Position numbers and translations under genes: made by a program
Shown here: positions 1-64,000 of the stretch, in pieces
Position numbering within the stretch: the first letter of the stretch is position 1
Layout: the number at the start of each line of letters is the position of its first letter
NCBI GenBank assembly: GCA_963674755.2
Contig: CAXXVS010000003.1
Span: 480,001 to 544,000 of the forward strand
DNA from: Desulfobacterales bacterium
GTDB taxonomy: Bacteria > Desulfobacterota > Desulfobacteria > Desulfobacterales > UBA5852
Direction: 5' to 3'
Length of the DNA stretch: 64,000 nucleotides
The notes under the pieces: generated by a model
What the model saw: only the letters and a program-made list of their open reading frames with translations
What the model was told of the DNA's origin: nothing
Database searches by the model: none

Positions 1-2
1 CG

Positions 3-1796
3 TCCCCCTGGCCGGAGATTCTGGCCTGCGCCGAACGCATCATTGGCATACCACGGTATCTGTCCGTGCATTCCGGCGGGGTCGTGATAACCCCGGAGCC
101 GGTGGACCGCTATGTCCCGGTGCAGCGGGCGGCCAAAGGGGTGCCGATCATCCAATGGGAAAAGGATGCCATCGAAGATGCCGGTCTGGTGAAGATCGAT
201 CTGCTGGGCAACCGCAGCCTGGGGGTGATCCGGGATGCGCTGGCCAGCGTCCGGGCCCAGGGCGGCGATGTGGACGAAGAGCGTTGGACACCGGAGGAGG
301 ACCCCGCCACCCAGGAAGCCGTGGCCCAGGGCCGGACCATGGGCTGTTTCTACATCGAAAGTCCGGCCATGCGGCTTCTCCAGAAAAAAGCGGGAGTGGG
401 GGATTTCGAACACCTCGTCATCCACAGCAGCATCATTCGTCCGGCCGCCAACGAATTCATTCAGGCGTACATCCGGCGGCTGCACGGCGGCGCCTGGGAC
501 CCCATCCACCCGCTGCTGGCCGACGTTTTGTCGGAAACCTTCGGTATCATGGTCTACCAGGAGGACGTCTCCCGGGTGGCGGTGGCGCTGGCCGGGTTTT
601 CCCATGGCGAGGCCGATCGCCTGCGGAAAGTGATGTCCAAAAAGGACCGCGAATTCCACCTGAAGGATTTTCGCACCCGTTTTTTTGCGGGCGCCCGGGC
701 GCGCGGGGTTGCCGAGCCTACGGTCGCAGCGGTGTGGGCGATGATGATGAGTTTCAGTGGCTACTCGTTCTGCAAACCCCACAGCGCCTCCTATGCCCGG
801 GTGTCCTTCCAGGCAGCCTATCTCAAGACGCACCATTCCGCTGAATTCATGGCGGCCGTGATCAGCAACCAAGGGGGTTACTACACCACCTTTGCCTATG
901 TGTCCGAGGCCCGGCGCCTGGGGCTGACCATCCTGCCGCCGGATGTGATCCGCAGCCGGCAGCGCTGGACCGGCCAGGGGCAGACCGTGCGGGTAGGCCT
1001 GCAGGCGATCAAAGGGCTGGGCAGGGCCACCGCCGCCCGCATCGTGACCGAAAGAAGCCGGCGTCCCTTTCGCGACGGGATGGATTTCCTGAAGCGGGTG
1101 CAGCCGGACGAAGCCGAAGCGCGGGCCCTGATCCGCTCTGGGGCTCTGGACGGCCTGACACCGCCGGGGGACCGGGCCGGGTTGATGTGGACGCTGGCCT
1201 GTTGGCAGCACCGACGTGATCGGTCCGTCGATGCCAATTCCCTTTTTGCCACCCCAACCGGCACCGCAGCGCCCTGCCTGCCGGACGACGACCCCCTGGA
1301 GCGGCTGCGGCGGGAGTTTGCCGTCCTGGGGTTTTTGTGCGACCGGCATCCCATGACCTTGTATCGTGCGGCGCTACAGGCCCGGCAAGCGGTCCCGGCC
1401 CGGGACCTGGGACATTGGGTGGGCCGTCACGTGCGCTTCGGGGGCTGGTTCGTGACCGGCAAGGTGGTGCATACCAAACACGGCGATCCCATGGAATTTT
1501 TAACCTTCGAAGATGAAACGGATCTGATCGAAACTACTTTTTTCCCGGAGGTTTACCGTCGATTCTGCCATATGCTGGACTGGGGGCGTCCCTATCTCTT
1601 GAGCGGCCGGGTGGAGATGGATTGGGGCGTGTTGACCCTGACCGTGGATCACGTTGCCCCCTTGCCGCCCCTGCGGTCCGTGGCGGCGTCCCGGGCAGGG
1701 TTGCACAAACGGGCGGAAACGCCTAAGCTGATCCATCAGGCGAGCGGCAGTGGCACCATCGGGCCGGGGGCGGGCTTTCCCGCGGCTTCGCTTTGA
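3..1796 (+). CDS. dnaE2: Error-prone DNA polymerase III alpha subunit (DnaE2-type), 5' part outside window
   Basis: Frame open from the window edge. Motifs HSGGVVI, GLVKIDLLGNRSL, YQED, YSFCKPHSASYA, plus C-terminal OB-fold (FLTFEDET). Confidence 0.85.
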   Translation, partial: SPWPEILACAERIIGIPRYLSVHSGGVVITPEPVDRYVPVQRAAKGVPIIQWEKDAIEDAGLVKIDLLGNRSLGVIRDALASVRAQGGDVDEERWTPEEDPATQEAVAQGRTMGCFYIESPAMRLLQKKAGVGDFEHLVIHSSIIRPAANEFIQAYIRRLHGGAWDPIHPLLADVLSETFGIMVYQEDVSRVAVALAGFSHGEADRLRKVMSKKDREFHLKDFRTRFFAGARARGVAEPTVAAVWAMMMSFSGYSFCKPHSASYARVSFQAAYLKTHHSAEFMAAVISNQGGYYTTFAYVSEARRLGLTILPPDVIRSRQRWTGQGQTVRVGLQAIKGLGRATAARIVTERSRRPFRDGMDFLKRVQPDEAEARALIRSGALDGLTPPGDRAGLMWTLACWQHRRDRSVDANSLFATPTGTAAPCLPDDDPLERLRREFAVLGFLCDRHPMTLYRAALQARQAVPARDLGHWVGRHVRFGGWFVTGKVVHTKHGDPMEFLTFEDETDLIETTFFPEVYRRFCHMLDWGRPYLLSGRVEMDWGVLTLTVDHVAPLPPLRSVAASRAGLHKRAETPKLIHQASGSGTIGPGAGFPAASL

Positions 1797-1817
1797 ACGG
1801 TATAGGGAGAACGATCG

Positions 1818-2453
1818 ATGCGAGATTCCGAACGGAAACGCAGGGGATTGTGGGCGGTGGCTCTGGCGGCGGTATTGCTGATGGGCTGCGCGGCCCCGAT
1901 TACCTATCCGGTCCAGCTGGCCTACGACGGCCATGTTCCGCCCGCGGCGGATGAAACAGTGGCGGTCGGCATTCAACCGTTTCGCGACCGGCGCGATACG
2001 GGAGACCGTTTTGCGGTCGGCTACCGCCAAGTGGGCCGCGGGGAGGGCGAACGGGAGCGCTATGCTTCCAGCCCGGATGACGTCGCCCAGGCCGTGACCC
2101 GGATGACGCGTGAGCTCATCCGGCAAAAGGGGGACGTTCCCGGGGAGCTGGAAGGATGGAATTACACGCCGGACCAGATGATGGACCTGAGCAAGGGGTT
2201 CGACGTCCTGGTCGGAGGCGATATCCTGCGCCTGCGGTGCAATGCCGAGAAACGGCTCATGTACACGCGCATGGACCTGGAGCTGGAAATCGTGGTCTAC
2301 GTGGGCCAGGTCCGGGAAGGGGTGGTGCACCGGCGTCCCATCAGCATGCGCACGGAGCGTGTTGCCGCCACCTTCGGCCCACGTGAACTGCAGCAATTCT
2401 TGAACGATATGCTGTCCCAGGCTTTGGAAAAAGGCTGCGTGGATATTCCCTGA
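1818..2453 (+). CDS. Putative lipoprotein, unknown function
   Basis: GGGAGA RBS; basic N-terminus, hydrophobic stretch and lipobox LMGC. Confidence 0.7.
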   Translation: MRDSERKRRGLWAVALAAVLLMGCAAPITYPVQLAYDGHVPPAADETVAVGIQPFRDRRDTGDRFAVGYRQVGRGEGERERYASSPDDVAQAVTRMTRELIRQKGDVPGELEGWNYTPDQMMDLSKGFDVLVGGDILRLRCNAEKRLMYTRMDLELEIVVYVGQVREGVVHRRPISMRTERVAATFGPRELQQFLNDMLSQALEKGCVDIP

Positions 2454-2474
2454 TGCGTGCCGGAGCAGCCCGCA

Positions 2475-3272
2475 TCAAAGGGATTTTTTCAGGCAGCGAT
2501 TGATCTGTGCAAAAAGGCTGGTCGACAGGGCCAGCAGATGAATATCCCGGCCCTGGCCTTCCAGGTATTCGGCGATGGGAAATTTCGTGCCGTCCAGACG
2601 CATGAAATGTCCCCCGGCGGCCTCCATGATCACCCGCACCGCGGCCAGATCCTTGTAAGACTCGTTGGCGATCAGCGCCGCTTCGGCAAATCCCATGGCC
2701 ACATAACAGATGTGGGCGGAGGTGCATCCCAGGTTGAGTTGCTTGCCGGGAAATCCGCTCTGGTAGTTCTGGTGAAAGCGGGAGAAGGTCAGCAGAACGC
2801 TTTCATCGCTGATGCTGTCCTGGGAGGATACATGAATCGGCTGGTCGCCGCGGAAGGCTTCCTGGCCGGCCACGGCATGAAACAGATCATCGGTGGCCGG
2901 CATGTAGAAGGCGCCCATCACGGGCCACTTGTTGTCCAATAGGGCGATGGACATCCCCCAGATCGGGATGCCGTCCATAAAATTGGACATGCCGTCCAGC
3001 GGATCGAAAATCCAGACGTAGCGTTTGGCCTCATGGGTGTAAGCGTCGTCAGGGCTTTGCCCGTCGAAGCAATGATGCTCCGGGAAGCGTGCCCGGAGGG
3101 CTTTCTGGAAAAGCTCATTGAGATGCAGCTCCACTCGGGTCACCAGGGTTTCGTCGAATTTGACCTGGGACGCCCCCTTGCCATAGAATTCGAGCGCTTC
3201 TTCTCCGGCTTTTTTGATGAAATCGATGGCGAATGCCTTCAAATCTTCGATGGGCACGTAGTCCTTGTCCAA
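2475..3272 (-). CDS. Inositol monophosphatase family protein
   Basis: WIFDPLDGMSNF motif (DPLDGT-like). Start moved to TTG 3272 behind AGGAGGAG; GTG 3257 is an alternative. Confidence 0.85.
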   Translation of the reverse strand: MDKDYVPIEDLKAFAIDFIKKAGEEALEFYGKGASQVKFDETLVTRVELHLNELFQKALRARFPEHHCFDGQSPDDAYTHEAKRYVWIFDPLDGMSNFMDGIPIWGMSIALLDNKWPVMGAFYMPATDDLFHAVAGQEAFRGDQPIHVSSQDSISDESVLLTFSRFHQNYQSGFPGKQLNLGCTSAHICYVAMGFAEAALIANESYKDLAAVRVIMEAAGGHFMRLDGTKFPIAEYLEGQGRDIHLLALSTSLFAQINRCLKKSL

Positions 3273-3495
3273 TCTTCTCCTCCTCCTCTGCTGGTGGTCG
3301 GCGACGGCTTCCGCACGGTTACCATAGTATATCCCTGAACCGGGATCAAGATGGTGCGCAACGCGAAACACCGGTTTCGAACGACGGGAATGCGTTTGAC
3401 ATCAGTCGATTCAGCTTTAGCTTGATCTTTCGTGTGTTCTGTTTGATAGTAGCAGCCTTTGCAACCTGAGCGATAAGAAACCGGAGGGTAATGGG

Positions 3496-4173
3496 ATGGC
3501 TTTTGAGACCCGCGAGCAAGTGCTTGAGCGCGTGATGCATATGGAAAAACCCCAGTGTCCCCACTGCGGTGAAGAGATGAATCTCTGGGAGGTGCCTCCC
3601 ATCAACTTCAGCGACGGTTTGGGGTGGGGGGAACCCTTTCTTTTCGTATGCTTCAACGACACGTGCCCTTCCTATGTGAATGGCTGGGACCACATGGAGG
3701 AAACCTATGCCCATCATGCTTCTTATCGCTGCATGAATTATCCCGGTACCAGTGTGTTTGAATTTATGCCGGTCTTCAGTCCCCACGGTGGTACGGGACA
3801 AGTGATCGATGACCAGATCCTGGCCCAGGAGGAAGCCCTCAAGGCCGCCACCAAAAAGGGGTTCAACATTTTGGCGACGTGCTTTGTGGAAAAAGACGGG
3901 CCGACGATCCTGAGACTTTTACTGGACTCGGCCGAACCCTCCCGGGTGCGTTTGAAGGCCGCGGAAATGCTGGGTGATATCGGGGGGCTCGAAGCTATCG
4001 ATGCTTTGCGCAACCTCAAGCTAGGCAATGAGCTCATCCAGCAGCAAGTCGAGGACAGTGTGGCCAAGATCCATACGCGGTTTTTTACCCGTGAGTGCCC
4101 GTTTTGTGCGGAAATCATCAAGCAGCGCGCCAAGATCTGCAAACACTGCGGCAAAGAGGTGGCCGGGGAGTAA
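3496..4173 (+). CDS. Zinc-ribbon/HEAT-repeat protein
   Basis: GGAGG RBS; CPHC, CFNDTC, C-terminal CPFC...CKHC; HEAT-like VRLKAAEMLGDIG. Confidence 0.8.
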   Translation: MAFETREQVLERVMHMEKPQCPHCGEEMNLWEVPPINFSDGLGWGEPFLFVCFNDTCPSYVNGWDHMEETYAHHASYRCMNYPGTSVFEFMPVFSPHGGTGQVIDDQILAQEEALKAATKKGFNILATCFVEKDGPTILRLLLDSAEPSRVRLKAAEMLGDIGGLEAIDALRNLKLGNELIQQQVEDSVAKIHTRFFTRECPFCAEIIKQRAKICKHCGKEVAGE

Positions 4174-4258
4174 CCGACGATTTAGGCGCCGGCCCTGGGC
4201 GGACGGCGTCAACCGAATTGAGCCGATCAGGAAAATTGTTTTCCGGGATCGGCTTTTT

Positions 4259-4810
4259 TTATCCCTGCTCCGGCGGTCTGATGATATTGACGTTGTCTTG
4301 ATCGTAGGTTCGGAAAATGAGCTTTTCGCGCGCCAAGCGCTCTTCCGGATAAGGACGGGGGGGCTGCTCGGCCAACCGGCGGGCCGCCTCCCGGGGTGAC
4401 GGCAGGGCCGCCAAACCCCGCGCACAGGGTTTGCCCGTAGCGGTGTCCAGAATGACCGCCTCGCGTCCGTCGGTCACCACCGCAAGAGGGATCGGGGTCG
4501 CACCGAAAATACGCGCGGCGGCCAGAATTTCCCGTTCGCGCGATCCCAGCGAGCCGGCACAGCATTTAAAGGCCATGATCGGGATGAGGGACTCGCCGGC
4601 CTTGACGATCAGGTCGATTTTACCGGTGTAGGGGCTGTCGTCAATGCGGATGCGCAGGGGCGCGTCCACCCACAAGGTCTCGCGGGCATACCCCTTTTCT
4701 TCCACCAAAAACCGGAGAACCGCTTGCCGATGGCTTTCAGTTCCCACATCGGGGATGACAGCCCCGGTCAGGTAGTCCTTCAGGGTGGGCGGTGTCGATG
4801 ATGGTGTCAT
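4259..4810 (-). CDS. Stand-alone HsdR N-terminal-like (PD-(D/E)xK fold) protein
   Basis: E..RQ..L.FLVEEKGY, KIDLIV and AVVTDG motifs; start placed at ATG 4810. Confidence 0.65.
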   Translation of the reverse strand: MTPSSTPPTLKDYLTGAVIPDVGTESHRQAVLRFLVEEKGYARETLWVDAPLRIRIDDSPYTGKIDLIVKAGESLIPIMAFKCCAGSLGSREREILAAARIFGATPIPLAVVTDGREAVILDTATGKPCARGLAALPSPREAARRLAEQPPRPYPEERLAREKLIFRTYDQDNVNIIRPPEQG

Positions 4811-4832
4811 GCGTGTCCCTTGTGAAACCGTG

Positions 4833-5243
4833 TTATTCGTCGTCCGGGTGGCCTGCCGGTTCTTCCTGAGATTGATGGCGGCGCCAATCTTCCAGAGCCG
4901 GTGTATTGATCCGCGGCGCATCGGCCCATAATCCCTCCAGATCGTAAAAGCGGCGCACCGGGTCGTAGAAGACATGAATGACGACGTTGCCGTAATCCAT
5001 CAAAACCCAGTGCCCTTCCTTCAAGCCCTCGACACTGAGGGGGATCAGGCTGCTTTTTTTCAGGTCGGTTCGAATATATTCCGCAATGGCACTGACCTGG
5101 CGGTTGGACCGACCGCTGCAGATGATAAAGGTATCGGCCAGAGAGGTCAGCTCACCGACATCCAGCATGACCACATCAAGGGCCTTGCGACCCAGTACGG
5201 CCTTTACGAAAAGGTCCAGTTGGGGATCGTTGGTGTCGCTCAT
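4833..5243 (-). CDS. rsfS: Ribosome silencing factor
   Basis: KA.DV..LD, FIICSGRSNRQV, WVLMDYG, RRFYDLEGLWADA; follows nadD. Confidence 0.95.
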   Translation of the reverse strand: MSDTNDPQLDLFVKAVLGRKALDVVMLDVGELTSLADTFIICSGRSNRQVSAIAEYIRTDLKKSSLIPLSVEGLKEGHWVLMDYGNVVIHVFYDPVRRFYDLEGLWADAPRINTPALEDWRRHQSQEEPAGHPDDE

Positions 5244-5911
5244 CGATAGAGTCCTTTGGTGTCGATGTATTGGCGAACCGAATCGGGAACGAGAAAGTCG
5301 ATCGCTTTTTGGTGCCGAATCTGATGGCGAATGTGAGTCGCGGAGATGTTCAGACCGGTCACGTTGAATGCAAATATGGGCTGTTTTTCACAGTGGGTAA
5401 AGCAGGAGGTTTCCAAGGTACATTCGTAGCCCTGCAATGCTCCTTGAGTCAGCAATTCTTTCACGGCATGGTTGACCGAGGGTTGCAGACGTCCCCGGTG
5501 ATCGGGCCGGTTGATGACGATCAGGGGGATGATGTGGAGAAGATCCTGATAGGATTTCCAGGTTTCGATTTCCAAGAAGGCATCCAGTCCCATGATCAGA
5601 TAGAGCCAGGCTTCTTCCGGCAGGTGTTTGCGGAAGGTACAGACCGTATCGATGGTGAAAGAGGGCCCCTCACGTTTCAACTCGATATCCGATGCGCGCA
5701 GCCCTTGATGGCCTTCGATCGCCCTTTTGACCATGGCCATGCGGTCCGTTGCGGGCGCCAGATTGGCGCGGCCCTTGTGGGGCGGCGATGCCGACGGGAT
5801 GAGATAGACCGCATCGAGATCGAATCCCTCCCGTATTTCCACAGCGGCGCGTAAATGACCGAAGTGAATGGGATTGAATGTGCCCCCGAACATACCGATT
5901 TTTATGGCCAT
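5240..5911 (-). CDS. nadD: Nicotinate-nucleotide adenylyltransferase
   Basis: GGTFNPIHFGH and ISATHIR motifs. Confidence 0.95.
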   Translation of the reverse strand: MAIKIGMFGGTFNPIHFGHLRAAVEIREGFDLDAVYLIPSASPPHKGRANLAPATDRMAMVKRAIEGHQGLRASDIELKREGPSFTIDTVCTFRKHLPEEAWLYLIMGLDAFLEIETWKSYQDLLHIIPLIVINRPDHRGRLQPSVNHAVKELLTQGALQGYECTLETSCFTHCEKQPIFAFNVTGLNISATHIRHQIRHQKAIDFLVPDSVRQYIDTKGLYR

Positions 5912-5988
5912 GAGGCGCCTACGGCTCCTATAAAAAGATACTCCTGAAGCGTACGCTTCGGAAGGGTCGCTTCAAAAGGTTTGCGCGG

Positions 5989-7125
5989 TCAAGCGAGCGT
6001 TTCCTGGGTCAAGACCAGATTGTCCCGATGAATGACTTCGTCATAAGGCTTTTCCCCCAGGCGGCTGGCGATCTGGGTGGATTTGAGTCCTTTTATCTTA
6101 CGGATGTCGCTGGCCGTATAGTTCACCAGGCCATTGCCCAGGATCGTGCCCTCGAGATCGATCACCTGGACCGGATCGCCGACGCTGAATTCGCCGAGGA
6201 CCCGTACGATGCCGCTTGGCAGAAGGCTTTTGCCCCGCCCCTGAAGGGCTTTGGCGGCGCCCTGGTCAATGGTGACGGTTCCTTTCGGTTTCAGGGAAAA
6301 GGCCAGCCAGCATTTGCGGCTCGAAAGACGCTCCTTACGGGGAACGAAGAAGGTGCCCGGTACGGGTTCACTGAACAAGCAATGGAGAATGTCGGAGCGG
6401 GTTCCGTTGGCAATGACCATGGGAATGCCGGCGGCCGTCACCTTGCGGGCGGCCTTGATTTTGGTCAGCATGCCGCCGGTGCCCAGCGCCCCCGGAATAT
6501 CGCTGGCATAGCGTTCGATGGGTTTGCCGATGGTTTCCACCTCGGGCAGGAGTTCGGCATCGGCAAACACGCGGGGGTCTTTGTTGTATAACCCATCGAT
6601 GTCCGTCAGGTTGATCAACAGGTCTGCATCCATGAGCAGGGCGATTACCGCCGCCAAGTTGTCATTGTCACCGAATTTTATTTCATCCACCATGACGGTG
6701 TCGTTTTCATTGATAATGGGAAGGACGCCCCATTCCAACAAGGTGTTGAGGGTGTTGCGGGCATTCAGATAGCGTTTGCGGCTGGTCATATCTTCTGCCG
6801 TCAGCAGAATCTGGGCCACCTTCATGCTGTCGCGCGCAAAGGCTTCTTCATAGGCCTCGATCAAACCGGCCTGGCCCACGGCGGCGATGGCCTGCCGGGC
6901 CGGTATGGCCTCCGGTCGCCGGGCCAGCCCAAGCTTGCGCATGCCGGCCGCCATGGCGCCGGATGACACCAGGATCACCTGACGGCCTGTGGCCACCAGA
7001 TGACAGATTTCATGGCTGATGGATTCGATCACCGGGAGATTCAGACCCTGGTCTCGGGTGAGAACGTTGCTGCCGATTTTGACGACGACACGGCGCGCCT
7101 GGGCAAAATGGTGGAGGGCATTCAA
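5989..7125 (-). CDS. proB: Glutamate 5-kinase
   Basis: VVKIGS, PIINEND, FGDNDNL, GTGGM motifs and C-terminal PUA domain. Confidence 0.96.
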   Translation of the reverse strand: MNALHHFAQARRVVVKIGSNVLTRDQGLNLPVIESISHEICHLVATGRQVILVSSGAMAAGMRKLGLARRPEAIPARQAIAAVGQAGLIEAYEEAFARDSMKVAQILLTAEDMTSRKRYLNARNTLNTLLEWGVLPIINENDTVMVDEIKFGDNDNLAAVIALLMDADLLINLTDIDGLYNKDPRVFADAELLPEVETIGKPIERYASDIPGALGTGGMLTKIKAARKVTAAGIPMVIANGTRSDILHCLFSEPVPGTFFVPRKERLSSRKCWLAFSLKPKGTVTIDQGAAKALQGRGKSLLPSGIVRVLGEFSVGDPVQVIDLEGTILGNGLVNYTASDIRKIKGLKSTQIASRLGEKPYDEVIHRDNLVLTQETLA

Positions 7126-7128
7126 GGG

Positions 7129-8124
7129 CTAGTCACCATCCAGAAGTTGGGTCAGCCTGGAGGTCAGCGCAGCAAGGCCTTCCGCCTTTTGGGCGGAGAT
7201 TGTGACGATGGCCTCGCCCGGCAGCGCCTGTCGAAAGATTTCTGCTTTTTGGGCCGCTTCCGGCAGATCCAGTTTGTTGAGGACGATCAGTTGGGGTTTG
7301 GTCCCCAGAGACGGATTGTAAAGTGTCAGCTCGCGATTGACGGTGTCCAGGGCGGCCAAGGGCCGATCCTGATCGATGGCCTGGGCATCGATCAGGTGAA
7401 GAAGAACCCGTGTGCGTTCGATATGTTTCAAAAAGCGATGGCCCAGGCCGGCCCCCTGATGGGCGCCGTCGATCAACCCGGGGATATCGGCCACCACAAA
7501 GGGCTCGGCCCATTCCGTGCGTACGACGCCGAGGTAGGGATTCAAGGTCGTAAACGGGTAGTCCGCCGTTTTGGGCCGGGCGGCCGAGATGGCGCTCAGC
7601 AATGTTGATTTGCCGGCGTTCGGCAGCCCGATGATCCCTACGTCGGCCAGCAGTTTGAGTTCCAGTTTGACGGATAGAGCGATACCGGGTTCCCCAGGCT
7701 GGGCATAGCGTGGGGTACGGTTGGTGGATGATTTGAAACGCGTGTTGCCAAGTCCGCCGCGACCGCCCCGGGCCAGGACGAAACGTTCGTCCGGCGAGGC
7801 CATGTCTTTGATGAGTGCGCCGTCGTCCGCGTTCAAGATAATGGTGCCAGGTGGGAGTTCGATGGTCAGATCGGCGCCATTGCGCCCGGTTTTTTGAGAA
7901 CCCTGGCCATGGCCGCCGTTAGCGGCTTTGAACTGACGTTTGTATTGAAACTGCTTAAGGGTACGTTTGCGGTGCGTGGTTACCAGGACAATGTCACCGC
8001 CCTTGCCCCCGTCGCCCCCATCCGGTCCGCCGCGGGGAATGAATTTTTCGCGGCGGAAGCTGACGCACCCGCGGCCGCCGTTCCCGGATTGAACGGTAAT
8101 GGTTGCTTCATCAATGAATTTCAC
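7129..8124 (-). CDS. obgE: GTPase ObgE
   Basis: FIDE...[35 protein letters not shown]. Confidence 0.97.
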
Positions 8125-8375
8125 GCGTCATAAACGCTGACTTTTTTCCTATCGCGTCCCAGACGTTCGTAGGCGACAATGCCGTCAATCTTGGCAAAGA
8201 GGGTATAGTCTTTTCCCATTCCCACATTGTCGCCGGGATGGATTCGGGTACCGAGTTGCCGCACCAGAATATTGCCGGCCCGCACTTTTTCACCGCCGTA
8301 ACGCTTGATGCCGCGTCGTTGGGCATTGCTGTCGCGGCCATTCTTGGAACTACCACCTGCTTTTTTATGTGCCAT
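8121..8375 (-). CDS. rpmA: 50S ribosomal protein L27
   Basis: [16 protein letters not shown]; start at ATG 8375 behind AAGGAG. Confidence 0.98.
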
Positions 8376-8416
8376 GATAAAGACTCCTTGGACGCCTGAA
8401 ACGCTAGGCATTCATG

Positions 8417-8731
8417 CTACGGGATTGCGATGCTGTCGACCTTGATGGCGGTATACTGTTGGCGATGTCCCTGCTTGCGGCGATACCGTTTGCGACGCTT
8501 ATATTTGAAAACAAGTATTTTTTTGGCCTGCCCCTGTTCGACAACCGTCCCCTTGACCGTAATGTTGTCAAGCACGGGCGTACCGACTTGAACCGTTTCG
8601 CCGTCGGAAAACATCAATACGTCATCAAACGTAATCTCGGCCCCCACTTCACCGGGGAGCTTTTCTACGCGGAAGGTTTCGCCTTCCTGGACTTTATATT
8701 GTTTTCCGCCTGATTTGACCACAGCGTACAT
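8417..8731 (-). CDS. rplU: 50S ribosomal protein L21
   Basis: MYAVVKSGGKQYKV and GHRQ motifs; AAGGAGG RBS. Confidence 0.98.
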   Translation of the reverse strand: MYAVVKSGGKQYKVQEGETFRVEKLPGEVGAEITFDDVLMFSDGETVQVGTPVLDNITVKGTVVEQGQAKKILVFKYKRRKRYRRKQGHRQQYTAIKVDSIAIP

Positions 8732-8834
8732 GCGCGCCTCCTTTGACCATAAGCGTCGATCCGGCTTTATCCCTGCGACCCTCTGGAGTGAACCGACTTC
8801 GATGCAATAAAAATTTCGACTTCAAAACCAGGGA

Positions 8835-8862
8835 ATATTACTTTATTCGCGTGTCGTGTCAA
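8835..8862 (-). promoter_or_regulatory. Putative sigma70 promoter of rplU operon
   Basis: Minus strand TTGACA-N16-TAATAT. Confidence 0.5.
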
Positions 8863-8995
8863 GCAAAAAAATAGTTATGCAGCGGCCCTTCGGGTAAGCG
8901 GGCGGGCGCCAAGGATACCACCAAATATTTGACAACCGGCGGTATAAAGCCTACAACCCCACGCGACCTTCCGACTGGGCGGCTAAAAAGACTAA

Positions 8996-9820
8996 ATGCA
9001 AGGATACCGCATGGAACGCTATAGGGCTACTCGCATCGTGTCATCCCCTTTGAATGGCGAACCGGCCACCGGCGAGACAATGTCCCTGATTGCCGAAGAG
9101 CCGCTGTCCATCCGTGTGCAGGGGCGCCCCTATATGGTCGTCATGCGAACGCCTGGCGCGGAGTTGGCCCACGCGGCCGGTCTGTGTCTTGCCGAGGGGC
9201 TTATCCGCCAGCCCTCGGACATCGCCCAGCTGGCCTTTTGTGATGGCGATGACACCAATACCGTGACGGTGACCCTTCAGGAACATTGCGCCGACCGTCT
9301 GACCCAGCGTGGCGACCGACGTGCTTACATTAGCCAGTCCGGCTGCGGTTTGTGCGGCAAGGAGCTTATTGAGGACATTCACACCGAGATCCGGCCTCTC
9401 AGCGGCCTTACGGCAATACCGTTGTCGCGTGTATCGAACGCCTTGGCCGATCTTCCACGTCAGCAACCCCTGCGGGAGCAGACACGGGCCGCCCACGCGG
9501 CGGCGATCCATGATCAGGAGGGCTTGCTGCTGACGGCGGCCGAGGATGTCGGGCGCCACAATGCCTTGGACAAGGCTATCGGGCGGTTGTTTCTGGACGA
9601 CCGCCTGCAATCCGCGGCCATGATTGTTCTTTCCTCCCGTATCAGCTACGAACTGGTTCAGAAAGCAGCCTGCGCGCGCATTCCCATCATCGTGGCGGTG
9701 TCCCGTCCGACATCCCTGGCCGTGGCCCTGGCGGAACGCCTCAATATCGCCCTGGCCTCCCGCCGACCCGGTGGGGGACTGTGGGTTTACACCGCCGAAC
9801 ACCGTTTGCCCCCGGATTGA
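8996..9820 (+). CDS. fdhD: Formate dehydrogenase accessory sulfurtransferase
   Basis: EEPLSI, MRTPG, CGLCG, EDVGRHNALDKAIG, SSRISYELVQKA. Start could be 9011. Confidence 0.93.
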   Translation: MQGYRMERYRATRIVSSPLNGEPATGETMSLIAEEPLSIRVQGRPYMVVMRTPGAELAHAAGLCLAEGLIRQPSDIAQLAFCDGDDTNTVTVTLQEHCADRLTQRGDRRAYISQSGCGLCGKELIEDIHTEIRPLSGLTAIPLSRVSNALADLPRQQPLREQTRAAHAAAIHDQEGLLLTAAEDVGRHNALDKAIGRLFLDDRLQSAAMIVLSSRISYELVQKAACARIPIIVAVSRPTSLAVALAERLNIALASRRPGGGLWVYTAEHRLPPD

Positions 9821-9848
9821 TGCCCCCCTTTTTTCGATAAATACCAAC

Positions 9849-9884
9849 AAAAAGGCGCCGTTCCCGGAAAGGGAGGGCGCCTTT
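9849..9884. terminator. Probable bidirectional intrinsic terminator between convergent fdhD and dsrP
   Basis: AAAGGCGCC...GGCGCCTTT inverted repeat flanked by A and T runs. Confidence 0.7.
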
Positions 9885-9923
9885 GGTGTTTTTACTTAAT
9901 TGACGCTGCGCTGCGGGAGCGCC

Positions 9924-11081
9924 TTAGGCCCGGACTTCTTCCTTAACACCAATCGTGATCTTATAAAAGATGGTCAGGATCAGGGCACCAACGGCGTAGA
10001 CACCGATGGTGATCATCACCTCGGGGAAGGTGGGCATGTATTCATGGACCTGGTGCAGCGGGTTAGGCACGAAACCGCCCGAGATCAGCCCGAGCCCCTT
10101 GTCGATCCAGGCGCCTACGAACAGCATGACACAGGCCACTGCCAGAACACCTTCGTTATGACGCGTAACGGGCGGAATCATCAGAACCAGAGCGAGCACC
10201 ATCAATGCCATGGAGGTCCACATCCAGGGAACGAGGACGCCATGCCCGTTGATTCCCATGAACAGATATTTGATATGGTCCATGTGCTCCGGAATGCCGC
10301 TGTAAAAGGCCACAAACAACTCACAGCCAAAGAAAAACAGGTTGGTGATAAGGGCATAAGTGGAAATTTTGGCCAGGGTTTGGATCTGCTCCCGGCCAGG
10401 ATCAAAGTTCGATACCCGCCGGATAACCAAGCTCAGCAGAATCAGCAAGGCCGGTCCTGCGGCGAAAGCCGAGGCCAGGAAGCGCGGTGCCAGGATCGCC
10501 GTCAGCCAGAAGCCGCGGCCGGGCAGGCCGCAGTAAAGAAAGGCTGTCACGGTGTGAATGCTGATGGCAAAGGGAATGGACAGGTAAATCAATGGCTTGA
10601 CCCACATTGGATAATGGGTGCCGTTGCGTTCGGCCTGCAATACGTTCCAGCCGATTATCAGGTTGAGGAGCAGATAGCCGTTGAGGACAAGCATGTCATA
10701 GAACAGCATTGAGCGGGGCTGAGGGTTCAGAATGACATTCAAGACCCGCATGGGCTGCCCCAGGTCGACCAAAACGCTCAGCATACAGACGATCAGCGAG
10801 GCGATGGCCAGAAATTCCCCCATGATGGTGATTCGACCGAAGGCCTTGTAATTGTGCAGGTAATAGGGCAATACCACCATCACGCCACCGGCGGCGACAC
10901 CCACCATATAGGTCAGCTGGGCGATGTAAAATCCCCAGGACACATCCCGACCGAGGCCGGTGATGCCGAGACCGAATTTTAGCTGCCACAGATAAAACCC
11001 GAATCCCACGCCGATCACGGCCAGCAGGAAAACGATCCATCCGTAGTACTTTTTGTCTCCTTTAATCGCATATTCAAGCAT
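9924..11081 (-). CDS. dsrP: DsrP, NrfD-family membrane subunit
   Basis: Multi-TM protein with DVSWGFYIA, DLGQP, SIHTVTAF, LAPRFLASAF; last gene of the dsr operon. Confidence 0.95.
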   Translation of the reverse strand: MLEYAIKGDKKYYGWIVFLLAVIGVGFGFYLWQLKFGLGITGLGRDVSWGFYIAQLTYMVGVAAGGVMVVLPYYLHNYKAFGRITIMGEFLAIASLIVCMLSVLVDLGQPMRVLNVILNPQPRSMLFYDMLVLNGYLLLNLIIGWNVLQAERNGTHYPMWVKPLIYLSIPFAISIHTVTAFLYCGLPGRGFWLTAILAPRFLASAFAAGPALLILLSLVIRRVSNFDPGREQIQTLAKISTYALITNLFFFGCELFVAFYSGIPEHMDHIKYLFMGINGHGVLVPWMWTSMALMVLALVLMIPPVTRHNEGVLAVACVMLFVGAWIDKGLGLISGGFVPNPLHQVHEYMPTFPEVMITIGVYAVGALILTIFYKITIGVKEEVRA

Positions 11082-11088
11082 GGCCACC

Positions 11089-11889
11089 TCATATGATGTA
11101 GTAAACCGCAGGGCCGGTCCCGAGGGCGACCTTGCGGCGAATGGTATAGTGTTTGCTCAATACTTCCCGTATTTCAGAGTGAGGGTCTCCCAGATCACCG
11201 AAGACCAAGGCCCCCTCGGAGGCTTCCACACAGGCGGGCATTTCCCCTACCGCCAGACGCTCTGCGCAGAAGTTGCATTTTTCGACGACACCCTTGGTGC
11301 GGGTGGGGAATTTCGGATTGAGCTTGTCAATGAAGGGTCGCGGGTCGCGGAGGTTAAAGCTGCGCGACCCGTAGGGGCAGGCCGCCATACAGAAGCGGCA
11401 GCCGATGCAGCGGTGATAATCCATCATGACAATGCCGTCGGCCCGTTTAAAGGTGGCCTTGGTGGGGCAGGCCTGGGTGCAGGGAGGATCTTCGCAGTGG
11501 TTGCAGAGCACCAGGAAGGGGCGCTCTTCGACCGCTTCGTCCATATAATTCGAGCCCAACCCCGGGAAAGCATTATGAAAATGGGTTTCCCAAATCCACT
11601 TGATTTCCTGGCGTAGGGCAACTTTTTCACCGACCTTGGCAGCGGTAATGTAGGGTACGTTGTGGGCCGTGTGGCAGGCTTCGATCATGCGCTCGATACG
11701 TGCATGGTCCAGCTTGGCCGTGTCGATGACCATCCCCCACTGTTGGGCGGTCAGAGCGTCTTTCCCCTTGCGCACATAGGGCTGGCCGCCATGCCCCTCA
11801 GCGGCGGCGGCATCGATGACCCCGGCCGTGCCCATCCCCAAGGCGGCAACGCCGGCGATTTTAAGAAATTGTCTCCTGCTGTCTTCCAT
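11089..11889 (-). CDS. dsrO: DsrO, periplasmic Fe-S subunit
   Basis: Tat signal SRRQFLK; CNHC..PPC...CP, CIGCRFC...CP, KCNFC. Confidence 0.95.
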   Translation of the reverse strand: MEDSRRQFLKIAGVAALGMGTAGVIDAAAAEGHGGQPYVRKGKDALTAQQWGMVIDTAKLDHARIERMIEACHTAHNVPYITAAKVGEKVALRQEIKWIWETHFHNAFPGLGSNYMDEAVEERPFLVLCNHCEDPPCTQACPTKATFKRADGIVMMDYHRCIGCRFCMAACPYGSRSFNLRDPRPFIDKLNPKFPTRTKGVVEKCNFCAERLAVGEMPACVEASEGALVFGDLGDPHSEIREVLSKHYTIRRKVALGTGPAVYYII

Positions 11890-12273
11890 TACTTGGTCTC
11901 CTTCGGATTTTCGATATGGCAATCCCAGCAGTAAGGTTCAATGGAGGTGTATAGATGACATCGGTCACAGAATTCAGCGGTGTTGGAATGGCAGTCCAGA
12001 CAGGTGTTGGACAGGCTCATGTTGAATTCTTTGCCCTCGGCATTGACATAGATCCGTTCCCCATCCCGCACAACCGCATTTCGCCATGTGTTCAATAGCT
12101 GCATATGATTGGCGATCATCCAGTCGGTATCCCGCACGCATTTTTCGGCGGCCTTAGCCTTGGGGGTCAGCACTACCTCGGGTGCCGGCACTTTGGCTTT
12201 GAACATGTTGAACCAGAACGGAGATGTCGCCACGATAAAAAAGATTATGATTCCCGCGATGATTTTACCTTTA

Positions 12274-12281
<8 letters not shown>
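11889..12281 (-). CDS. dsrJ: DsrJ, triheme cytochrome c
   Basis: N-terminal anchor; KCV...M...HM; CLDCH, CDRCH, CWDCH. Confidence 0.95.
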
Positions 12282-13908
<1,627 letters not shown>

Positions 13909-13914
13909 TATGTC

Positions 13915-14925
13915 TTACTCCTTTTTATCCACAGGCAGTCCAGCCTCGATCATTTTTTCCCTGAAATCATCCTCATACTCTTCGTAGGTATGAATTTTTA
14001 CCGGGTAGTTCCATGGATTGACATGGCGAACGGCGCGGGAATTGTTGGCCATGTTGCGCGTGGGGCTCAGGAAAATACCGCCCATATGCATCAGCTTGCT
14101 CCAGGGGAAATACATCAGCAGCACGCTGACAAAAAAGAGATGAATGTAGAAAATGGAACCGATGGCCTGCATTTTGTCGATGGTCGGCAGGCTGAAGGTC
14201 ACCAGGCCGTAAGTCAACTCTTTGGCGTCGATCAGATTGATCTTGGCGAAATAGCGCATGAAGATGCCGGTAAACGCGATGCCAAAAATCAGGAACAAGG
14301 GAAAATAGTCGGATGCCAGCGATATCATCCGGATATTGGGCAGGTAGACGCGACGCAGAAACAAAAAGAGAACCGTGCCCAGCAGAACGAAGCTCGACAT
14401 GGAAATGACCGGTTGGCCGACCTGGATGAACGTGTCTATTTTTTCGAGAATCTCAAATGGCAAGGGCAGGGGGTCCAGAAAAAAGCGGGCGTGTCGCAGC
14501 AGGACCACCAGAAAGGTGTAATGAAAGGCCAGGGCGAACAGCCAGAGCCACAGCTCCAGGTCGTAGCTGATGCGACCGTCCGGGTTGAGCCGCATGCGGG
14601 TATTCCGGAAGAGGGACCGAAAGGTCACCACCTCGAAGAACATCCGGGCGACCACGCCCTTGCCGGTAAAGGGGTTGTCGATGGTGTTGGCTTTAATCCA
14701 AGGCAGCGATTTGGCCTGGCCGGCCGTGGTGGGAATCCGGAAAGGTACCGTCGAGCGCGCCCAGTCCATCATGCGGATGAAAAAACCGACCAAGAAAACG
14801 ACCACCGCGATGTATGGCAGGATCACGCCGAAGAGCACCTGCAACCCGAGGATGTCGCATCCCACCCAGGCGATCAGTGCCAGAGCCCCAACGGCTAAAA
14901 GGGAATAGAAATACTTAACATTCAT
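13915..14925 (-). CDS. dsrM: DsrM, NarI-family cytochrome b
   Basis: PFRIPTT, FH...RH, HLFF...FPWSKLMHM, PTRN. Confidence 0.95.
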   Translation of the reverse strand: MNVKYFYSLLAVGALALIAWVGCDILGLQVLFGVILPYIAVVVFLVGFFIRMMDWARSTVPFRIPTTAGQAKSLPWIKANTIDNPFTGKGVVARMFFEVVTFRSLFRNTRMRLNPDGRISYDLELWLWLFALAFHYTFLVVLLRHARFFLDPLPLPFEILEKIDTFIQVGQPVISMSSFVLLGTVLFLFLRRVYLPNIRMISLASDYFPLFLIFGIAFTGIFMRYFAKINLIDAKELTYGLVTFSLPTIDKMQAIGSIFYIHLFFVSVLLMYFPWSKLMHMGGIFLSPTRNMANNSRAVRHVNPWNYPVKIHTYEEYEDDFREKMIEAGLPVDKKE

Positions 14926-15011
14926 TGACCTTTACCTCACTTTTGGGTTCCGGCAACAGTAGCGATGGTCTCTGTTCCGGAAACCGCCTTTAAAATTAAA
15001 AGGTGATGATA

Positions 15012-15551
15012 TTAAGAGACCCCGGAATCCGGTTTCATGTCCGGATTTTCGCGCACCAGTCCTGCACGAGCAAAGGCCCGGTATATTTTGCTTTGTTCTT
15101 CGGTGGCCTTCATACTGTATATTTTTTCACGGCAACGTATAAATATATCAAAGGCGATCAGCAGCAGCCGGTCGATGCGCTCTTCGAAAATCAGCAGTTG
15201 TGATTGCGTATCGAAATCTTGCAGTTTACCTTTCAATGCTCGGCGGATGATCTTTTTCAGGTCAAGGATGAAGGCGGTGGCTTGGGAGGGGGTGAACATG
15301 GTCTGGACGGCGCGGATACGAATCAGCGCGTCCAAATGGTGGGCGAGTACCTCGGGGTCGGCGTCGGCTAGGAGCTCATCCAGGACCCTTTCCAGGGTTT
15401 GACGCGATGTTCCGCCGACCGGATTGGCAAACATATCCTTGTTGGATTTAAGGAAACGGGCGGTATCGGGCGGATAGGTACCGGCCAGGACCGCAAACCA
15501 ATCTTTCGCGATTTGCGTTTTATATTTCGCTATTCGATGTTCCAGCCTCAT
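15012..15551 (-). CDS. dsrT: DsrT (RsbRD N-terminal-like domain protein)
   Basis: W....TYP, FANPVG, IRIRAVQ..PSQA motifs; directly upstream of dsrM. Confidence 0.85.
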   Translation of the reverse strand: MRLEHRIAKYKTQIAKDWFAVLAGTYPPDTARFLKSNKDMFANPVGGTSRQTLERVLDELLADADPEVLAHHLDALIRIRAVQTMFTPSQATAFILDLKKIIRRALKGKLQDFDTQSQLLIFEERIDRLLLIAFDIFIRCREKIYSMKATEEQSKIYRAFARAGLVRENPDMKPDSGVS

Positions 15552-15669
15552 CAGAAGGGGTGGCTCGGTTTCAAGGGTCGTTCCCTCGAAAACGGCTTGG
15601 GTACTCCTCTCTACCGGTGAAGGTCAAAAGCGGAGGCAACAGAACGAATGCCCGATATTGAAAGAGAAT

Positions 15670-15698
15670 TCTATAGTCAAATTGGGATTTTCTGTCAA
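15670..15698 (-). promoter_or_regulatory. Putative sigma70 promoter of dsrTMKJOP
   Basis: Minus strand TTGACA-N17-TATAGA. Confidence 0.55.
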
Positions 15699-16009
15699 GG
15701 AGATTTGGAGCGATCCCGATAGGTTAGTTTCGGTGGGCCAAAATTTTTACAAATTTCCTAAAGCCTGGGCCCCAAATCGACGGCTGGTCGGGCAAAGAGG
15801 GCCGTACGGCAGCGCGACGGGGCAAATTGCGCGGATAGGATTCATACCGTCATGGCAAGCTGTTCCTTGTCAGACTTTCATAAAAGGCGGCGCGTTTTTT
15901 GAAAAAGAGGTCGTTTTGAATGAAAACAAATTCAGTTTGGTTGGTCAGAAGGTAAAGAGCTATTGCGAGGGAGGTGCTGGAAGCGTGATCCGATATACGC
16001 TATCGGCCG

Positions 16010-16447
16010 TCAGGTGGAACGACGGTAGCCGGCTTTCCAGTCTTTGCCGCCGTTTTGCTGATAATCGGCAAGGGCCTTGTAAAGGGCGCCCACGGCCAGT
16101 TCGGCACAGTGGAAGTGGCCCGGGGGGAGGGTTTGGAGGTGATCGGCTACGATTTCGGGGGTAATGCGCCAGGCGGATTCGATATCCTGCCCCTCGACGA
16201 TTTCCGCGACCATGTTGGCACAGGCATTGGTATTCAGGCACCCGTCGAGTTCATACGCGACACGTTCGATCACATGTCCGCGTACCATTACGAAAAACGT
16301 GATGCTGTCCTTGCACGCACCGACATTATGTCCAAAGCCGGACGGGTTGGCAGGACGCCCCTGCCGATCCGTTCGAAAGGCCATCTCGAGAAAGGTCAGG
16401 GAGTGCGACTGCCATCCATCATGCTCGGTATCTGCGGTCTCGGCCAT
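16010..16447 (-). CDS. NifU/IscU N-terminal-like scaffold protein
   Basis: GACKD, GCLNTNACA and HFHCAELA cysteine pattern; GAGGA RBS. Confidence 0.85.
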   Translation of the reverse strand: MAETADTEHDGWQSHSLTFLEMAFRTDRQGRPANPSGFGHNVGACKDSITFFVMVRGHVIERVAYELDGCLNTNACANMVAEIVEGQDIESAWRITPEIVADHLQTLPPGHFHCAELAVGALYKALADYQQNGGKDWKAGYRRST

Positions 16448-16599
16448 TAGTTCCTCAGCCCCTCCCTTGTGGTGGATTTATCCGCACTGCCTATGACGGC
16501 GGTTTGGGGGGCACGGTAGACGGATTCGGCGTATTAGTCAATGTCCTCCCGTATAGGGAAAACGTCATGTATTACACTGCGAGGGCCGTGGCCTGGCGG

Positions 16600-17787
16600 T
16601 CAACTTCTTTTGGTCCCACCGCGTTGGGACCACAATAAATGGGCGAACCCCACCGGGCTCATGACATAGCGGAAAAGCCGACGGTAGCTCATCTCACCAC
16701 GGTAGACGGCTAAATGGGTGGCACCTATTTTAGCGCCCCAGCGGGTCAGAACCCAATTGCTCAGCTTGGGGCAACCATATAGGATGCGTGCCAGGATATC
16801 CGCTTTCAGCACTTCCGCCTCGATTTCCGCTTTGATCGCCCGGGTATATCGATGGGCTGTCGACGTGCCATAGGAATCTGGTGAAGATAAAACCGCTGCG
16901 GCAATCATGGCACCCTTGAGGGCATAATAGATCCCTTCGCCGGTCACAGGGTCCACCAGCCCGGTGGCATCCCCCACCACCAGGCCGCGTGGGTCGGCAT
17001 AGCCATTGCGGGGATCGGGTCGGCAGGGAATCGGGTGCAGCCGTAGCGATCGGCAGCCCTCATTGCCTGGAAGGCTGTTTCGGGCAAGGTAGTCCAGCAA
17101 AAACGGCTTCAAGCACCTGGCTGGGCGATTCCGGGCCAGTATTCCGGCGGAAAGGCCATTCTTTTTGGGGAACAGCCAGGCATACCCTCCCGGAACGACA
17201 CCGAAATCGAAACAAATGGCACCGGACAACCGCTGCCGTGCATTGTGGGGCAGGGCCAATTCGGCTTCCAGGGCAGGCATGACCTGGTGGCTGATGGAGA
17301 GGCCGAGGGACCGCGCCACGCGACTATAGACCCCGTCGGCCCCGACAACCAATCGGGTGTGGAAACGACCGGCCGTCGTCTTGACCGTCAGCTGGCCGGG
17401 AGAACCCGAAAGGGAAAGGAAGCGCGTTTGATCCCGGACCACGGCGCCGGCGGCTTCGGCCTGGCGGACGAGGAAATGATCGAAGCGGTCGCGCATGACC
17501 AGATGAACCGGTGCGGTGCCATCATTTTGCACGAAGGCGGTCCGATAGTGGACCCGCAGACGGGTCGTCCTGGCGCGATCTTCGACCAGCCCGTCAAGGT
17601 CGAAAGGCAGCAAGGCCCGCGCCCGTAGGGTAAGTCCGCCGCCGCAGGCTTTGTAGCGTGGCAGTTTGTGCTTTTCCAGTAACAACACCCGCCACCCCGC
17701 ACGGGCCATTTGGTGAGCCAACAGGCTGCCCGCCGGTCCGGTTCCGACGATGGCCATATCGAATATTTGGGATGGCTGATTGATCAA
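16600..17787 (-). CDS. Geranylgeranyl reductase family FAD oxidoreductase
   Basis: GTGPAG, PRYKACGGGL, GADG, GYAWLFPK, GDATGLVDPVTGEGI. Confidence 0.9.
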   Translation of the reverse strand: MINQPSQIFDMAIVGTGPAGSLLAHQMARAGWRVLLLEKHKLPRYKACGGGLTLRARALLPFDLDGLVEDRARTTRLRVHYRTAFVQNDGTAPVHLVMRDRFDHFLVRQAEAAGAVVRDQTRFLSLSGSPGQLTVKTTAGRFHTRLVVGADGVYSRVARSLGLSISHQVMPALEAELALPHNARQRLSGAICFDFGVVPGGYAWLFPKKNGLSAGILARNRPARCLKPFLLDYLARNSLPGNEGCRSLRLHPIPCRPDPRNGYADPRGLVVGDATGLVDPVTGEGIYYALKGAMIAAAVLSSPDSYGTSTAHRYTRAIKAEIEAEVLKADILARILYGCPKLSNWVLTRWGAKIGATHLAVYRGEMSYRRLFRYVMSPVGFAHLLWSQRGGTKRS

Positions 17788-17882
17788 AACAGGATGACAA
17801 CCACCACTCCCAGAGCGATGGCTACGATGGGATGATCGTAGTAGAAATAGCGGCTATAGGTGGCGAGGCTTTCGAAATTCAT
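17784..17882 (-). CDS. Possible 32-aa membrane peptide or truncated gene
   Basis: MNFESLATYSRYFYYDHPIVAIALGVVVVILF*; stop overlaps the TTG start of the next gene. RBS is distant. Confidence 0.35.
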   Translation of the reverse strand: MNFESLATYSRYFYYDHPIVAIALGVVVVILF

Positions 17883-18202
17883 ACCGATCGGCTGTAGGCT
17901 CCTGTTGTGAAGGGTAAAATGCCGCCCGGCAGCTGCGGCCCGTTGAGCATTGACTGGTCAGAGGTTTGAAATCCCTTTAGCATTGTTCATCATGAGCGGC
18001 AAATGGGGGCCGCTACACCGCGCTCCCGTCGGCCGGGAAGCCGGGCTGTAGGAAAGGAGCCCGGGCCGATCAGATGCGGAAAAAAGCAGATCAATACTTG
18101 GTGGTTGCGCAGACAGCCCTCCTGTGGGGGCATTATTTATTTTTTTGTAATACTAAAGGGTAACGACACAGAAGACCGGTTAAACGGACCCTTGTTAAAG
18201 GG

Positions 18203-19558
18203 TCAATCCGACACGATGCCCAATTCCTTGGTTTTGGTCAGCAGGGTATTGCGATGGATGCCCAGCCGGCGGGCGGCCTCCGATTTGTTTCCGTTCGTCG
18301 CGCCAAGCACGCTCTGAATATATTGTTTTTCAAAGGCCAGTACGGCGTCGCGCAGGGAGCGTTTCTCCTTCTGGGTGCCGATGACGACCAACGGGGGAAG
18401 GTTGGCCAGGCGGATGATGCGTTCGGGATTGATGGTGCAGATGCGCTCGACAAAGTTTTCCAACTCCCGGACATTGCCAGGCCAGTGATAGGCGCAGAGG
18501 TGGTCGACAGCGGCCGGGGTCAGCTGCTTGACGGCCCCGCCCCGGCGTTTGGCATGGGCATGTAGAAAATGATCAAGCAACAGCGGAATATCATCCACCC
18601 GCTCGCGTAGCGTCGGAAGGAAAATGGGCAACACATTGAGTCGGTAGTAGAGATCTTGACGGAAGTGATTTTGTTCGACGAGGCTCAGTAAATCCCGGTT
18701 TGAAGAAGCGATAAAACGAATGTCCGCCTGGATGATGCGATGGGTGCCGATTCTTTCAAATTCTTTCTGTTGAATGACGCGCAGCAGTTTAGCCTGCATC
18801 TTGATCGAGAGAGAATCGATATCATCCAGAAAGACGGTTCCGGTGTTAGCGATTTCCAGTTTTCCGGCACAGTCGGCGGACGCTCCGGTAAAGGCGCCTC
18901 GACGGTGCCCGAAGAGCTCGCTTTCCATGAGGGTCGACGGTATGGCGGCGCAATTAATAACGACGAACGGATTTTGTGCCCGCTCACTCTGGTCGTGGAT
19001 GGCGCGTGCCACGAGTTCTTTGCCGGTACCGCTTTCCCCCTGAATGAGAACCGTTCCGTCGCTGGAGGCGACCGTTGTGATCAGTTGAAATACATTCTGC
19101 ATCTCCGGGGTGCGTCCGACCATGTTTTCCGTAGGGCGGCACTGCCCCACTTCCTGCTTCAGGAGGATAATTTCTTTGAGGAGTTTTTTCTTCTTGACAG
19201 CCTTGGCAACGATATCCCTGACATTTTCGACAGCAAAGGGTTTAACCAGATAATCATACGCCCCATTTTTAATGGCATCGATACCGGATTGAAGGTCTTT
19301 AACCGCTGTTACGATGATAATATCGACACTGTCGTCGATTTGTTTAAAGTCCGGAATTAAATTGCGGCCGTCAATATCCGGCAGCATGATATCAAGAAGT
19401 ACGATATCAATTGCGCGTGATTCGAAGATACGGAGTGCTTCTCTACCGGTTTTGGCTGTGTATAATTTGTAGTCGTCTTGTAGAACCATGCGGAGAGATT
19501 CGCGAACACTTTTTTCGTCGTCGACAATCAGGATAGAATAGCTGTGACCATTGCTCAT
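18203..19558 (-). CDS. Sigma54-dependent response regulator (REC-AAA+-Fis HTH)
   Basis: VDDE, LLDIMLP, GESGTGKE, GAFTGA, DLYYRLN, WPGNVREL, AARRLGI. Confidence 0.95.
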   Translation of the reverse strand: MSNGHSYSILIVDDEKSVRESLRMVLQDDYKLYTAKTGREALRIFESRAIDIVLLDIMLPDIDGRNLIPDFKQIDDSVDIIIVTAVKDLQSGIDAIKNGAYDYLVKPFAVENVRDIVAKAVKKKKLLKEIILLKQEVGQCRPTENMVGRTPEMQNVFQLITTVASSDGTVLIQGESGTGKELVARAIHDQSERAQNPFVVINCAAIPSTLMESELFGHRRGAFTGASADCAGKLEIANTGTVFLDDIDSLSIKMQAKLLRVIQQKEFERIGTHRIIQADIRFIASSNRDLLSLVEQNHFRQDLYYRLNVLPIFLPTLRERVDDIPLLLDHFLHAHAKRRGGAVKQLTPAAVDHLCAYHWPGNVRELENFVERICTINPERIIRLANLPPLVVIGTQKEKRSLRDAVLAFEKQYIQSVLGATNGNKSEAARRLGIHRNTLLTKTKELGIVSD

Positions 19559-19662
19559 TGTACATTGGCTCCAATCCTCCCTCTCCTTCTGTATTTATAG
19601 GAAATTGCCGGCGAGAGGATTGCACCACATTTTAATGCATTCGTCAAACAGGCCATGGAAAT

Positions 19663-19686
19663 AACTGCACATAAAAATGTGCAGTT
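19663..19686. promoter_or_regulatory. Inverted repeat in divergent RR/HK promoter region
   Basis: AACTGCACAT-AAAA-ATGTGCAGTT, with perfect 10-bp arms. Confidence 0.55.
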
Positions 19687-19940
19687 GGACTTAAAAAGGT
19701 GTGCCTATGACGTCTCGATGGGAGAGTCATCTTCGATGAAGAAGCTTTCCCATAAAGGTTCTGCGGGGGCGTTAGGACGCGATGACAGCGAAAAATCGTT
19801 TCATACTTGCCAAATCAAAGCCGTTTCTTTAATATTTTTTATGGAGATGGAATTGCCGGCTTCTTCCTTCACGACCTTTTGCACGCACCATCCGCTATGA
19901 ATATGCGCGCGGGGAGGGCACCCCGGAAAGAGAGAACGTT

Positions 19941-20675
19941 ATGACGGCCAACGACATCAAAAACAAACGATTGGAAGACCCGCTTCAAACGGCGCTTGAC
20001 CAGGTGGTACATCTGGCGCACGAAATTAAGAATTCGATGACGAGTATATCGACGTTTGTGCAGTTGCTGCCTTCCAGATGGCACGATGAGCGGTTTCGTG
20101 ACAGCTTTTATCCGGTGGTCAACGAAGAAACTCAACGCGTCGCCCAACTGGTCAATGATATGCTCGATTTGGGAAAGAGGCAGTCCGCACAGCTGACCTC
20201 TACCAACATCCAGGACATGTTGGAAAATCTTTTGGCATTGAAGGCGCCCTTGGCCGAACAGCGTTGTCTCCGTTTTCACACCCGGATTGATATGTCTTCT
20301 CCTACCATTCGGATTGATCAGGAAAGGATAAAGGAAGCCATCGTCAATCTATTGCACAATGCCATGGAGGCCACGCCGAAGGGCGGCGATATACGCATCA
20401 CGATCGATGACGATCGGATGCCGAACGGGAGACCCGCCCTTCGCCTCGAAATCCAGGACAGCGGACCGGGCATCGACCCGGATCTGCAAAGCGTTATCTT
20501 CGATCCTTACATGTCCACCAAAACTGAGGATCAACTGCCGGCTGGCACCGGTCTGGGGTTACACATTGCAAAGCAGCATATCGAAGCGCACGGCGGGAGC
20601 ATTGCGGTCGAGAGCCCGCCGGAGTCAGGGGCCCTCTTCAGGGTAGTCCTGCCGGTGGAGAGGCGTTGCGCATAG
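19941..20675 (+). CDS. Histidine kinase without sensor domain (HisKA + HATPase)
   Basis: AHEIKN, NLLHNA, DSGPG, IFDPY, GTGLGL boxes. Confidence 0.9.
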   Translation: MTANDIKNKRLEDPLQTALDQVVHLAHEIKNSMTSISTFVQLLPSRWHDERFRDSFYPVVNEETQRVAQLVNDMLDLGKRQSAQLTSTNIQDMLENLLALKAPLAEQRCLRFHTRIDMSSPTIRIDQERIKEAIVNLLHNAMEATPKGGDIRITIDDDRMPNGRPALRLEIQDSGPGIDPDLQSVIFDPYMSTKTEDQLPAGTGLGLHIAKQHIEAHGGSIAVESPPESGALFRVVLPVERRCA

Positions 20676-20756
20676 GCATGGCCATGGGGCGGCCACAACC
20701 CCATTGACGCTGAATGGAGGTCCGGTGTATGGCATAGGTGGAAATTCAGCCCTCCT

Positions 20757-21518
20757 ATGCCTATGGCCAACAAACTGACCATCGCATTCAGCCGCCGCGA
20801 GGCCGAACTCTACCGCTCCCACGGGCTGTTGGAAGAGGCTCGCCAGCTTTACCGCCAGGTTCTGGAGGAATCCGGTGCGCTGGGGTCCGGGCTGGCCGAA
20901 TCCCTCCAAGAAAAAATCAGCCAGCTTGAAGCGGAGCTTGCCGAACTGGATGTCGATCTGTCCGACGTGGTCTCGGAACGGGAACTGTGCATTCTGCGCG
21001 AGGGCTGGGGCGACGCCCAGAGTGCCGCCGACGTTCGCACTTGCGCCGTCGCCCTCGGCAGTATCGGTCTTTATGAAGCCGCTATCGAAGAATACCGCAA
21101 ACTGATCCGCCTGAAGCAGCCCCTTGCCGATTACCTCGAAGGTTTAATCGATTGCCTCATGGCGTTATACACCCCGGAATTGATCAAGGGTGAGATCGAT
21201 GCCATCATCGCCGGGGACCAGCCCGCCGAAACCCATCCCAACGTGCTGCGTATCGCTTTTGCCATGGAATTGTCCCGCCGCGGTATGGATAGTCCCGCCT
21301 TATTGCTGTATGAAGCGGCCCGTGCCGTCCGGCCCCTGCCGGCCAGAATCGAGGCCCACGTCAAAGTTGTCCGGAAGCGTTTGAAGAGGGGGCCGGCCAA
21401 AGATCAAAATTCCTTGAGCGCTTCGCGTGATCAAACGCCCGCCTATCAGCTTAAGGTGCGGCTTGCGAATCGACTTGCCCGTCTGCGGGGATTGATCCGT
21501 AGCCTGCGCAAATCCTGA
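20757..21518 (+). CDS. Hypothetical TPR-like helical protein
   Basis: 253-aa ORF with TPR-like segments EAELYRSHGLLEEARQLY and GLYEAAIEEY. Confidence 0.65.
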   Translation: MPMANKLTIAFSRREAELYRSHGLLEEARQLYRQVLEESGALGSGLAESLQEKISQLEAELAELDVDLSDVVSERELCILREGWGDAQSAADVRTCAVALGSIGLYEAAIEEYRKLIRLKQPLADYLEGLIDCLMALYTPELIKGEIDAIIAGDQPAETHPNVLRIAFAMELSRRGMDSPALLLYEAARAVRPLPARIEAHVKVVRKRLKRGPAKDQNSLSASRDQTPAYQLKVRLANRLARLRGLIRSLRKS

Positions 21519-21520
21519 AC

Positions 21521-23530
21521 TCAGATCGCCAGCCCAGCCCTGAAACCACTGTGCATGGCCTCGAAAGCCGTGGCCACCTGGTCTGCATCGCCCACGGTGG
21601 TATAAGGGATTTGTAACTTTTCCAGGGTGGCCGCAAGGGGGTGAAACGGCTGGGTGCCGACCCCCAGAACCACCGTGTCCGCCGGGAGTTCCTGCCGACG
21701 GCCGTTTCCTGTTTCGACCATGACGCCGTCCGGTGTGATTTCCAGGGCCTTGGTGGCGGGCATCACCTTCACAGCAGTGCGCTGCATATCCTGAAGTAAG
21801 GTCCAACGCGTGGTTTTACCGAGCCCCTGTCCGATGCGGTCGATCATTTCGATCAAGGTCACCTCTTTGGTCCCATTGACGGCCAGCTCATAAAGGTCCT
21901 CGATCGGTTCGGCTTGGTTGACCATGAGAAATTTGAGGGCTTCACCGGAAAGGGTGCCCCGTTCAGCCAGAAAAAGGGCCGTCTCCACCCCCACGGCGCC
22001 GCCCCCGATGACAACCACCCGCCGGCCCGTACGAACCCGATGGCGCAGTATATCCCAGGCCTGGACGACATGGTCTCGGTCAATACCCGCAATGGGAGGT
22101 GTGATCGGCTGGCCGCCGGTGGCCAGGATGACATGGTCAAGGCGATCTTTTAGAAACTGCTTTTCATCCACGGTTGTATTCAGATGAACCTTCACCGGAC
22201 TGATGGCCACCTGGTTTGCCAGATCCCGGGCCAGTTCGGCAAATTCATTACGGCCCGGAGGGGCCGCGGCCAGATGGAGCTGTCCCCCGAGCTGATCGGA
22301 TACTTCATACAGATGGACACGATGGCCTCGTTCGGCAGCTGTCAGGGCCGCACGCATGCCGGCGGCCCCGCCGCCGACGACCGCAACCACCTTGGGTGTT
22401 GCGGCCTGGGCCATTTCCCGGCATTCAGCCTCATGGCCGGCTTTAGGGTTGCAGAGGCATTCCACACTCTTGAGTTTGAACAGGTTGTCAAAGCAGCCCT
22501 GGGCACAGGCCACGCAATGGACGATTTCCGTTTCCCGGTTTTGACGGGCCTTTTCAGGAAGGTCAGGGTCGGCAATCAGGCTGCGTCCCATGGCGACCAT
22601 GTCGCACATGTCATCCAGGAGCAAATCCCGGGCCGTGGCCGGATCATTGACACGATGACCGTAAATAACAGGAATCGTCACCCGGGTCTTGATGGCGCGC
22701 GCCAGATAGGCGAAGGCGCCACGGGGAACGGCTGTGGTGATCTGGGGTACGCGGGCTTCATGCCAGCCGACATTGATGCTCAGCGCATCGACGCGGCCTG
22801 TTTCCTGCAACGCGCGGGCGTAGGTCTGCAATTCGCGGCGATCCTGTCCGCCCTTCATGAAGTCATTGCCGTTCATGCGGACGATGACGGGAAAATGCGG
22901 GCCGACCGTGTGCCGTATGGCCTGCATGACTTCAAGGCCGAAGCGCATGCGGTTTTCCAGCGAACCGCCATATTCGTCTTCCCGCTGGTTGGTCAGGGGG
23001 GACAAGAATTCACTGATCAGATAGCCAGTGCCGCTCAGGATTTCCACGGCATCGAAACCCGCCGCCTGGACGCGGCCGGCAGCCTGGGCAAAACGTTCGA
23101 CAACCGTTCGAATTTCCGGGATGGTGAGGGCGCGCGGAGTTTCTTTGGTCATGCGCGAGGCGATGGCCGATGGTGCCACCGGTTGTTGCCCGTTGAGAAA
23201 AAAAGAGAAATTGTAGCGGCCGGCATGGTTGAGCTGCACCGCGGAACGCGCTCCGTTTTCCTTGATGGCTTTGGCCAACCGGGACAGGCCGGGAATAAAT
23301 GTATCTTTATGGGCCCCGATGTTGGTGGTATTGCCGGAAAACTCGTCCACTGTGGCATAACCGACGCAAATGAGACCTGCGCCGCCCCGCGCCCGTTCGG
23401 TATAAAAGGCCACCAAGGGGTCGCTCACTTCGAAATCGACGGCCATGCCTAGATGCATGGCCGGCATGTAAATCCTATTTTTAACATGCAACTGGTTGAT
23501 CATGATCGGTTCAAAGATGGGATCCCTCAT
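21521..23530 (-). CDS. NADH:flavin oxidoreductase, 2,4-dienoyl-CoA reductase (FadH)-like
   Basis: OYE barrel (ERARGG, QLNHAGR, GYLISEFLSP..N.R.DEYGG), CVACAQGC..C Fe-S motif, two GxGxxG motifs. Confidence 0.9.
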   Translation of the reverse strand: MRDPIFEPIMINQLHVKNRIYMPAMHLGMAVDFEVSDPLVAFYTERARGGAGLICVGYATVDEFSGNTTNIGAHKDTFIPGLSRLAKAIKENGARSAVQLNHAGRYNFSFFLNGQQPVAPSAIASRMTKETPRALTIPEIRTVVERFAQAAGRVQAAGFDAVEILSGTGYLISEFLSPLTNQREDEYGGSLENRMRFGLEVMQAIRHTVGPHFPVIVRMNGNDFMKGGQDRRELQTYARALQETGRVDALSINVGWHEARVPQITTAVPRGAFAYLARAIKTRVTIPVIYGHRVNDPATARDLLLDDMCDMVAMGRSLIADPDLPEKARQNRETEIVHCVACAQGCFDNLFKLKSVECLCNPKAGHEAECREMAQAATPKVVAVVGGGAAGMRAALTAAERGHRVHLYEVSDQLGGQLHLAAAPPGRNEFAELARDLANQVAISPVKVHLNTTVDEKQFLKDRLDHVILATGGQPITPPIAGIDRDHVVQAWDILRHRVRTGRRVVVIGGGAVGVETALFLAERGTLSGEALKFLMVNQAEPIEDLYELAVNGTKEVTLIEMIDRIGQGLGKTTRWTLLQDMQRTAVKVMPATKALEITPDGVMVETGNGRRQELPADTVVLGVGTQPFHPLAATLEKLQIPYTTVGDADQVATAFEAMHSGFRAGLAI

Positions 23531-23602
23531 GGATACAAGACCTCCCCCGCAATGATTTCAAGACGGCTTGGGTTAATTGATGGGCGATACTTTGCAGAAA
23601 AA

Positions 23603-23620
23603 CTTAAGCATATGCTTAAG
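23603..23620. promoter_or_regulatory. Perfect 18-bp palindrome, putative operator
   Basis: CTTAAGCATATGCTTAAG, about 75 bp upstream of the oxidoreductase start. Confidence 0.6.
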
Positions 23621-23716
23621 CCATCGAAACTGCAACGATTATCTTTAAAATCCGTTCGAGCAGGATGCGCTTTTGTAGGCCCCGTGATCGTGATATCGGT
23701 TCCGGGCGTTTTGGCT

Positions 23717-23752
23717 AAAAGAAAACGGTTATTCGCGAAGCGAATAACCGTT
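23717..23752 (-). terminator. Intrinsic terminator
   Basis: 13-bp perfect stem AACGGTTATTCGC/GCGAATAACCGTT followed by TTCTTTT on the minus strand. Confidence 0.8.
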
Positions 23753-23791
23753 AAGGAGGAAACCTTATATGAAAGGTTAGGTTAGGTTGGC
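23717..23791 (-). ncRNA. Candidate sigma54-dependent small RNA (~75 nt)
   Basis: Bounded by a -24/-12 promoter and an intrinsic terminator; contains a short hairpin and an unpaired UCCUCCU; no ORF on this strand. Confidence 0.6.
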
Positions 23792-23801
23792 CATAGGTAA
23801 A

Positions 23802-23817
23802 AGCAAACAGCATGCCA
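23802..23817 (-). promoter_or_regulatory. Sigma54 promoter
   Basis: TGGCATGCTGTTTGCT (GG-N10-GC). Confidence 0.75.
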
Positions 23818-23827
23818 AATTTGCTTA

Positions 23828-23840
23828 TAAGTGTTTGATA
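23828..23840 (-). promoter_or_regulatory. IHF consensus site
   Basis: TATCAAACACTTA matches WATCAANNNNTTR; a second match AATCAAGATGTTA lies at 23975-23987. Confidence 0.55.
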
Positions 23841-24152
23841 AAATATATATTGCAACAATTTCAATTGGTTATAAATTTTCGGCATGACTTTTTGTGTCAA
23901 CTCCAAACTGGAAAACGTTCCGAGTGGTGCCAGAAAATTCAAAAATATTAACCTCTCTTTTTCCCATATATCGATAACATCTTGATTAAACAAATACTTA
24001 TCATTATAAGCCCGAAAGTTCAAAAATTTGAACCTCTCGCGCACGATCCGGCATGGATTGCATTATCTATATGATAATATTGTATAATTAAACTTATTCA
24101 ATTTTAATTGTTGGATAGACAAACTTCATGGTTGTTCTCAGGGCGGGTGTTT

Positions 24153-25295
24153 ATGGATAGTTGCATCAGGCAAGACCCCATGTACCGCTACCTGTTGGTT
24201 TTGACGGTGGCGTCGGCCTTTGGATTGCAAGGCTGGCGCACCCTCTTCAACAATTTTGCGGTCGAAGTGGCCGGGCTCAATGGCAGCCAGGTGGGTATCA
24301 TCCAGTCGGTGAGGGAAGTCCCTGGTTTTCTGGCCTTGTTGGCGGTTTATTTTCTGCTGGTCATGCGCGAACATCGCCTTTCGGCCGTGTCCATTCTCAT
24401 TTTGGGGGTAGGCGTCGGAATCACCGGTATGATGCCCACCATGGGAGGACTCGTCATGACGACCCTCATCATGAGCATCGGCTTTCACTACTACGAAACC
24501 ACCAACCAATCGCTGACGCTGCAGTATTTCGATCAGGGCACCGCTCCGGTGGTCTTCGGACGTCAGCGAAGCTATGCGGCCGCGACGAATATTGCGGTGG
24601 GGATTGCCATTTACGCCCTGGCGTTCGTTCTGTCTTATATGGTGATGTATCTTCTGATGGGGATTGCCCTGTGCGGCATGGCGTTCTGGGGGTTTCGGAA
24701 AGATCCGGCCCGCAGCAGCCTGCCGGTTCAGCGTAAGCAGATGATTCTGCGCAAGCGCTACGGGCTGTTCTATTTTCTCACCTTTCTATCCGGGGCCCGA
24801 CGGCAGATTTTCACTTCTTTCGCCGTGTTTCTTCTCGTGAAACGCTTTGGCTTTACCGTCCAGGAAATCACTCTCCTGTTTATTGTGAACAACGGAATCA
24901 ATTATTTTCTGAGTCCGATAATCGGCAAAGCCATCGTGCGTTATGGCGAGCGCCGGGTGCTTTCGCTCGAATACGCCAGCATGATCGTCATCTTCATGGC
25001 CTATGCCGGGGTGCAGTCCAGGTGGATGGTGGCGGTCCTGTATGTTCTGGATCATATTTTTTTCAACTTTGCGATTGCTATCCGCACCTATTTCCAAAAA
25101 GTCGCCGATCCGCGCGATATTGCGCCCAGTATGGCCGTAGGATTTACCATCAACCATATTGCCGCCGTGGCGCTGCCTGCGATCGGAGGGATGCTGTGGA
25201 TGGTGGATTATCGCATCCCCTTCGTGGGCGGTGCGATGCTGGCGTTCATATCCTTGGCCGGGGTCCAGTTTATCCGTCTCCCCAAATCGGCGTAG
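24153..25295 (+). CDS. MFS transporter
   Basis: About 12 hydrophobic segments; QSVREVPGFL and SGARRQIF motifs. Start uncertain. Confidence 0.85.
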   Translation: MDSCIRQDPMYRYLLVLTVASAFGLQGWRTLFNNFAVEVAGLNGSQVGIIQSVREVPGFLALLAVYFLLVMREHRLSAVSILILGVGVGITGMMPTMGGLVMTTLIMSIGFHYYETTNQSLTLQYFDQGTAPVVFGRQRSYAAATNIAVGIAIYALAFVLSYMVMYLLMGIALCGMAFWGFRKDPARSSLPVQRKQMILRKRYGLFYFLTFLSGARRQIFTSFAVFLLVKRFGFTVQEITLLFIVNNGINYFLSPIIGKAIVRYGERRVLSLEYASMIVIFMAYAGVQSRWMVAVLYVLDHIFFNFAIAIRTYFQKVADPRDIAPSMAVGFTINHIAAVALPAIGGMLWMVDYRIPFVGGAMLAFISLAGVQFIRLPKSA

Positions 25296-25334
25296 GCCGG
25301 AAAGCCGCGTTCCGGCAGCAGGATGCGCACGCTG

Positions 25335-26345
25335 TTAGAAGATGCCGTCGATGACCTGGTGACAGTAGGCGCAGTGGTTCGTATCGATCAGATTGGTGCG
25401 GCTGCGGTAGTGAAACCGATTGACCACGATGTTGCCGCAGGCGGGGCAGAGGGTGTTTTCACCGCCGCCGCCGGACACGTTGCCGACATAGACATAGCGC
25501 AGCCCGGCCGCCATGCCGATGTCGCGGGCCCGGTTCAAGGTTTCCAGCGGGGTGACGGGCCGCTCGGTCATGCGATAGGTCGGGTGGAAACGGCTGATAT
25601 GCCAGGGGGTTTCCGGTCCCAGATCCACCGCCACGAAGCGCGCCAGAGCCTTCAATTCTTCCGGATCATCGTTTGCACCCGGGATCAGGAGGGTTGTAAC
25701 TTCCACCAGCACCCCACCCGCTTTCATGCGCTTCAGGGTTGCCTTGACCGGCTCCAGCCGAGCCCCGCAGGTCTCCTTGTAAAAACTTTCCGAGAACGAT
25801 TTCAGGTCGACATTGGCCGCATCCAGGACGGGCAGCAGCATATCCAGGGCTTCCGCAGTCATGTAGCCGTTGGTGACGAAAATGTTACGCAAACCGGCAG
25901 CCCGGGCCAGCCGGGCGACGTCCAAAGCGAATTCGAAGAAAATCGTGGGTTCGGTATAGGTATAGGCAATGCTCGCACAGCCGTTGGCGCGTGCCTCGGC
26001 CACAACGGCCTCCGGCGTCACCGTTTGCCCGACAATCGCCCCCTGGTGGTCTGTCGGCATTTGGGCGAGGTCCGCATTCTGGCAGAAGCGGCACTTGAAA
26101 TTGCAGCCTACCGTGGCAATGGAATAGGCGCGGCTGCCGGGGAGCATGTGGAATATCGGTTTTTTCTCAATGGGATCGACGTGCTGGGCAACCAGTTGGC
26201 CGTAGACCAGGGATTCGAGCCGGCCGTCGCGGTTTTCGCGCACCTGACAGATGCCGCGTCGACCGGCGGTAATTTTGCAACGATGGGCGCAAAGGAAGCA
26301 ACGAACGGCATCTTTTTCGAGGGGGGTATAGAGCAGGGCTTCCAT
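25335..26345 (-). CDS. amrS: AmmeMemoRadiSam-type radical SAM enzyme
   Basis: C..C...C and G.C.VR N-terminus, DPIEKKP, GCNFKCRFCQN, YTYTEPT, HISRFHP. Confidence 0.9.
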   Translation of the reverse strand: MEALLYTPLEKDAVRCFLCAHRCKITAGRRGICQVRENRDGRLESLVYGQLVAQHVDPIEKKPIFHMLPGSRAYSIATVGCNFKCRFCQNADLAQMPTDHQGAIVGQTVTPEAVVAEARANGCASIAYTYTEPTIFFEFALDVARLARAAGLRNIFVTNGYMTAEALDMLLPVLDAANVDLKSFSESFYKETCGARLEPVKATLKRMKAGGVLVEVTTLLIPGANDDPEELKALARFVAVDLGPETPWHISRFHPTYRMTERPVTPLETLNRARDIGMAAGLRYVYVGNVSGGGGENTLCPACGNIVVNRFHYRSRTNLIDTNHCAYCHQVIDGIF

Positions 26346-26357
26346 GACAGGGCTCCT

Positions 26358-27128
26358 TTAAGCATTCGGGTGGGACAGCGGCAGACCCGGCAAGGCCCGG
26401 GTCGTGCCGCCGGCCTGATAGCGTAGCGTCAGGGGGCGGGTCCGGAAGCGGGGGACCAGGGATACCACGACACCGGCAAAGGTGCCGAAGGGACAGCGTT
26501 GTACGAGGTGCGAGCGTTCGAGGCGTGAGATCAGCCCGTTGGGCTTGGCGGATAGCTGGCACACCGTCCGCCAGGACATGGGGGTTTTGCCGAGTTGGTC
26601 GGTAAACATCTGTTTGATTTCCCAGACGCTGAAAAAACGGGCCTTGTTGAAAATGGTGGGGGAAAACAGTCCTCTCACCCGACGTTGAAAACCTTTGATG
26701 GCGTAGCGGTTGAGAACGCCCAGAAACACACGGTCCTTGGCCACCCGGCAGGCTTCCTCAATGGCTTTCGGGGGCTGTTCCACGAATTCGAGGGTAGTGA
26801 CAAGAACGGCGTAGTTAAAGGAGTTGTCGCCGAAAGGGAGGTCCTCGGCGTATTCACGATAGAAGTCCACACGGTTCTTGAGTTGGCTGACGGCGATATC
26901 GAGCATATAAGGAGAAGGATCAATCCCCGTCACCTGCAGACCGAAATCCAGAAAAGGCTTTAAGCTGACGCCGCTGCCGCAACCGATATCCAGCAAGGTT
27001 TCCCCGGGCAGCGGGTTGAGCATATCGAGCATCAGCCGGCTCTCGAGCTCCGCCGCAAATCGCCGGCGCGGGTCGTTCAGCCACCGTTCATAGTCCCTGG
27101 CATCATTGAAATCGAATACATGTCCCAT
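26358..27128 (-). CDS. Class I SAM-dependent methyltransferase
   Basis: LLDIGCGSG, GIDPS, AEDLPF motifs. Confidence 0.88.
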   Translation of the reverse strand: MGHVFDFNDARDYERWLNDPRRRFAAELESRLMLDMLNPLPGETLLDIGCGSGVSLKPFLDFGLQVTGIDPSPYMLDIAVSQLKNRVDFYREYAEDLPFGDNSFNYAVLVTTLEFVEQPPKAIEEACRVAKDRVFLGVLNRYAIKGFQRRVRGLFSPTIFNKARFFSVWEIKQMFTDQLGKTPMSWRTVCQLSAKPNGLISRLERSHLVQRCPFGTFAGVVVSLVPRFRTRPLTLRYQAGGTTRALPGLPLSHPNA

Positions 27129-27251
27129 GGGAGAAACTCTAGTCAACTCCATGGAAATATCAAGAGGGACGCCACGGCAGGTGGCCGAAACAAAACAGGC
27201 ACGGCCGCAATACCGGCGGGCGGCGAAGCCTTGGGAAACTGGCGGAGAGGC

Positions 27252-28871
27252 TTATTCCGCGGCTTTGGCCGCCGGGGTACTCCCGGACGGGGCCTTCGCC
27301 TCCTTGGGCGCCTGTCCGCCGGTCGGCGTTTCAGCTGTGGCCGCTGTGGTTTCGGCCTTCCCCGGGGTGCTTTTTTTCTTGCGTCGCCAGCGGCGCCGTT
27401 TCTTTTTGGCGGGCTCCGCCTTTATCTCAGGTGTGGGCTCCGGTGTCGCTAGCGTTTCAGCAGCCCCCTGGGGCGGTGTGAATCCAAAGAAGGTGCCCGG
27501 GAAATAGTTGGGGGAACGGTTTTTGAGCTTGTCCAGCTGACGGCTGGCGGTAGTTTGGCGCGGCCCCCGTCCGGCCGCGGGCTGACTGTTGCGCGGGCGT
27601 GACGGCTTGTGGGATGTTCTTTTCGGCTTCGCGTACCGCGACGTTTTCACCGGCCCGGCCTGGTCTTTGACGAACCAGTCATCTTCCGGCCAGATGATCG
27701 GCAGCTTGTAGCCCAGCATCTCCTCAAGCGGCTCTAAATGGAAAACATAATTTTCACAGGCCAGGGAAATCGCCTCGCCGGATTTGCCGGCGCGGGCCGT
27801 GCGCCCGATCCGGTGGACATAACTTTCCGAGTCCTGGGGCAGATCGTAATTAATGACGTGGGAAATATCCTCGACATGAATGCCCCGGGAGGCCACATCG
27901 GTGGCCACCAGGATTTTGACCTGGTCGTTTTTAAATTGTTCCATCAGCTTGAAGCGTTGGCGCTGGGGTAGATCCCCGGTGATGCCTTCCGCCGGGAAAC
28001 CATTGCCCTTCAGTTTTTCGGCCAGCCATTCCACGCCGGACTTGGTATTGGCGAAAATCAGCACGCGGTGCCAGTCCTCACGGTTTAGAATGCCAAGCAA
28101 CAGGGGCAGTTTGCTTTCCTGGCCGACGTGGATCAGCGACTGGTTGATACGCTCCACGGTCACTTCTTCCGGTGTCACCGAAATGAACTCGGGCAGGTTC
28201 ATATATTCATAGGTAAGCTCCAGAACCCGGTGCGACAGGGTGGCTGAAAAGAGCATGGATTGACGCTTTTCGTAATGGGGCAGCTTGCGCAGGATGAAGC
28301 GCATGTCTTTGGCAAAACCAAGATCCAGCAGCCGGTCGGCCTCGTCGATGACCACGATCTTGATATTGTCAGTTTTGAATATGTGTTGCTTATAGTAGTC
28401 AATAATGCGGCCCGGCGTGCAAATAACGATGTCTACACCGCTTTTGAGGGCATCGGCCTGCTTCTGATAATCGACGCCACCCACCACCTGGACGCAGCTC
28501 AGACCGGTATGGGCGCCCAGCAAAAGGGCTTCTTCGTAAATCTGAAAAGCCAGTTCCCGGGTGGGCGCGACAATCAGGGCCGACGGTGTCCCTGGCTGGC
28601 GGTCGGACATTTTGAGCAGGCGTGTGAACATGGTGACCAGAAAAGCGCCGGTTTTGCCGGTGCCGGTCTGGGCCTGGCCGGCAATATCCCGGCCTTCCAG
28701 AGCCACGGGCAGCACCTGGGCCTGGATGGGGGTGCAGCGCGTGAATTGGGCATCTTGCAGGCCCTGCAGCAGGCTTGCAGGCAAATCGAAGCGGTCGAAT
28801 GTCGCTTGGGTGAGAAAAGCCGGTTTATCGGCGCGCTCGGATGGTTGGGGCGCGTCCGGAGATTCGATCAT
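27252..28871 (-). CDS. rhlB: DEAD-box RNA helicase, RhlB-like
   Basis: CTPIQA, AQTGTGKT, PTRELA, DEAD, SAT, HRIGRTAR, AISLACE; basic low-complexity tail. Start at ATG 28871 behind GAGG. Confidence 0.85.
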   Translation of the reverse strand: MIESPDAPQPSERADKPAFLTQATFDRFDLPASLLQGLQDAQFTRCTPIQAQVLPVALEGRDIAGQAQTGTGKTGAFLVTMFTRLLKMSDRQPGTPSALIVAPTRELAFQIYEEALLLGAHTGLSCVQVVGGVDYQKQADALKSGVDIVICTPGRIIDYYKQHIFKTDNIKIVVIDEADRLLDLGFAKDMRFILRKLPHYEKRQSMLFSATLSHRVLELTYEYMNLPEFISVTPEEVTVERINQSLIHVGQESKLPLLLGILNREDWHRVLIFANTKSGVEWLAEKLKGNGFPAEGITGDLPQRQRFKLMEQFKNDQVKILVATDVASRGIHVEDISHVINYDLPQDSESYVHRIGRTARAGKSGEAISLACENYVFHLEPLEEMLGYKLPIIWPEDDWFVKDQAGPVKTSRYAKPKRTSHKPSRPRNSQPAAGRGPRQTTASRQLDKLKNRSPNYFPGTFFGFTPPQGAAETLATPEPTPEIKAEPAKKKRRRWRRKKKSTPGKAETTAATAETPTGGQAPKEAKAPSGSTPAAKAAE

Positions 28872-28931
28872 AGTGTCCTCATTGGTTGTAAGGCGGGTAG
28901 GTGCCATTGATATTTCATCCGAATTTGGTGG

Positions 28932-28959
28932 ATTATACCCTTTTTTCAAGAATTTGCAA
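28932..28959 (-). promoter_or_regulatory. Putative sigma70 promoter of the helicase gene
   Basis: Minus strand TTGCAA-N16-TATAAT. Confidence 0.5.
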
Positions 28960-29319
28960 GTTATTGCACGCATGGCCCGGCGTATGGTGTTCATTATCGA
29001 TCCCGGTGTTGTTTAATCCTTGAACAGCCGCAAAGCGATCTTGGAAATGGGTCAGGCCGCTTTCGACCGTTGCAAAACCGCCTGCCGCCGGACTGAACGC
29101 CGGTGCCATCCCAGGGAATCGTTCGCGGGTGGTTACGATGCCAAACATATTGATTTTTTGGCACGTTCAGTAGATAACCACAATTTACGGCGAGGCGGCC
29201 GTAAAAGCAAGCGGCGCTGTTGAAATTAAAAGCGCCGGGCAATACGATTATTCTACGGGTACGACATGGCCCGGAGTGGTTGGGGTGTGCCGCCCACATG
29301 ACGGAGCATGACGGGGACG

Positions 29320-30549
29320 ATGAAAAATTTTTTCAAGGTGGCGGATATCGAAGCGGTTTGCGCCCTGCGGGCCCAATTCCCAGTGGTGGCCGCCGAAGCG
29401 GTGCCGCTGACGTCCGTCGATGGGCGTATTCTCGCGGAGACGGTCGCCGCCGATCTGGATATTCCCGGCTTTGCCCGTTCCACCATGGACGGGTATGCGA
29501 TGCAGGCGGCCACCACCTTCGGAGCCAGCGAGAGCAATCCCGGGTATGTGACTGTGGTGGGATCGGTGGCCATGGGCGAACAGCCCGCTCTTCGGATCGG
29601 GCCGGGGGAGGCGGTGCGTATTGCCACAGGGGGAATGCTGCCGCCGGGCGCCGATGCCGTGGTGATGATCGAGCATACCGAAATCCTCGACGAGGCCACG
29701 ATTGAAGTCTATAAAAGCGTTGCACCCGGCCAGCACGTTGTTGCCAGGGGTGAGGATATCGCCGTGGGCGACAATCTGCTCGTCCGCGGCCAGCGGGTGC
29801 GTCCCCAGGAAGCCGGACTGTTGGCGGCGATGGGGTGCGAGACGGTGCTTGTATACCGCCAACCGCGTATTGGCATCATTTCCACCGGCGACGAAGTGGT
29901 CCCGGTGTCCGTCGTGCCCGGTCCCGGACAGATCCGCAATGTGAATTCGACCACTCTCGCGGCCATGGTACGGGCGGCCGGGGGGCGGCCTCGGGACTAC
30001 GGTATCATCAACGACAACGCGGATCGCCTCAAAACCGCCTGCGCCCGCGCCTTGGCCGAAAACGACATGCTTCTTGTCTCGGGTGGCAGTTCGGTGGGGA
30101 TGCGGGATTTTACCATCGAGGCCTTCGAAGCCCAGCCGGCGTCTGCCATCATGGTGCACGGCGTGTCCATAAGCCCGGGCAAACCAACGATCCTGGCCCG
30201 GTCCGGTGACAAGCCCATGTGGGGCATCCCGGGCCATGTGACGTCGGCCATGGTCGTCTTCCGTGTGCTGGTGGAGCCCTTTATTTTCCATCTGGGCGGG
30301 TGGAACGATGGTTCTCGCCAGCGCTTGACGATACCGGCCCGCCTGGCGCGCAATCTGGCGTCCGCCCAGGGGCGGGTGGATTTCGTGCGCGTCCGTCTGG
30401 TGGATCGCGAAGACGCGCTCTACGCCGAGCCCCTCTTGGGCAAATCCGGCCTTATCAATACCATGGTCAAGGCGGACGGGCTGGTGCGTATTGCGGCCGA
30501 TGCCGAGGGCCTCGACAAGGGCGATCTGGTAGCCGTAGAACTTTTCTAA
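29320..30549 (+). CDS. moeA: Molybdopterin molybdotransferase
   Basis: STMDGYA, IATGG..P.GADAVVMIE, STGDE, GGSSVG, PGKP. Start 29320 or 29308. Confidence 0.93.
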   Translation: MKNFFKVADIEAVCALRAQFPVVAAEAVPLTSVDGRILAETVAADLDIPGFARSTMDGYAMQAATTFGASESNPGYVTVVGSVAMGEQPALRIGPGEAVRIATGGMLPPGADAVVMIEHTEILDEATIEVYKSVAPGQHVVARGEDIAVGDNLLVRGQRVRPQEAGLLAAMGCETVLVYRQPRIGIISTGDEVVPVSVVPGPGQIRNVNSTTLAAMVRAAGGRPRDYGIINDNADRLKTACARALAENDMLLVSGGSSVGMRDFTIEAFEAQPASAIMVHGVSISPGKPTILARSGDKPMWGIPGHVTSAMVVFRVLVEPFIFHLGGWNDGSRQRLTIPARLARNLASAQGRVDFVRVRLVDREDALYAEPLLGKSGLINTMVKADGLVRIAADAEGLDKGDLVAVELF

Positions 30550-30713
30550 ACCGGCATTCCTTGTCTGGCGGTGTTGCGCCAACATGGAATTTTCCGGATA
30601 TCCATCAGTTTTTGTACCTTGACGACCTTATGGCGTCACCGTTTTTACGAACAGAACCACTCAGCGATGTTCGAAGGACATGCCCGAACATTTAGATTGA
30701 AGGATGGACTGGA

Positions 30714-32645
30714 ATGACCAGTAAACGCAATATCTATCTCAAGATGAAACCGTTGGAAACCGCGCGAGACCTTGTGTTCAAGCACTTTCCGGCGCCCTCG
30801 CCCCCCATCACGGAAACGGTGCCGGTACCGGAAGCCGTGGGGCGCGTGCTGGCGGCCCCTGTGTTTGCCCGCTTGTCTTCACCAAACTTTCATTCGGCCG
30901 CCATGGACGGAATTGCGGTTCAAGCCGAGCAGACCTTTGGCGCCAGCGAAACCAGCCCGCGTCAGCTGCAGATCGACCGGGAGGCTTTTTTTGTCAATAC
31001 CGGCCATGTCCTGCCGGTCGATACCAACGCCGTCATCATGATCGAACATGTCAACGATCTCGGTGACGGGCGGATGGAAATCGAAGCCCCGGCCTTCCCA
31101 TGGCAGAATGTGCGCCGCATGGGCGAGGACATCGTCGCCACCGAACTCCTATTCCCCCGTAACCATGTGATGACACCCTATTGTATCGGGGCGCTGCTTT
31201 CCGGCGGGATTTTTGACGTCGAGGTGCACGCGCGACCCAGGGTACGGATCATTCCGACGGGATCGGAGCTTGTGAGCTGGCGATCGCCCCAGGCCCGGCA
31301 ACTGCAGCCGGGACAAGTGCTGGAGACCAATTCCTACGTCCTGGGGGAGCTGGTCAAGGCGGCCGGCGGCTGTTTCGAGCGCGACGCTATTATCGTCGAT
31401 GACCCGGAAATGATCCGTCAGGCGGTGGAAGAGGCCGTGCAGGGCGACTTTGACATGGTTCTGACGGTGGGGGGGTCTTCGGCCGGATCGGAGGATCATG
31501 CCAAGCGCGTGGTGGCCGAGTTGGGTGAGATCCTGGTGCACGGCGTGACCATGATGCCCGGCAAACCCCTTCTGGTGGGAGACGTCGCCGGCAAACCCGT
31601 CTTCGGCATTCCCGGCTACCCTGTTTCGGCCATCATCGCGTTCGAGCAGTTTGTCCGACCGCTGCTGCGGCGCTATATGGCGCAGCCCGATGCCAAGCCG
31701 CAAATCCTGTCGGTGGAGACGGCCCGCAAAATTCCCTCCAAACTGGGCACCGAAGAATTCCTGCGGGTGAAACTGGGCCGAGTGGGACCGCGGGTGGTGG
31801 CTGCGCCCCTGCCCCGTGGCGCCGGCTGCATCACTTCCATCACCGAGGCCGATGGGATTATTAGAATTCCCCGTAATGTTGAAGGGTTGCGCGAAGGTGA
31901 ACAGACGGTGGCGGAACTGCTGCGACCGGCCGAGGCGATTGACAAGACCATTATGATCGTCGGCAGCCACGATAACAGCCTGGATATTCTGGCCGATGAA
32001 ATCCGGCGGGGGGCATCAGGCCTCACCCTGTCGTCGAGCCATGTGGGCAGCATGGGCGGGCTGATGGCCATCAAACGCGGGGTTTGTCACCTCGCCGGAT
32101 CCCATTTGCTCGACACCGATGATGGCTCTTACAACAGCTCCTATATTCGCAAATATCTGCCGGGAAGGGACGTCCGTCTGGTGCATCTGGTCATGCGGGA
32201 TCAGGGGCTTATTCTGCCGAAGGGCAACCCCAAAGGCATCGCCGGCCTGGAAGATCTCGTGCGGTCGGAAGTGCGCTTCATCAATCGGCAGAACGGGGCG
32301 GGAACCCGCATCCTGCTGGACTTCCAACTGAAAGCGCTGGGGATCGATCCCGCGGTTATCAACGGGTATGCCGACGAGGAATTTACCCACATGGCCGTGG
32401 CCGTGGCCGTGCTCAGCGGTACGGCCGATGTCGGCCTGGGCATCCAGGCGGCGGCCCAAGCCCTGGCGTTGGACTTTATTCCGGTGGTTACCGAGCAATA
32501 CGATCTGGTAATCCCGGGAGAATTCTTTGATGATGCCGGTATCCAGGTTCTTTTGGAAACCATCCGCAGTGACCGCTTCAAGCAGCGCGTTCAGGCGCTG
32601 GGAGGGTATGGGACCGAGAGGACGGGGCAAATCCTGGAGGTGTGA
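30714..32645 (+). CDS. moeA: MoeA fused to C-terminal PBP (molybdate/tungstate-binding-like) domain
   Basis: AMDG, PTGSE, PGKP, PGYP; then GSHD, GSMGG, NRQ.G.GTR. Confidence 0.92.
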   Translation: MTSKRNIYLKMKPLETARDLVFKHFPAPSPPITETVPVPEAVGRVLAAPVFARLSSPNFHSAAMDGIAVQAEQTFGASETSPRQLQIDREAFFVNTGHVLPVDTNAVIMIEHVNDLGDGRMEIEAPAFPWQNVRRMGEDIVATELLFPRNHVMTPYCIGALLSGGIFDVEVHARPRVRIIPTGSELVSWRSPQARQLQPGQVLETNSYVLGELVKAAGGCFERDAIIVDDPEMIRQAVEEAVQGDFDMVLTVGGSSAGSEDHAKRVVAELGEILVHGVTMMPGKPLLVGDVAGKPVFGIPGYPVSAIIAFEQFVRPLLRRYMAQPDAKPQILSVETARKIPSKLGTEEFLRVKLGRVGPRVVAAPLPRGAGCITSITEADGIIRIPRNVEGLREGEQTVAELLRPAEAIDKTIMIVGSHDNSLDILADEIRRGASGLTLSSSHVGSMGGLMAIKRGVCHLAGSHLLDTDDGSYNSSYIRKYLPGRDVRLVHLVMRDQGLILPKGNPKGIAGLEDLVRSEVRFINRQNGAGTRILLDFQLKALGIDPAVINGYADEEFTHMAVAVAVLSGTADVGLGIQAAAQALALDFIPVVTEQYDLVIPGEFFDDAGIQVLLETIRSDRFKQRVQALGGYGTERTGQILEV

Positions 32646-32649
32646 GGCC

Positions 32650-33012
32650 TCAGTTAAGATCTTCTTCCGCAATACCGGCCGGTGCGGATTTGGCCACCTT
32701 CAAGGGTTGCGCGCCTGGGCAGCGGTAGGCCTGGGCCGCGGCGGCCACACTATAGGTGTGCAGCCAAACGAGGTGGGTGGCGCCCGCCATCGCGGCCCGC
32801 TGCATGACCCGCTGTTTAACGCCGGTGGTGTCGGCATAGTGCTTGAGGACACCACCGTCTTCCCGACCGGGGTTGGATGTTTCGGCGAAGGTGCCGATGC
32901 ACTCACACTCCGACATCAGGGCGGCATCGGTTTCTACTAGCCCATAAAAGCGGGCACAGCCGGTCAGGACCATGAATGCGGCCGCAAGGGCCGCTAACGC
33001 AAAGCGGAGCAT
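32650..33012 (-). CDS. Putative small lipoprotein
   Basis: Signal peptide with lipobox LTGC; A...GATH motif and YRC. Confidence 0.65.
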   Translation of the reverse strand: MLRFALAALAAAFMVLTGCARFYGLVETDAALMSECECIGTFAETSNPGREDGGVLKHYADTTGVKQRVMQRAAMAGATHLVWLHTYSVAAAAQAYRCPGAQPLKVAKSAPAGIAEEDLN

Positions 33013-33107
33013 TCTCTTTTCCTTTCCAATCCTTATAAACATTGCGAACGCATGGGACCTTCATGGATTATCGGCAGCTGGCCGCCAAACTTTAATCTTG
33101 GAGTGCC

Positions 33108-33701
33108 ATGGAAGGAACACGGCCATTGAATATTTTGAATACCCGCAAACTGACGGACTTACCTTTTCTTAACCTTTTCCGCACCCGTTACGAAGATCGC
33201 CACGGCGATCCGAAGGCCTGGATTTTTGCTTCCCGGCAGGACCCCCCGCGCCTTGTATCCGAAGAATGGTATGTTCCGGATGCGGTGGTCATCGTCCCCT
33301 ATCACGTCGCCCGGCGCAACATGGTGATTATCGAGGAGTTTCGTGTGGCGATAGGGGGTTACCAATACGGGTTCCCGGCCGGTCTGGTGGATGCCGGCGA
33401 AACGATCGAGACCACCTGCCGCCGTGAGCTTTTGGAGGAGACCGGCCTTACGCTTGGCCGCATCCTGCGGCAGAGCCCGCCGGTGCTGTCATCGTCCGGG
33501 ATTACGGACGAAACCGTCGCCATGGTGTTCGTGGAGTGCGACGGCACACCGAGCAATCGGGCCAACGAAGGATCCGAGGATATTCGCACACTGTTCGTTG
33601 GGCGGCAGGAAGCCCAAACCATCTGTGCGGCGGCGGATCGACGTATGGACGTCAAGACCTGGATCGTGCTGTCGGCCTATGCCCAGTTCGGGGTCATCTG
33701 A
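33108..33701 (+). CDS. NUDIX hydrolase (ADP-ribose pyrophosphatase-like)
   Basis: PAGLVDAGE......RELLEETGL Nudix box. Confidence 0.92.
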   Translation: MEGTRPLNILNTRKLTDLPFLNLFRTRYEDRHGDPKAWIFASRQDPPRLVSEEWYVPDAVVIVPYHVARRNMVIIEEFRVAIGGYQYGFPAGLVDAGETIETTCRRELLEETGLTLGRILRQSPPVLSSSGITDETVAMVFVECDGTPSNRANEGSEDIRTLFVGRQEAQTICAAADRRMDVKTWIVLSAYAQFGVI

Positions 33702-33823
33702 ACGGTTGGCCGTCGATTCCTGCTCCGGTTGACTTTTCACAGGGGGCAGTTATTATTCCATCAATGCGGGCAACGCTGGTTGTTCGGCCGTTAAAAAGTC
33801 ATGGCATGGGTTCTGCGAGGCGT

Positions 33824-34585
33824 ATGCGTTTTCTCCTTTATAATATTCGATATGGCGCCGGTACCGGCTGGAAAATTCATTTTCCGGTGCCTTTCAGCGG
33901 CTATCTCCGGCATACGAGTGATAATTTCCGCCAGATCACCGAGTTTATCCGGTCGGTCAACCCGGACATTACCGGCCTGATCGAGGTGGACAGCGGGTCT
34001 TTTCGATCCCATCGCAACAATCAGGCCCGGCTGGTGGCCGAAGAAATTCAGCACCATCACGTCTTCGGCAACAAATACAGCGGGCGCTCCATGGTGCGCA
34101 AACTGCCTTTGTTCAATAAACAGGGCAACGCCTTCCTGACCAATCAAGATGTCCGCAACTTGCGTTTTCATTATTTCAACCGCGGTTTCAAGCGCCTGGT
34201 TATCGAGGCCGAACTGGAGGAGTTCACCACCTTTGTGGTGCATCTCTCCCTGCATTACCGCCATCGCCAGGAGCAATTGCGGGATCTCTATCAATTGGTT
34301 CGCCGGTCCGGCAAACCGGTGATTGTGGCGGGGGATTTCAATGTGTTCCGCGGAGAAAGCGAGCTCACCCACTTTTTAGGGGCGAGCGGCCTGCTGAACG
34401 CCAACGCCGCCGGTCACCCCTCCCATCCCAGTCGGGCGCCGCGACGTCAATTGGATTTCATCTTGCACAGTCCGGGGATCGAGGCCCATGGATTCGAGGC
34501 GCCCCAGGTCCCCTTTTCCGATCATATCCCATTGATCTGGGATTTTGAAATTCGCCATTACAGCGGTATCGCCCGTGCGGCTTAG
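33824..34585 (+). CDS. Endonuclease/exonuclease/phosphatase family protein
   Basis: LLYNI, GLIEVD, HLSL, AGDFN, LDFI, SDH.P; start at ATG 33824. Confidence 0.9.
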   Translation: MRFLLYNIRYGAGTGWKIHFPVPFSGYLRHTSDNFRQITEFIRSVNPDITGLIEVDSGSFRSHRNNQARLVAEEIQHHHVFGNKYSGRSMVRKLPLFNKQGNAFLTNQDVRNLRFHYFNRGFKRLVIEAELEEFTTFVVHLSLHYRHRQEQLRDLYQLVRRSGKPVIVAGDFNVFRGESELTHFLGASGLLNANAAGHPSHPSRAPRRQLDFILHSPGIEAHGFEAPQVPFSDHIPLIWDFEIRHYSGIARAA

Positions 34586-34642
34586 GCCACAAGGTGTTCC
34601 CTGTGAGCGGGAATCCACCCGCAATATATAAGGAGGTTGGCC

Positions 34643-35206
34643 ATGGGAGCACAGATTCGTTGCCGCCGGTTAGGGCGTGTGGCCGGGATTGCCGCGGGGC
34701 TGTTCTTTATGGGGTGGGCCATGCTCGGCTGTGCTTCCGGTGTGTCGGAGGCCTCCCGCGCCATGGTGACTTACAAGGGGTCTTTTCAGGAATTGCAGGC
34801 CGCACCGGACCAGCATCGCGGTCAGGTTGTCATGTTTGGCGGACGGATTGTGGAAACAGCCCCCTCGAAGACCGGGACCGAGATCACGGTTCTTCAGTTG
34901 CCCCTGGGAATCTCGGATAAGCCCGCCCTCGACAAGCCTTCGGAAGGACGGTTTCTCATTGCGTCACCGGAATTTCTCGACCCGGCCGCCTATCCGAAAC
35001 TGACCCTCATTACCGTCGTCGGCGAGGTCACCGGTCATACGGTTCGGCCGGTGGGGGAGTATCCCTATGACCTGCCTGTTCTTCGGCCCATCGAAATCAA
35101 GCAATGGACAAGCAGTGATTGGGGAGGCGGTGGCGGGCCGGCGGTGAATGTGGGCATTGGCGCCGGCAGCCATGGCGGCGGCGCGGGCTTCGGCATTTCG
35201 TTCTAG
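34643..35206 (+). CDS. Slp family outer-membrane lipoprotein
   Basis: AAGGAGG RBS; lipobox LGC; FGGRI, GRF....FLDP..Y, ITVVG. Confidence 0.88.
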   Translation: MGAQIRCRRLGRVAGIAAGLFFMGWAMLGCASGVSEASRAMVTYKGSFQELQAAPDQHRGQVVMFGGRIVETAPSKTGTEITVLQLPLGISDKPALDKPSEGRFLIASPEFLDPAAYPKLTLITVVGEVTGHTVRPVGEYPYDLPVLRPIEIKQWTSSDWGGGGGPAVNVGIGAGSHGGGAGFGISF

Positions 35207-35221
35207 ACTTGAAGCCTTGAG

Positions 35222-35518
35222 CTAATCAGCGTCGGAGCCGTTGTTGATGCGATCCCGTAGCGCTTTGCCGACTTTAAAATTCGGCAGCCGTTTGGGCGAA
35301 ACGGACACCGCGGCACCGGTTTTCGGGTTGCGGCCGGTATAGCCGTCGTAGCGTTTGACTTTGAATGTACCGAAACCACGGATATCGACGCGATCGTCGC
35401 TTGCCAGTGACTCCGACATACTCTCAAAGATGACGTCCACGACTTGCTTGGCTTTTTTTTGGGACAAGCCCTCTTCCTGAGCGATAAGTCGGTTCAGTTG
35501 CTCACCCGTCAACTGCAT
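35222..35518 (-). CDS. HU/IHF family DNA-binding protein (IHF beta-like)
   Basis: IRGFGTF and GRNPKTG motifs. Confidence 0.92.
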   Translation of the reverse strand: MQLTGEQLNRLIAQEEGLSQKKAKQVVDVIFESMSESLASDDRVDIRGFGTFKVKRYDGYTGRNPKTGAAVSVSPKRLPNFKVGKALRDRINNGSDAD

Positions 35519-35738
35519 TTCTCATTCCTCCAACCTGATCTGCGCTTTTGGCCTGGCTGCCATTCCGGCAACGGAATTATCGAATAATGCCTGTCAGTAA
35601 CGATAATTGTTAATCGAATCGAAGGAGGATTACAATACGGTAAAATAAAGGTCATAATACGTAGTTAAATAGAGTATTGAGGCCGATACAAATGGGGATC
35701 GGGCGCTGATCGATTTTCAGCCCGCCGGAGGGAACAGC

Positions 35739-35783
35739 AAAAAAGAAGGGCAGCCGCCTAAAGAACAGCGGCTACCCTTCTTT
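35739..35783 (-). terminator. Intrinsic terminator after glnA
   Basis: AAAGAAGGGCAGCCGC...GCGGCTACCCTTCTTT stem with a T-run on the minus strand. Confidence 0.8.
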
Positions 35784-35832
35784 CCGGGGAGAAGCGGTCT
35801 GCGATATGGGATCGCAGACCACCTTGGGTTGT

Positions 35833-37245
35833 TTAGATATCGAAATACAGGAAGAACTCGTGGGGATGCGGTCTCAGGTTGACATCGTTGACCTCGTTGG
35901 CCGTTTTATATTCGATCCAGGTATCGATGACGTCCTGGGTGAACACATCGCCTTTGAGCAGGAAGGCATGGTCATCGGCCAGCGCGGCCAGGGCTTCCTG
36001 CAGTGATCCCGGCGCGGAAGGCACGTCGGCCAATTCTTCAGGCGACATGCCGTAGATGTCCTTGTCCAGGGGGTCACCGGGGTGGAGTTTGTTTTCGATG
36101 CCGTCCAGGGCCGCCATGAGCATGGCCGAGAACGCCAGGTAGCCGTTGCAGGACGGATCAGGTGTACGGAATTCGATGCGTTTGGCCTTGGGCGAGGCGG
36201 AATACATCGGGATACGGACCGAAGCACTGCGGTTGCGGCTGGAGTAGGCTAGGTTCACCGGCGCCTCGAAGCCGGGCACGAGCCGCTTGTAGGAGTTGGT
36301 GGTGGGGTTGGTAAACGCGCACAGGGCCCGGGCATGTTTCAGGATGCCGCCGATGGCGTAAAGGGCGGTATCGGAAACGCCGGCATAGCCGTCACCGGCA
36401 AAGGTGGGTTCGCCATCCTTCCAAATGCTGAGGTGGGTGTGCATGCCGGTGCCGTTGTCTTCAAAAAGCGGTTTGGGCATGAAGGTCACCGTATACCCGT
36501 TGCGGGTCGCCACGTTTTTCAGAACATACTTGAACCACATGAGTTGGTCGCCCATTAGCAGCAGCGGCTGGAAGCGCATGTCGATTTCCGATTGCCCGGC
36601 GGTAGCAACTTCATGGTGCTGGCATTCCACGGCAATGCCGAGTTCTTCCAAAACCAGCAGCATCTCGGTCCGTAGGTCCTGGAACTTATCCATTGGCGGA
36701 ACGGGAAAATAACCCTGTTTGTGGCGGGGCTTGTAACCCAGGTTAGGGCCCTCGTCACGGCCGGTGTTCCAGATGCCCTCAATCGAGTCGATTTCGTAGA
36801 AGGACCGGTGGCGGGAAGATTCGAAGCGAATTTCATCGAAAATGAAAAATTCCGCTTCCGGTCCAATAAAAGCCGTGTCGCCGATGCCAGTGCTCTTGAG
36901 GTAGGCTTCGGCCTTTTGGGCGATGTAGCGCGGATCCCGGGTGTAGGATTCCCGCGTCACAGGATCGACGATGTTCCCGATCAGGACAAGAGTCTCCGCC
37001 TCGAAAAAGGGATCCATTTTGGCCGTGGTCGGATCGGGAATGACAAGCATATCGCTGGCGTTGATAGGCTGCCAGCCGCGGATGCTGGAACCGTCAAAAC
37101 CGAACCCGTCCTCGAAGCTGGACTCGTCCAGTTCACACATAGGGACCGTAAAATGCTGCCACACGCCCGGGAAATCCAGAAAGCGGATATCCACAACCTT
37201 GGCGCCCTTTTCCTTTGCAAAAGCCAATACTTCTTTGGGTGTCAT
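35833..37245 (-). CDS. glnA: Glutamine synthetase type I
   Basis: [42 protein letters not shown]; adenylylation-site Tyr in DKDIY. Confidence 0.98.
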
Positions 37246-37356
37246 AATGCTCCTCCTTGTTGAGTCATAAAGTGTAAACTTGCTTCACATGCGGCAAACC
37301 TAAACCCATCAATGATGAAAATCGAATATCGCGAAGCACCTGATACAAACAACATC

Positions 37357-37713
<357 letters not shown>

Positions 37714-37748
37714 TCAGTTGGACCGGCCGGATTCGGCCGGTCGAAGCG

Positions 37749-39044
37749 TTAGACATTTTGAATTTCAAAGGCGCGCTCGCCATGCTGGGCATTGTCCAAG
37801 CCGGCCACCTCCTCGTCCTGATCAACGCGCAAGCCCCCGGTAATCAGTTTTGTAAGATAGGCGACGATCAATGTTCCCACGGCGGAAAAGGCAGCCGTAC
37901 CGAGGATCGAAAGAAATTGTACCCACAATTGTCCGGGGTTGCCGTAAAACAGGCCTTGGGCGCCCTCGGTGACGGCAGGATTGGCAAACAGGCCGGTGGC
38001 CAAAGCCCCCCATATGCCGCATAACCCATGGACGCCGAAGGCATCCAGAGAATCATCATAGCCCAGCATGTTTTTAAGTTTGGAAACACTGATATAGCCG
38101 AGCAGCCCGGCCAGAAGACCGATCAGGAGCGATGCCGGCATGTTTACAAAACCGGCCGCCGGTGTAATGGCCACCAATCCGGCCACGACACCGGAGGCCA
38201 GACCGAGCACCGTCGGTTTGCGCGTGACAAACCATTCCGCCCCCATCCAGGCCAGGGCTCCCATGGCGGCGGAAGTGTTGGTGACCAGAAAGGCCGAGCC
38301 TGCTACGCCGTCGGCGGCCAGTTCGCTGCCGGCGTTAAAGCCGAACCATCCGAACCAGAGCAAGGCCGCGCCCAGGGCCGTGAGGGAGATGCTGGAAGGA
38401 AACATGGCTTCCTTACCATATCCAATGCGTTTACCCACCACAAGGGAGAGTACCAGGCCGGCGACGCCGGCATTGATGTGGACCACGGTGCCGCCGGCAA
38501 AATCCAGGGCTCCCATGGCACCCATCCAGCCGCCGCCCCAGGCCCAATGGGCAACAGGCGAATAAACGAAGGTCAGCCATAGGGCTGCAAAAACGATCCA
38601 GGACGAAAATTTCATCCGGTCGACGATGGAGCCCAGCACCAAGGCTACCGTGATGCCGGCAAAGGTCATCTGGAAGAGCAGAAAAACATAGGTCGGAATG
38701 GTGCCCGAAAGGCTTTCCGCGCCAATGCCGTTGAGAAAGAGAAAGTCCAGACCGCCCACCAGCCCGGCCTGGCTGGGGCCGAAGGCCAGGGTATAACCCC
38801 ACATGACCCAGATGACGCTTCCCAGGCAATAGGCCACCATGGTCATGGCAATGGTATTGAGCAGGTTTTTGTAGCGGGACATGCCGCCATAGAAAAGCGC
38901 CAGTCCGGCCGGGGTCATCATCATGACCAGGGCCGTGGCAACGATCATCCAGGCGGTATCCCCGGTGTCGAGGCCGTCGGCGGCCAGCGCCGCCGCAGGT
39001 GCGGCCAATACGATAGCAAGAGCACTAAGCAGTTTTCTTGTCAT
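37749..39044 (-). CDS. amtB: Ammonium transporter
   Basis: GLALFYGG, FQMTFA, DFAGGTVVH, WFGWFGFNAGS, DD...FGVH. Confidence 0.96.
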   Translation of the reverse strand: MTRKLLSALAIVLAAPAAALAADGLDTGDTAWMIVATALVMMMTPAGLALFYGGMSRYKNLLNTIAMTMVAYCLGSVIWVMWGYTLAFGPSQAGLVGGLDFLFLNGIGAESLSGTIPTYVFLLFQMTFAGITVALVLGSIVDRMKFSSWIVFAALWLTFVYSPVAHWAWGGGWMGAMGALDFAGGTVVHINAGVAGLVLSLVVGKRIGYGKEAMFPSSISLTALGAALLWFGWFGFNAGSELAADGVAGSAFLVTNTSAAMGALAWMGAEWFVTRKPTVLGLASGVVAGLVAITPAAGFVNMPASLLIGLLAGLLGYISVSKLKNMLGYDDSLDAFGVHGLCGIWGALATGLFANPAVTEGAQGLFYGNPGQLWVQFLSILGTAAFSAVGTLIVAYLTKLITGGLRVDQDEEVAGLDNAQHGERAFEIQNV

Positions 39045-41694
39045 GGGTTTCACGTTCCTCTCCGCGGTTGTCGGTGTCCGTATCGTTTTCAGGCGGCAGG
39101 GCCGCCTGAATGGTCGTTTTAATGCGTTCCACCTGCCGGGGGTCGTCGACTTTCTGGCCGTCGAAATCCCGAACGTAGAAAACGTCCACCACCTGATCGA
39201 CGTTGGTGGCAATCTTGGCCACCCATACGTCGAGTTGGCAGCGAAACAGGGCATCCGTAATGCGAAAGAGCAGGCCGGGAAAATCTTCCGCAAAGACTTC
39301 GACGATGGTGAAAAAGCTGGAAGTGGTATTGTCGATTTTGATGCGCTGCGGGCGGTCCATGGCGGCCGGCCGCGGTGAGCGGTAGGCCCTCATGCGGGAC
39401 TGTAGCCGTGCGGACAAATCCAGCTCACCTTCCAGAGCCCGGAGCAGATGCTGGTGGGTGCGGTCCCATTTATCCGTTTCAAAAATCGGGTCGGGAGGCG
39501 GTTGCACCTTGAAAATATCCAGGGCGATATTGTTGCGCCAGGTAAAGATCTGGGCATCCAGGATGTTGATCTTGTTCAGCGTAAACACGCCTGCAATACG
39601 CGAGAAAAGACCCGGCTGGTCTTTGGCGCACAAAGTAACGATGCGCGTATTGGAGGTCATGGAAGGTTCGATTTCCCAGACAAAGCGTTCTTCGCCCAAG
39701 GTCCGATAGAGCCGGATATGCTCCTGAATGACCTCCGGCGGAACATTCTGCAGGTAACGCGGCGAGAGAATACTAAAAAGGGCTTCCACCTCCTTTTGCC
39801 GGCGCTTGGGGGTATGGGCCAGCAGGGCCTCGTGTTTGCGCTCCAAATCGGCAACGGCCTCACGCGAAGCCAGTTCGCCCTTTTCAAGCAAGTTGAGCAC
39901 TTTCAGGAAAAGGTCTTTCAACAGGGCCGCCGACCAGCTGTTCCAGGCCTTGGGGCCGGTGGCCATGGAATCGGCCACCGTGAGCAGGTAGAGCATCTTG
40001 AGGCGATCGACGTCGTTGATGCGGCGGGCGCAGTAAAGCGCTGTTTCTTCGTCGTTGATGTCGCGCCGGGCAGCGGTCTTGGCCAGCAGCAGATGCTCCC
40101 GCACCAGGAAGGCCGCGGTATCGACCGCCGCCGGCGGATAGCCTTTTTCGGTCAGAATGCTCTTTGCGAGGACTTCGCCCTTCTCGGAATGATGGCCCCC
40201 GGGTTGACCCTTGCCGATGTCATGCAGAAGCGCTGCCCAGAGCAATAGTTTGCGCTGTTTGAGGTCGTCATAGATCCGGCAAGCCAGATCGTCTGACCGG
40301 TCGTCGGAGGCGTCCGCAAATTGTTTAAGGGTTTTTACGGTGCGCAACAGGTGCCGATCGACAGGGTAAATGTGATATTCATCATATTGAATGCAGTTGA
40401 TGACGGCGTGGAATTCGGGGATGAAGCGCTCCAGAAGCCCGGCTTGAAGCATGGCATTGAGCACGTTGAAGGTCGGCGCCGGCGCCTGGAGAATTTTTTC
40501 GAAGGATTTCACGGCAACGCGCGAGTTGCGCAATTCTGCGTCGCAAAGATGTCCGAACTCGCGCACGATGCGAAGGGCTTCCACCCCCAAGGGCAGGCGC
40601 AGTCGGGCGCTTTCCTCGAAAATTTGCATCAACAGCAGGGGGAATTCCGACACGAGGCGTGCGGATTCAAACTGCAACGCATCCTTCACGATGACAATGC
40701 CGTCGATTTTGGTAACTTTGGCACGGCGTCGGAAGCGGCGTATCCGTTTCTCATACCCCTGTTCAAACAGGAACATGAGGTGCTGCTGCTTGATGAATTC
40801 CATCTGGCCGTGGAGATCCCCCAGGAAGCATTCCACCGGCTGTTGGCCATTCACCTTGCGGTAGCCCAGTGCTTTGGCGAGTTTGAGCTGATTCTCAAAA
40901 TGCAGCTGGTCGTATTTGCGGCCGTTGAGCAGGTGCAGCCGATTGCGCACATTGTTGATAAAGGCCAGGGCGTCCTCCAACTGGCCGTATTCCTCGTGGG
41001 ACAGGAAACCGAGATATTCCAGATCGCGGGCCTGGGTCAGGCCGGCCTTGATGCGGGCGATCCAGAGCATGGTATGGTAATCGCGCAGCCCCCCCTGGCC
41101 CTCCTTGAGATTGGGTTCCAGGAGATAGGCTGAATCGCCGAACCGTTCGTGGCGGGCCTGGTTGGACTCCACCAGCCAGTCGACCACCTTGCGGGCATGC
41201 CGCAGGACCACTTTCTGGCGCAGCTGTTGGGTGAGGGACGTATAGAGCCGGGACATGCCGCAAACAAAGCGGGCGTCGAGCAGCGGTGTCATAATTTCAT
41301 AATCTTTACCGGCCAGAGAAAGACATTCTTTCAATGATCGGGTGGCGTGTCCCACATCCAGGCCGATGTCCCACAGAGGATAGACAATTTCCCGGATTAG
41401 CCCCTCGGCGGCATCCGGGACCCGTTTTTCAAACAGAATCAACAGGTCCACATCGGAGTGCACGCACTGGTCGCTGCGGCCATACCCGCCCAGAGCGATA
41501 ATGGCATAGGGATTGCGGGTGATGTTCATGCGCGGGCCGATGGCGCTGGTTTCGAAGCTGGTGCGGAAGTACTCGTCCACAAGCCCCGCCATGGCATGCA
41601 TGAACGCCGGCGCAGCCGTTCGCGGTAGTTCGCGGATCAGGCGGTTGCGGCCCGTTTCGAGAACTTTGGCCGCATTTGGTTCGGAATTTGCCAT
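39025..41694 (-). CDS. glnD: [Protein-PII] uridylyltransferase
   Basis: GGYGR..SDVDL, EPNLKEG.GGLRD, LLHDIGKG, two ACT domains. Start moved to ATG 41694. Confidence 0.95.
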   Translation of the reverse strand: MANSEPNAAKVLETGRNRLIRELPRTAAPAFMHAMAGLVDEYFRTSFETSAIGPRMNITRNPYAIIALGGYGRSDQCVHSDVDLLILFEKRVPDAAEGLIREIVYPLWDIGLDVGHATRSLKECLSLAGKDYEIMTPLLDARFVCGMSRLYTSLTQQLRQKVVLRHARKVVDWLVESNQARHERFGDSAYLLEPNLKEGQGGLRDYHTMLWIARIKAGLTQARDLEYLGFLSHEEYGQLEDALAFINNVRNRLHLLNGRKYDQLHFENQLKLAKALGYRKVNGQQPVECFLGDLHGQMEFIKQQHLMFLFEQGYEKRIRRFRRRAKVTKIDGIVIVKDALQFESARLVSEFPLLLMQIFEESARLRLPLGVEALRIVREFGHLCDAELRNSRVAVKSFEKILQAPAPTFNVLNAMLQAGLLERFIPEFHAVINCIQYDEYHIYPVDRHLLRTVKTLKQFADASDDRSDDLACRIYDDLKQRKLLLWAALLHDIGKGQPGGHHSEKGEVLAKSILTEKGYPPAAVDTAAFLVREHLLLAKTAARRDINDEETALYCARRINDVDRLKMLYLLTVADSMATGPKAWNSWSAALLKDLFLKVLNLLEKGELASREAVADLERKHEALLAHTPKRRQKEVEALFSILSPRYLQNVPPEVIQEHIRLYRTLGEERFVWEIEPSMTSNTRIVTLCAKDQPGLFSRIAGVFTLNKINILDAQIFTWRNNIALDIFKVQPPPDPIFETDKWDRTHQHLLRALEGELDLSARLQSRMRAYRSPRPAAMDRPQRIKIDNTTSSFFTIVEVFAEDFPGLLFRITDALFRCQLDVWVAKIATNVDQVVDVFYVRDFDGQKVDDPRQVERIKTTIQAALPPENDTDTDNRGEERETHDKKTA

Positions 41695-41740
41695 TTTTAC
41701 CTTTGGAGGTCTTATCGTGATAGACTGTATGTGGGCTTTG

Positions 41741-41756
41741 AGCAATTGTTGTGCCA
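41741..41756 (-). promoter_or_regulatory. Sigma54 promoter of glnD-amtB-glnB-glnA
   Basis: TGGCACAACAATTGCT. Confidence 0.8.
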
Positions 41757-41834
41757 TGGGCCGCTGTAGTCAACTATAATAATAATTACAGGCAGATATG
41801 ATGATAAGCCACAATACGTTAAAAACCTTCAAAT

Positions 41835-41878
41835 TACATTTATGTCTCGAAACGGCCCCATCAAATTACAAAAATGTA
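41835..41878. promoter_or_regulatory. Paired putative enhancer (bEBP) sites
   Basis: TACATTTATGTC (41835) and TACAAAAATGTA (41867). Confidence 0.65.
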
Positions 41879-42023
41879 TCCTTCTTCCTTAATTAAACGG
41901 TTTTTTCGGTGTGCCGTGAGGTGTGTGACGGGGAGCGCCCGGCTGGAGCCGCACGCGGGGAGTAAAGGTGTTAAGGCGGCCAGGCCCTTGTTTCGCAGGT
42001 GAGCGCGGGCCTGGTAAGAAAGG

Positions 42024-43358
42024 CTATCGTTTTGCCTCGACGGCCTGGATAGACGCTCTTAAAATGGAGACCATTTCGTCAATCTGTCCCTCGTCAATGG
42101 TGAACGGCGGGGCCAGCAGGATGTGGTCCCCGTGGATGCCGTCCACGCCGCCGTTACCCGGATAGGTGATAAGGCCCCGTTCGAAAGCCTGGCCGGCGAC
42201 CTTGATGTTCATCTGGCGATCGCGATCAAACCAGGCCCGGGTGGCTTTGTCCCGGACCAGCTCGATGCCGGCGAAAAGGCCCAGTCCCCGGATTTCCCCT
42301 ACGATGTCCAGGTTTTCAAGCTCGCCCAGTTTTTGGAGCAGATAGGCCCCCATTCGGCGGGAGCGTGCTATCAAGTCGTTTTCCTGAATATAGCGCAGCA
42401 CGGCAGCGCCAATGGCCGTGGACAGGGGGTTCTGCCCGTAGGTGTGGCCATGCACGAATACCCCCGATCCGTTTTTAATGGTGGTGTGAATGTCGTCTTT
42501 CACCATGACCGCCCCCAGGGGGGTGTAGCCCGAACTCAGCCCCTTGGCCATCACGATCAGGTCGGGGACGACCCCCCAGTTGTCAATGCCGAAATTGGTG
42601 CCGCAACGCCCGATCCCGGTCATGACTTCATCCGCAATGAGCTTGATGTCATATTCGTCACAAATTTGTCGGATGCGCTGCCAATAGCCATCCTTGGGAA
42701 CGACTGCCCCGGCCGTGGCCCCCACCACCGGCTCGGCGATGAAGGCGCACACCGATTCGGGCCCTTCGTGCTTGATGCAGCGTTCGAGTTCATCGGCGCA
42801 CTGCAGGTCGCAGGTTTCGGGCTTGGCCTTGAAGCTGCATCGATAACAATAGGCCGGTTCAATGTGCGGCGTGTGCTGAAAGATAGGCAGATAGTGGCTG
42901 CGCCGTACGGTATGGCCGCCCAGGGCCAGGGCGCCGGTGGTATTGCCGTGAAAGCTCGACCAGCGGGAGATAATCTTGTACTTGTCGGGCTGGCCGGCCT
43001 CCCGCCAGTACTGGCGCACCAGTTTGACGGCCGATTCCACGGCCTCGGAACCGCCGGACAGGAAATAGGTGCGCGTCAGGGATTTGTCGGGGGCGATCTG
43101 GTGGAGTAACTCCCCCAGCTCACAGGCGGCCGGGTTGGTAAAGTGGCTGCTGTGGACAAAGGGGACTTTTTGGAACTGGGTCTGCATGGCTTCCAGAATT
43201 TCGGGAACACAATGACCGATGCTGACCACGCAGGCGCCGCCGGAGCCGTCGATGTAGCGCTTGCCCGCCGTGTCCCAGATGTAAACGCCCTCCGCCCGGT
43301 CGGCCACAGGGTAAATCTTCTTCAAATTCCGGTAAAAGACATGATCGCAAGGTTTCAT
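42024..43358 (-). CDS. Class III PLP aminotransferase (YodT-like)
   Basis: YIDGSGGA, SGGSEA, SFHGNT, EPVVG, DEVMTGIGRCG, AKGLSSGY, HGHTY. Confidence 0.92.
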   Translation of the reverse strand: MKPCDHVFYRNLKKIYPVADRAEGVYIWDTAGKRYIDGSGGACVVSIGHCVPEILEAMQTQFQKVPFVHSSHFTNPAACELGELLHQIAPDKSLTRTYFLSGGSEAVESAVKLVRQYWREAGQPDKYKIISRWSSFHGNTTGALALGGHTVRRSHYLPIFQHTPHIEPAYCYRCSFKAKPETCDLQCADELERCIKHEGPESVCAFIAEPVVGATAGAVVPKDGYWQRIRQICDEYDIKLIADEVMTGIGRCGTNFGIDNWGVVPDLIVMAKGLSSGYTPLGAVMVKDDIHTTIKNGSGVFVHGHTYGQNPLSTAIGAAVLRYIQENDLIARSRRMGAYLLQKLGELENLDIVGEIRGLGLFAGIELVRDKATRAWFDRDRQMNIKVAGQAFERGLITYPGNGGVDGIHGDHILLAPPFTIDEGQIDEMVSILRASIQAVEAKR

Positions 43359-43464
43359 TTTTGTCCTCTTTGCAGCGCTATGCTGAAAGCAGTGTTCCAC
43401 TGCCGCCCCTGTTCGTCGACCCAAAGGTCATATCGGCCGCGACCCTGTAGCAGGTCGCGAGTGG

Positions 43465-44313
43465 TCAATCGATTTGCGCCAAAATGCGATCCTTATGATT
43501 CGGATTCAGCGCGAGGATCCGCCGGGCGTCCTCCGGGGATGCGATCTCACGCCCCATCAAGCGGGCGATAGCGGCGACCTTTTCCACCAATTGGGCGTTG
43601 GTGGCCAGGGTTCCGTCAGGCAGCTGCAAGTTGTCTTCGATACCGACGCGGACATGGCCGCCCATGGCAATGGCCGCCGTCGCCAATGGCAGTTCGGCCT
43701 GGCCGATGCCAGCCACCGTCCAAGTGGAATCCGGCGGCAGGGAATCCGCCAGGAAAACCAGGTTTCTGACCGTGCCCGGCATGGAACCGGGTGCGCCCAG
43801 CACAAAATCAAAGTGCAGGGGGAGCGCCAGAAACCCTTTTTTAACTAGGTGCAGAGCATTGCTGATCATACCGGTTTCGAATACCTCGATTTCCGGTTTG
43901 ACGCCGGTATCGCGGAATACGCCAGCCAGAAAGGTAATGAAATCCGGCGCATTTTCATAGACGACGCCCGGCAGGTTATTGGAGCCTGTGGTAAACGAGG
44001 CCATTTCGGGTAACAGCCGCACCGGGTTGGCGCGCGCCTCCCAATCCTTTCCGGCCCGGGCGCCGGTGGACAGCTGGATGATCACATCTGGTGTGCGCGC
44101 CTTGATTCGGCGCACCGTATCCTTGAAAACCCTCAAATCAAGCGTCGGTTTTCCCAGGTGATCCCGTGCATGGACATGGAAAACGCTGGCTCCGGCCGCA
44201 ACGCAGCGGTTTACGTCGGCCGCAATTTCTTCCGATGTGACGGGCACATGAGGCGTTTGCTCCCTTGTCGGTACATTGCCCGTCAAGGCCACGGTAATGA
44301 TCAGCTTTTCCAT
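43465..44313 (-). CDS. Beta-keto acid cleavage enzyme (BKACE/DUF849, Kce family)
   Basis: IITVALTG, HVHAR, STG, KPEIE, GGHVRVGIED. Confidence 0.93.
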   Translation of the reverse strand: MEKLIITVALTGNVPTREQTPHVPVTSEEIAADVNRCVAAGASVFHVHARDHLGKPTLDLRVFKDTVRRIKARTPDVIIQLSTGARAGKDWEARANPVRLLPEMASFTTGSNNLPGVVYENAPDFITFLAGVFRDTGVKPEIEVFETGMISNALHLVKKGFLALPLHFDFVLGAPGSMPGTVRNLVFLADSLPPDSTWTVAGIGQAELPLATAAIAMGGHVRVGIEDNLQLPDGTLATNAQLVEKVAAIARLMGREIASPEDARRILALNPNHKDRILAQID

Positions 44314-44511
44314 AGGCCGTCTAATTGTCTATCCGGTAAGGATTGTCAACCTGAAATCAGGTTGCCGACAGGGGGGCTACGCCATTGGCCTTGACGGATA
44401 CCGGTTTGGGCCGGGTGAAAAGAGCCGGGGTCCGGGAGGCGTGCAAGGCGCTCCCCGCGAGTGGCGTTGGGAAGATGGAGATTAACGGGCCACGGATGAT
44501 TTTAATGAAAT

Positions 44512-44539
44512 AAGGACGCCCGCAACCGCGGGCGTCCTT
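44512..44539 (-). terminator. Probable terminator after second amtB
   Basis: 12-bp perfect stem AAGGACGCCCGC/GCGGGCGTCCTT with an AT-rich tail on the minus strand. Confidence 0.7.
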
Positions 44540-44628
44540 TCAGGGAGGATCGGGCCGGAGTGCTGGGATCAGGTTCCGGCCCCTGGCTTCGAATGAACGC
44601 TTGGGAGGCTCATTCATTCAGGCATATC

Positions 44629-45960
44629 TCAACTCTGGGCATAAGTAGAAGTCTCGAAGTCCGGGTAGGCGCTACCCCCGTGTTCAATGACGTCCAGGCC
44701 CTCGGTTTCCTCTTCGGGCGAAACTCGCAGGCCGATGGTGGCCGTTATGATTTTGAACATGATAAAAGCAATCCCAAAGGTATAGACAAAGCAGGCGGCG
44801 ATACCGATCAGCTGAACGCCGATGATGGTAGCGGTGGTGCCGCCGATGTTGAAGATGCCGGCCGCCAGGGTGCCCCAGGCGCCGTTGACGCCGTGAACCG
44901 AAACAGCGCCTACCGGATCGTCGATCTTGATTTTATCGATGAAGAGCACCGAGATCACCACGAGAACACCGGCGATGGCGCCGATGATGATCGCACTGGC
45001 AGGGGAGACGTTGGCGCAGCCTGCGGTGATGGCTACCAGACCGGCCAGGGCGCCGTTGAGGGTCATGCCCACTTCAGGCTTGCCGAACTTGATCCAGGAG
45101 GTGATCAAGGCTGTACACGCCCCGGCGGCAGCAGCCAGGTTGGTGTTGACGAAGATCATGGCGATGCTTTTGTCGGCGGTTGTGGTGGAGCCGGGGTTGA
45201 AACCGAACCAGCCTAGCCACAGAATGAAGACACCCAGGGCCGCCAGGGGCATGTTATGGCCCATAATGGCGCGGGGTTTGCCGTCCGGCCCGTATTTGCC
45301 GATGCGCGGACCCAGCACGATGGCGCCGGCCAGAGCGGCCCAGCCACCCACGGAGTGCACCACGGTGGAGCCGGCAAAATCGATGAAGCCCAGCCCTTCC
45401 AGCCAGCCGTTGCCATGGTACAGGCTGCCCCAGGCCCAACTGCCGAAGACCGGATAAATGACCGTACTGACGATGGCGCTATAGATCAGATAGCTGACAA
45501 ATTTGGTGCGTTCCGCCATGGCGCCGGAAACGATGGTGGCGGCCGTGGCGGCGAAAACCACCTGGAACATCCAGAAGGCCAGCACCCACGGATCACCGCC
45601 GGGCGTAAAATCACTGAGAAAAAATCCATCGGTGCCGAACCACCCGGTAGTGGTGGTACCGAACATGATACCGAAACCCACCGCCCAGTAGACGATGGAA
45701 CCCACGGAAAAATCCATGAGGTTTTTCATCAGGATGTTGATGGCATTCTTGGCGCGCGTAAAGCCGGTTTCCACCATGGCGAAGCCGGCCTGCATGAAAA
45801 AGACCAGGGCTGCAGCGATCAGAGTCCAGAGATAGTTGGCATGGGTCTGCACCAGGTCGATGGCCTCCTTATTGCTCAAAGCGGTCGGCACTTCATCCCC
45901 TGCCCAGGCACTGCCGGCTGTTGCCGCGATCAGTACGAGAATAAATATCAATCTCCTCAC
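44629..45960 (-). CDS. amtB: Ammonium transporter (second, divergent paralog)
   Basis: FFMQAGFAMVE, KNLMD, SGAMAER, DFAGSTVVH, DDPVGAVSVH. Confidence 0.95.
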   Translation of the reverse strand: MRRLIFILVLIAATAGSAWAGDEVPTALSNKEAIDLVQTHANYLWTLIAAALVFFMQAGFAMVETGFTRAKNAINILMKNLMDFSVGSIVYWAVGFGIMFGTTTTGWFGTDGFFLSDFTPGGDPWVLAFWMFQVVFAATAATIVSGAMAERTKFVSYLIYSAIVSTVIYPVFGSWAWGSLYHGNGWLEGLGFIDFAGSTVVHSVGGWAALAGAIVLGPRIGKYGPDGKPRAIMGHNMPLAALGVFILWLGWFGFNPGSTTTADKSIAMIFVNTNLAAAAGACTALITSWIKFGKPEVGMTLNGALAGLVAITAGCANVSPASAIIIGAIAGVLVVISVLFIDKIKIDDPVGAVSVHGVNGAWGTLAAGIFNIGGTTATIIGVQLIGIAACFVYTFGIAFIMFKIITATIGLRVSPEEETEGLDVIEHGGSAYPDFETSTYAQS

Positions 45961-46009
45961 GATGGCTCTCCTTATCTACTGTAGGTTGCTGTGCGTTGGC
46001 ACGAATTGA

Positions 46010-46378
<369 letters not shown>

Positions 46379-46420
46379 TCAGTGCGCGCAGCCGTTGAAT
46401 TGCTTTTGAGAGGGGTTTAA

Positions 46421-46436
46421 AGCATAGGCTGTGCCA
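46421..46436 (-). promoter_or_regulatory. Sigma54 promoter of glnK-amtB
   Basis: TGGCACAGCCTATGCT. Confidence 0.8.
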
Positions 46437-46527
46437 GATGAAATTGTGCGACCGAAAAAGAGTTTATGATATTGAATAAACAGCATAATTTAAATTTTAA
46501 GCGCTTAAGGGAAAAAGGGCTTTAAAT

Positions 46528-46569
46528 GACAATTATGTATATAATAGATATATTAATTACATTTTTGGC
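46528..46569. promoter_or_regulatory. Paired putative enhancer (bEBP) sites
   Basis: GACAATTATGTA (46528) and TACATTTTTGGC (46558). Confidence 0.6.
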
Positions 46570-46613
46570 ATTTTAAGTGGGGAAACATACAATATCGTTG
46601 ATTGCGAGGTGGA

Positions 46614-49523
46614 TTAAGGCAAGCTGTGGGCTTCCAGGAAATGCGTCCAGGCGTGGGTGACAGACTCCCGTTGGGCGGCAAAGCGGTCGATAGGCAGGAT
46701 CGGGGGTTGGTTTTGCAAATTGAGACGGTGAACGGCGGCCCGGTAAGTCAGATAGGCTTCCCGCAGGCGGTAGGCGGTGGCGTGGTCGATCTGCCCGCTG
46801 TCGATCAGGGTGACCAGCAGGCGGACATTGTCGGTCCAGTCGGTGAGGTTCGGATGCTGGTGGGAATAGGCTAGAACCAAATACTGAACGATGAACTCGA
46901 TGTCCACAATGCCGCCCCGGCCCTGTTTGACATCGAAGGCGGCCGCCTCGTTCAAACCTTTTTCTTTCAGCAGGCGCAGGCGCATATCGAGGACATCGTG
47001 TCTGAGCTGCTCCCGGTCGCGCGGCTGGGCCAGGATGTCACGACGGATACGGTGAAAGCGCGCCCTGAGCTGCGGATCGCCGCACAGGGCGCGGGCCCTG
47101 ATCAGGGCCTGATGCTCCCAGGTCCAGGCGCTTTCCCGCTGGTATTTTGCAAAGGCATCGATGTGGCTGACAAGGGGGCCGGAACTGCCGCTGGGCCGCA
47201 GGCGCATGTCGGTTTCGTAGATGCGGCCCGCCCGGGTGTGGCTCGTCAAAATGTGGATGACCCGTTGCCCCAGGCGGGCGAAAAACTGGGTGTTGTCGAT
47301 AGGTCGTACACCGCCCGTGGTTTGACCCGGGGCGGCGGCATGCAGGAAGACCAGGTCCAGATCGGAGCCATAGCCCAGTTCGAACCCCCCCAGTTTGCCG
47401 TAGGCTACGATGGCAAATCCATTTTCACAGGCGGTCCCCTCCAGATGGCAGGCGGGCCGCCCGTGTTTGGCGCTTAGTTCACGCCAGACCGTCTGCACCA
47501 CCGCATCCAGGATCACTTCCGCCAGGTCGGAGAGGTGGTCGCTGACCTTCATCAGGGGCAGGACTCCGGTAACATCAGCGGCAGCGACGCGCAGGGTGTT
47601 TACCTGTTGAAAGACGCACAGGGACTCGATGAAAAATTCCACTTCGTCCGGCGGTATGTTTTCCCGCAGGCGGGCCAGCTCTTCTTCCATTTCCCGGCGT
47701 CCCGGCGGTCTGAAAAGCGTACGAGGGTCGATGAGTTCGTCGAGCAGCACCGGGTGGCGGGCCAGGAAGGTGGCGATGAAGTGGCTTGCCCCGGTCAGTC
47801 GTACGAGGTGCTGCAGCACGGTGGGATTTTCCGCCAGCAGGGAAAGATAGGTGGTGCGCCGGCCGATGTTGGCCAGGATGTCGAGGATTCGGCCCAGGGT
47901 CATATCCGGCGCTTCGCTGCGGCTGGTTTCCAGCAGAAAGAGGGGGATGAGCCGCTCCAGACGCTGCTGCCCCTCCCGGCTGATTTTCTGCTTTCCCGCC
48001 TGGCGGTGCAGATAATCCAGACGGCTTAAAATGTCTTGGGGGTCGGAAAAGCCGGCCTCCGTTAGAATAGCGTAGGCTTGGTCCGGTTCCACCGAAGCAA
48101 ACCAGACGGCCGACAAGGATTCGATCAACCGGGCGTCTTCGGATTCCCCGGGCTTTTCAGCGACGGGTTCCAGTAGGGTGGCAAACTGCCGGTGGACGAG
48201 GCGCCGATGCTCTTCCAGAGCCGTCTGGAAAGTGGTTTTGTCGGAATAGCCCATGGCCCAGGCCAGGCGTAGGCGCGCCACCGGATCATCGGGTATGTCG
48301 TGGGTCTGCTGATCCCGGTAGGCTTGCAGCCGGTGTTCCACCCGCCGCAAGAAGCAGTAGGCGGCTTGGAGGGCGGCTCCGATGTCCGGCGCGACCATAT
48401 CGTGGCGAACCAAGAGAGCCAGCACGCGCAGGATGCGCCTCTCTTGAAGATCAGGCTCGATACCCCCCCGGATGAGCTGGAAGATCTGACCGAAGAACTC
48501 CACCTCGCGGATGCCCCCGGCGCCTATCTTAATGTTTTTTTCGATGCCCCGCCGTTTCACCTCCATGGCGATCTTTTGCTTCATTTCCCGCAGGGATTCA
48601 AAGACGCCATAGTCCAGATAGCGGCGGTAGACAAAGGGGTGCAGCATGTCCAGCAAGTCGCGGCCGGCCCGGTTGTCGCCGGCCACCACCCGGGCCTTGA
48701 TCCAGGCATAGCGCTCCCATTCCCGGCCCTGGGCCTGGTAGTAGCTTTCCAGAGCGGCAAAACTCATCACCAGAGGACCGCTTTCACCGTAAGGACGCAG
48801 GTTGGTGTCGATGCGGAAAACAAACCCTTCCTCGGTGACCTGCCCTAACACGCGGACCAGGCGGCGACAGAGTTGCAGGAAAAACTCATCGTTGGAAATG
48901 GCCGTTGCGGCACCTTGGGTGTGGCCGGACTCAGGAAAGGCGAAGATCAGATCGACGTCGGAGGAGAAATTGAGCTCGCCAGCCCCCAGTTTGCCCATCC
49001 CGACCACCACGAGTTCCTGGACGCTGCCTGTGGTGCCGGTGGGGGTGCCCAACTGCCGGCATAGTCCTTTGTAGAGGATGTCCAGGGCGGCCCCGATGCA
49101 GGCATCCGCCAGCGCGGTCAGATTTTCGATGGTCTCCCCAAGATCGGCACGGCCGGCGAGATCCCGCCAGGCGATCCGGACCATTTCGCGGCGGCGCTGT
49201 TGGCGCAGTTCACGGCCCAGGGCTTTCTCCAGGGCCGTGAAATCATTTTCGGGTACCTGGGCCAGGACGGCTTGCAGGCTGTTCCGGTAGGCTTCTTCAG
49301 GATAGCTGCGTAGCAGGTCGCCACTTTCCAGGAGGTCACCCAAGACCTGGGGATGGCGCTGGCCGGTACGGGCAATAAAGTCACTGCACGCTAAAACTCC
49401 CAGGATCTCTTCAGTCAGGTCGTCGGGGACGTGGAGGCTAACGCCGGCCCTGCGGGCCGCAGCGAAAAGGGATTCCAGTTTGTCCCGGGCTTCCTGGGCC
49501 AGGGGGGCGGGCAGCGGTTGCAT
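46614..49523 (-). CDS. glnE: Bifunctional glutamine synthetase adenylyltransferase/removase
   Basis: Two nucleotidyltransferase halves: GKLGAGELNFSSDVD and GKLGGFELGYGSDLD; LRP.G..G and WE motifs. Confidence 0.96.
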   Translation of the reverse strand: MQPLPAPLAQEARDKLESLFAAARRAGVSLHVPDDLTEEILGVLACSDFIARTGQRHPQVLGDLLESGDLLRSYPEEAYRNSLQAVLAQVPENDFTALEKALGRELRQQRRREMVRIAWRDLAGRADLGETIENLTALADACIGAALDILYKGLCRQLGTPTGTTGSVQELVVVGMGKLGAGELNFSSDVDLIFAFPESGHTQGAATAISNDEFFLQLCRRLVRVLGQVTEEGFVFRIDTNLRPYGESGPLVMSFAALESYYQAQGREWERYAWIKARVVAGDNRAGRDLLDMLHPFVYRRYLDYGVFESLREMKQKIAMEVKRRGIEKNIKIGAGGIREVEFFGQIFQLIRGGIEPDLQERRILRVLALLVRHDMVAPDIGAALQAAYCFLRRVEHRLQAYRDQQTHDIPDDPVARLRLAWAMGYSDKTTFQTALEEHRRLVHRQFATLLEPVAEKPGESEDARLIESLSAVWFASVEPDQAYAILTEAGFSDPQDILSRLDYLHRQAGKQKISREGQQRLERLIPLFLLETSRSEAPDMTLGRILDILANIGRRTTYLSLLAENPTVLQHLVRLTGASHFIATFLARHPVLLDELIDPRTLFRPPGRREMEEELARLRENIPPDEVEFFIESLCVFQQVNTLRVAAADVTGVLPLMKVSDHLSDLAEVILDAVVQTVWRELSAKHGRPACHLEGTACENGFAIVAYGKLGGFELGYGSDLDLVFLHAAAPGQTTGGVRPIDNTQFFARLGQRVIHILTSHTRAGRIYETDMRLRPSGSSGPLVSHIDAFAKYQRESAWTWEHQALIRARALCGDPQLRARFHRIRRDILAQPRDREQLRHDVLDMRLRLLKEKGLNEAAAFDVKQGRGGIVDIEFIVQYLVLAYSHQHPNLTDWTDNVRLLVTLIDSGQIDHATAYRLREAYLTYRAAVHRLNLQNQPPILPIDRFAAQRESVTHAWTHFLEAHSLP

Positions 49524-49558
49524 GGGATCCTCTATCGATCAGGAGATGGAAAGCGTCG

Positions 49559-50896
49559 TCATTGGCGCAGATAGCCCCACTGGACCAGCCGTTGGTAGGC
49601 ATGCTGGGCCTGGGGACCCTGCTGGACGACCTTTAAGTAGTCGGCATAATAGCGGGCCGCTTCCTTTTGCCGCTGGGCCCCTTCCTGGGCGTAGCCTTTA
49701 TAAAATAGGATTTCCGGGTTGTTTGGAAGGCGCACATCATAGGCCTCGAAATCCCGGAAAGCGGCATTGAAACGGCGCGTTTGCAAACGTGCAAATCCGG
49801 CCACCAGGTAGCTCTGGGCTTCGCCCGGGTAGGTCTGCTGGGCGGCCACGGCGTAGCGTTCGGCCTCTTCAAAGCGTTTTTGGGCATAGCGGCACTTGGC
49901 CATCATGAGGTTGGCCGCATAGTCCTGGGGCGCGATCCGGAGAGCCTGCTGAAATTGGGCGGCGGCCCCGTCGAAATTTTCCCGGCCCATTTCCTTCTCG
50001 CCGTTTTGCATGGCTTCGATGGCCCCCTGGATCCTGCGCAGCCCGGCGGTTTGATCCATATAGCGCTCGCGGTAAAGGGCGCCCGTGTCCTGGGCGTAGC
50101 GGGTGCGGACCGCTTTAACGGCGGTTTGATAGCGCTCGTCGCTCATGGGGTGGGTGGCAAACAGCGTCTGCACGGCATTGGGATTCTGGCTGTTGAGGCT
50201 GCGCAGCATTTCCATCAGCTCCACAAAACCCTGGGGAGCGTAGCCGGCGGCGGCCATGTAGCGCAGTCCCAGATCGTCGGCCTCTCGCTCGTTGTCCCGG
50301 CTGTAAGAGGCCAGCAGGGCGCCGGCCCCGATGCTGCCCAATTGCGCCGTCAGGTCGCCCAGGGTGCTGCCCTGGGTGCCGACGATGGCCGCCGCTCCGC
50401 CCACGAGGGTTTGGGTGAGCATGGCCTGGGACATTTGATGGGCGGTGTGCCGGGCATTGACGTGACCCAGTTCATGCCCCAGAAGGGAGGCCAGTTCAGC
50501 TTCGTCGTTGAGCTTGAGCAAAATGCCGCGGGTTGCGGAGATGGTGCCGCCGGGGAAAGCATAGGCGTTGATGTAGGTCGCGTTGACCACGTCGAAGCGG
50601 TAGGGCATGCGGGGGCGGTGGCTGACAGCGGCCAGCCGCTGGCCCACCTGGCCCACGTAGGTTTCGAGGCTTCGATCCTGGGTGAGGCCATAATCAGAGG
50701 ATATCTGGTAGGGGGAATTCTGGCGGTCGAGCTGGATTTCCTCCTGTTCGGACATCAGCATCAGCTGGCTGCGGCCGGTTACCGGGTTGGTGGCGCATCC
50801 ACTTAAAAAGCCGGCCGCCGCCAGCGCGCTTAAGCGCATAAAATCCCGCCTGTTCATGCCGCGAGCCGTCAACCATTTATGTGTCGGGAGGGACAT
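49559..50896 (-). CDS. M48 family metalloprotease with TPRs (Tat lipoprotein)
   Basis: RRDF plus lipobox LSGC, NAYAFPGG, HELGH, YSRDNEREAD, THP. Start uncertain (50857 possible). Confidence 0.9.
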   Translation of the reverse strand: MSLPTHKWLTARGMNRRDFMRLSALAAAGFLSGCATNPVTGRSQLMLMSEQEEIQLDRQNSPYQISSDYGLTQDRSLETYVGQVGQRLAAVSHRPRMPYRFDVVNATYINAYAFPGGTISATRGILLKLNDEAELASLLGHELGHVNARHTAHQMSQAMLTQTLVGGAAAIVGTQGSTLGDLTAQLGSIGAGALLASYSRDNEREADDLGLRYMAAAGYAPQGFVELMEMLRSLNSQNPNAVQTLFATHPMSDERYQTAVKAVRTRYAQDTGALYRERYMDQTAGLRRIQGAIEAMQNGEKEMGRENFDGAAAQFQQALRIAPQDYAANLMMAKCRYAQKRFEEAERYAVAAQQTYPGEAQSYLVAGFARLQTRRFNAAFRDFEAYDVRLPNNPEILFYKGYAQEGAQRQKEAARYYADYLKVVQQGPQAQHAYQRLVQWGYLRQ

Positions 50897-51110
50897 GGGA
50901 ATCCTCCTTTTCATCAAATTATTTATATCGATAGCGCCCGTCTCCGCGTGGCATCAGAGGCGACTGCAGTGGATATACTGAAAAAACAGGGCAAGATCAA
51001 ATACGCCTTGATTCTTTTGGGAAAGATCAGCTATGGTAACGGTTCGCCTTTGCCCCAGGCTGACGGCATCTTCCTGATAATTCATTGGAAATTGGGGGAT
51101 TGTGAAAACA

Positions 51111-51153
51111 GACAAATTTGTCGATGTTTTTCCAGGTTAGCGACAATTTTGTT
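51111..51153. promoter_or_regulatory. Paired putative enhancer (bEBP) sites
   Basis: GACAAATTTGTC (51111) and GACAATTTTGTT (51142). Confidence 0.65.
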
Positions 51154-51240
51154 GTTGATAGACCGTCCTGCATGCGCCGGTTTCATTTGGTTCCCATCCA
51201 ACCTGTTGGTAACAAACAAGAATTCGGTGACGACGGTTCG

Positions 51241-51256
51241 TGGCACGGCCGTTGCT
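51241..51256 (+). promoter_or_regulatory. Sigma54 promoter of glutamate synthase operon
   Basis: TGGCACGGCCGTTGCT, full consensus. Confidence 0.85.
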
Positions 51257-51440
51257 TAGTACGCTAAGGCGCTTCGCTAAAATCGTATTCCCCTGACCGC
51301 CAGGCGGGTTTGCCTCAGGATGCGTTTTGCGGACGCCGCGTGGGCAATAGGTGCCTGATTTGCATGGAAAACAAATTATATAGTTATTTCGAAAAGTAAT
51401 CGGTCTCAGGAATCATTTCTGGCAAGGAGGATCGATCGTT

Positions 51441-52571
51441 ATGTGCCGTTTATTTGCCATCACCAGTGAAGATGCCCTCTCGCCCATGGTGGCGCTCCAG
51501 GCACTGGACGTCATGCGGGAAGGGCATGACGGGTCCGGTGTGGGGCTGTTTCTGCGCGATCTGGGCGGGCCCTTCGAGGAGATCAAGGATGCTCCCGTCC
51601 TGTCAGGCATTTTTAGCGAAGCCGGCTTGAAGCGCCTGGATACCTATATGATGAACCTGGGGTTCATGACCAAATACAAGCTTTCCATCAAGGTGCCGAA
51701 ATCACCGCCACCGGGGGTGCCCCGGCGGGATATTTACCTGGTGCGGGCTTACGAATATCCCGAGCAGTGGGACGGACTGTCCCAGAGCGAATTATACAGC
51801 CGGCTGCTGGAGACCCGCCTCATCCTGCGGGCCATGGGCGAAGAGACCGGTGATATGATCGTGTTTTCCTTCTGGCCCGATGTCATCATGATCAAGGAGA
51901 TCGGGGATCCTATGGGGGTGGCCAAGTACCTGCAATTGGACCGCAAGGAGCTGCGGGCCCGGGTGATCATGGCCCAGGGACGCCAGAACACCAATTACGC
52001 CATCAATCTCTACGCCTGCCATCCTTTTTTCATCCAGGGCTATTCCACCATGACCAACGGTGAAAATACGGCCTTCATCCCAATCCGGGATTATCTCTCT
52101 TCGCGGGGGTTCCCGGGCTATGTGGGCTATCAGTCCGATTCGGAGGTGTTCACCCACATATTGCATTTTGCCGTCAACCGCCTGGGGCTGGGGGTGGAGG
52201 CTTACAAGCACATCATTACGCCGCTCCAGAACGACGATCTCCTCCGGCACCCCAACCAGGAGCTGCTCAAGGGCCTCAAACAGACTTGCCGCAAACTGAT
52301 CATCGACGGCCCCAATTGCGTGATCGGATCGCTGCCGGATCACAGCCTGTTCATGGTCCAGGACCGCAAGAAGCTGCGGCCCGGGGTGGTGGGCGGGCGC
52401 CCCGGCCGTTATGCCTTTTCCTCGGAATTGTGCGGTTTGGACGCCGCTATTCCGGAGCGCGACAAGTCCCAGGATTTCCAACCCATGCATTTGGATACCG
52501 CCATCGTGAACGCGGATCGTCGGGAGGTTAAGATATGCAGCCAGAAGGACCCATTGCACCTTTCTCACTGA
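51441..52571 (+). CDS. Glutamate synthase amidotransferase domain subunit (GltB1-type, Ntn)
   Basis: N-terminal MC, RQNTN, HPF, NGE, SDSE, DGP, LRP, SSE. Confidence 0.85.
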   Translation: MCRLFAITSEDALSPMVALQALDVMREGHDGSGVGLFLRDLGGPFEEIKDAPVLSGIFSEAGLKRLDTYMMNLGFMTKYKLSIKVPKSPPPGVPRRDIYLVRAYEYPEQWDGLSQSELYSRLLETRLILRAMGEETGDMIVFSFWPDVIMIKEIGDPMGVAKYLQLDRKELRARVIMAQGRQNTNYAINLYACHPFFIQGYSTMTNGENTAFIPIRDYLSSRGFPGYVGYQSDSEVFTHILHFAVNRLGLGVEAYKHIITPLQNDDLLRHPNQELLKGLKQTCRKLIIDGPNCVIGSLPDHSLFMVQDRKKLRPGVVGGRPGRYAFSSELCGLDAAIPERDKSQDFQPMHLDTAIVNADRREVKICSQKDPLHLSH

Positions 52572-54169
52572 GCATCAAAGACTTGCCCTGGCAGATCGCC
52601 TGGGACAAGGACAAATGCACCCTTTGCGGCCGCTGCACCGCCACCTGCCCGGTCAACGCCATTGAACTCGGGGTCTTCCGCAAGCGGCTGGTGGCCCCGG
52701 CGGTGGGCATTCTGGAAGCCCCCGAAAACGAGTACAAACTTTACTACGGGATTCGCCAGAAAACCGATCCAGCCTATGCCTGTGTGGGGTGCGCCATGTG
52801 CAACATGGTCTGCCCCAACGACGCTATCATCCCCATGCACGGCGATGAGATCGACAAACTGCGCATGCATAACAACCGGGGCGGCCAGGCCCGGAGACGC
52901 GGCGGCCGGCGCAACGATCCCGGCAGTCTGCTGGACCAGATCAAGTTTATCCGCATCTCCATGCTGACCGACCCGGCCCTGGATGCCGGCCGGCATGAAT
53001 TCGAGCTGCGCACCCTCCTGGGCCGTGTTCTGCCCCCGGAACAAAGCCTCAAGTTCATGGCGGAAAACGGCTGGACGCCTCCCGTGCGGGAAATTTATCC
53101 TCTCATGATCGGGGGCATGTCGTTCGGGGCCCTCTCGCCCAACATGTGGGAAGGCTTGCAGATGGGCGTGGCCTATCTGAACGAAGAGCTCGGGATGCCG
53201 GTGCGCATGTGCACCGGTGAGGGCGGCTGCCCGCCGCGCCTGCTGCGCTCACGCTTCCTCAAATATGTGATTTTGCAAATCGCCAGCGGCTATTTCGGCT
53301 GGGATGAAATCATCCATGCTCTCCCTGAAATGAAGGAAGACCCCTGCGCCGTGGAGATCAAATACGGCCAGGGCGCCAAGCCGGGGGATGGCGGTCTGCT
53401 CATGTGGTACAAGGTCAACAAGCTGATCGCCGCCATTCGCGGCGTTCCCGAGGGTGTCAGCCTGCCCAGTCCGCCGACGCACCAGACCCAGTATTCCATT
53501 GAAGAATCCGTGGCCAAGATGATTCAGTCCATGTACATGGCCTGGGGCTTCCGGGTGCCGGTCTATCCCAAGATTTCGGCCACCACCACCTCTCTGGCCG
53601 TATTGAACAATCTGACGCGCAACCCCTATGCAGGCGGCCTGGCGATCGATGGCGAAGACGGCGGCACCGGGGCGGCCTACAATGTTTCCATGAACCACAT
53701 GGGCCACCCCATCGCCAGCAACATCCGCGATTGCTACCTCAACCTGGCCAAGATCGGCATGCAGAACGAAATTCCGATTATTGCCGGCGGCGGGATCGGC
53801 AAGACCGGCAACCTGGCCGCCAACGCCGCCTCCCTGATCATGCTGGGCGCCAGCGCCGTGCAGACGGGGAAATACATCATGCAGGCGGCAGCCGGGTGCC
53901 TGGGATCGGAAAGCGACCGCTGCAACATCTGCAACATCGGCTTGTGCCCTAAAGGGATCACTTCCCAGGATCCGCGACTCTACCGTCGTCTGGACGTGGA
54001 GCAGGTGGCGGAGCGGGTGGTGGATGTCTTCCTGACCTTCGATACCGAATTGCGGAAGATCCTGGCCCCGTTGGGGCGCTCGACCGCCCTGCCCATCGGC
54101 ATGTCCGATGCCTTGGGGATTGCCGACAAGAATGCGGCCGAGCGGCTGCACATCAACTATGTGGTCTGA
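52535..54169 (+). CDS. Glutamate synthase FMN domain subunit with N-terminal 2[4Fe-4S] (GltB2-type)
   Basis: Two CxxCxxCxxxCP motifs, MSFGALS, TGEGG, QIASG.FG, QGAKPG.GG, CP.GI.SQDP. Confidence 0.9.
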   Translation: MQPEGPIAPFSLSIKDLPWQIAWDKDKCTLCGRCTATCPVNAIELGVFRKRLVAPAVGILEAPENEYKLYYGIRQKTDPAYACVGCAMCNMVCPNDAIIPMHGDEIDKLRMHNNRGGQARRRGGRRNDPGSLLDQIKFIRISMLTDPALDAGRHEFELRTLLGRVLPPEQSLKFMAENGWTPPVREIYPLMIGGMSFGALSPNMWEGLQMGVAYLNEELGMPVRMCTGEGGCPPRLLRSRFLKYVILQIASGYFGWDEIIHALPEMKEDPCAVEIKYGQGAKPGDGGLLMWYKVNKLIAAIRGVPEGVSLPSPPTHQTQYSIEESVAKMIQSMYMAWGFRVPVYPKISATTTSLAVLNNLTRNPYAGGLAIDGEDGGTGAAYNVSMNHMGHPIASNIRDCYLNLAKIGMQNEIPIIAGGGIGKTGNLAANAASLIMLGASAVQTGKYIMQAAAGCLGSESDRCNICNIGLCPKGITSQDPRLYRRLDVEQVAERVVDVFLTFDTELRKILAPLGRSTALPIGMSDALGIADKNAAERLHINYVV

Positions 54170-54220
54170 TCGCACGAGGGCCGGAGCAGGGCGACATTTC
54201 AACGCCAGTGGAGATGTTTC

Positions 54221-56569
54221 ATGAGCAGTGACGCCAATCAAAAACAGAACGTCTATCATATTATCAGCGGCCAGGAAAACGGCGAGCGCATCGAGTCGCG
54301 GGTGCTGGAAGAAAAGATTCAGGAGGCGGTGGCCAGCGGCGAGCGGAACCTGAAGATTCTGGCCTTTGGCCAGCACGGCATCGGCGGCCGGTTGTGGAAG
54401 GCGGGCGGCGAGAAGGTGCATATCCGCATCGAGGGCCCGCCGGGCCAGCGGCTGGGTTCCCTGGGCTTTGACAACACCACCATCGAGGTGCATGGTCCGG
54501 CCTCGGACGATACCGGCTGGCTCAATGCCGGGGCTGAAATCATCGTCCATGGCAATGCCGGCAACGGCACCTGCAACGCCATGGCCCAAGGGGCTGTGCG
54601 GGTGGCCGGCAATATCGGTGCCCGCGGCATGACCATGACCAAAAGCAACCCGCGCTTCGCCCCACCCGAACTCTGGGTGCTGGGCTCGGTGGGGGATTAT
54701 TTTGGCGAGTTCATGGCGGGTGGCATTGCCGTCGTCTGCGGCGTGAATCCCCAGGATCCCGAGAATGTGCTCGGCTATCGTCCCTTCGTGGGAATGGTGG
54801 GCGGCAAGGCCTTTTTCCGCGGACCCCACGGCGGCTACAGCCAGGGCGACGCCAAGCTGGCCCCCATCGATGATGACGACTGGCAATGGCTGGCGGACAA
54901 CCTGAACGTTTTTCTGCAGCGCATCCAACATGAGGAGCTGCTCGAGACGCTGTCGGACCGCACCCAGTGGCAGTTGATCGTGTCCCGGGGACCCCATGAA
55001 AAAAAGACCCTGCGCACCCGGTCGATGCAGGCGTTCCATCGGGATGTCTGGGATAAGGAACTGGGCCGGGGCGGCATCATCGGCGACCTCAGCGACCAGG
55101 ACCGCAATCAGATTCCGGTGGTAACGACGGGCGAGCTGCGGCGTTTCGTACCGGTCTGGGAGAACCGCAAATATGCGGCCCCCTGCGAATCTTCCTGCCC
55201 CACCGGGATACCGGTGCAGGAGCGTTGGCGGCTGGTGCGCCAGGGGCGTATGGACGAGGCCGTGGATCTGGCCTTGAGCTATACCCCTTTTCCGGCCACG
55301 GTGTGCGGCTATCTGTGTCCCAACCTGTGCATGAGCAGCTGCACGCGCCAATCGGCCTTCATGGCACCGGTGGATATCCGGGGGCTGGGTAAGGCCAGCA
55401 TCAACGCGGCCGTGGGGGAGCTGCCGCCCTTGAGCGGCCGCAAGGTGGCTGTCATCGGCGGCGGGCCGGGGGGGATTTCCGTGGCCTGGCAGCTGCGCCG
55501 CAACGGGCATGAAGCCACGGTTTACGACACCTCGGCCACCCTGGGCGGCAAGATCGCTTCGGCCATCCCCAGCAGCCGGATTCCCGCGGAAGTGGTGACG
55601 GCCGAACTGGAGCGGGTGCGGGAGATTATTCCCCATGTCCACCTCCAGCAGGAAGTCAGCCAGAAGGACATCGCTCAATTGCGCGAAGATTACGATTTTG
55701 TAGTGCTGGCCACCGGCGCCCAAACGCCCCGGGTGGTGCCGGTGCCGGGCAAGGAACACCTCATCACGGCCCTGGATTTTCTGCGGGATGCCAAGGTGGG
55801 ACGGGCCCGGGTGGGTAAACGGGTCATCATCATCGGCGCCGGCAACGTGGGTTGCGACGTGGCCACGGAAGCCCACCGGCTGGGCGCCGAGGACATCACC
55901 CTGATCGATATCCAGGAGCCCCTCTCTTTTGGTAAGGAACGGGAAGAAGCCGAGAAAGCGGGAGCCAAATTCCGCTATCCCTGCTTCACCAAAGAAATCA
56001 CAGAGGCGGGCGTGGTGCTGCAGGACGGTGAACTGCTGCCGGCGGATACGGTCTTTATCTCCATCGGCGATGCGCCGGATTTGAGTTTCATCCCCGAGGA
56101 TATCGCCACCGAGCGGGGCTTTGTGGTGGTCAACGACCATTTCCAGACCACGGACGCCCGGGTGTTTGCCATCGGTGACCTGGTCAAACCGGGGCTTTTG
56201 ACCGATGCCATTGGGGCTGGCCGCAAAGCCGCCGGCGCCATCGTGGAAATCCTGGCCGGTCAGCGTCCGGTCAGCGACACCCGCCAGATGATCGACAAGA
56301 AGCGTGTGTCGCTGGAGTATTTCGATCCCCGCATCCTGGACTACGAGGACATCGACCACTGCGGTTCCCAGTGTTCCTCCTGCGGCGCCTGCCGGGACTG
56401 CGGCATCTGTGCGGCGGTTTGCCCTTACAGCGCCATCAGCCGGATGGAAGGCGCCGACGAGAGCTACGAATACGTGGTGGACCCCGAGCGCTGCATCGGC
56501 TGCGGGTTCTGCGCCGGGGCCTGTCCCTGCGGGATCTGGGACCTGGTGGAGAACACGCCCCTAAGTTGA
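54221..56569 (+). CDS. Fusion of GltB3 (GXGXG) domain, GltD-like FAD oxidoreductase and ferredoxin
   Basis: GQHGIGG, GDYFGEFMAGG; C...CP, CG.LCP..C...C; GGGPGG, GAGNVG; two C-terminal ferredoxin motifs. Confidence 0.88.
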   Translation: MSSDANQKQNVYHIISGQENGERIESRVLEEKIQEAVASGERNLKILAFGQHGIGGRLWKAGGEKVHIRIEGPPGQRLGSLGFDNTTIEVHGPASDDTGWLNAGAEIIVHGNAGNGTCNAMAQGAVRVAGNIGARGMTMTKSNPRFAPPELWVLGSVGDYFGEFMAGGIAVVCGVNPQDPENVLGYRPFVGMVGGKAFFRGPHGGYSQGDAKLAPIDDDDWQWLADNLNVFLQRIQHEELLETLSDRTQWQLIVSRGPHEKKTLRTRSMQAFHRDVWDKELGRGGIIGDLSDQDRNQIPVVTTGELRRFVPVWENRKYAAPCESSCPTGIPVQERWRLVRQGRMDEAVDLALSYTPFPATVCGYLCPNLCMSSCTRQSAFMAPVDIRGLGKASINAAVGELPPLSGRKVAVIGGGPGGISVAWQLRRNGHEATVYDTSATLGGKIASAIPSSRIPAEVVTAELERVREIIPHVHLQQEVSQKDIAQLREDYDFVVLATGAQTPRVVPVPGKEHLITALDFLRDAKVGRARVGKRVIIIGAGNVGCDVATEAHRLGAEDITLIDIQEPLSFGKEREEAEKAGAKFRYPCFTKEITEAGVVLQDGELLPADTVFISIGDAPDLSFIPEDIATERGFVVVNDHFQTTDARVFAIGDLVKPGLLTDAIGAGRKAAGAIVEILAGQRPVSDTRQMIDKKRVSLEYFDPRILDYEDIDHCGSQCSSCGACRDCGICAAVCPYSAISRMEGADESYEYVVDPERCIGCGFCAGACPCGIWDLVENTPLS

Positions 56570-56595
56570 TGACGGCGGACTGTTTTGCTAAAGCG

Positions 56596-56633
56596 CGGCC
56601 CCGGTCCCGTGCGTTCGCGGCGGGGCCGGTTTT
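56596..56633 (+). terminator. Probable terminator after glutamate synthase operon
   Basis: CGGCCCCG...CGGGGCCG followed by GTTTT. Confidence 0.6.
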
Positions 56634-56734
56634 CTATTGCTAAATCGCCCCAAGTTCATTACTAAATACAATTTTTAAAACCCATTCGACCGGTTGCCCA
56701 TGGCACCCGGCCTCTGCATAACGGATAGGGCACC

Positions 56735-57904
56735 ATGAAAGCACTCCTTGCATTGGAAGACGGGCGAACCTTCAAATGCCGTTCGTATACCGGCCCGGGG
56801 GAAGCTCAGGGCGAAGTGGTGTTCAACACCAGCATGACCGGCTACCAGGAAATCTTGACGGATCCTTCCTACAGCGGCCAGCTGGTCACCATGACCTACC
56901 CCCTGGTGGGCAATTACGGCATCAACCCGGAAGACGTGGAGTCGGCCCGCATCCAGGTGGCGGCCTTTATTATAAAGGAATACCAGCCCTTTTACAGCAA
57001 CTACCGGGCAACGCAATCCCTGGCGGACTACCTCAAGTCCCAGGGAGTAATGGGGGTCGAAGATCTGGACACCCGGGCCTTGACCCGTCATATCCGCAAG
57101 ACCGGCGCCATGCGCGCCTTTCTATCCACATCGATTCTCGATGCTGAAGCCGCCGTGGCCAAAGCAAGGGCCATACCCTGCATGGCGGGCCTGGACCTGG
57201 CCAGCGGCGTCAGCACCGAGCTGCCCTACCGCTGGGAAAATAATCGGCCGCTACCGCTGGAAACCGACGGCACGGGGGCACCCCGTCTCGATGAGACCGT
57301 CTGGCGCATGCGCGGCCAAAAGCATTCCGTGGTGGCCATCGACTACGGCATCAAGTACAACATCCTGCGCTGTCTGACCCAGGCCGGTTTTGAGGTGGTG
57401 GTGGTGCCGGCCACAACGCCGCCCGAAACTATCCGGACCATGGCGCCCAGCGGCATTTTTCTGGCCAACGGACCGGGGGACCCCGAGCCGGTGCGCTATG
57501 CCATTGATGCCATCCGGGATCTGATCGGCTACCGTCCCATGTTCGGCATCTGCCTCGGCCATCAACTGATGGGCCTGGCGTTGGGGGGCAAGACCTACAA
57601 GCTCAAGTTCGGCCACCGGGGGGCCAACCAGCCGGTCAAGCACCTGCCCAGCGGCCGCATCGAGATTACCTCGCAAAATCATGGCTTTGCGGTGGATCCC
57701 GACTCTTTGAAGGACAAAGACGTCGAGATCACCCATATCAACCTCAACGACAACACCCTCGAGGGCTTCCGCAGCCTCCGCTACCCGGTCTTTGCAGTGC
57801 AATACCACCCGGAAGCCTCGCCGGGACCCCACGATGCCCGTTATCTGTTCGATGAGTTTGCACGCTTGATGGATGAGAATACGCCCTTGAAGGATAAGAA
57901 ATAG
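56735..57904 (+). CDS. carA: Carbamoyl-phosphate synthase small subunit
   Basis: GEVVFNTSMTGYQE, GPGDP, GICLGHQ, QYHPEASPGP. Confidence 0.98.
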   Translation: MKALLALEDGRTFKCRSYTGPGEAQGEVVFNTSMTGYQEILTDPSYSGQLVTMTYPLVGNYGINPEDVESARIQVAAFIIKEYQPFYSNYRATQSLADYLKSQGVMGVEDLDTRALTRHIRKTGAMRAFLSTSILDAEAAVAKARAIPCMAGLDLASGVSTELPYRWENNRPLPLETDGTGAPRLDETVWRMRGQKHSVVAIDYGIKYNILRCLTQAGFEVVVVPATTPPETIRTMAPSGIFLANGPGDPEPVRYAIDAIRDLIGYRPMFGICLGHQLMGLALGGKTYKLKFGHRGANQPVKHLPSGRIEITSQNHGFAVDPDSLKDKDVEITHINLNDNTLEGFRSLRYPVFAVQYHPEASPGPHDARYLFDEFARLMDENTPLKDKK

Positions 57905-57970
57905 ACGACGGCCGCGGCCTCTTGACACCATCCGCCAGTGCGCCGCTGAACCCGACAGAGATCTGAACCC

Positions 57971-61231
<3,261 letters not shown>

Positions 61232-61261
61232 TTCACCAGCATTCCCGGGAGAATCCTATCG

Positions 61262-62677
61262 ATGATGATTTTTGACGAAAGACCTCGCGAGGCTTGCGGC
61301 CTTTTCGGTATTCACGGTCACCATGATGCTTCCAAGTTGACCTACTTCGGGCTCTACGCTTTGCAGCACCGGGGTCAGGAAAGTGCCGGTATCGCTGTCT
61401 GCCAGGATAAAACCATCGTGGGGCACAAAGGGATGGGGCTGGTTTCGGACGTCTTCGACATGACCCACTTGGAGGAGCTGAGCGGCACCAGCGCGGTGGG
61501 ACATGTTCGCTATTCCACTACCGGCAGCTCCATCCTCGGCAACGCCCAGCCCTTTTTCGTGCGCCATCAGCACCGCTCCTACGCCCTGGCCCACAATGGC
61601 AATCTCGTCAATGCCCATATCCTCAAGGACGAGCTGGAGCGTTCCGGTTCCATTTTCCAGACCACCATGGACAGCGAGGTGTTTCTGCACCTGTTCGTCA
61701 AGAACCTGAAGTATGGCTTCGAGGGCGCACTGGTGGAGACCGTCAAACGCCTCAAGGGCGCCTACTCTTTCGTGCTCCTGACCAGCGAAGGCGAAGTGAT
61801 CGGGATCAAGGACCCCACCGGGTTCAGGCCCTTGTGCCTGGGAAAGCTCAACGGCAGTTACGTTCTGGCATCGGAGACCTGTGCCCTGGATCTGGTGGAG
61901 GCCGAGTTCGTACGGGAGCTGGATCCGGGCGAAATCGTGATCATCGGCGAGAAGGGTGTCAAAAGCATCCGGACCCAGCCGGAAGGCGCCAAACGCACGT
62001 TCTGCATCTTTGAATACATTTATTTTGCCCGACCGGACAGCACGATCTACGGCAAGAACGTCTACCTGACCCGCAAGGCCCACGGACGTGAATTGGCCAA
62101 GGAATCCCGGGTGGATGCCGACTTCGTCATGCCCTTTCCGGATTCGGGCACTTACGCCGCTTTGGGGTTTTCGGAAGCCTCGGGTATCCCGTTCGAAATG
62201 GGAATGATCCGCAACCACTATGTGGGTCGGACCTTTATCCAGCCCACCCAGAGCATGCGCGATTTCGGCGTGCGGGTCAAACTCAACCCGGTCAAGGAGC
62301 TCCTGCAAGGTAAGGACATCATCATCATCGAGGATTCCATCATTCGCGGCACCACGGCCAAGACCCGTGTCAAAGCATTGCGCGAGCTCGGTGTACGCCG
62401 GGTCCATTTAAGGGTCAGCGGACCGCCCCACCGGTTTCCCTGCCATTACGGCATTGATTTTTCAACCAAAGGCGAGTTGATTGCGGCCAGCATGTCCGTG
62501 GAAGCCCTGGGGCGTTATTTGGGGTTGGACTCCCTGGCCTACCTCAGCCTTCCGGGATTGCTGTCCTCCACAGGGGTCGAAGACCCTGAAGGCCATTTCT
62601 GCAAAGCGTGCTTCGACGGCTGCTATCCGGTCGATTTCGACGGAGAGCTTTCCAAAAACTGTATGGAAATGCTATAA
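61262..62677 (+). CDS. purF: Amidophosphoribosyltransferase (propeptide, Fe-S type)
   Basis: REACGLFG, QHRGQE, GHVRYST, HNGN, DSIIRGTT, C-terminal CKACF. Confidence 0.97.
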   Translation: MMIFDERPREACGLFGIHGHHDASKLTYFGLYALQHRGQESAGIAVCQDKTIVGHKGMGLVSDVFDMTHLEELSGTSAVGHVRYSTTGSSILGNAQPFFVRHQHRSYALAHNGNLVNAHILKDELERSGSIFQTTMDSEVFLHLFVKNLKYGFEGALVETVKRLKGAYSFVLLTSEGEVIGIKDPTGFRPLCLGKLNGSYVLASETCALDLVEAEFVRELDPGEIVIIGEKGVKSIRTQPEGAKRTFCIFEYIYFARPDSTIYGKNVYLTRKAHGRELAKESRVDADFVMPFPDSGTYAALGFSEASGIPFEMGMIRNHYVGRTFIQPTQSMRDFGVRVKLNPVKELLQGKDIIIIEDSIIRGTTAKTRVKALRELGVRRVHLRVSGPPHRFPCHYGIDFSTKGELIAASMSVEALGRYLGLDSLAYLSLPGLLSSTGVEDPEGHFCKACFDGCYPVDFDGELSKNCMEML

Positions 62678-62715
62678 TTCGTATCAAAACCCCATCCTAG
62701 CGATACGGAGACCCC

Positions 62716-63216
62716 ATGCAGGAGTCGCGCTACCTCAAGGACAACTTGGAAAACATCCAGCGGCTCATGTCCATCCCAGCCCTGCGCAATTTCGAGACCA
62801 GCAACCTCAGCCGGCTGCTGCACTTGAGCAAGATGCGCGAATACGAAACCGGTGAGACCATCATCCAGGAGGGGGATGAGGACCCCTGGCTCTATTTTCT
62901 GCTGGAGGGCCAGGTGCGCGTCACCAAAAAGGATGTGGAGATCGGGGTGATCCGCGAAGTGGGGGACGTCTTTGGCGAGATGCGCATCATCGACAGCCAG
63001 AGCCGCTCCGCTACGGTGGTGGCCCTGGAGCCGACGGTTTGCCTGGCGGTCAACACCACGGCCAAAGACCGCATGTCAGGCACCGGGGATCGTGACGAAC
63101 AACTCGATTTCCTGCTTCTGCTGTACCGGATTTTTGCAGAATTTCTTTCCCTGCGCCTGCGCCTGACCAACGAGGAGTTGATCAAGGCCAACAAAATCCT
63201 CAAGGCCCTGGCCTAA
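62716..63216 (+). CDS. Cyclic nucleotide-binding domain protein
   Basis: IIQEG, LLEG.V, FGEM......RSATV.A; no HTH. Confidence 0.88.
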   Translation: MQESRYLKDNLENIQRLMSIPALRNFETSNLSRLLHLSKMREYETGETIIQEGDEDPWLYFLLEGQVRVTKKDVEIGVIREVGDVFGEMRIIDSQSRSATVVALEPTVCLAVNTTAKDRMSGTGDRDEQLDFLLLLYRIFAEFLSLRLRLTNEELIKANKILKALA

Positions 63217-63220
63217 ACCC

Positions 63221-64000
63221 ATGACCCGCAAGCGTACCGTCGCCTTTTCCGCCCAGGCCGCCAACCTCTTTTTCCACCTTCTGACCCGCTGCAATCTGAA
63301 CTGCCGCCATTGCTACATCAACCCGGCGCAGCACGGCACGGCGACGCTGCCGCTGGCCATCATCCAGCGCTGGCTCAAGATTTTTGCCGATTTGGACAAA
63401 CCGGCCAATCTGGTTCTTCTGGGGGGCGAGCCGACCCTGCACCCGGACCTGGCCGAGGTGGTCCGAACGGCCCGCCGTCTGGGCTTTGCCTCCATCACCA
63501 TCGATACCAACGGCTACCTGTTCCACGACATTCTGGACCGTATCACCCCGGACGACCTCGACTACTTCAGTTTCAGCCTGGACGGGGCCACAGAAAAGGT
63601 CAATGATGCTCTGCGGGGAAAAGGATCCTACGCGGCCTGCCTGGATGGCATTCGGCGCGCGGTGGCCAGGGGCTTCAGCACCAGCCTGATCTACACCGTG
63701 AGCGCGGCCAATATCCATGAACTGGCGCAGATGGGCCCGCTGCTGGAAACGCTCGGCGTGGAGCGGTTTTTCATCCAAGTGCTGGGGATCCGGGGCAACC
63801 CCGCACGGCTGGCCGAATGCGCGGCATCTGACCGGCCGCTGCAGGTGGATCGCGATAGGTGGCTGGCGAAGATTCCGGCGGCCGCTGCCACGATCGCTGA
63901 TCGCGGGCTTACGGTGACCTATCCCAAGGTTTTTCTCGAGGCCGGTGAGGTCTTCGACTGTGCCGCCCGGGTGGCGGATAATTACTTTGTCTTCCCCAAC
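63221..64000 (+). CDS. Radical SAM protein, 3' end outside window (absent from ORF track)
   Basis: Own translation: MTRKRTVAFS...TRCNLNCRHCY, LGGEPTLH, DTNG, FSLDG; open to the window end. Confidence 0.88.
   Translation, partial: MTRKRTVAFSAQAANLFFHLLTRCNLNCRHCYINPAQHGTATLPLAIIQRWLKIFADLDKPANLVLLGGEPTLHPDLAEVVRTARRLGFASITIDTNGYLFHDILDRITPDDLDYFSFSLDGATEKVNDALRGKGSYAACLDGIRRAVARGFSTSLIYTVSAANIHELAQMGPLLETLGVERFFIQVLGIRGNPARLAECAASDRPLQVDRDRWLAKIPAAAATIADRGLTVTYPKVFLEAGEVFDCAARVADNYFVFPN

Follow-up and report, generated by a model that had tools for sequence, protein, structure and literature searches.

The window, a 64,000-nt stretch of a Desulfobacterales contig, carries on its minus strand a compact unit comprised of a sigma-54 promoter, a predicted small RNA, and an intrinsic terminator, with putative activator sites further upstream (Table 1). 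Downstream of this unit is a FadH/OYE-type oxidoreductase gene (21521-23530), ahead of which lies a perfect 18-bp palindrome (23603-23620; CTTAAGCATATGCTTAAG) that is single in this genome, conserved in seven of eight relatives, and likely the operator of a repressor. Elsewhere in the window are what we take to be a DsrMKJOP-like operon with an RsbRD-like gene (9924-15551), consistent with a sulfate reducer, and, presumably, a nitrogen-assimilation cluster (35833-52571) of glnA, two PII genes, two ammonium transporters, uridylyltransferase- and adenylyltransferase-like genes, and glutamate synthase subunits.

Table 1. Features of the small RNA unit and its upstream region (window positions).
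Feature	Position	Strand	Remarks
Sigma-54 -24/-12 promoter	23803..23817	-	rpoN encoded in the genome
Predicted small RNA, about 75 nt	23717..23791	-	Ends predicted
5' AACCU x3 arm	23774..23788	-	Predicted partner: AGGUU repeats at -80 to -51 in the porin leader
Anti-start-codon arm UUUCAU	23769..23774	-	Pairs with AUGAAA
Anti-Shine-Dalgarno arm UUUCCUCCUU	23753..23762	-	Complementarity runs 5 nt further, into the terminator base
Intrinsic terminator, 13-bp stem and U tail	23717..23752	-	Stem 23752-23724, U tail to 23717
Activator (enhancer-binding protein) site 1, GTTCAA-N4-TTGAAC	24018..24033		Putative binding site
Activator site 2, weaker copy	23937..23952		76-81 nt downstream of site 1; in 12 of 13 family loci
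IHF-like site between activator sites and promoter	23859..23871		Fits the usual consensus at 12 of 13; partly conserved; putative function

The predicted RNA

An earlier note on this DNA had placed a -24/-12 element, a triple AACCU repeat, an anti-Shine-Dalgarno (anti-SD) stretch, and a 13-bp terminator in an AT-rich gap free of open reading frames. All four elements are indeed found on the minus strand and are conserved together. The gap is likewise AT-rich (31% G+C at 23800-24100 versus 58% genome-wide), but it is not strictly free of reading frames, being overlapped by two shadow ORFs (97 and 110 codons). The transcription start at 23791 is our assumption from the usual spacing of sigma-54 promoters. 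When folded, the 75-nt RNA gave -22.9 kcal/mol (z -7.6), with none of 200 shuffled sequences equally stable, and its predicted fold consists of a 6-bp hairpin and the 13-bp terminator, while the 5' AACCU arm is left unpaired at an opening cost of 0.0-1.7 kcal/mol. The hairpin (AACCUU/AAGGUU), to which the note had also drawn attention, does form in this RNA, but it is found in only two of the 63 members described below (this genome and its nearest relative), and is incidental.

Conservation and family definition

A BLAST search with 211 nt against 40 relatives returned ten strong matches (E 5e-13 or better) and two weak ones, with a pattern search adding a thirteenth. Seven of the ten strong matches start at the promoter and all ten stop at or just beyond the terminator, and such bounded conservation points to more than chance. 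Conservation in relatives, which the note had proposed as a check, was thus borne out, with the unit kept in 13 of 16 family relatives and a promoter-to-anti-SD pattern matching 85 of 251 Desulfobacterales genomes (9 of 251 for the reversed control). It was not found in the relatives G009, G011, and G012 (95, 81, and 70% complete, respectively), nor in G040 or G018. In G018 (L277), a terminator-like hairpin alone is left in the ancestral position after the regulator gene, with promoter and seed absent, and the porin leader keeps its repeat.

The pattern gave 100 matches in the order, five of which were already in our set, and 70 of the other 95 were examined. From these, we excluded nine lacking a terminator or activator site, four further non-members, and eight of a different family, and the 49 kept, together with 14 family loci, make up 63 members in 60 genomes. 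In 49 of these members, 95% of the terminator is paired and 12 of its 13 pairs have changed on both sides (0 of 500 shuffles). A covariance model of the RNA alone found matches in 90 of 151 genomes at E 0.01, a count that includes training members and some false weak matches; the second match in this genome (C1:1015332, 40 bits), for example, lacks a promoter and is an ordinary terminator, so the weak matches among the 90 are partly false. Although the model is blind to the promoter, 22 of 23 inspected matches outside its training set have GG-N10-GC at the right distance and the remaining one GG-N10-GA, and an activator motif is near 22 of them. Scanning named genomes yielded 54 loci, of which 50 have a terminator; these overlap the other sets and are not independent of them. 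Most of their titles are of Desulfobacterales or unclassified delta-proteobacteria, and Desulfonema magnum is among them. Beyond the order, the palindrome, promoter, anti-SD stretch, and terminator were seen together in 8 of 18 regions around palindrome matches, and similar units occur in five families outside Desulfobacterales.

Some members deviate in structure or number. In genus g3 (L013, L014, and L035), the RNA has an added 5' hairpin of 6-7 bp ahead of the repeat arm. Several genomes carry two to three copies of the gene, every copy having a separate promoter and activator site, a situation known from the Qrr RNAs (L101/L144/L145 in G218, L285-L287 in G090, L120/L121 in G114, L284 in G065, and L134/L288/L289 in G105). 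Separately, a different sigma-54 small RNA family was seen in eight genomes (L109, L116, L117, L122, L138, L139, L148, and L149), in which an GGAAUGAAG/CUUCAUUCC stem carries an anti-SD loop, another anti-SD stretch is present, and the loop of the terminator is rich in C; it is without the palindrome, and absent from this genome. The latter (G000) does hold another candidate small RNA at C2:1719889-1719980 (plus strand), with a second sigma-54 promoter, a short pyrimidine-rich anti-SD stretch, and a strong terminator, for which the porin described below ranks 2307 and no clear target emerged.

Against Rfam 15, no family, Qrr, MicF, VrrA, AbcR, GlmY, and Pxr included, reached its gathering score (best STnc390, 19.4 bits versus 50, E 0.64), and a scan of six further loci returned only an unrelated TPP riboswitch. 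Our literature search, which covered few subscription journals, found no paper describing this small RNA. Taken as a whole, the comparative evidence makes it very probable that this is a real, conserved, and uncatalogued sigma-54 small RNA gene.

A porin-like gene as predicted target

Searching this genome with the parts of the RNA revealed one second locus complementary to both arms. This is the leader of a minus-strand gene (G000:C1:48919-50388) for a protein of 489 residues with a signal-peptide-like start and a C-terminal Phe. No other gene of its family is present here, and no other gene matches the Desulfovibrio porin model (NF033939, DESULF_POR1; NCBIfam), though at 72.9 bits this match falls below the cut-off of 250. 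The protein does exceed the Pfam threshold for Alginate_exp (28.4 versus 25.2), and its Atlas neighbours (0.98-0.99) have 12% Alginate_exp and 14% Porin_4 among their members, and so Pfam and Atlas both point to a likely outer-membrane barrel. No relative of it was found in the PDB by sequence. It resembles the major porin DVU0799 (PMC5686591) in length, signal-peptide-like start, and C-terminal Phe, and we regard the target as a distant relative of DESULF_POR1 rather than a member, given the scores above.

In the leader of the porin gene, five AGGUU repeats (-79 to -55) are followed by a GC hairpin (-45 to -22) and, at the ribosome site (-19 to -5), by a 15-nt perfect complement of RNA bases 30-44. 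The repeat array is unique to this leader in the genome (motif count 7, next 2). In a ranking of 6798 crudely called starts, the porin took first place with the 5' arm (-24.3, against a mean of -10.3 and an sd of 2.9) and again when both arms were combined (-53.4, next -44.6), and it was still first among the best 220 starts after correction for accessibility (-23.5, next -18.4). With the anti-SD arm alone, it was sixth of 6798, and 26th of 220 after accessibility correction, and these weaker ranks make other targets plausible. Moreover, freeing the last five paired bases from the terminator adds a cost of about 11 kcal/mol, so that of the 15 bases only 10 would pair readily. The nitrogen genes at which the note had seen matching ribosome sites are not favored as targets, with the anti-SD arm ranking glnA 1818th and the GltB1-type gene 174th of 6798.

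A small lipoprotein-like gene with a purine-rich leader (G000:C2:1843933-1844256, minus strand) ranks 11th of 6798 for both arms, and may be a secondary target in the envelope. At C3:2335816, a third copy of AACCUAACCU was discarded because it has no matching start behind it, and the exact 12-mer CCGTTAAGGAGG was dropped as a target finder, as its second match was the porin in two genomes and a chance match in a coding region in six. An exchange of porin paralogues in the style of OmpF/OmpC was also rejected, as only G005 (L059) has a sigma-54-type promoter before a second porin, and this without the palindrome; the leader of that second porin has only one repeat. Outside the order, NF033939 detected a porin-like gene in only one of five genomes.

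Co-variation of the RNA and the porin leader

Both the RNA and a porin leader were available for 30 genomes from 15 lineages (of 46 further genomes queried, 17 yielded the porin), with the paralogue picked by eye in G005 and G070 and the seed window set by hand for genus g3. Own pairs were favored over foreign pairs by -3.8 and -3.3 kcal/mol for the two arms (p 2e-5 and 5e-5), by -4.3 and -3.0 kcal/mol with one genome per lineage (15; p 2e-5 and 2e-4), and by -2.4 and -2.9 with this family also removed (p 9e-4 and 2e-3), whereas shuffled leaders gave -1.1+/-0.6 and -0.2+/-0.5. In these comparisons, RNA and leader change together over 15 lineages (permutation p about 1e-5 to 1e-4), although the p values are overstated because the lineages are related. 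Compensatory changes include CCUAAUCCUAA in the RNA with UUAGGAUUAGG in the leader (genus g3), AACCUAAUAA with UUAUUAGGUU (family f55), AAUGG with CCAUU (G140), and, outside the order, UUCUCUCCUU with AAGGAGAGAA (G405).

Exceptions were also found. Five genomes gave no support for a joint change of RNA and leader. G105, G154, and G034 show no pairing advantage of the own porin start over foreign ones, and in G028, G053, G128, G034, G154, G140, and G027, the own leader offers no better site for the 5' arm. Pairing predictions were fixed beforehand for five genomes, two of which (G040 and G018) proved to have no RNA; those for G032 (with one wobble) and G025 came true, and that for G036 failed; the G025 prediction involved the commonest seed, and a leader that belongs to a neighbouring porin-like paralogue.

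Activator sites and a candidate two-component system

At each of the 13 family loci initially inspected, the palindrome of site 1, which the note does not mention, lies 204-216 nt ahead of the -24 GG, in one locus with a mismatch. Here, the distance is about 207 nt; the site scores highest in the genome (30.8 bits, with 23.9 for the runner-up), and none of the others is close to a sigma-54 promoter. A wider palindrome regulon was discounted in this genome, where the five weaker sites all lie away from sigma-54 promoters and are mostly intragenic. A looser form of the motif accompanies 57 of the 63 members, but none of 12 set-aside loci and none of four chance matches from other phyla. As a separate observation, several exact palindrome copies occur in G523 and G337 (together L178-L183) and in G290 (ten copies) without a nearby sigma-54 promoter, some beside mobile-looking genes.

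In 26 of the 54 named-genome loci, one NtrC-type response regulator gene ends 180-394 nt upstream of the small RNA gene, which in these loci often faces a TPR gene; in Desulfonema magnum (L222), too, the unit comes immediately behind the regulator. The unit also directly follows an orthologue of this regulator in two genomes outside the order. Among the 44 activators of this genome, the best match to that regulator was G000:C3:89098-90471 in 15 of 15 tests (64-71%, versus at most 50% for the next activator). A histidine kinase gene (C3:87674-89101) precedes it, the outer domain of which resembles a single Cache domain (Atlas 0.94), and the divergent genes are, we presume, for pilus assembly. 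The regulator is present in 15 of 16 relatives, though in this family the small RNA gene is no longer adjacent to it. From the adjacency in relatives, we infer that this regulator and kinase are the activating pair and that the regulator binds the palindrome. With rpoN present, the unit shows what is expected of small RNAs driven by sigma-54 and an enhancer-binding protein, namely a -24/-12 element conserved at a fixed distance, palindromic sites, and an activator gene, the last being cognate as judged by adjacency in relatives.

Proposed mode of action and alternative readings

The RNA, as judged from its complementarity and co-variation, probably acts mainly to repress what is likely the main porin, through the leader repeats, ribosome site, and start codon. 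A signal would pass from the kinase to the regulator at the two sites, and a DNA loop to the sigma-54 promoter would then lead to synthesis of the RNA. Its open 5' arm would dock on the porin leader repeats, after which the SD and AUG would be covered and less porin translated. A trans-acting, sigma-54-driven RNA that blocks a ribosome site, in line with the translational regulator that the note had envisaged, is the best reading. Here, the anti-SD arm alone would be generic, and the 5' repeat arm would supply specificity and docking without Hfq; in fact, this 97% complete genome gave zero matches to Hfq (PF17209) and to ProQ (PF04352), with positive controls.

The two arms would bind the mRNA in crossed order, an arrangement that a single nested duplex cannot adopt, and the nested optimum, with the 5' arm on the repeats, instead places the anti-SD arm on an upstream SD-like element. 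This element (GGAGGUG, without a start codon) lies about 128 nt upstream of the porin start (L043 / G000:C1), and a counterpart at about -60 to -160 is seen in 35 of 41 porin leaders; it could be a stabilising or standby ribosome site. The nested co-fold, with a gain of about -20 kcal/mol, would leave the true ribosome site free, and the RNA would then alter mRNA stability or raise porin synthesis. We consider this quite unlikely, as pairing is stronger at the true site in each of 11 family genomes (-13 to -14, or -15 to -23 with the AUG arm, versus -10 to -11), and only the true site explains the conserved anti-AUG arm and the co-variation at the true start. Somewhat less improbable, though still unlikely, is that the same RNA broadly represses exported proteins with a strong SD and a Met-Lys-Lys start, the porin being merely the best target. 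Across the order, the 5' half of the RNA in most members is the complement of SD-spacer-AUG-AAG-AAA, with an anti-AUG CAU at fixed spacing in 48 of 63, and the multiple gene copies of several genomes fit as well. Moreover, 29 genes here have AAGGAGG and such a start, many of them signal-peptide-like, and a transporter-binding-protein-like gene ranks first for the anti-SD arm. However, ranks for most of the 29 genes run into the hundreds or thousands, the repeat array is confined to the porin leader, and the anti-AUG is lost in six of ten members of this genus.

Two further readings dispense with base pairing between RNA and porin mRNA. The shared repeats might be DNA sites of one transcription factor, and the unit a regulated promoter and terminator or a leader of the oxidoreductase gene. 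The latter lies downstream in 8 of 13 family loci, and joint change of both motifs would likewise be expected if the specificity of such a factor drifted. We regard this as very improbable, since the anti-SD and anti-AUG arms and the co-variation would go unexplained, and the repeats have a 5-6 nt period and are downstream of both predicted starts. A leader or attenuator does not fit, as the downstream genes vary, and the oxidoreductase gene is missing from 5 of 13 loci and otherwise mostly has its own conserved operator-like palindrome (seven of eight loci). The conserved signal might also be a small gene on the opposite strand, which reads as a perfect ribosome site and start in the same 48 members. 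Such a peptide gene is largely refuted, and barely credible, as its ATG is absent from the other 15, the remaining frames, of 1 to 58 codons, share neither length nor sequence, and the one here would have three codons.

Repression of the porin at its translation start thus remains our preferred reading. A bolder version of it, which we hold possible though doubtful, is that of a phylum-wide, chaperone-free switch, in which the sole output of the two-component system would be an RNA mimicking the complement of a whole translation start. Tandem landing-pad repeats, evolved by the porin leader in step with the RNA, would give specificity, and a crossed, pseudoknot-like two-site clamp (or several copies) would control outer-membrane permeability in sulfate reducers and their relatives.

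Relation to known systems

MicF (on ompF), MicA, and RybB are porin-repressing small RNAs, and Qrr with LuxO and GlmY with GlrR combine a sigma-54 promoter with an NtrC-type regulator. The circuit type is itself a familiar one, with an output like that of MicF or VrrA and an input like that of Pxr or Dv_sRNA2. On the output side, VrrA of Vibrio cholerae acts on ompA and, as described in the available text, works also without Hfq (PMC2628432), and our RNA, similarly, would base-pair with the 5' part of a porin mRNA and keep the ribosome from binding. Its predicted complementarity to a porin start, with compensatory change and the exceptions listed above, is likewise in keeping with porin-repressing small RNAs. 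Whereas the VrrA/MicF type depends on sigma-E or OmpR, sigma-54 and a dedicated activator would take that place here; our RNA also matched nothing in Rfam, neither Hfq nor ProQ was detected in its genome, and a second arm is directed at tandem leader repeats.

On the input side, a likeness within the same phylum is to the sigma-54 ncRNAs of Desulfovibrio vulgaris, where Dv_sRNA2 follows DVU0679 and another follows DVU0653, and where, in the accessible portions of these papers, a response regulator gene is followed by the sigma-54 RNA that it activates (PMC3333781, PMC4641369). The same portions of the two papers give no function or target for these ncRNAs, and the activator motifs (CGTGCG-N4-CGCACG and TGTCCGC-N4-GCGGACA types, from 15 of 20 ncRNA rows and compared by motif, not by RNA sequence) differ from GTTCAA-N4-TTGAAC here. 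Pxr of Myxococcus xanthus, a 108-nt RNA controlling development that is encoded after nla19, also has a sigma-54 promoter, an adjacent NtrC-type regulator, and occasional paralogues, but in the accessible account (PMC5568312) it has three stems, while our RNA is predicted to be one open strand with a terminator and shares no Rfam similarity with it. DseA of Desulfovibrio, described in the text available as a SAM-I riboswitch RNA, was set aside as unrelated.

Biological implications

If the proposed circuit is true, it would be the first small RNA with a named target, regulator, and binding site for a major group of anaerobic sediment bacteria. It would also show how a trans-acting RNA may find its target without Hfq or ProQ, by joining a generic anti-ribosome-site arm to a lineage-specific arm that is matched by repeats in the mRNA, with the co-evolution of arm and repeats being visible across families. 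Moreover, an uncharacterised, conserved two-component system would thereby be tied to the control of a porin.
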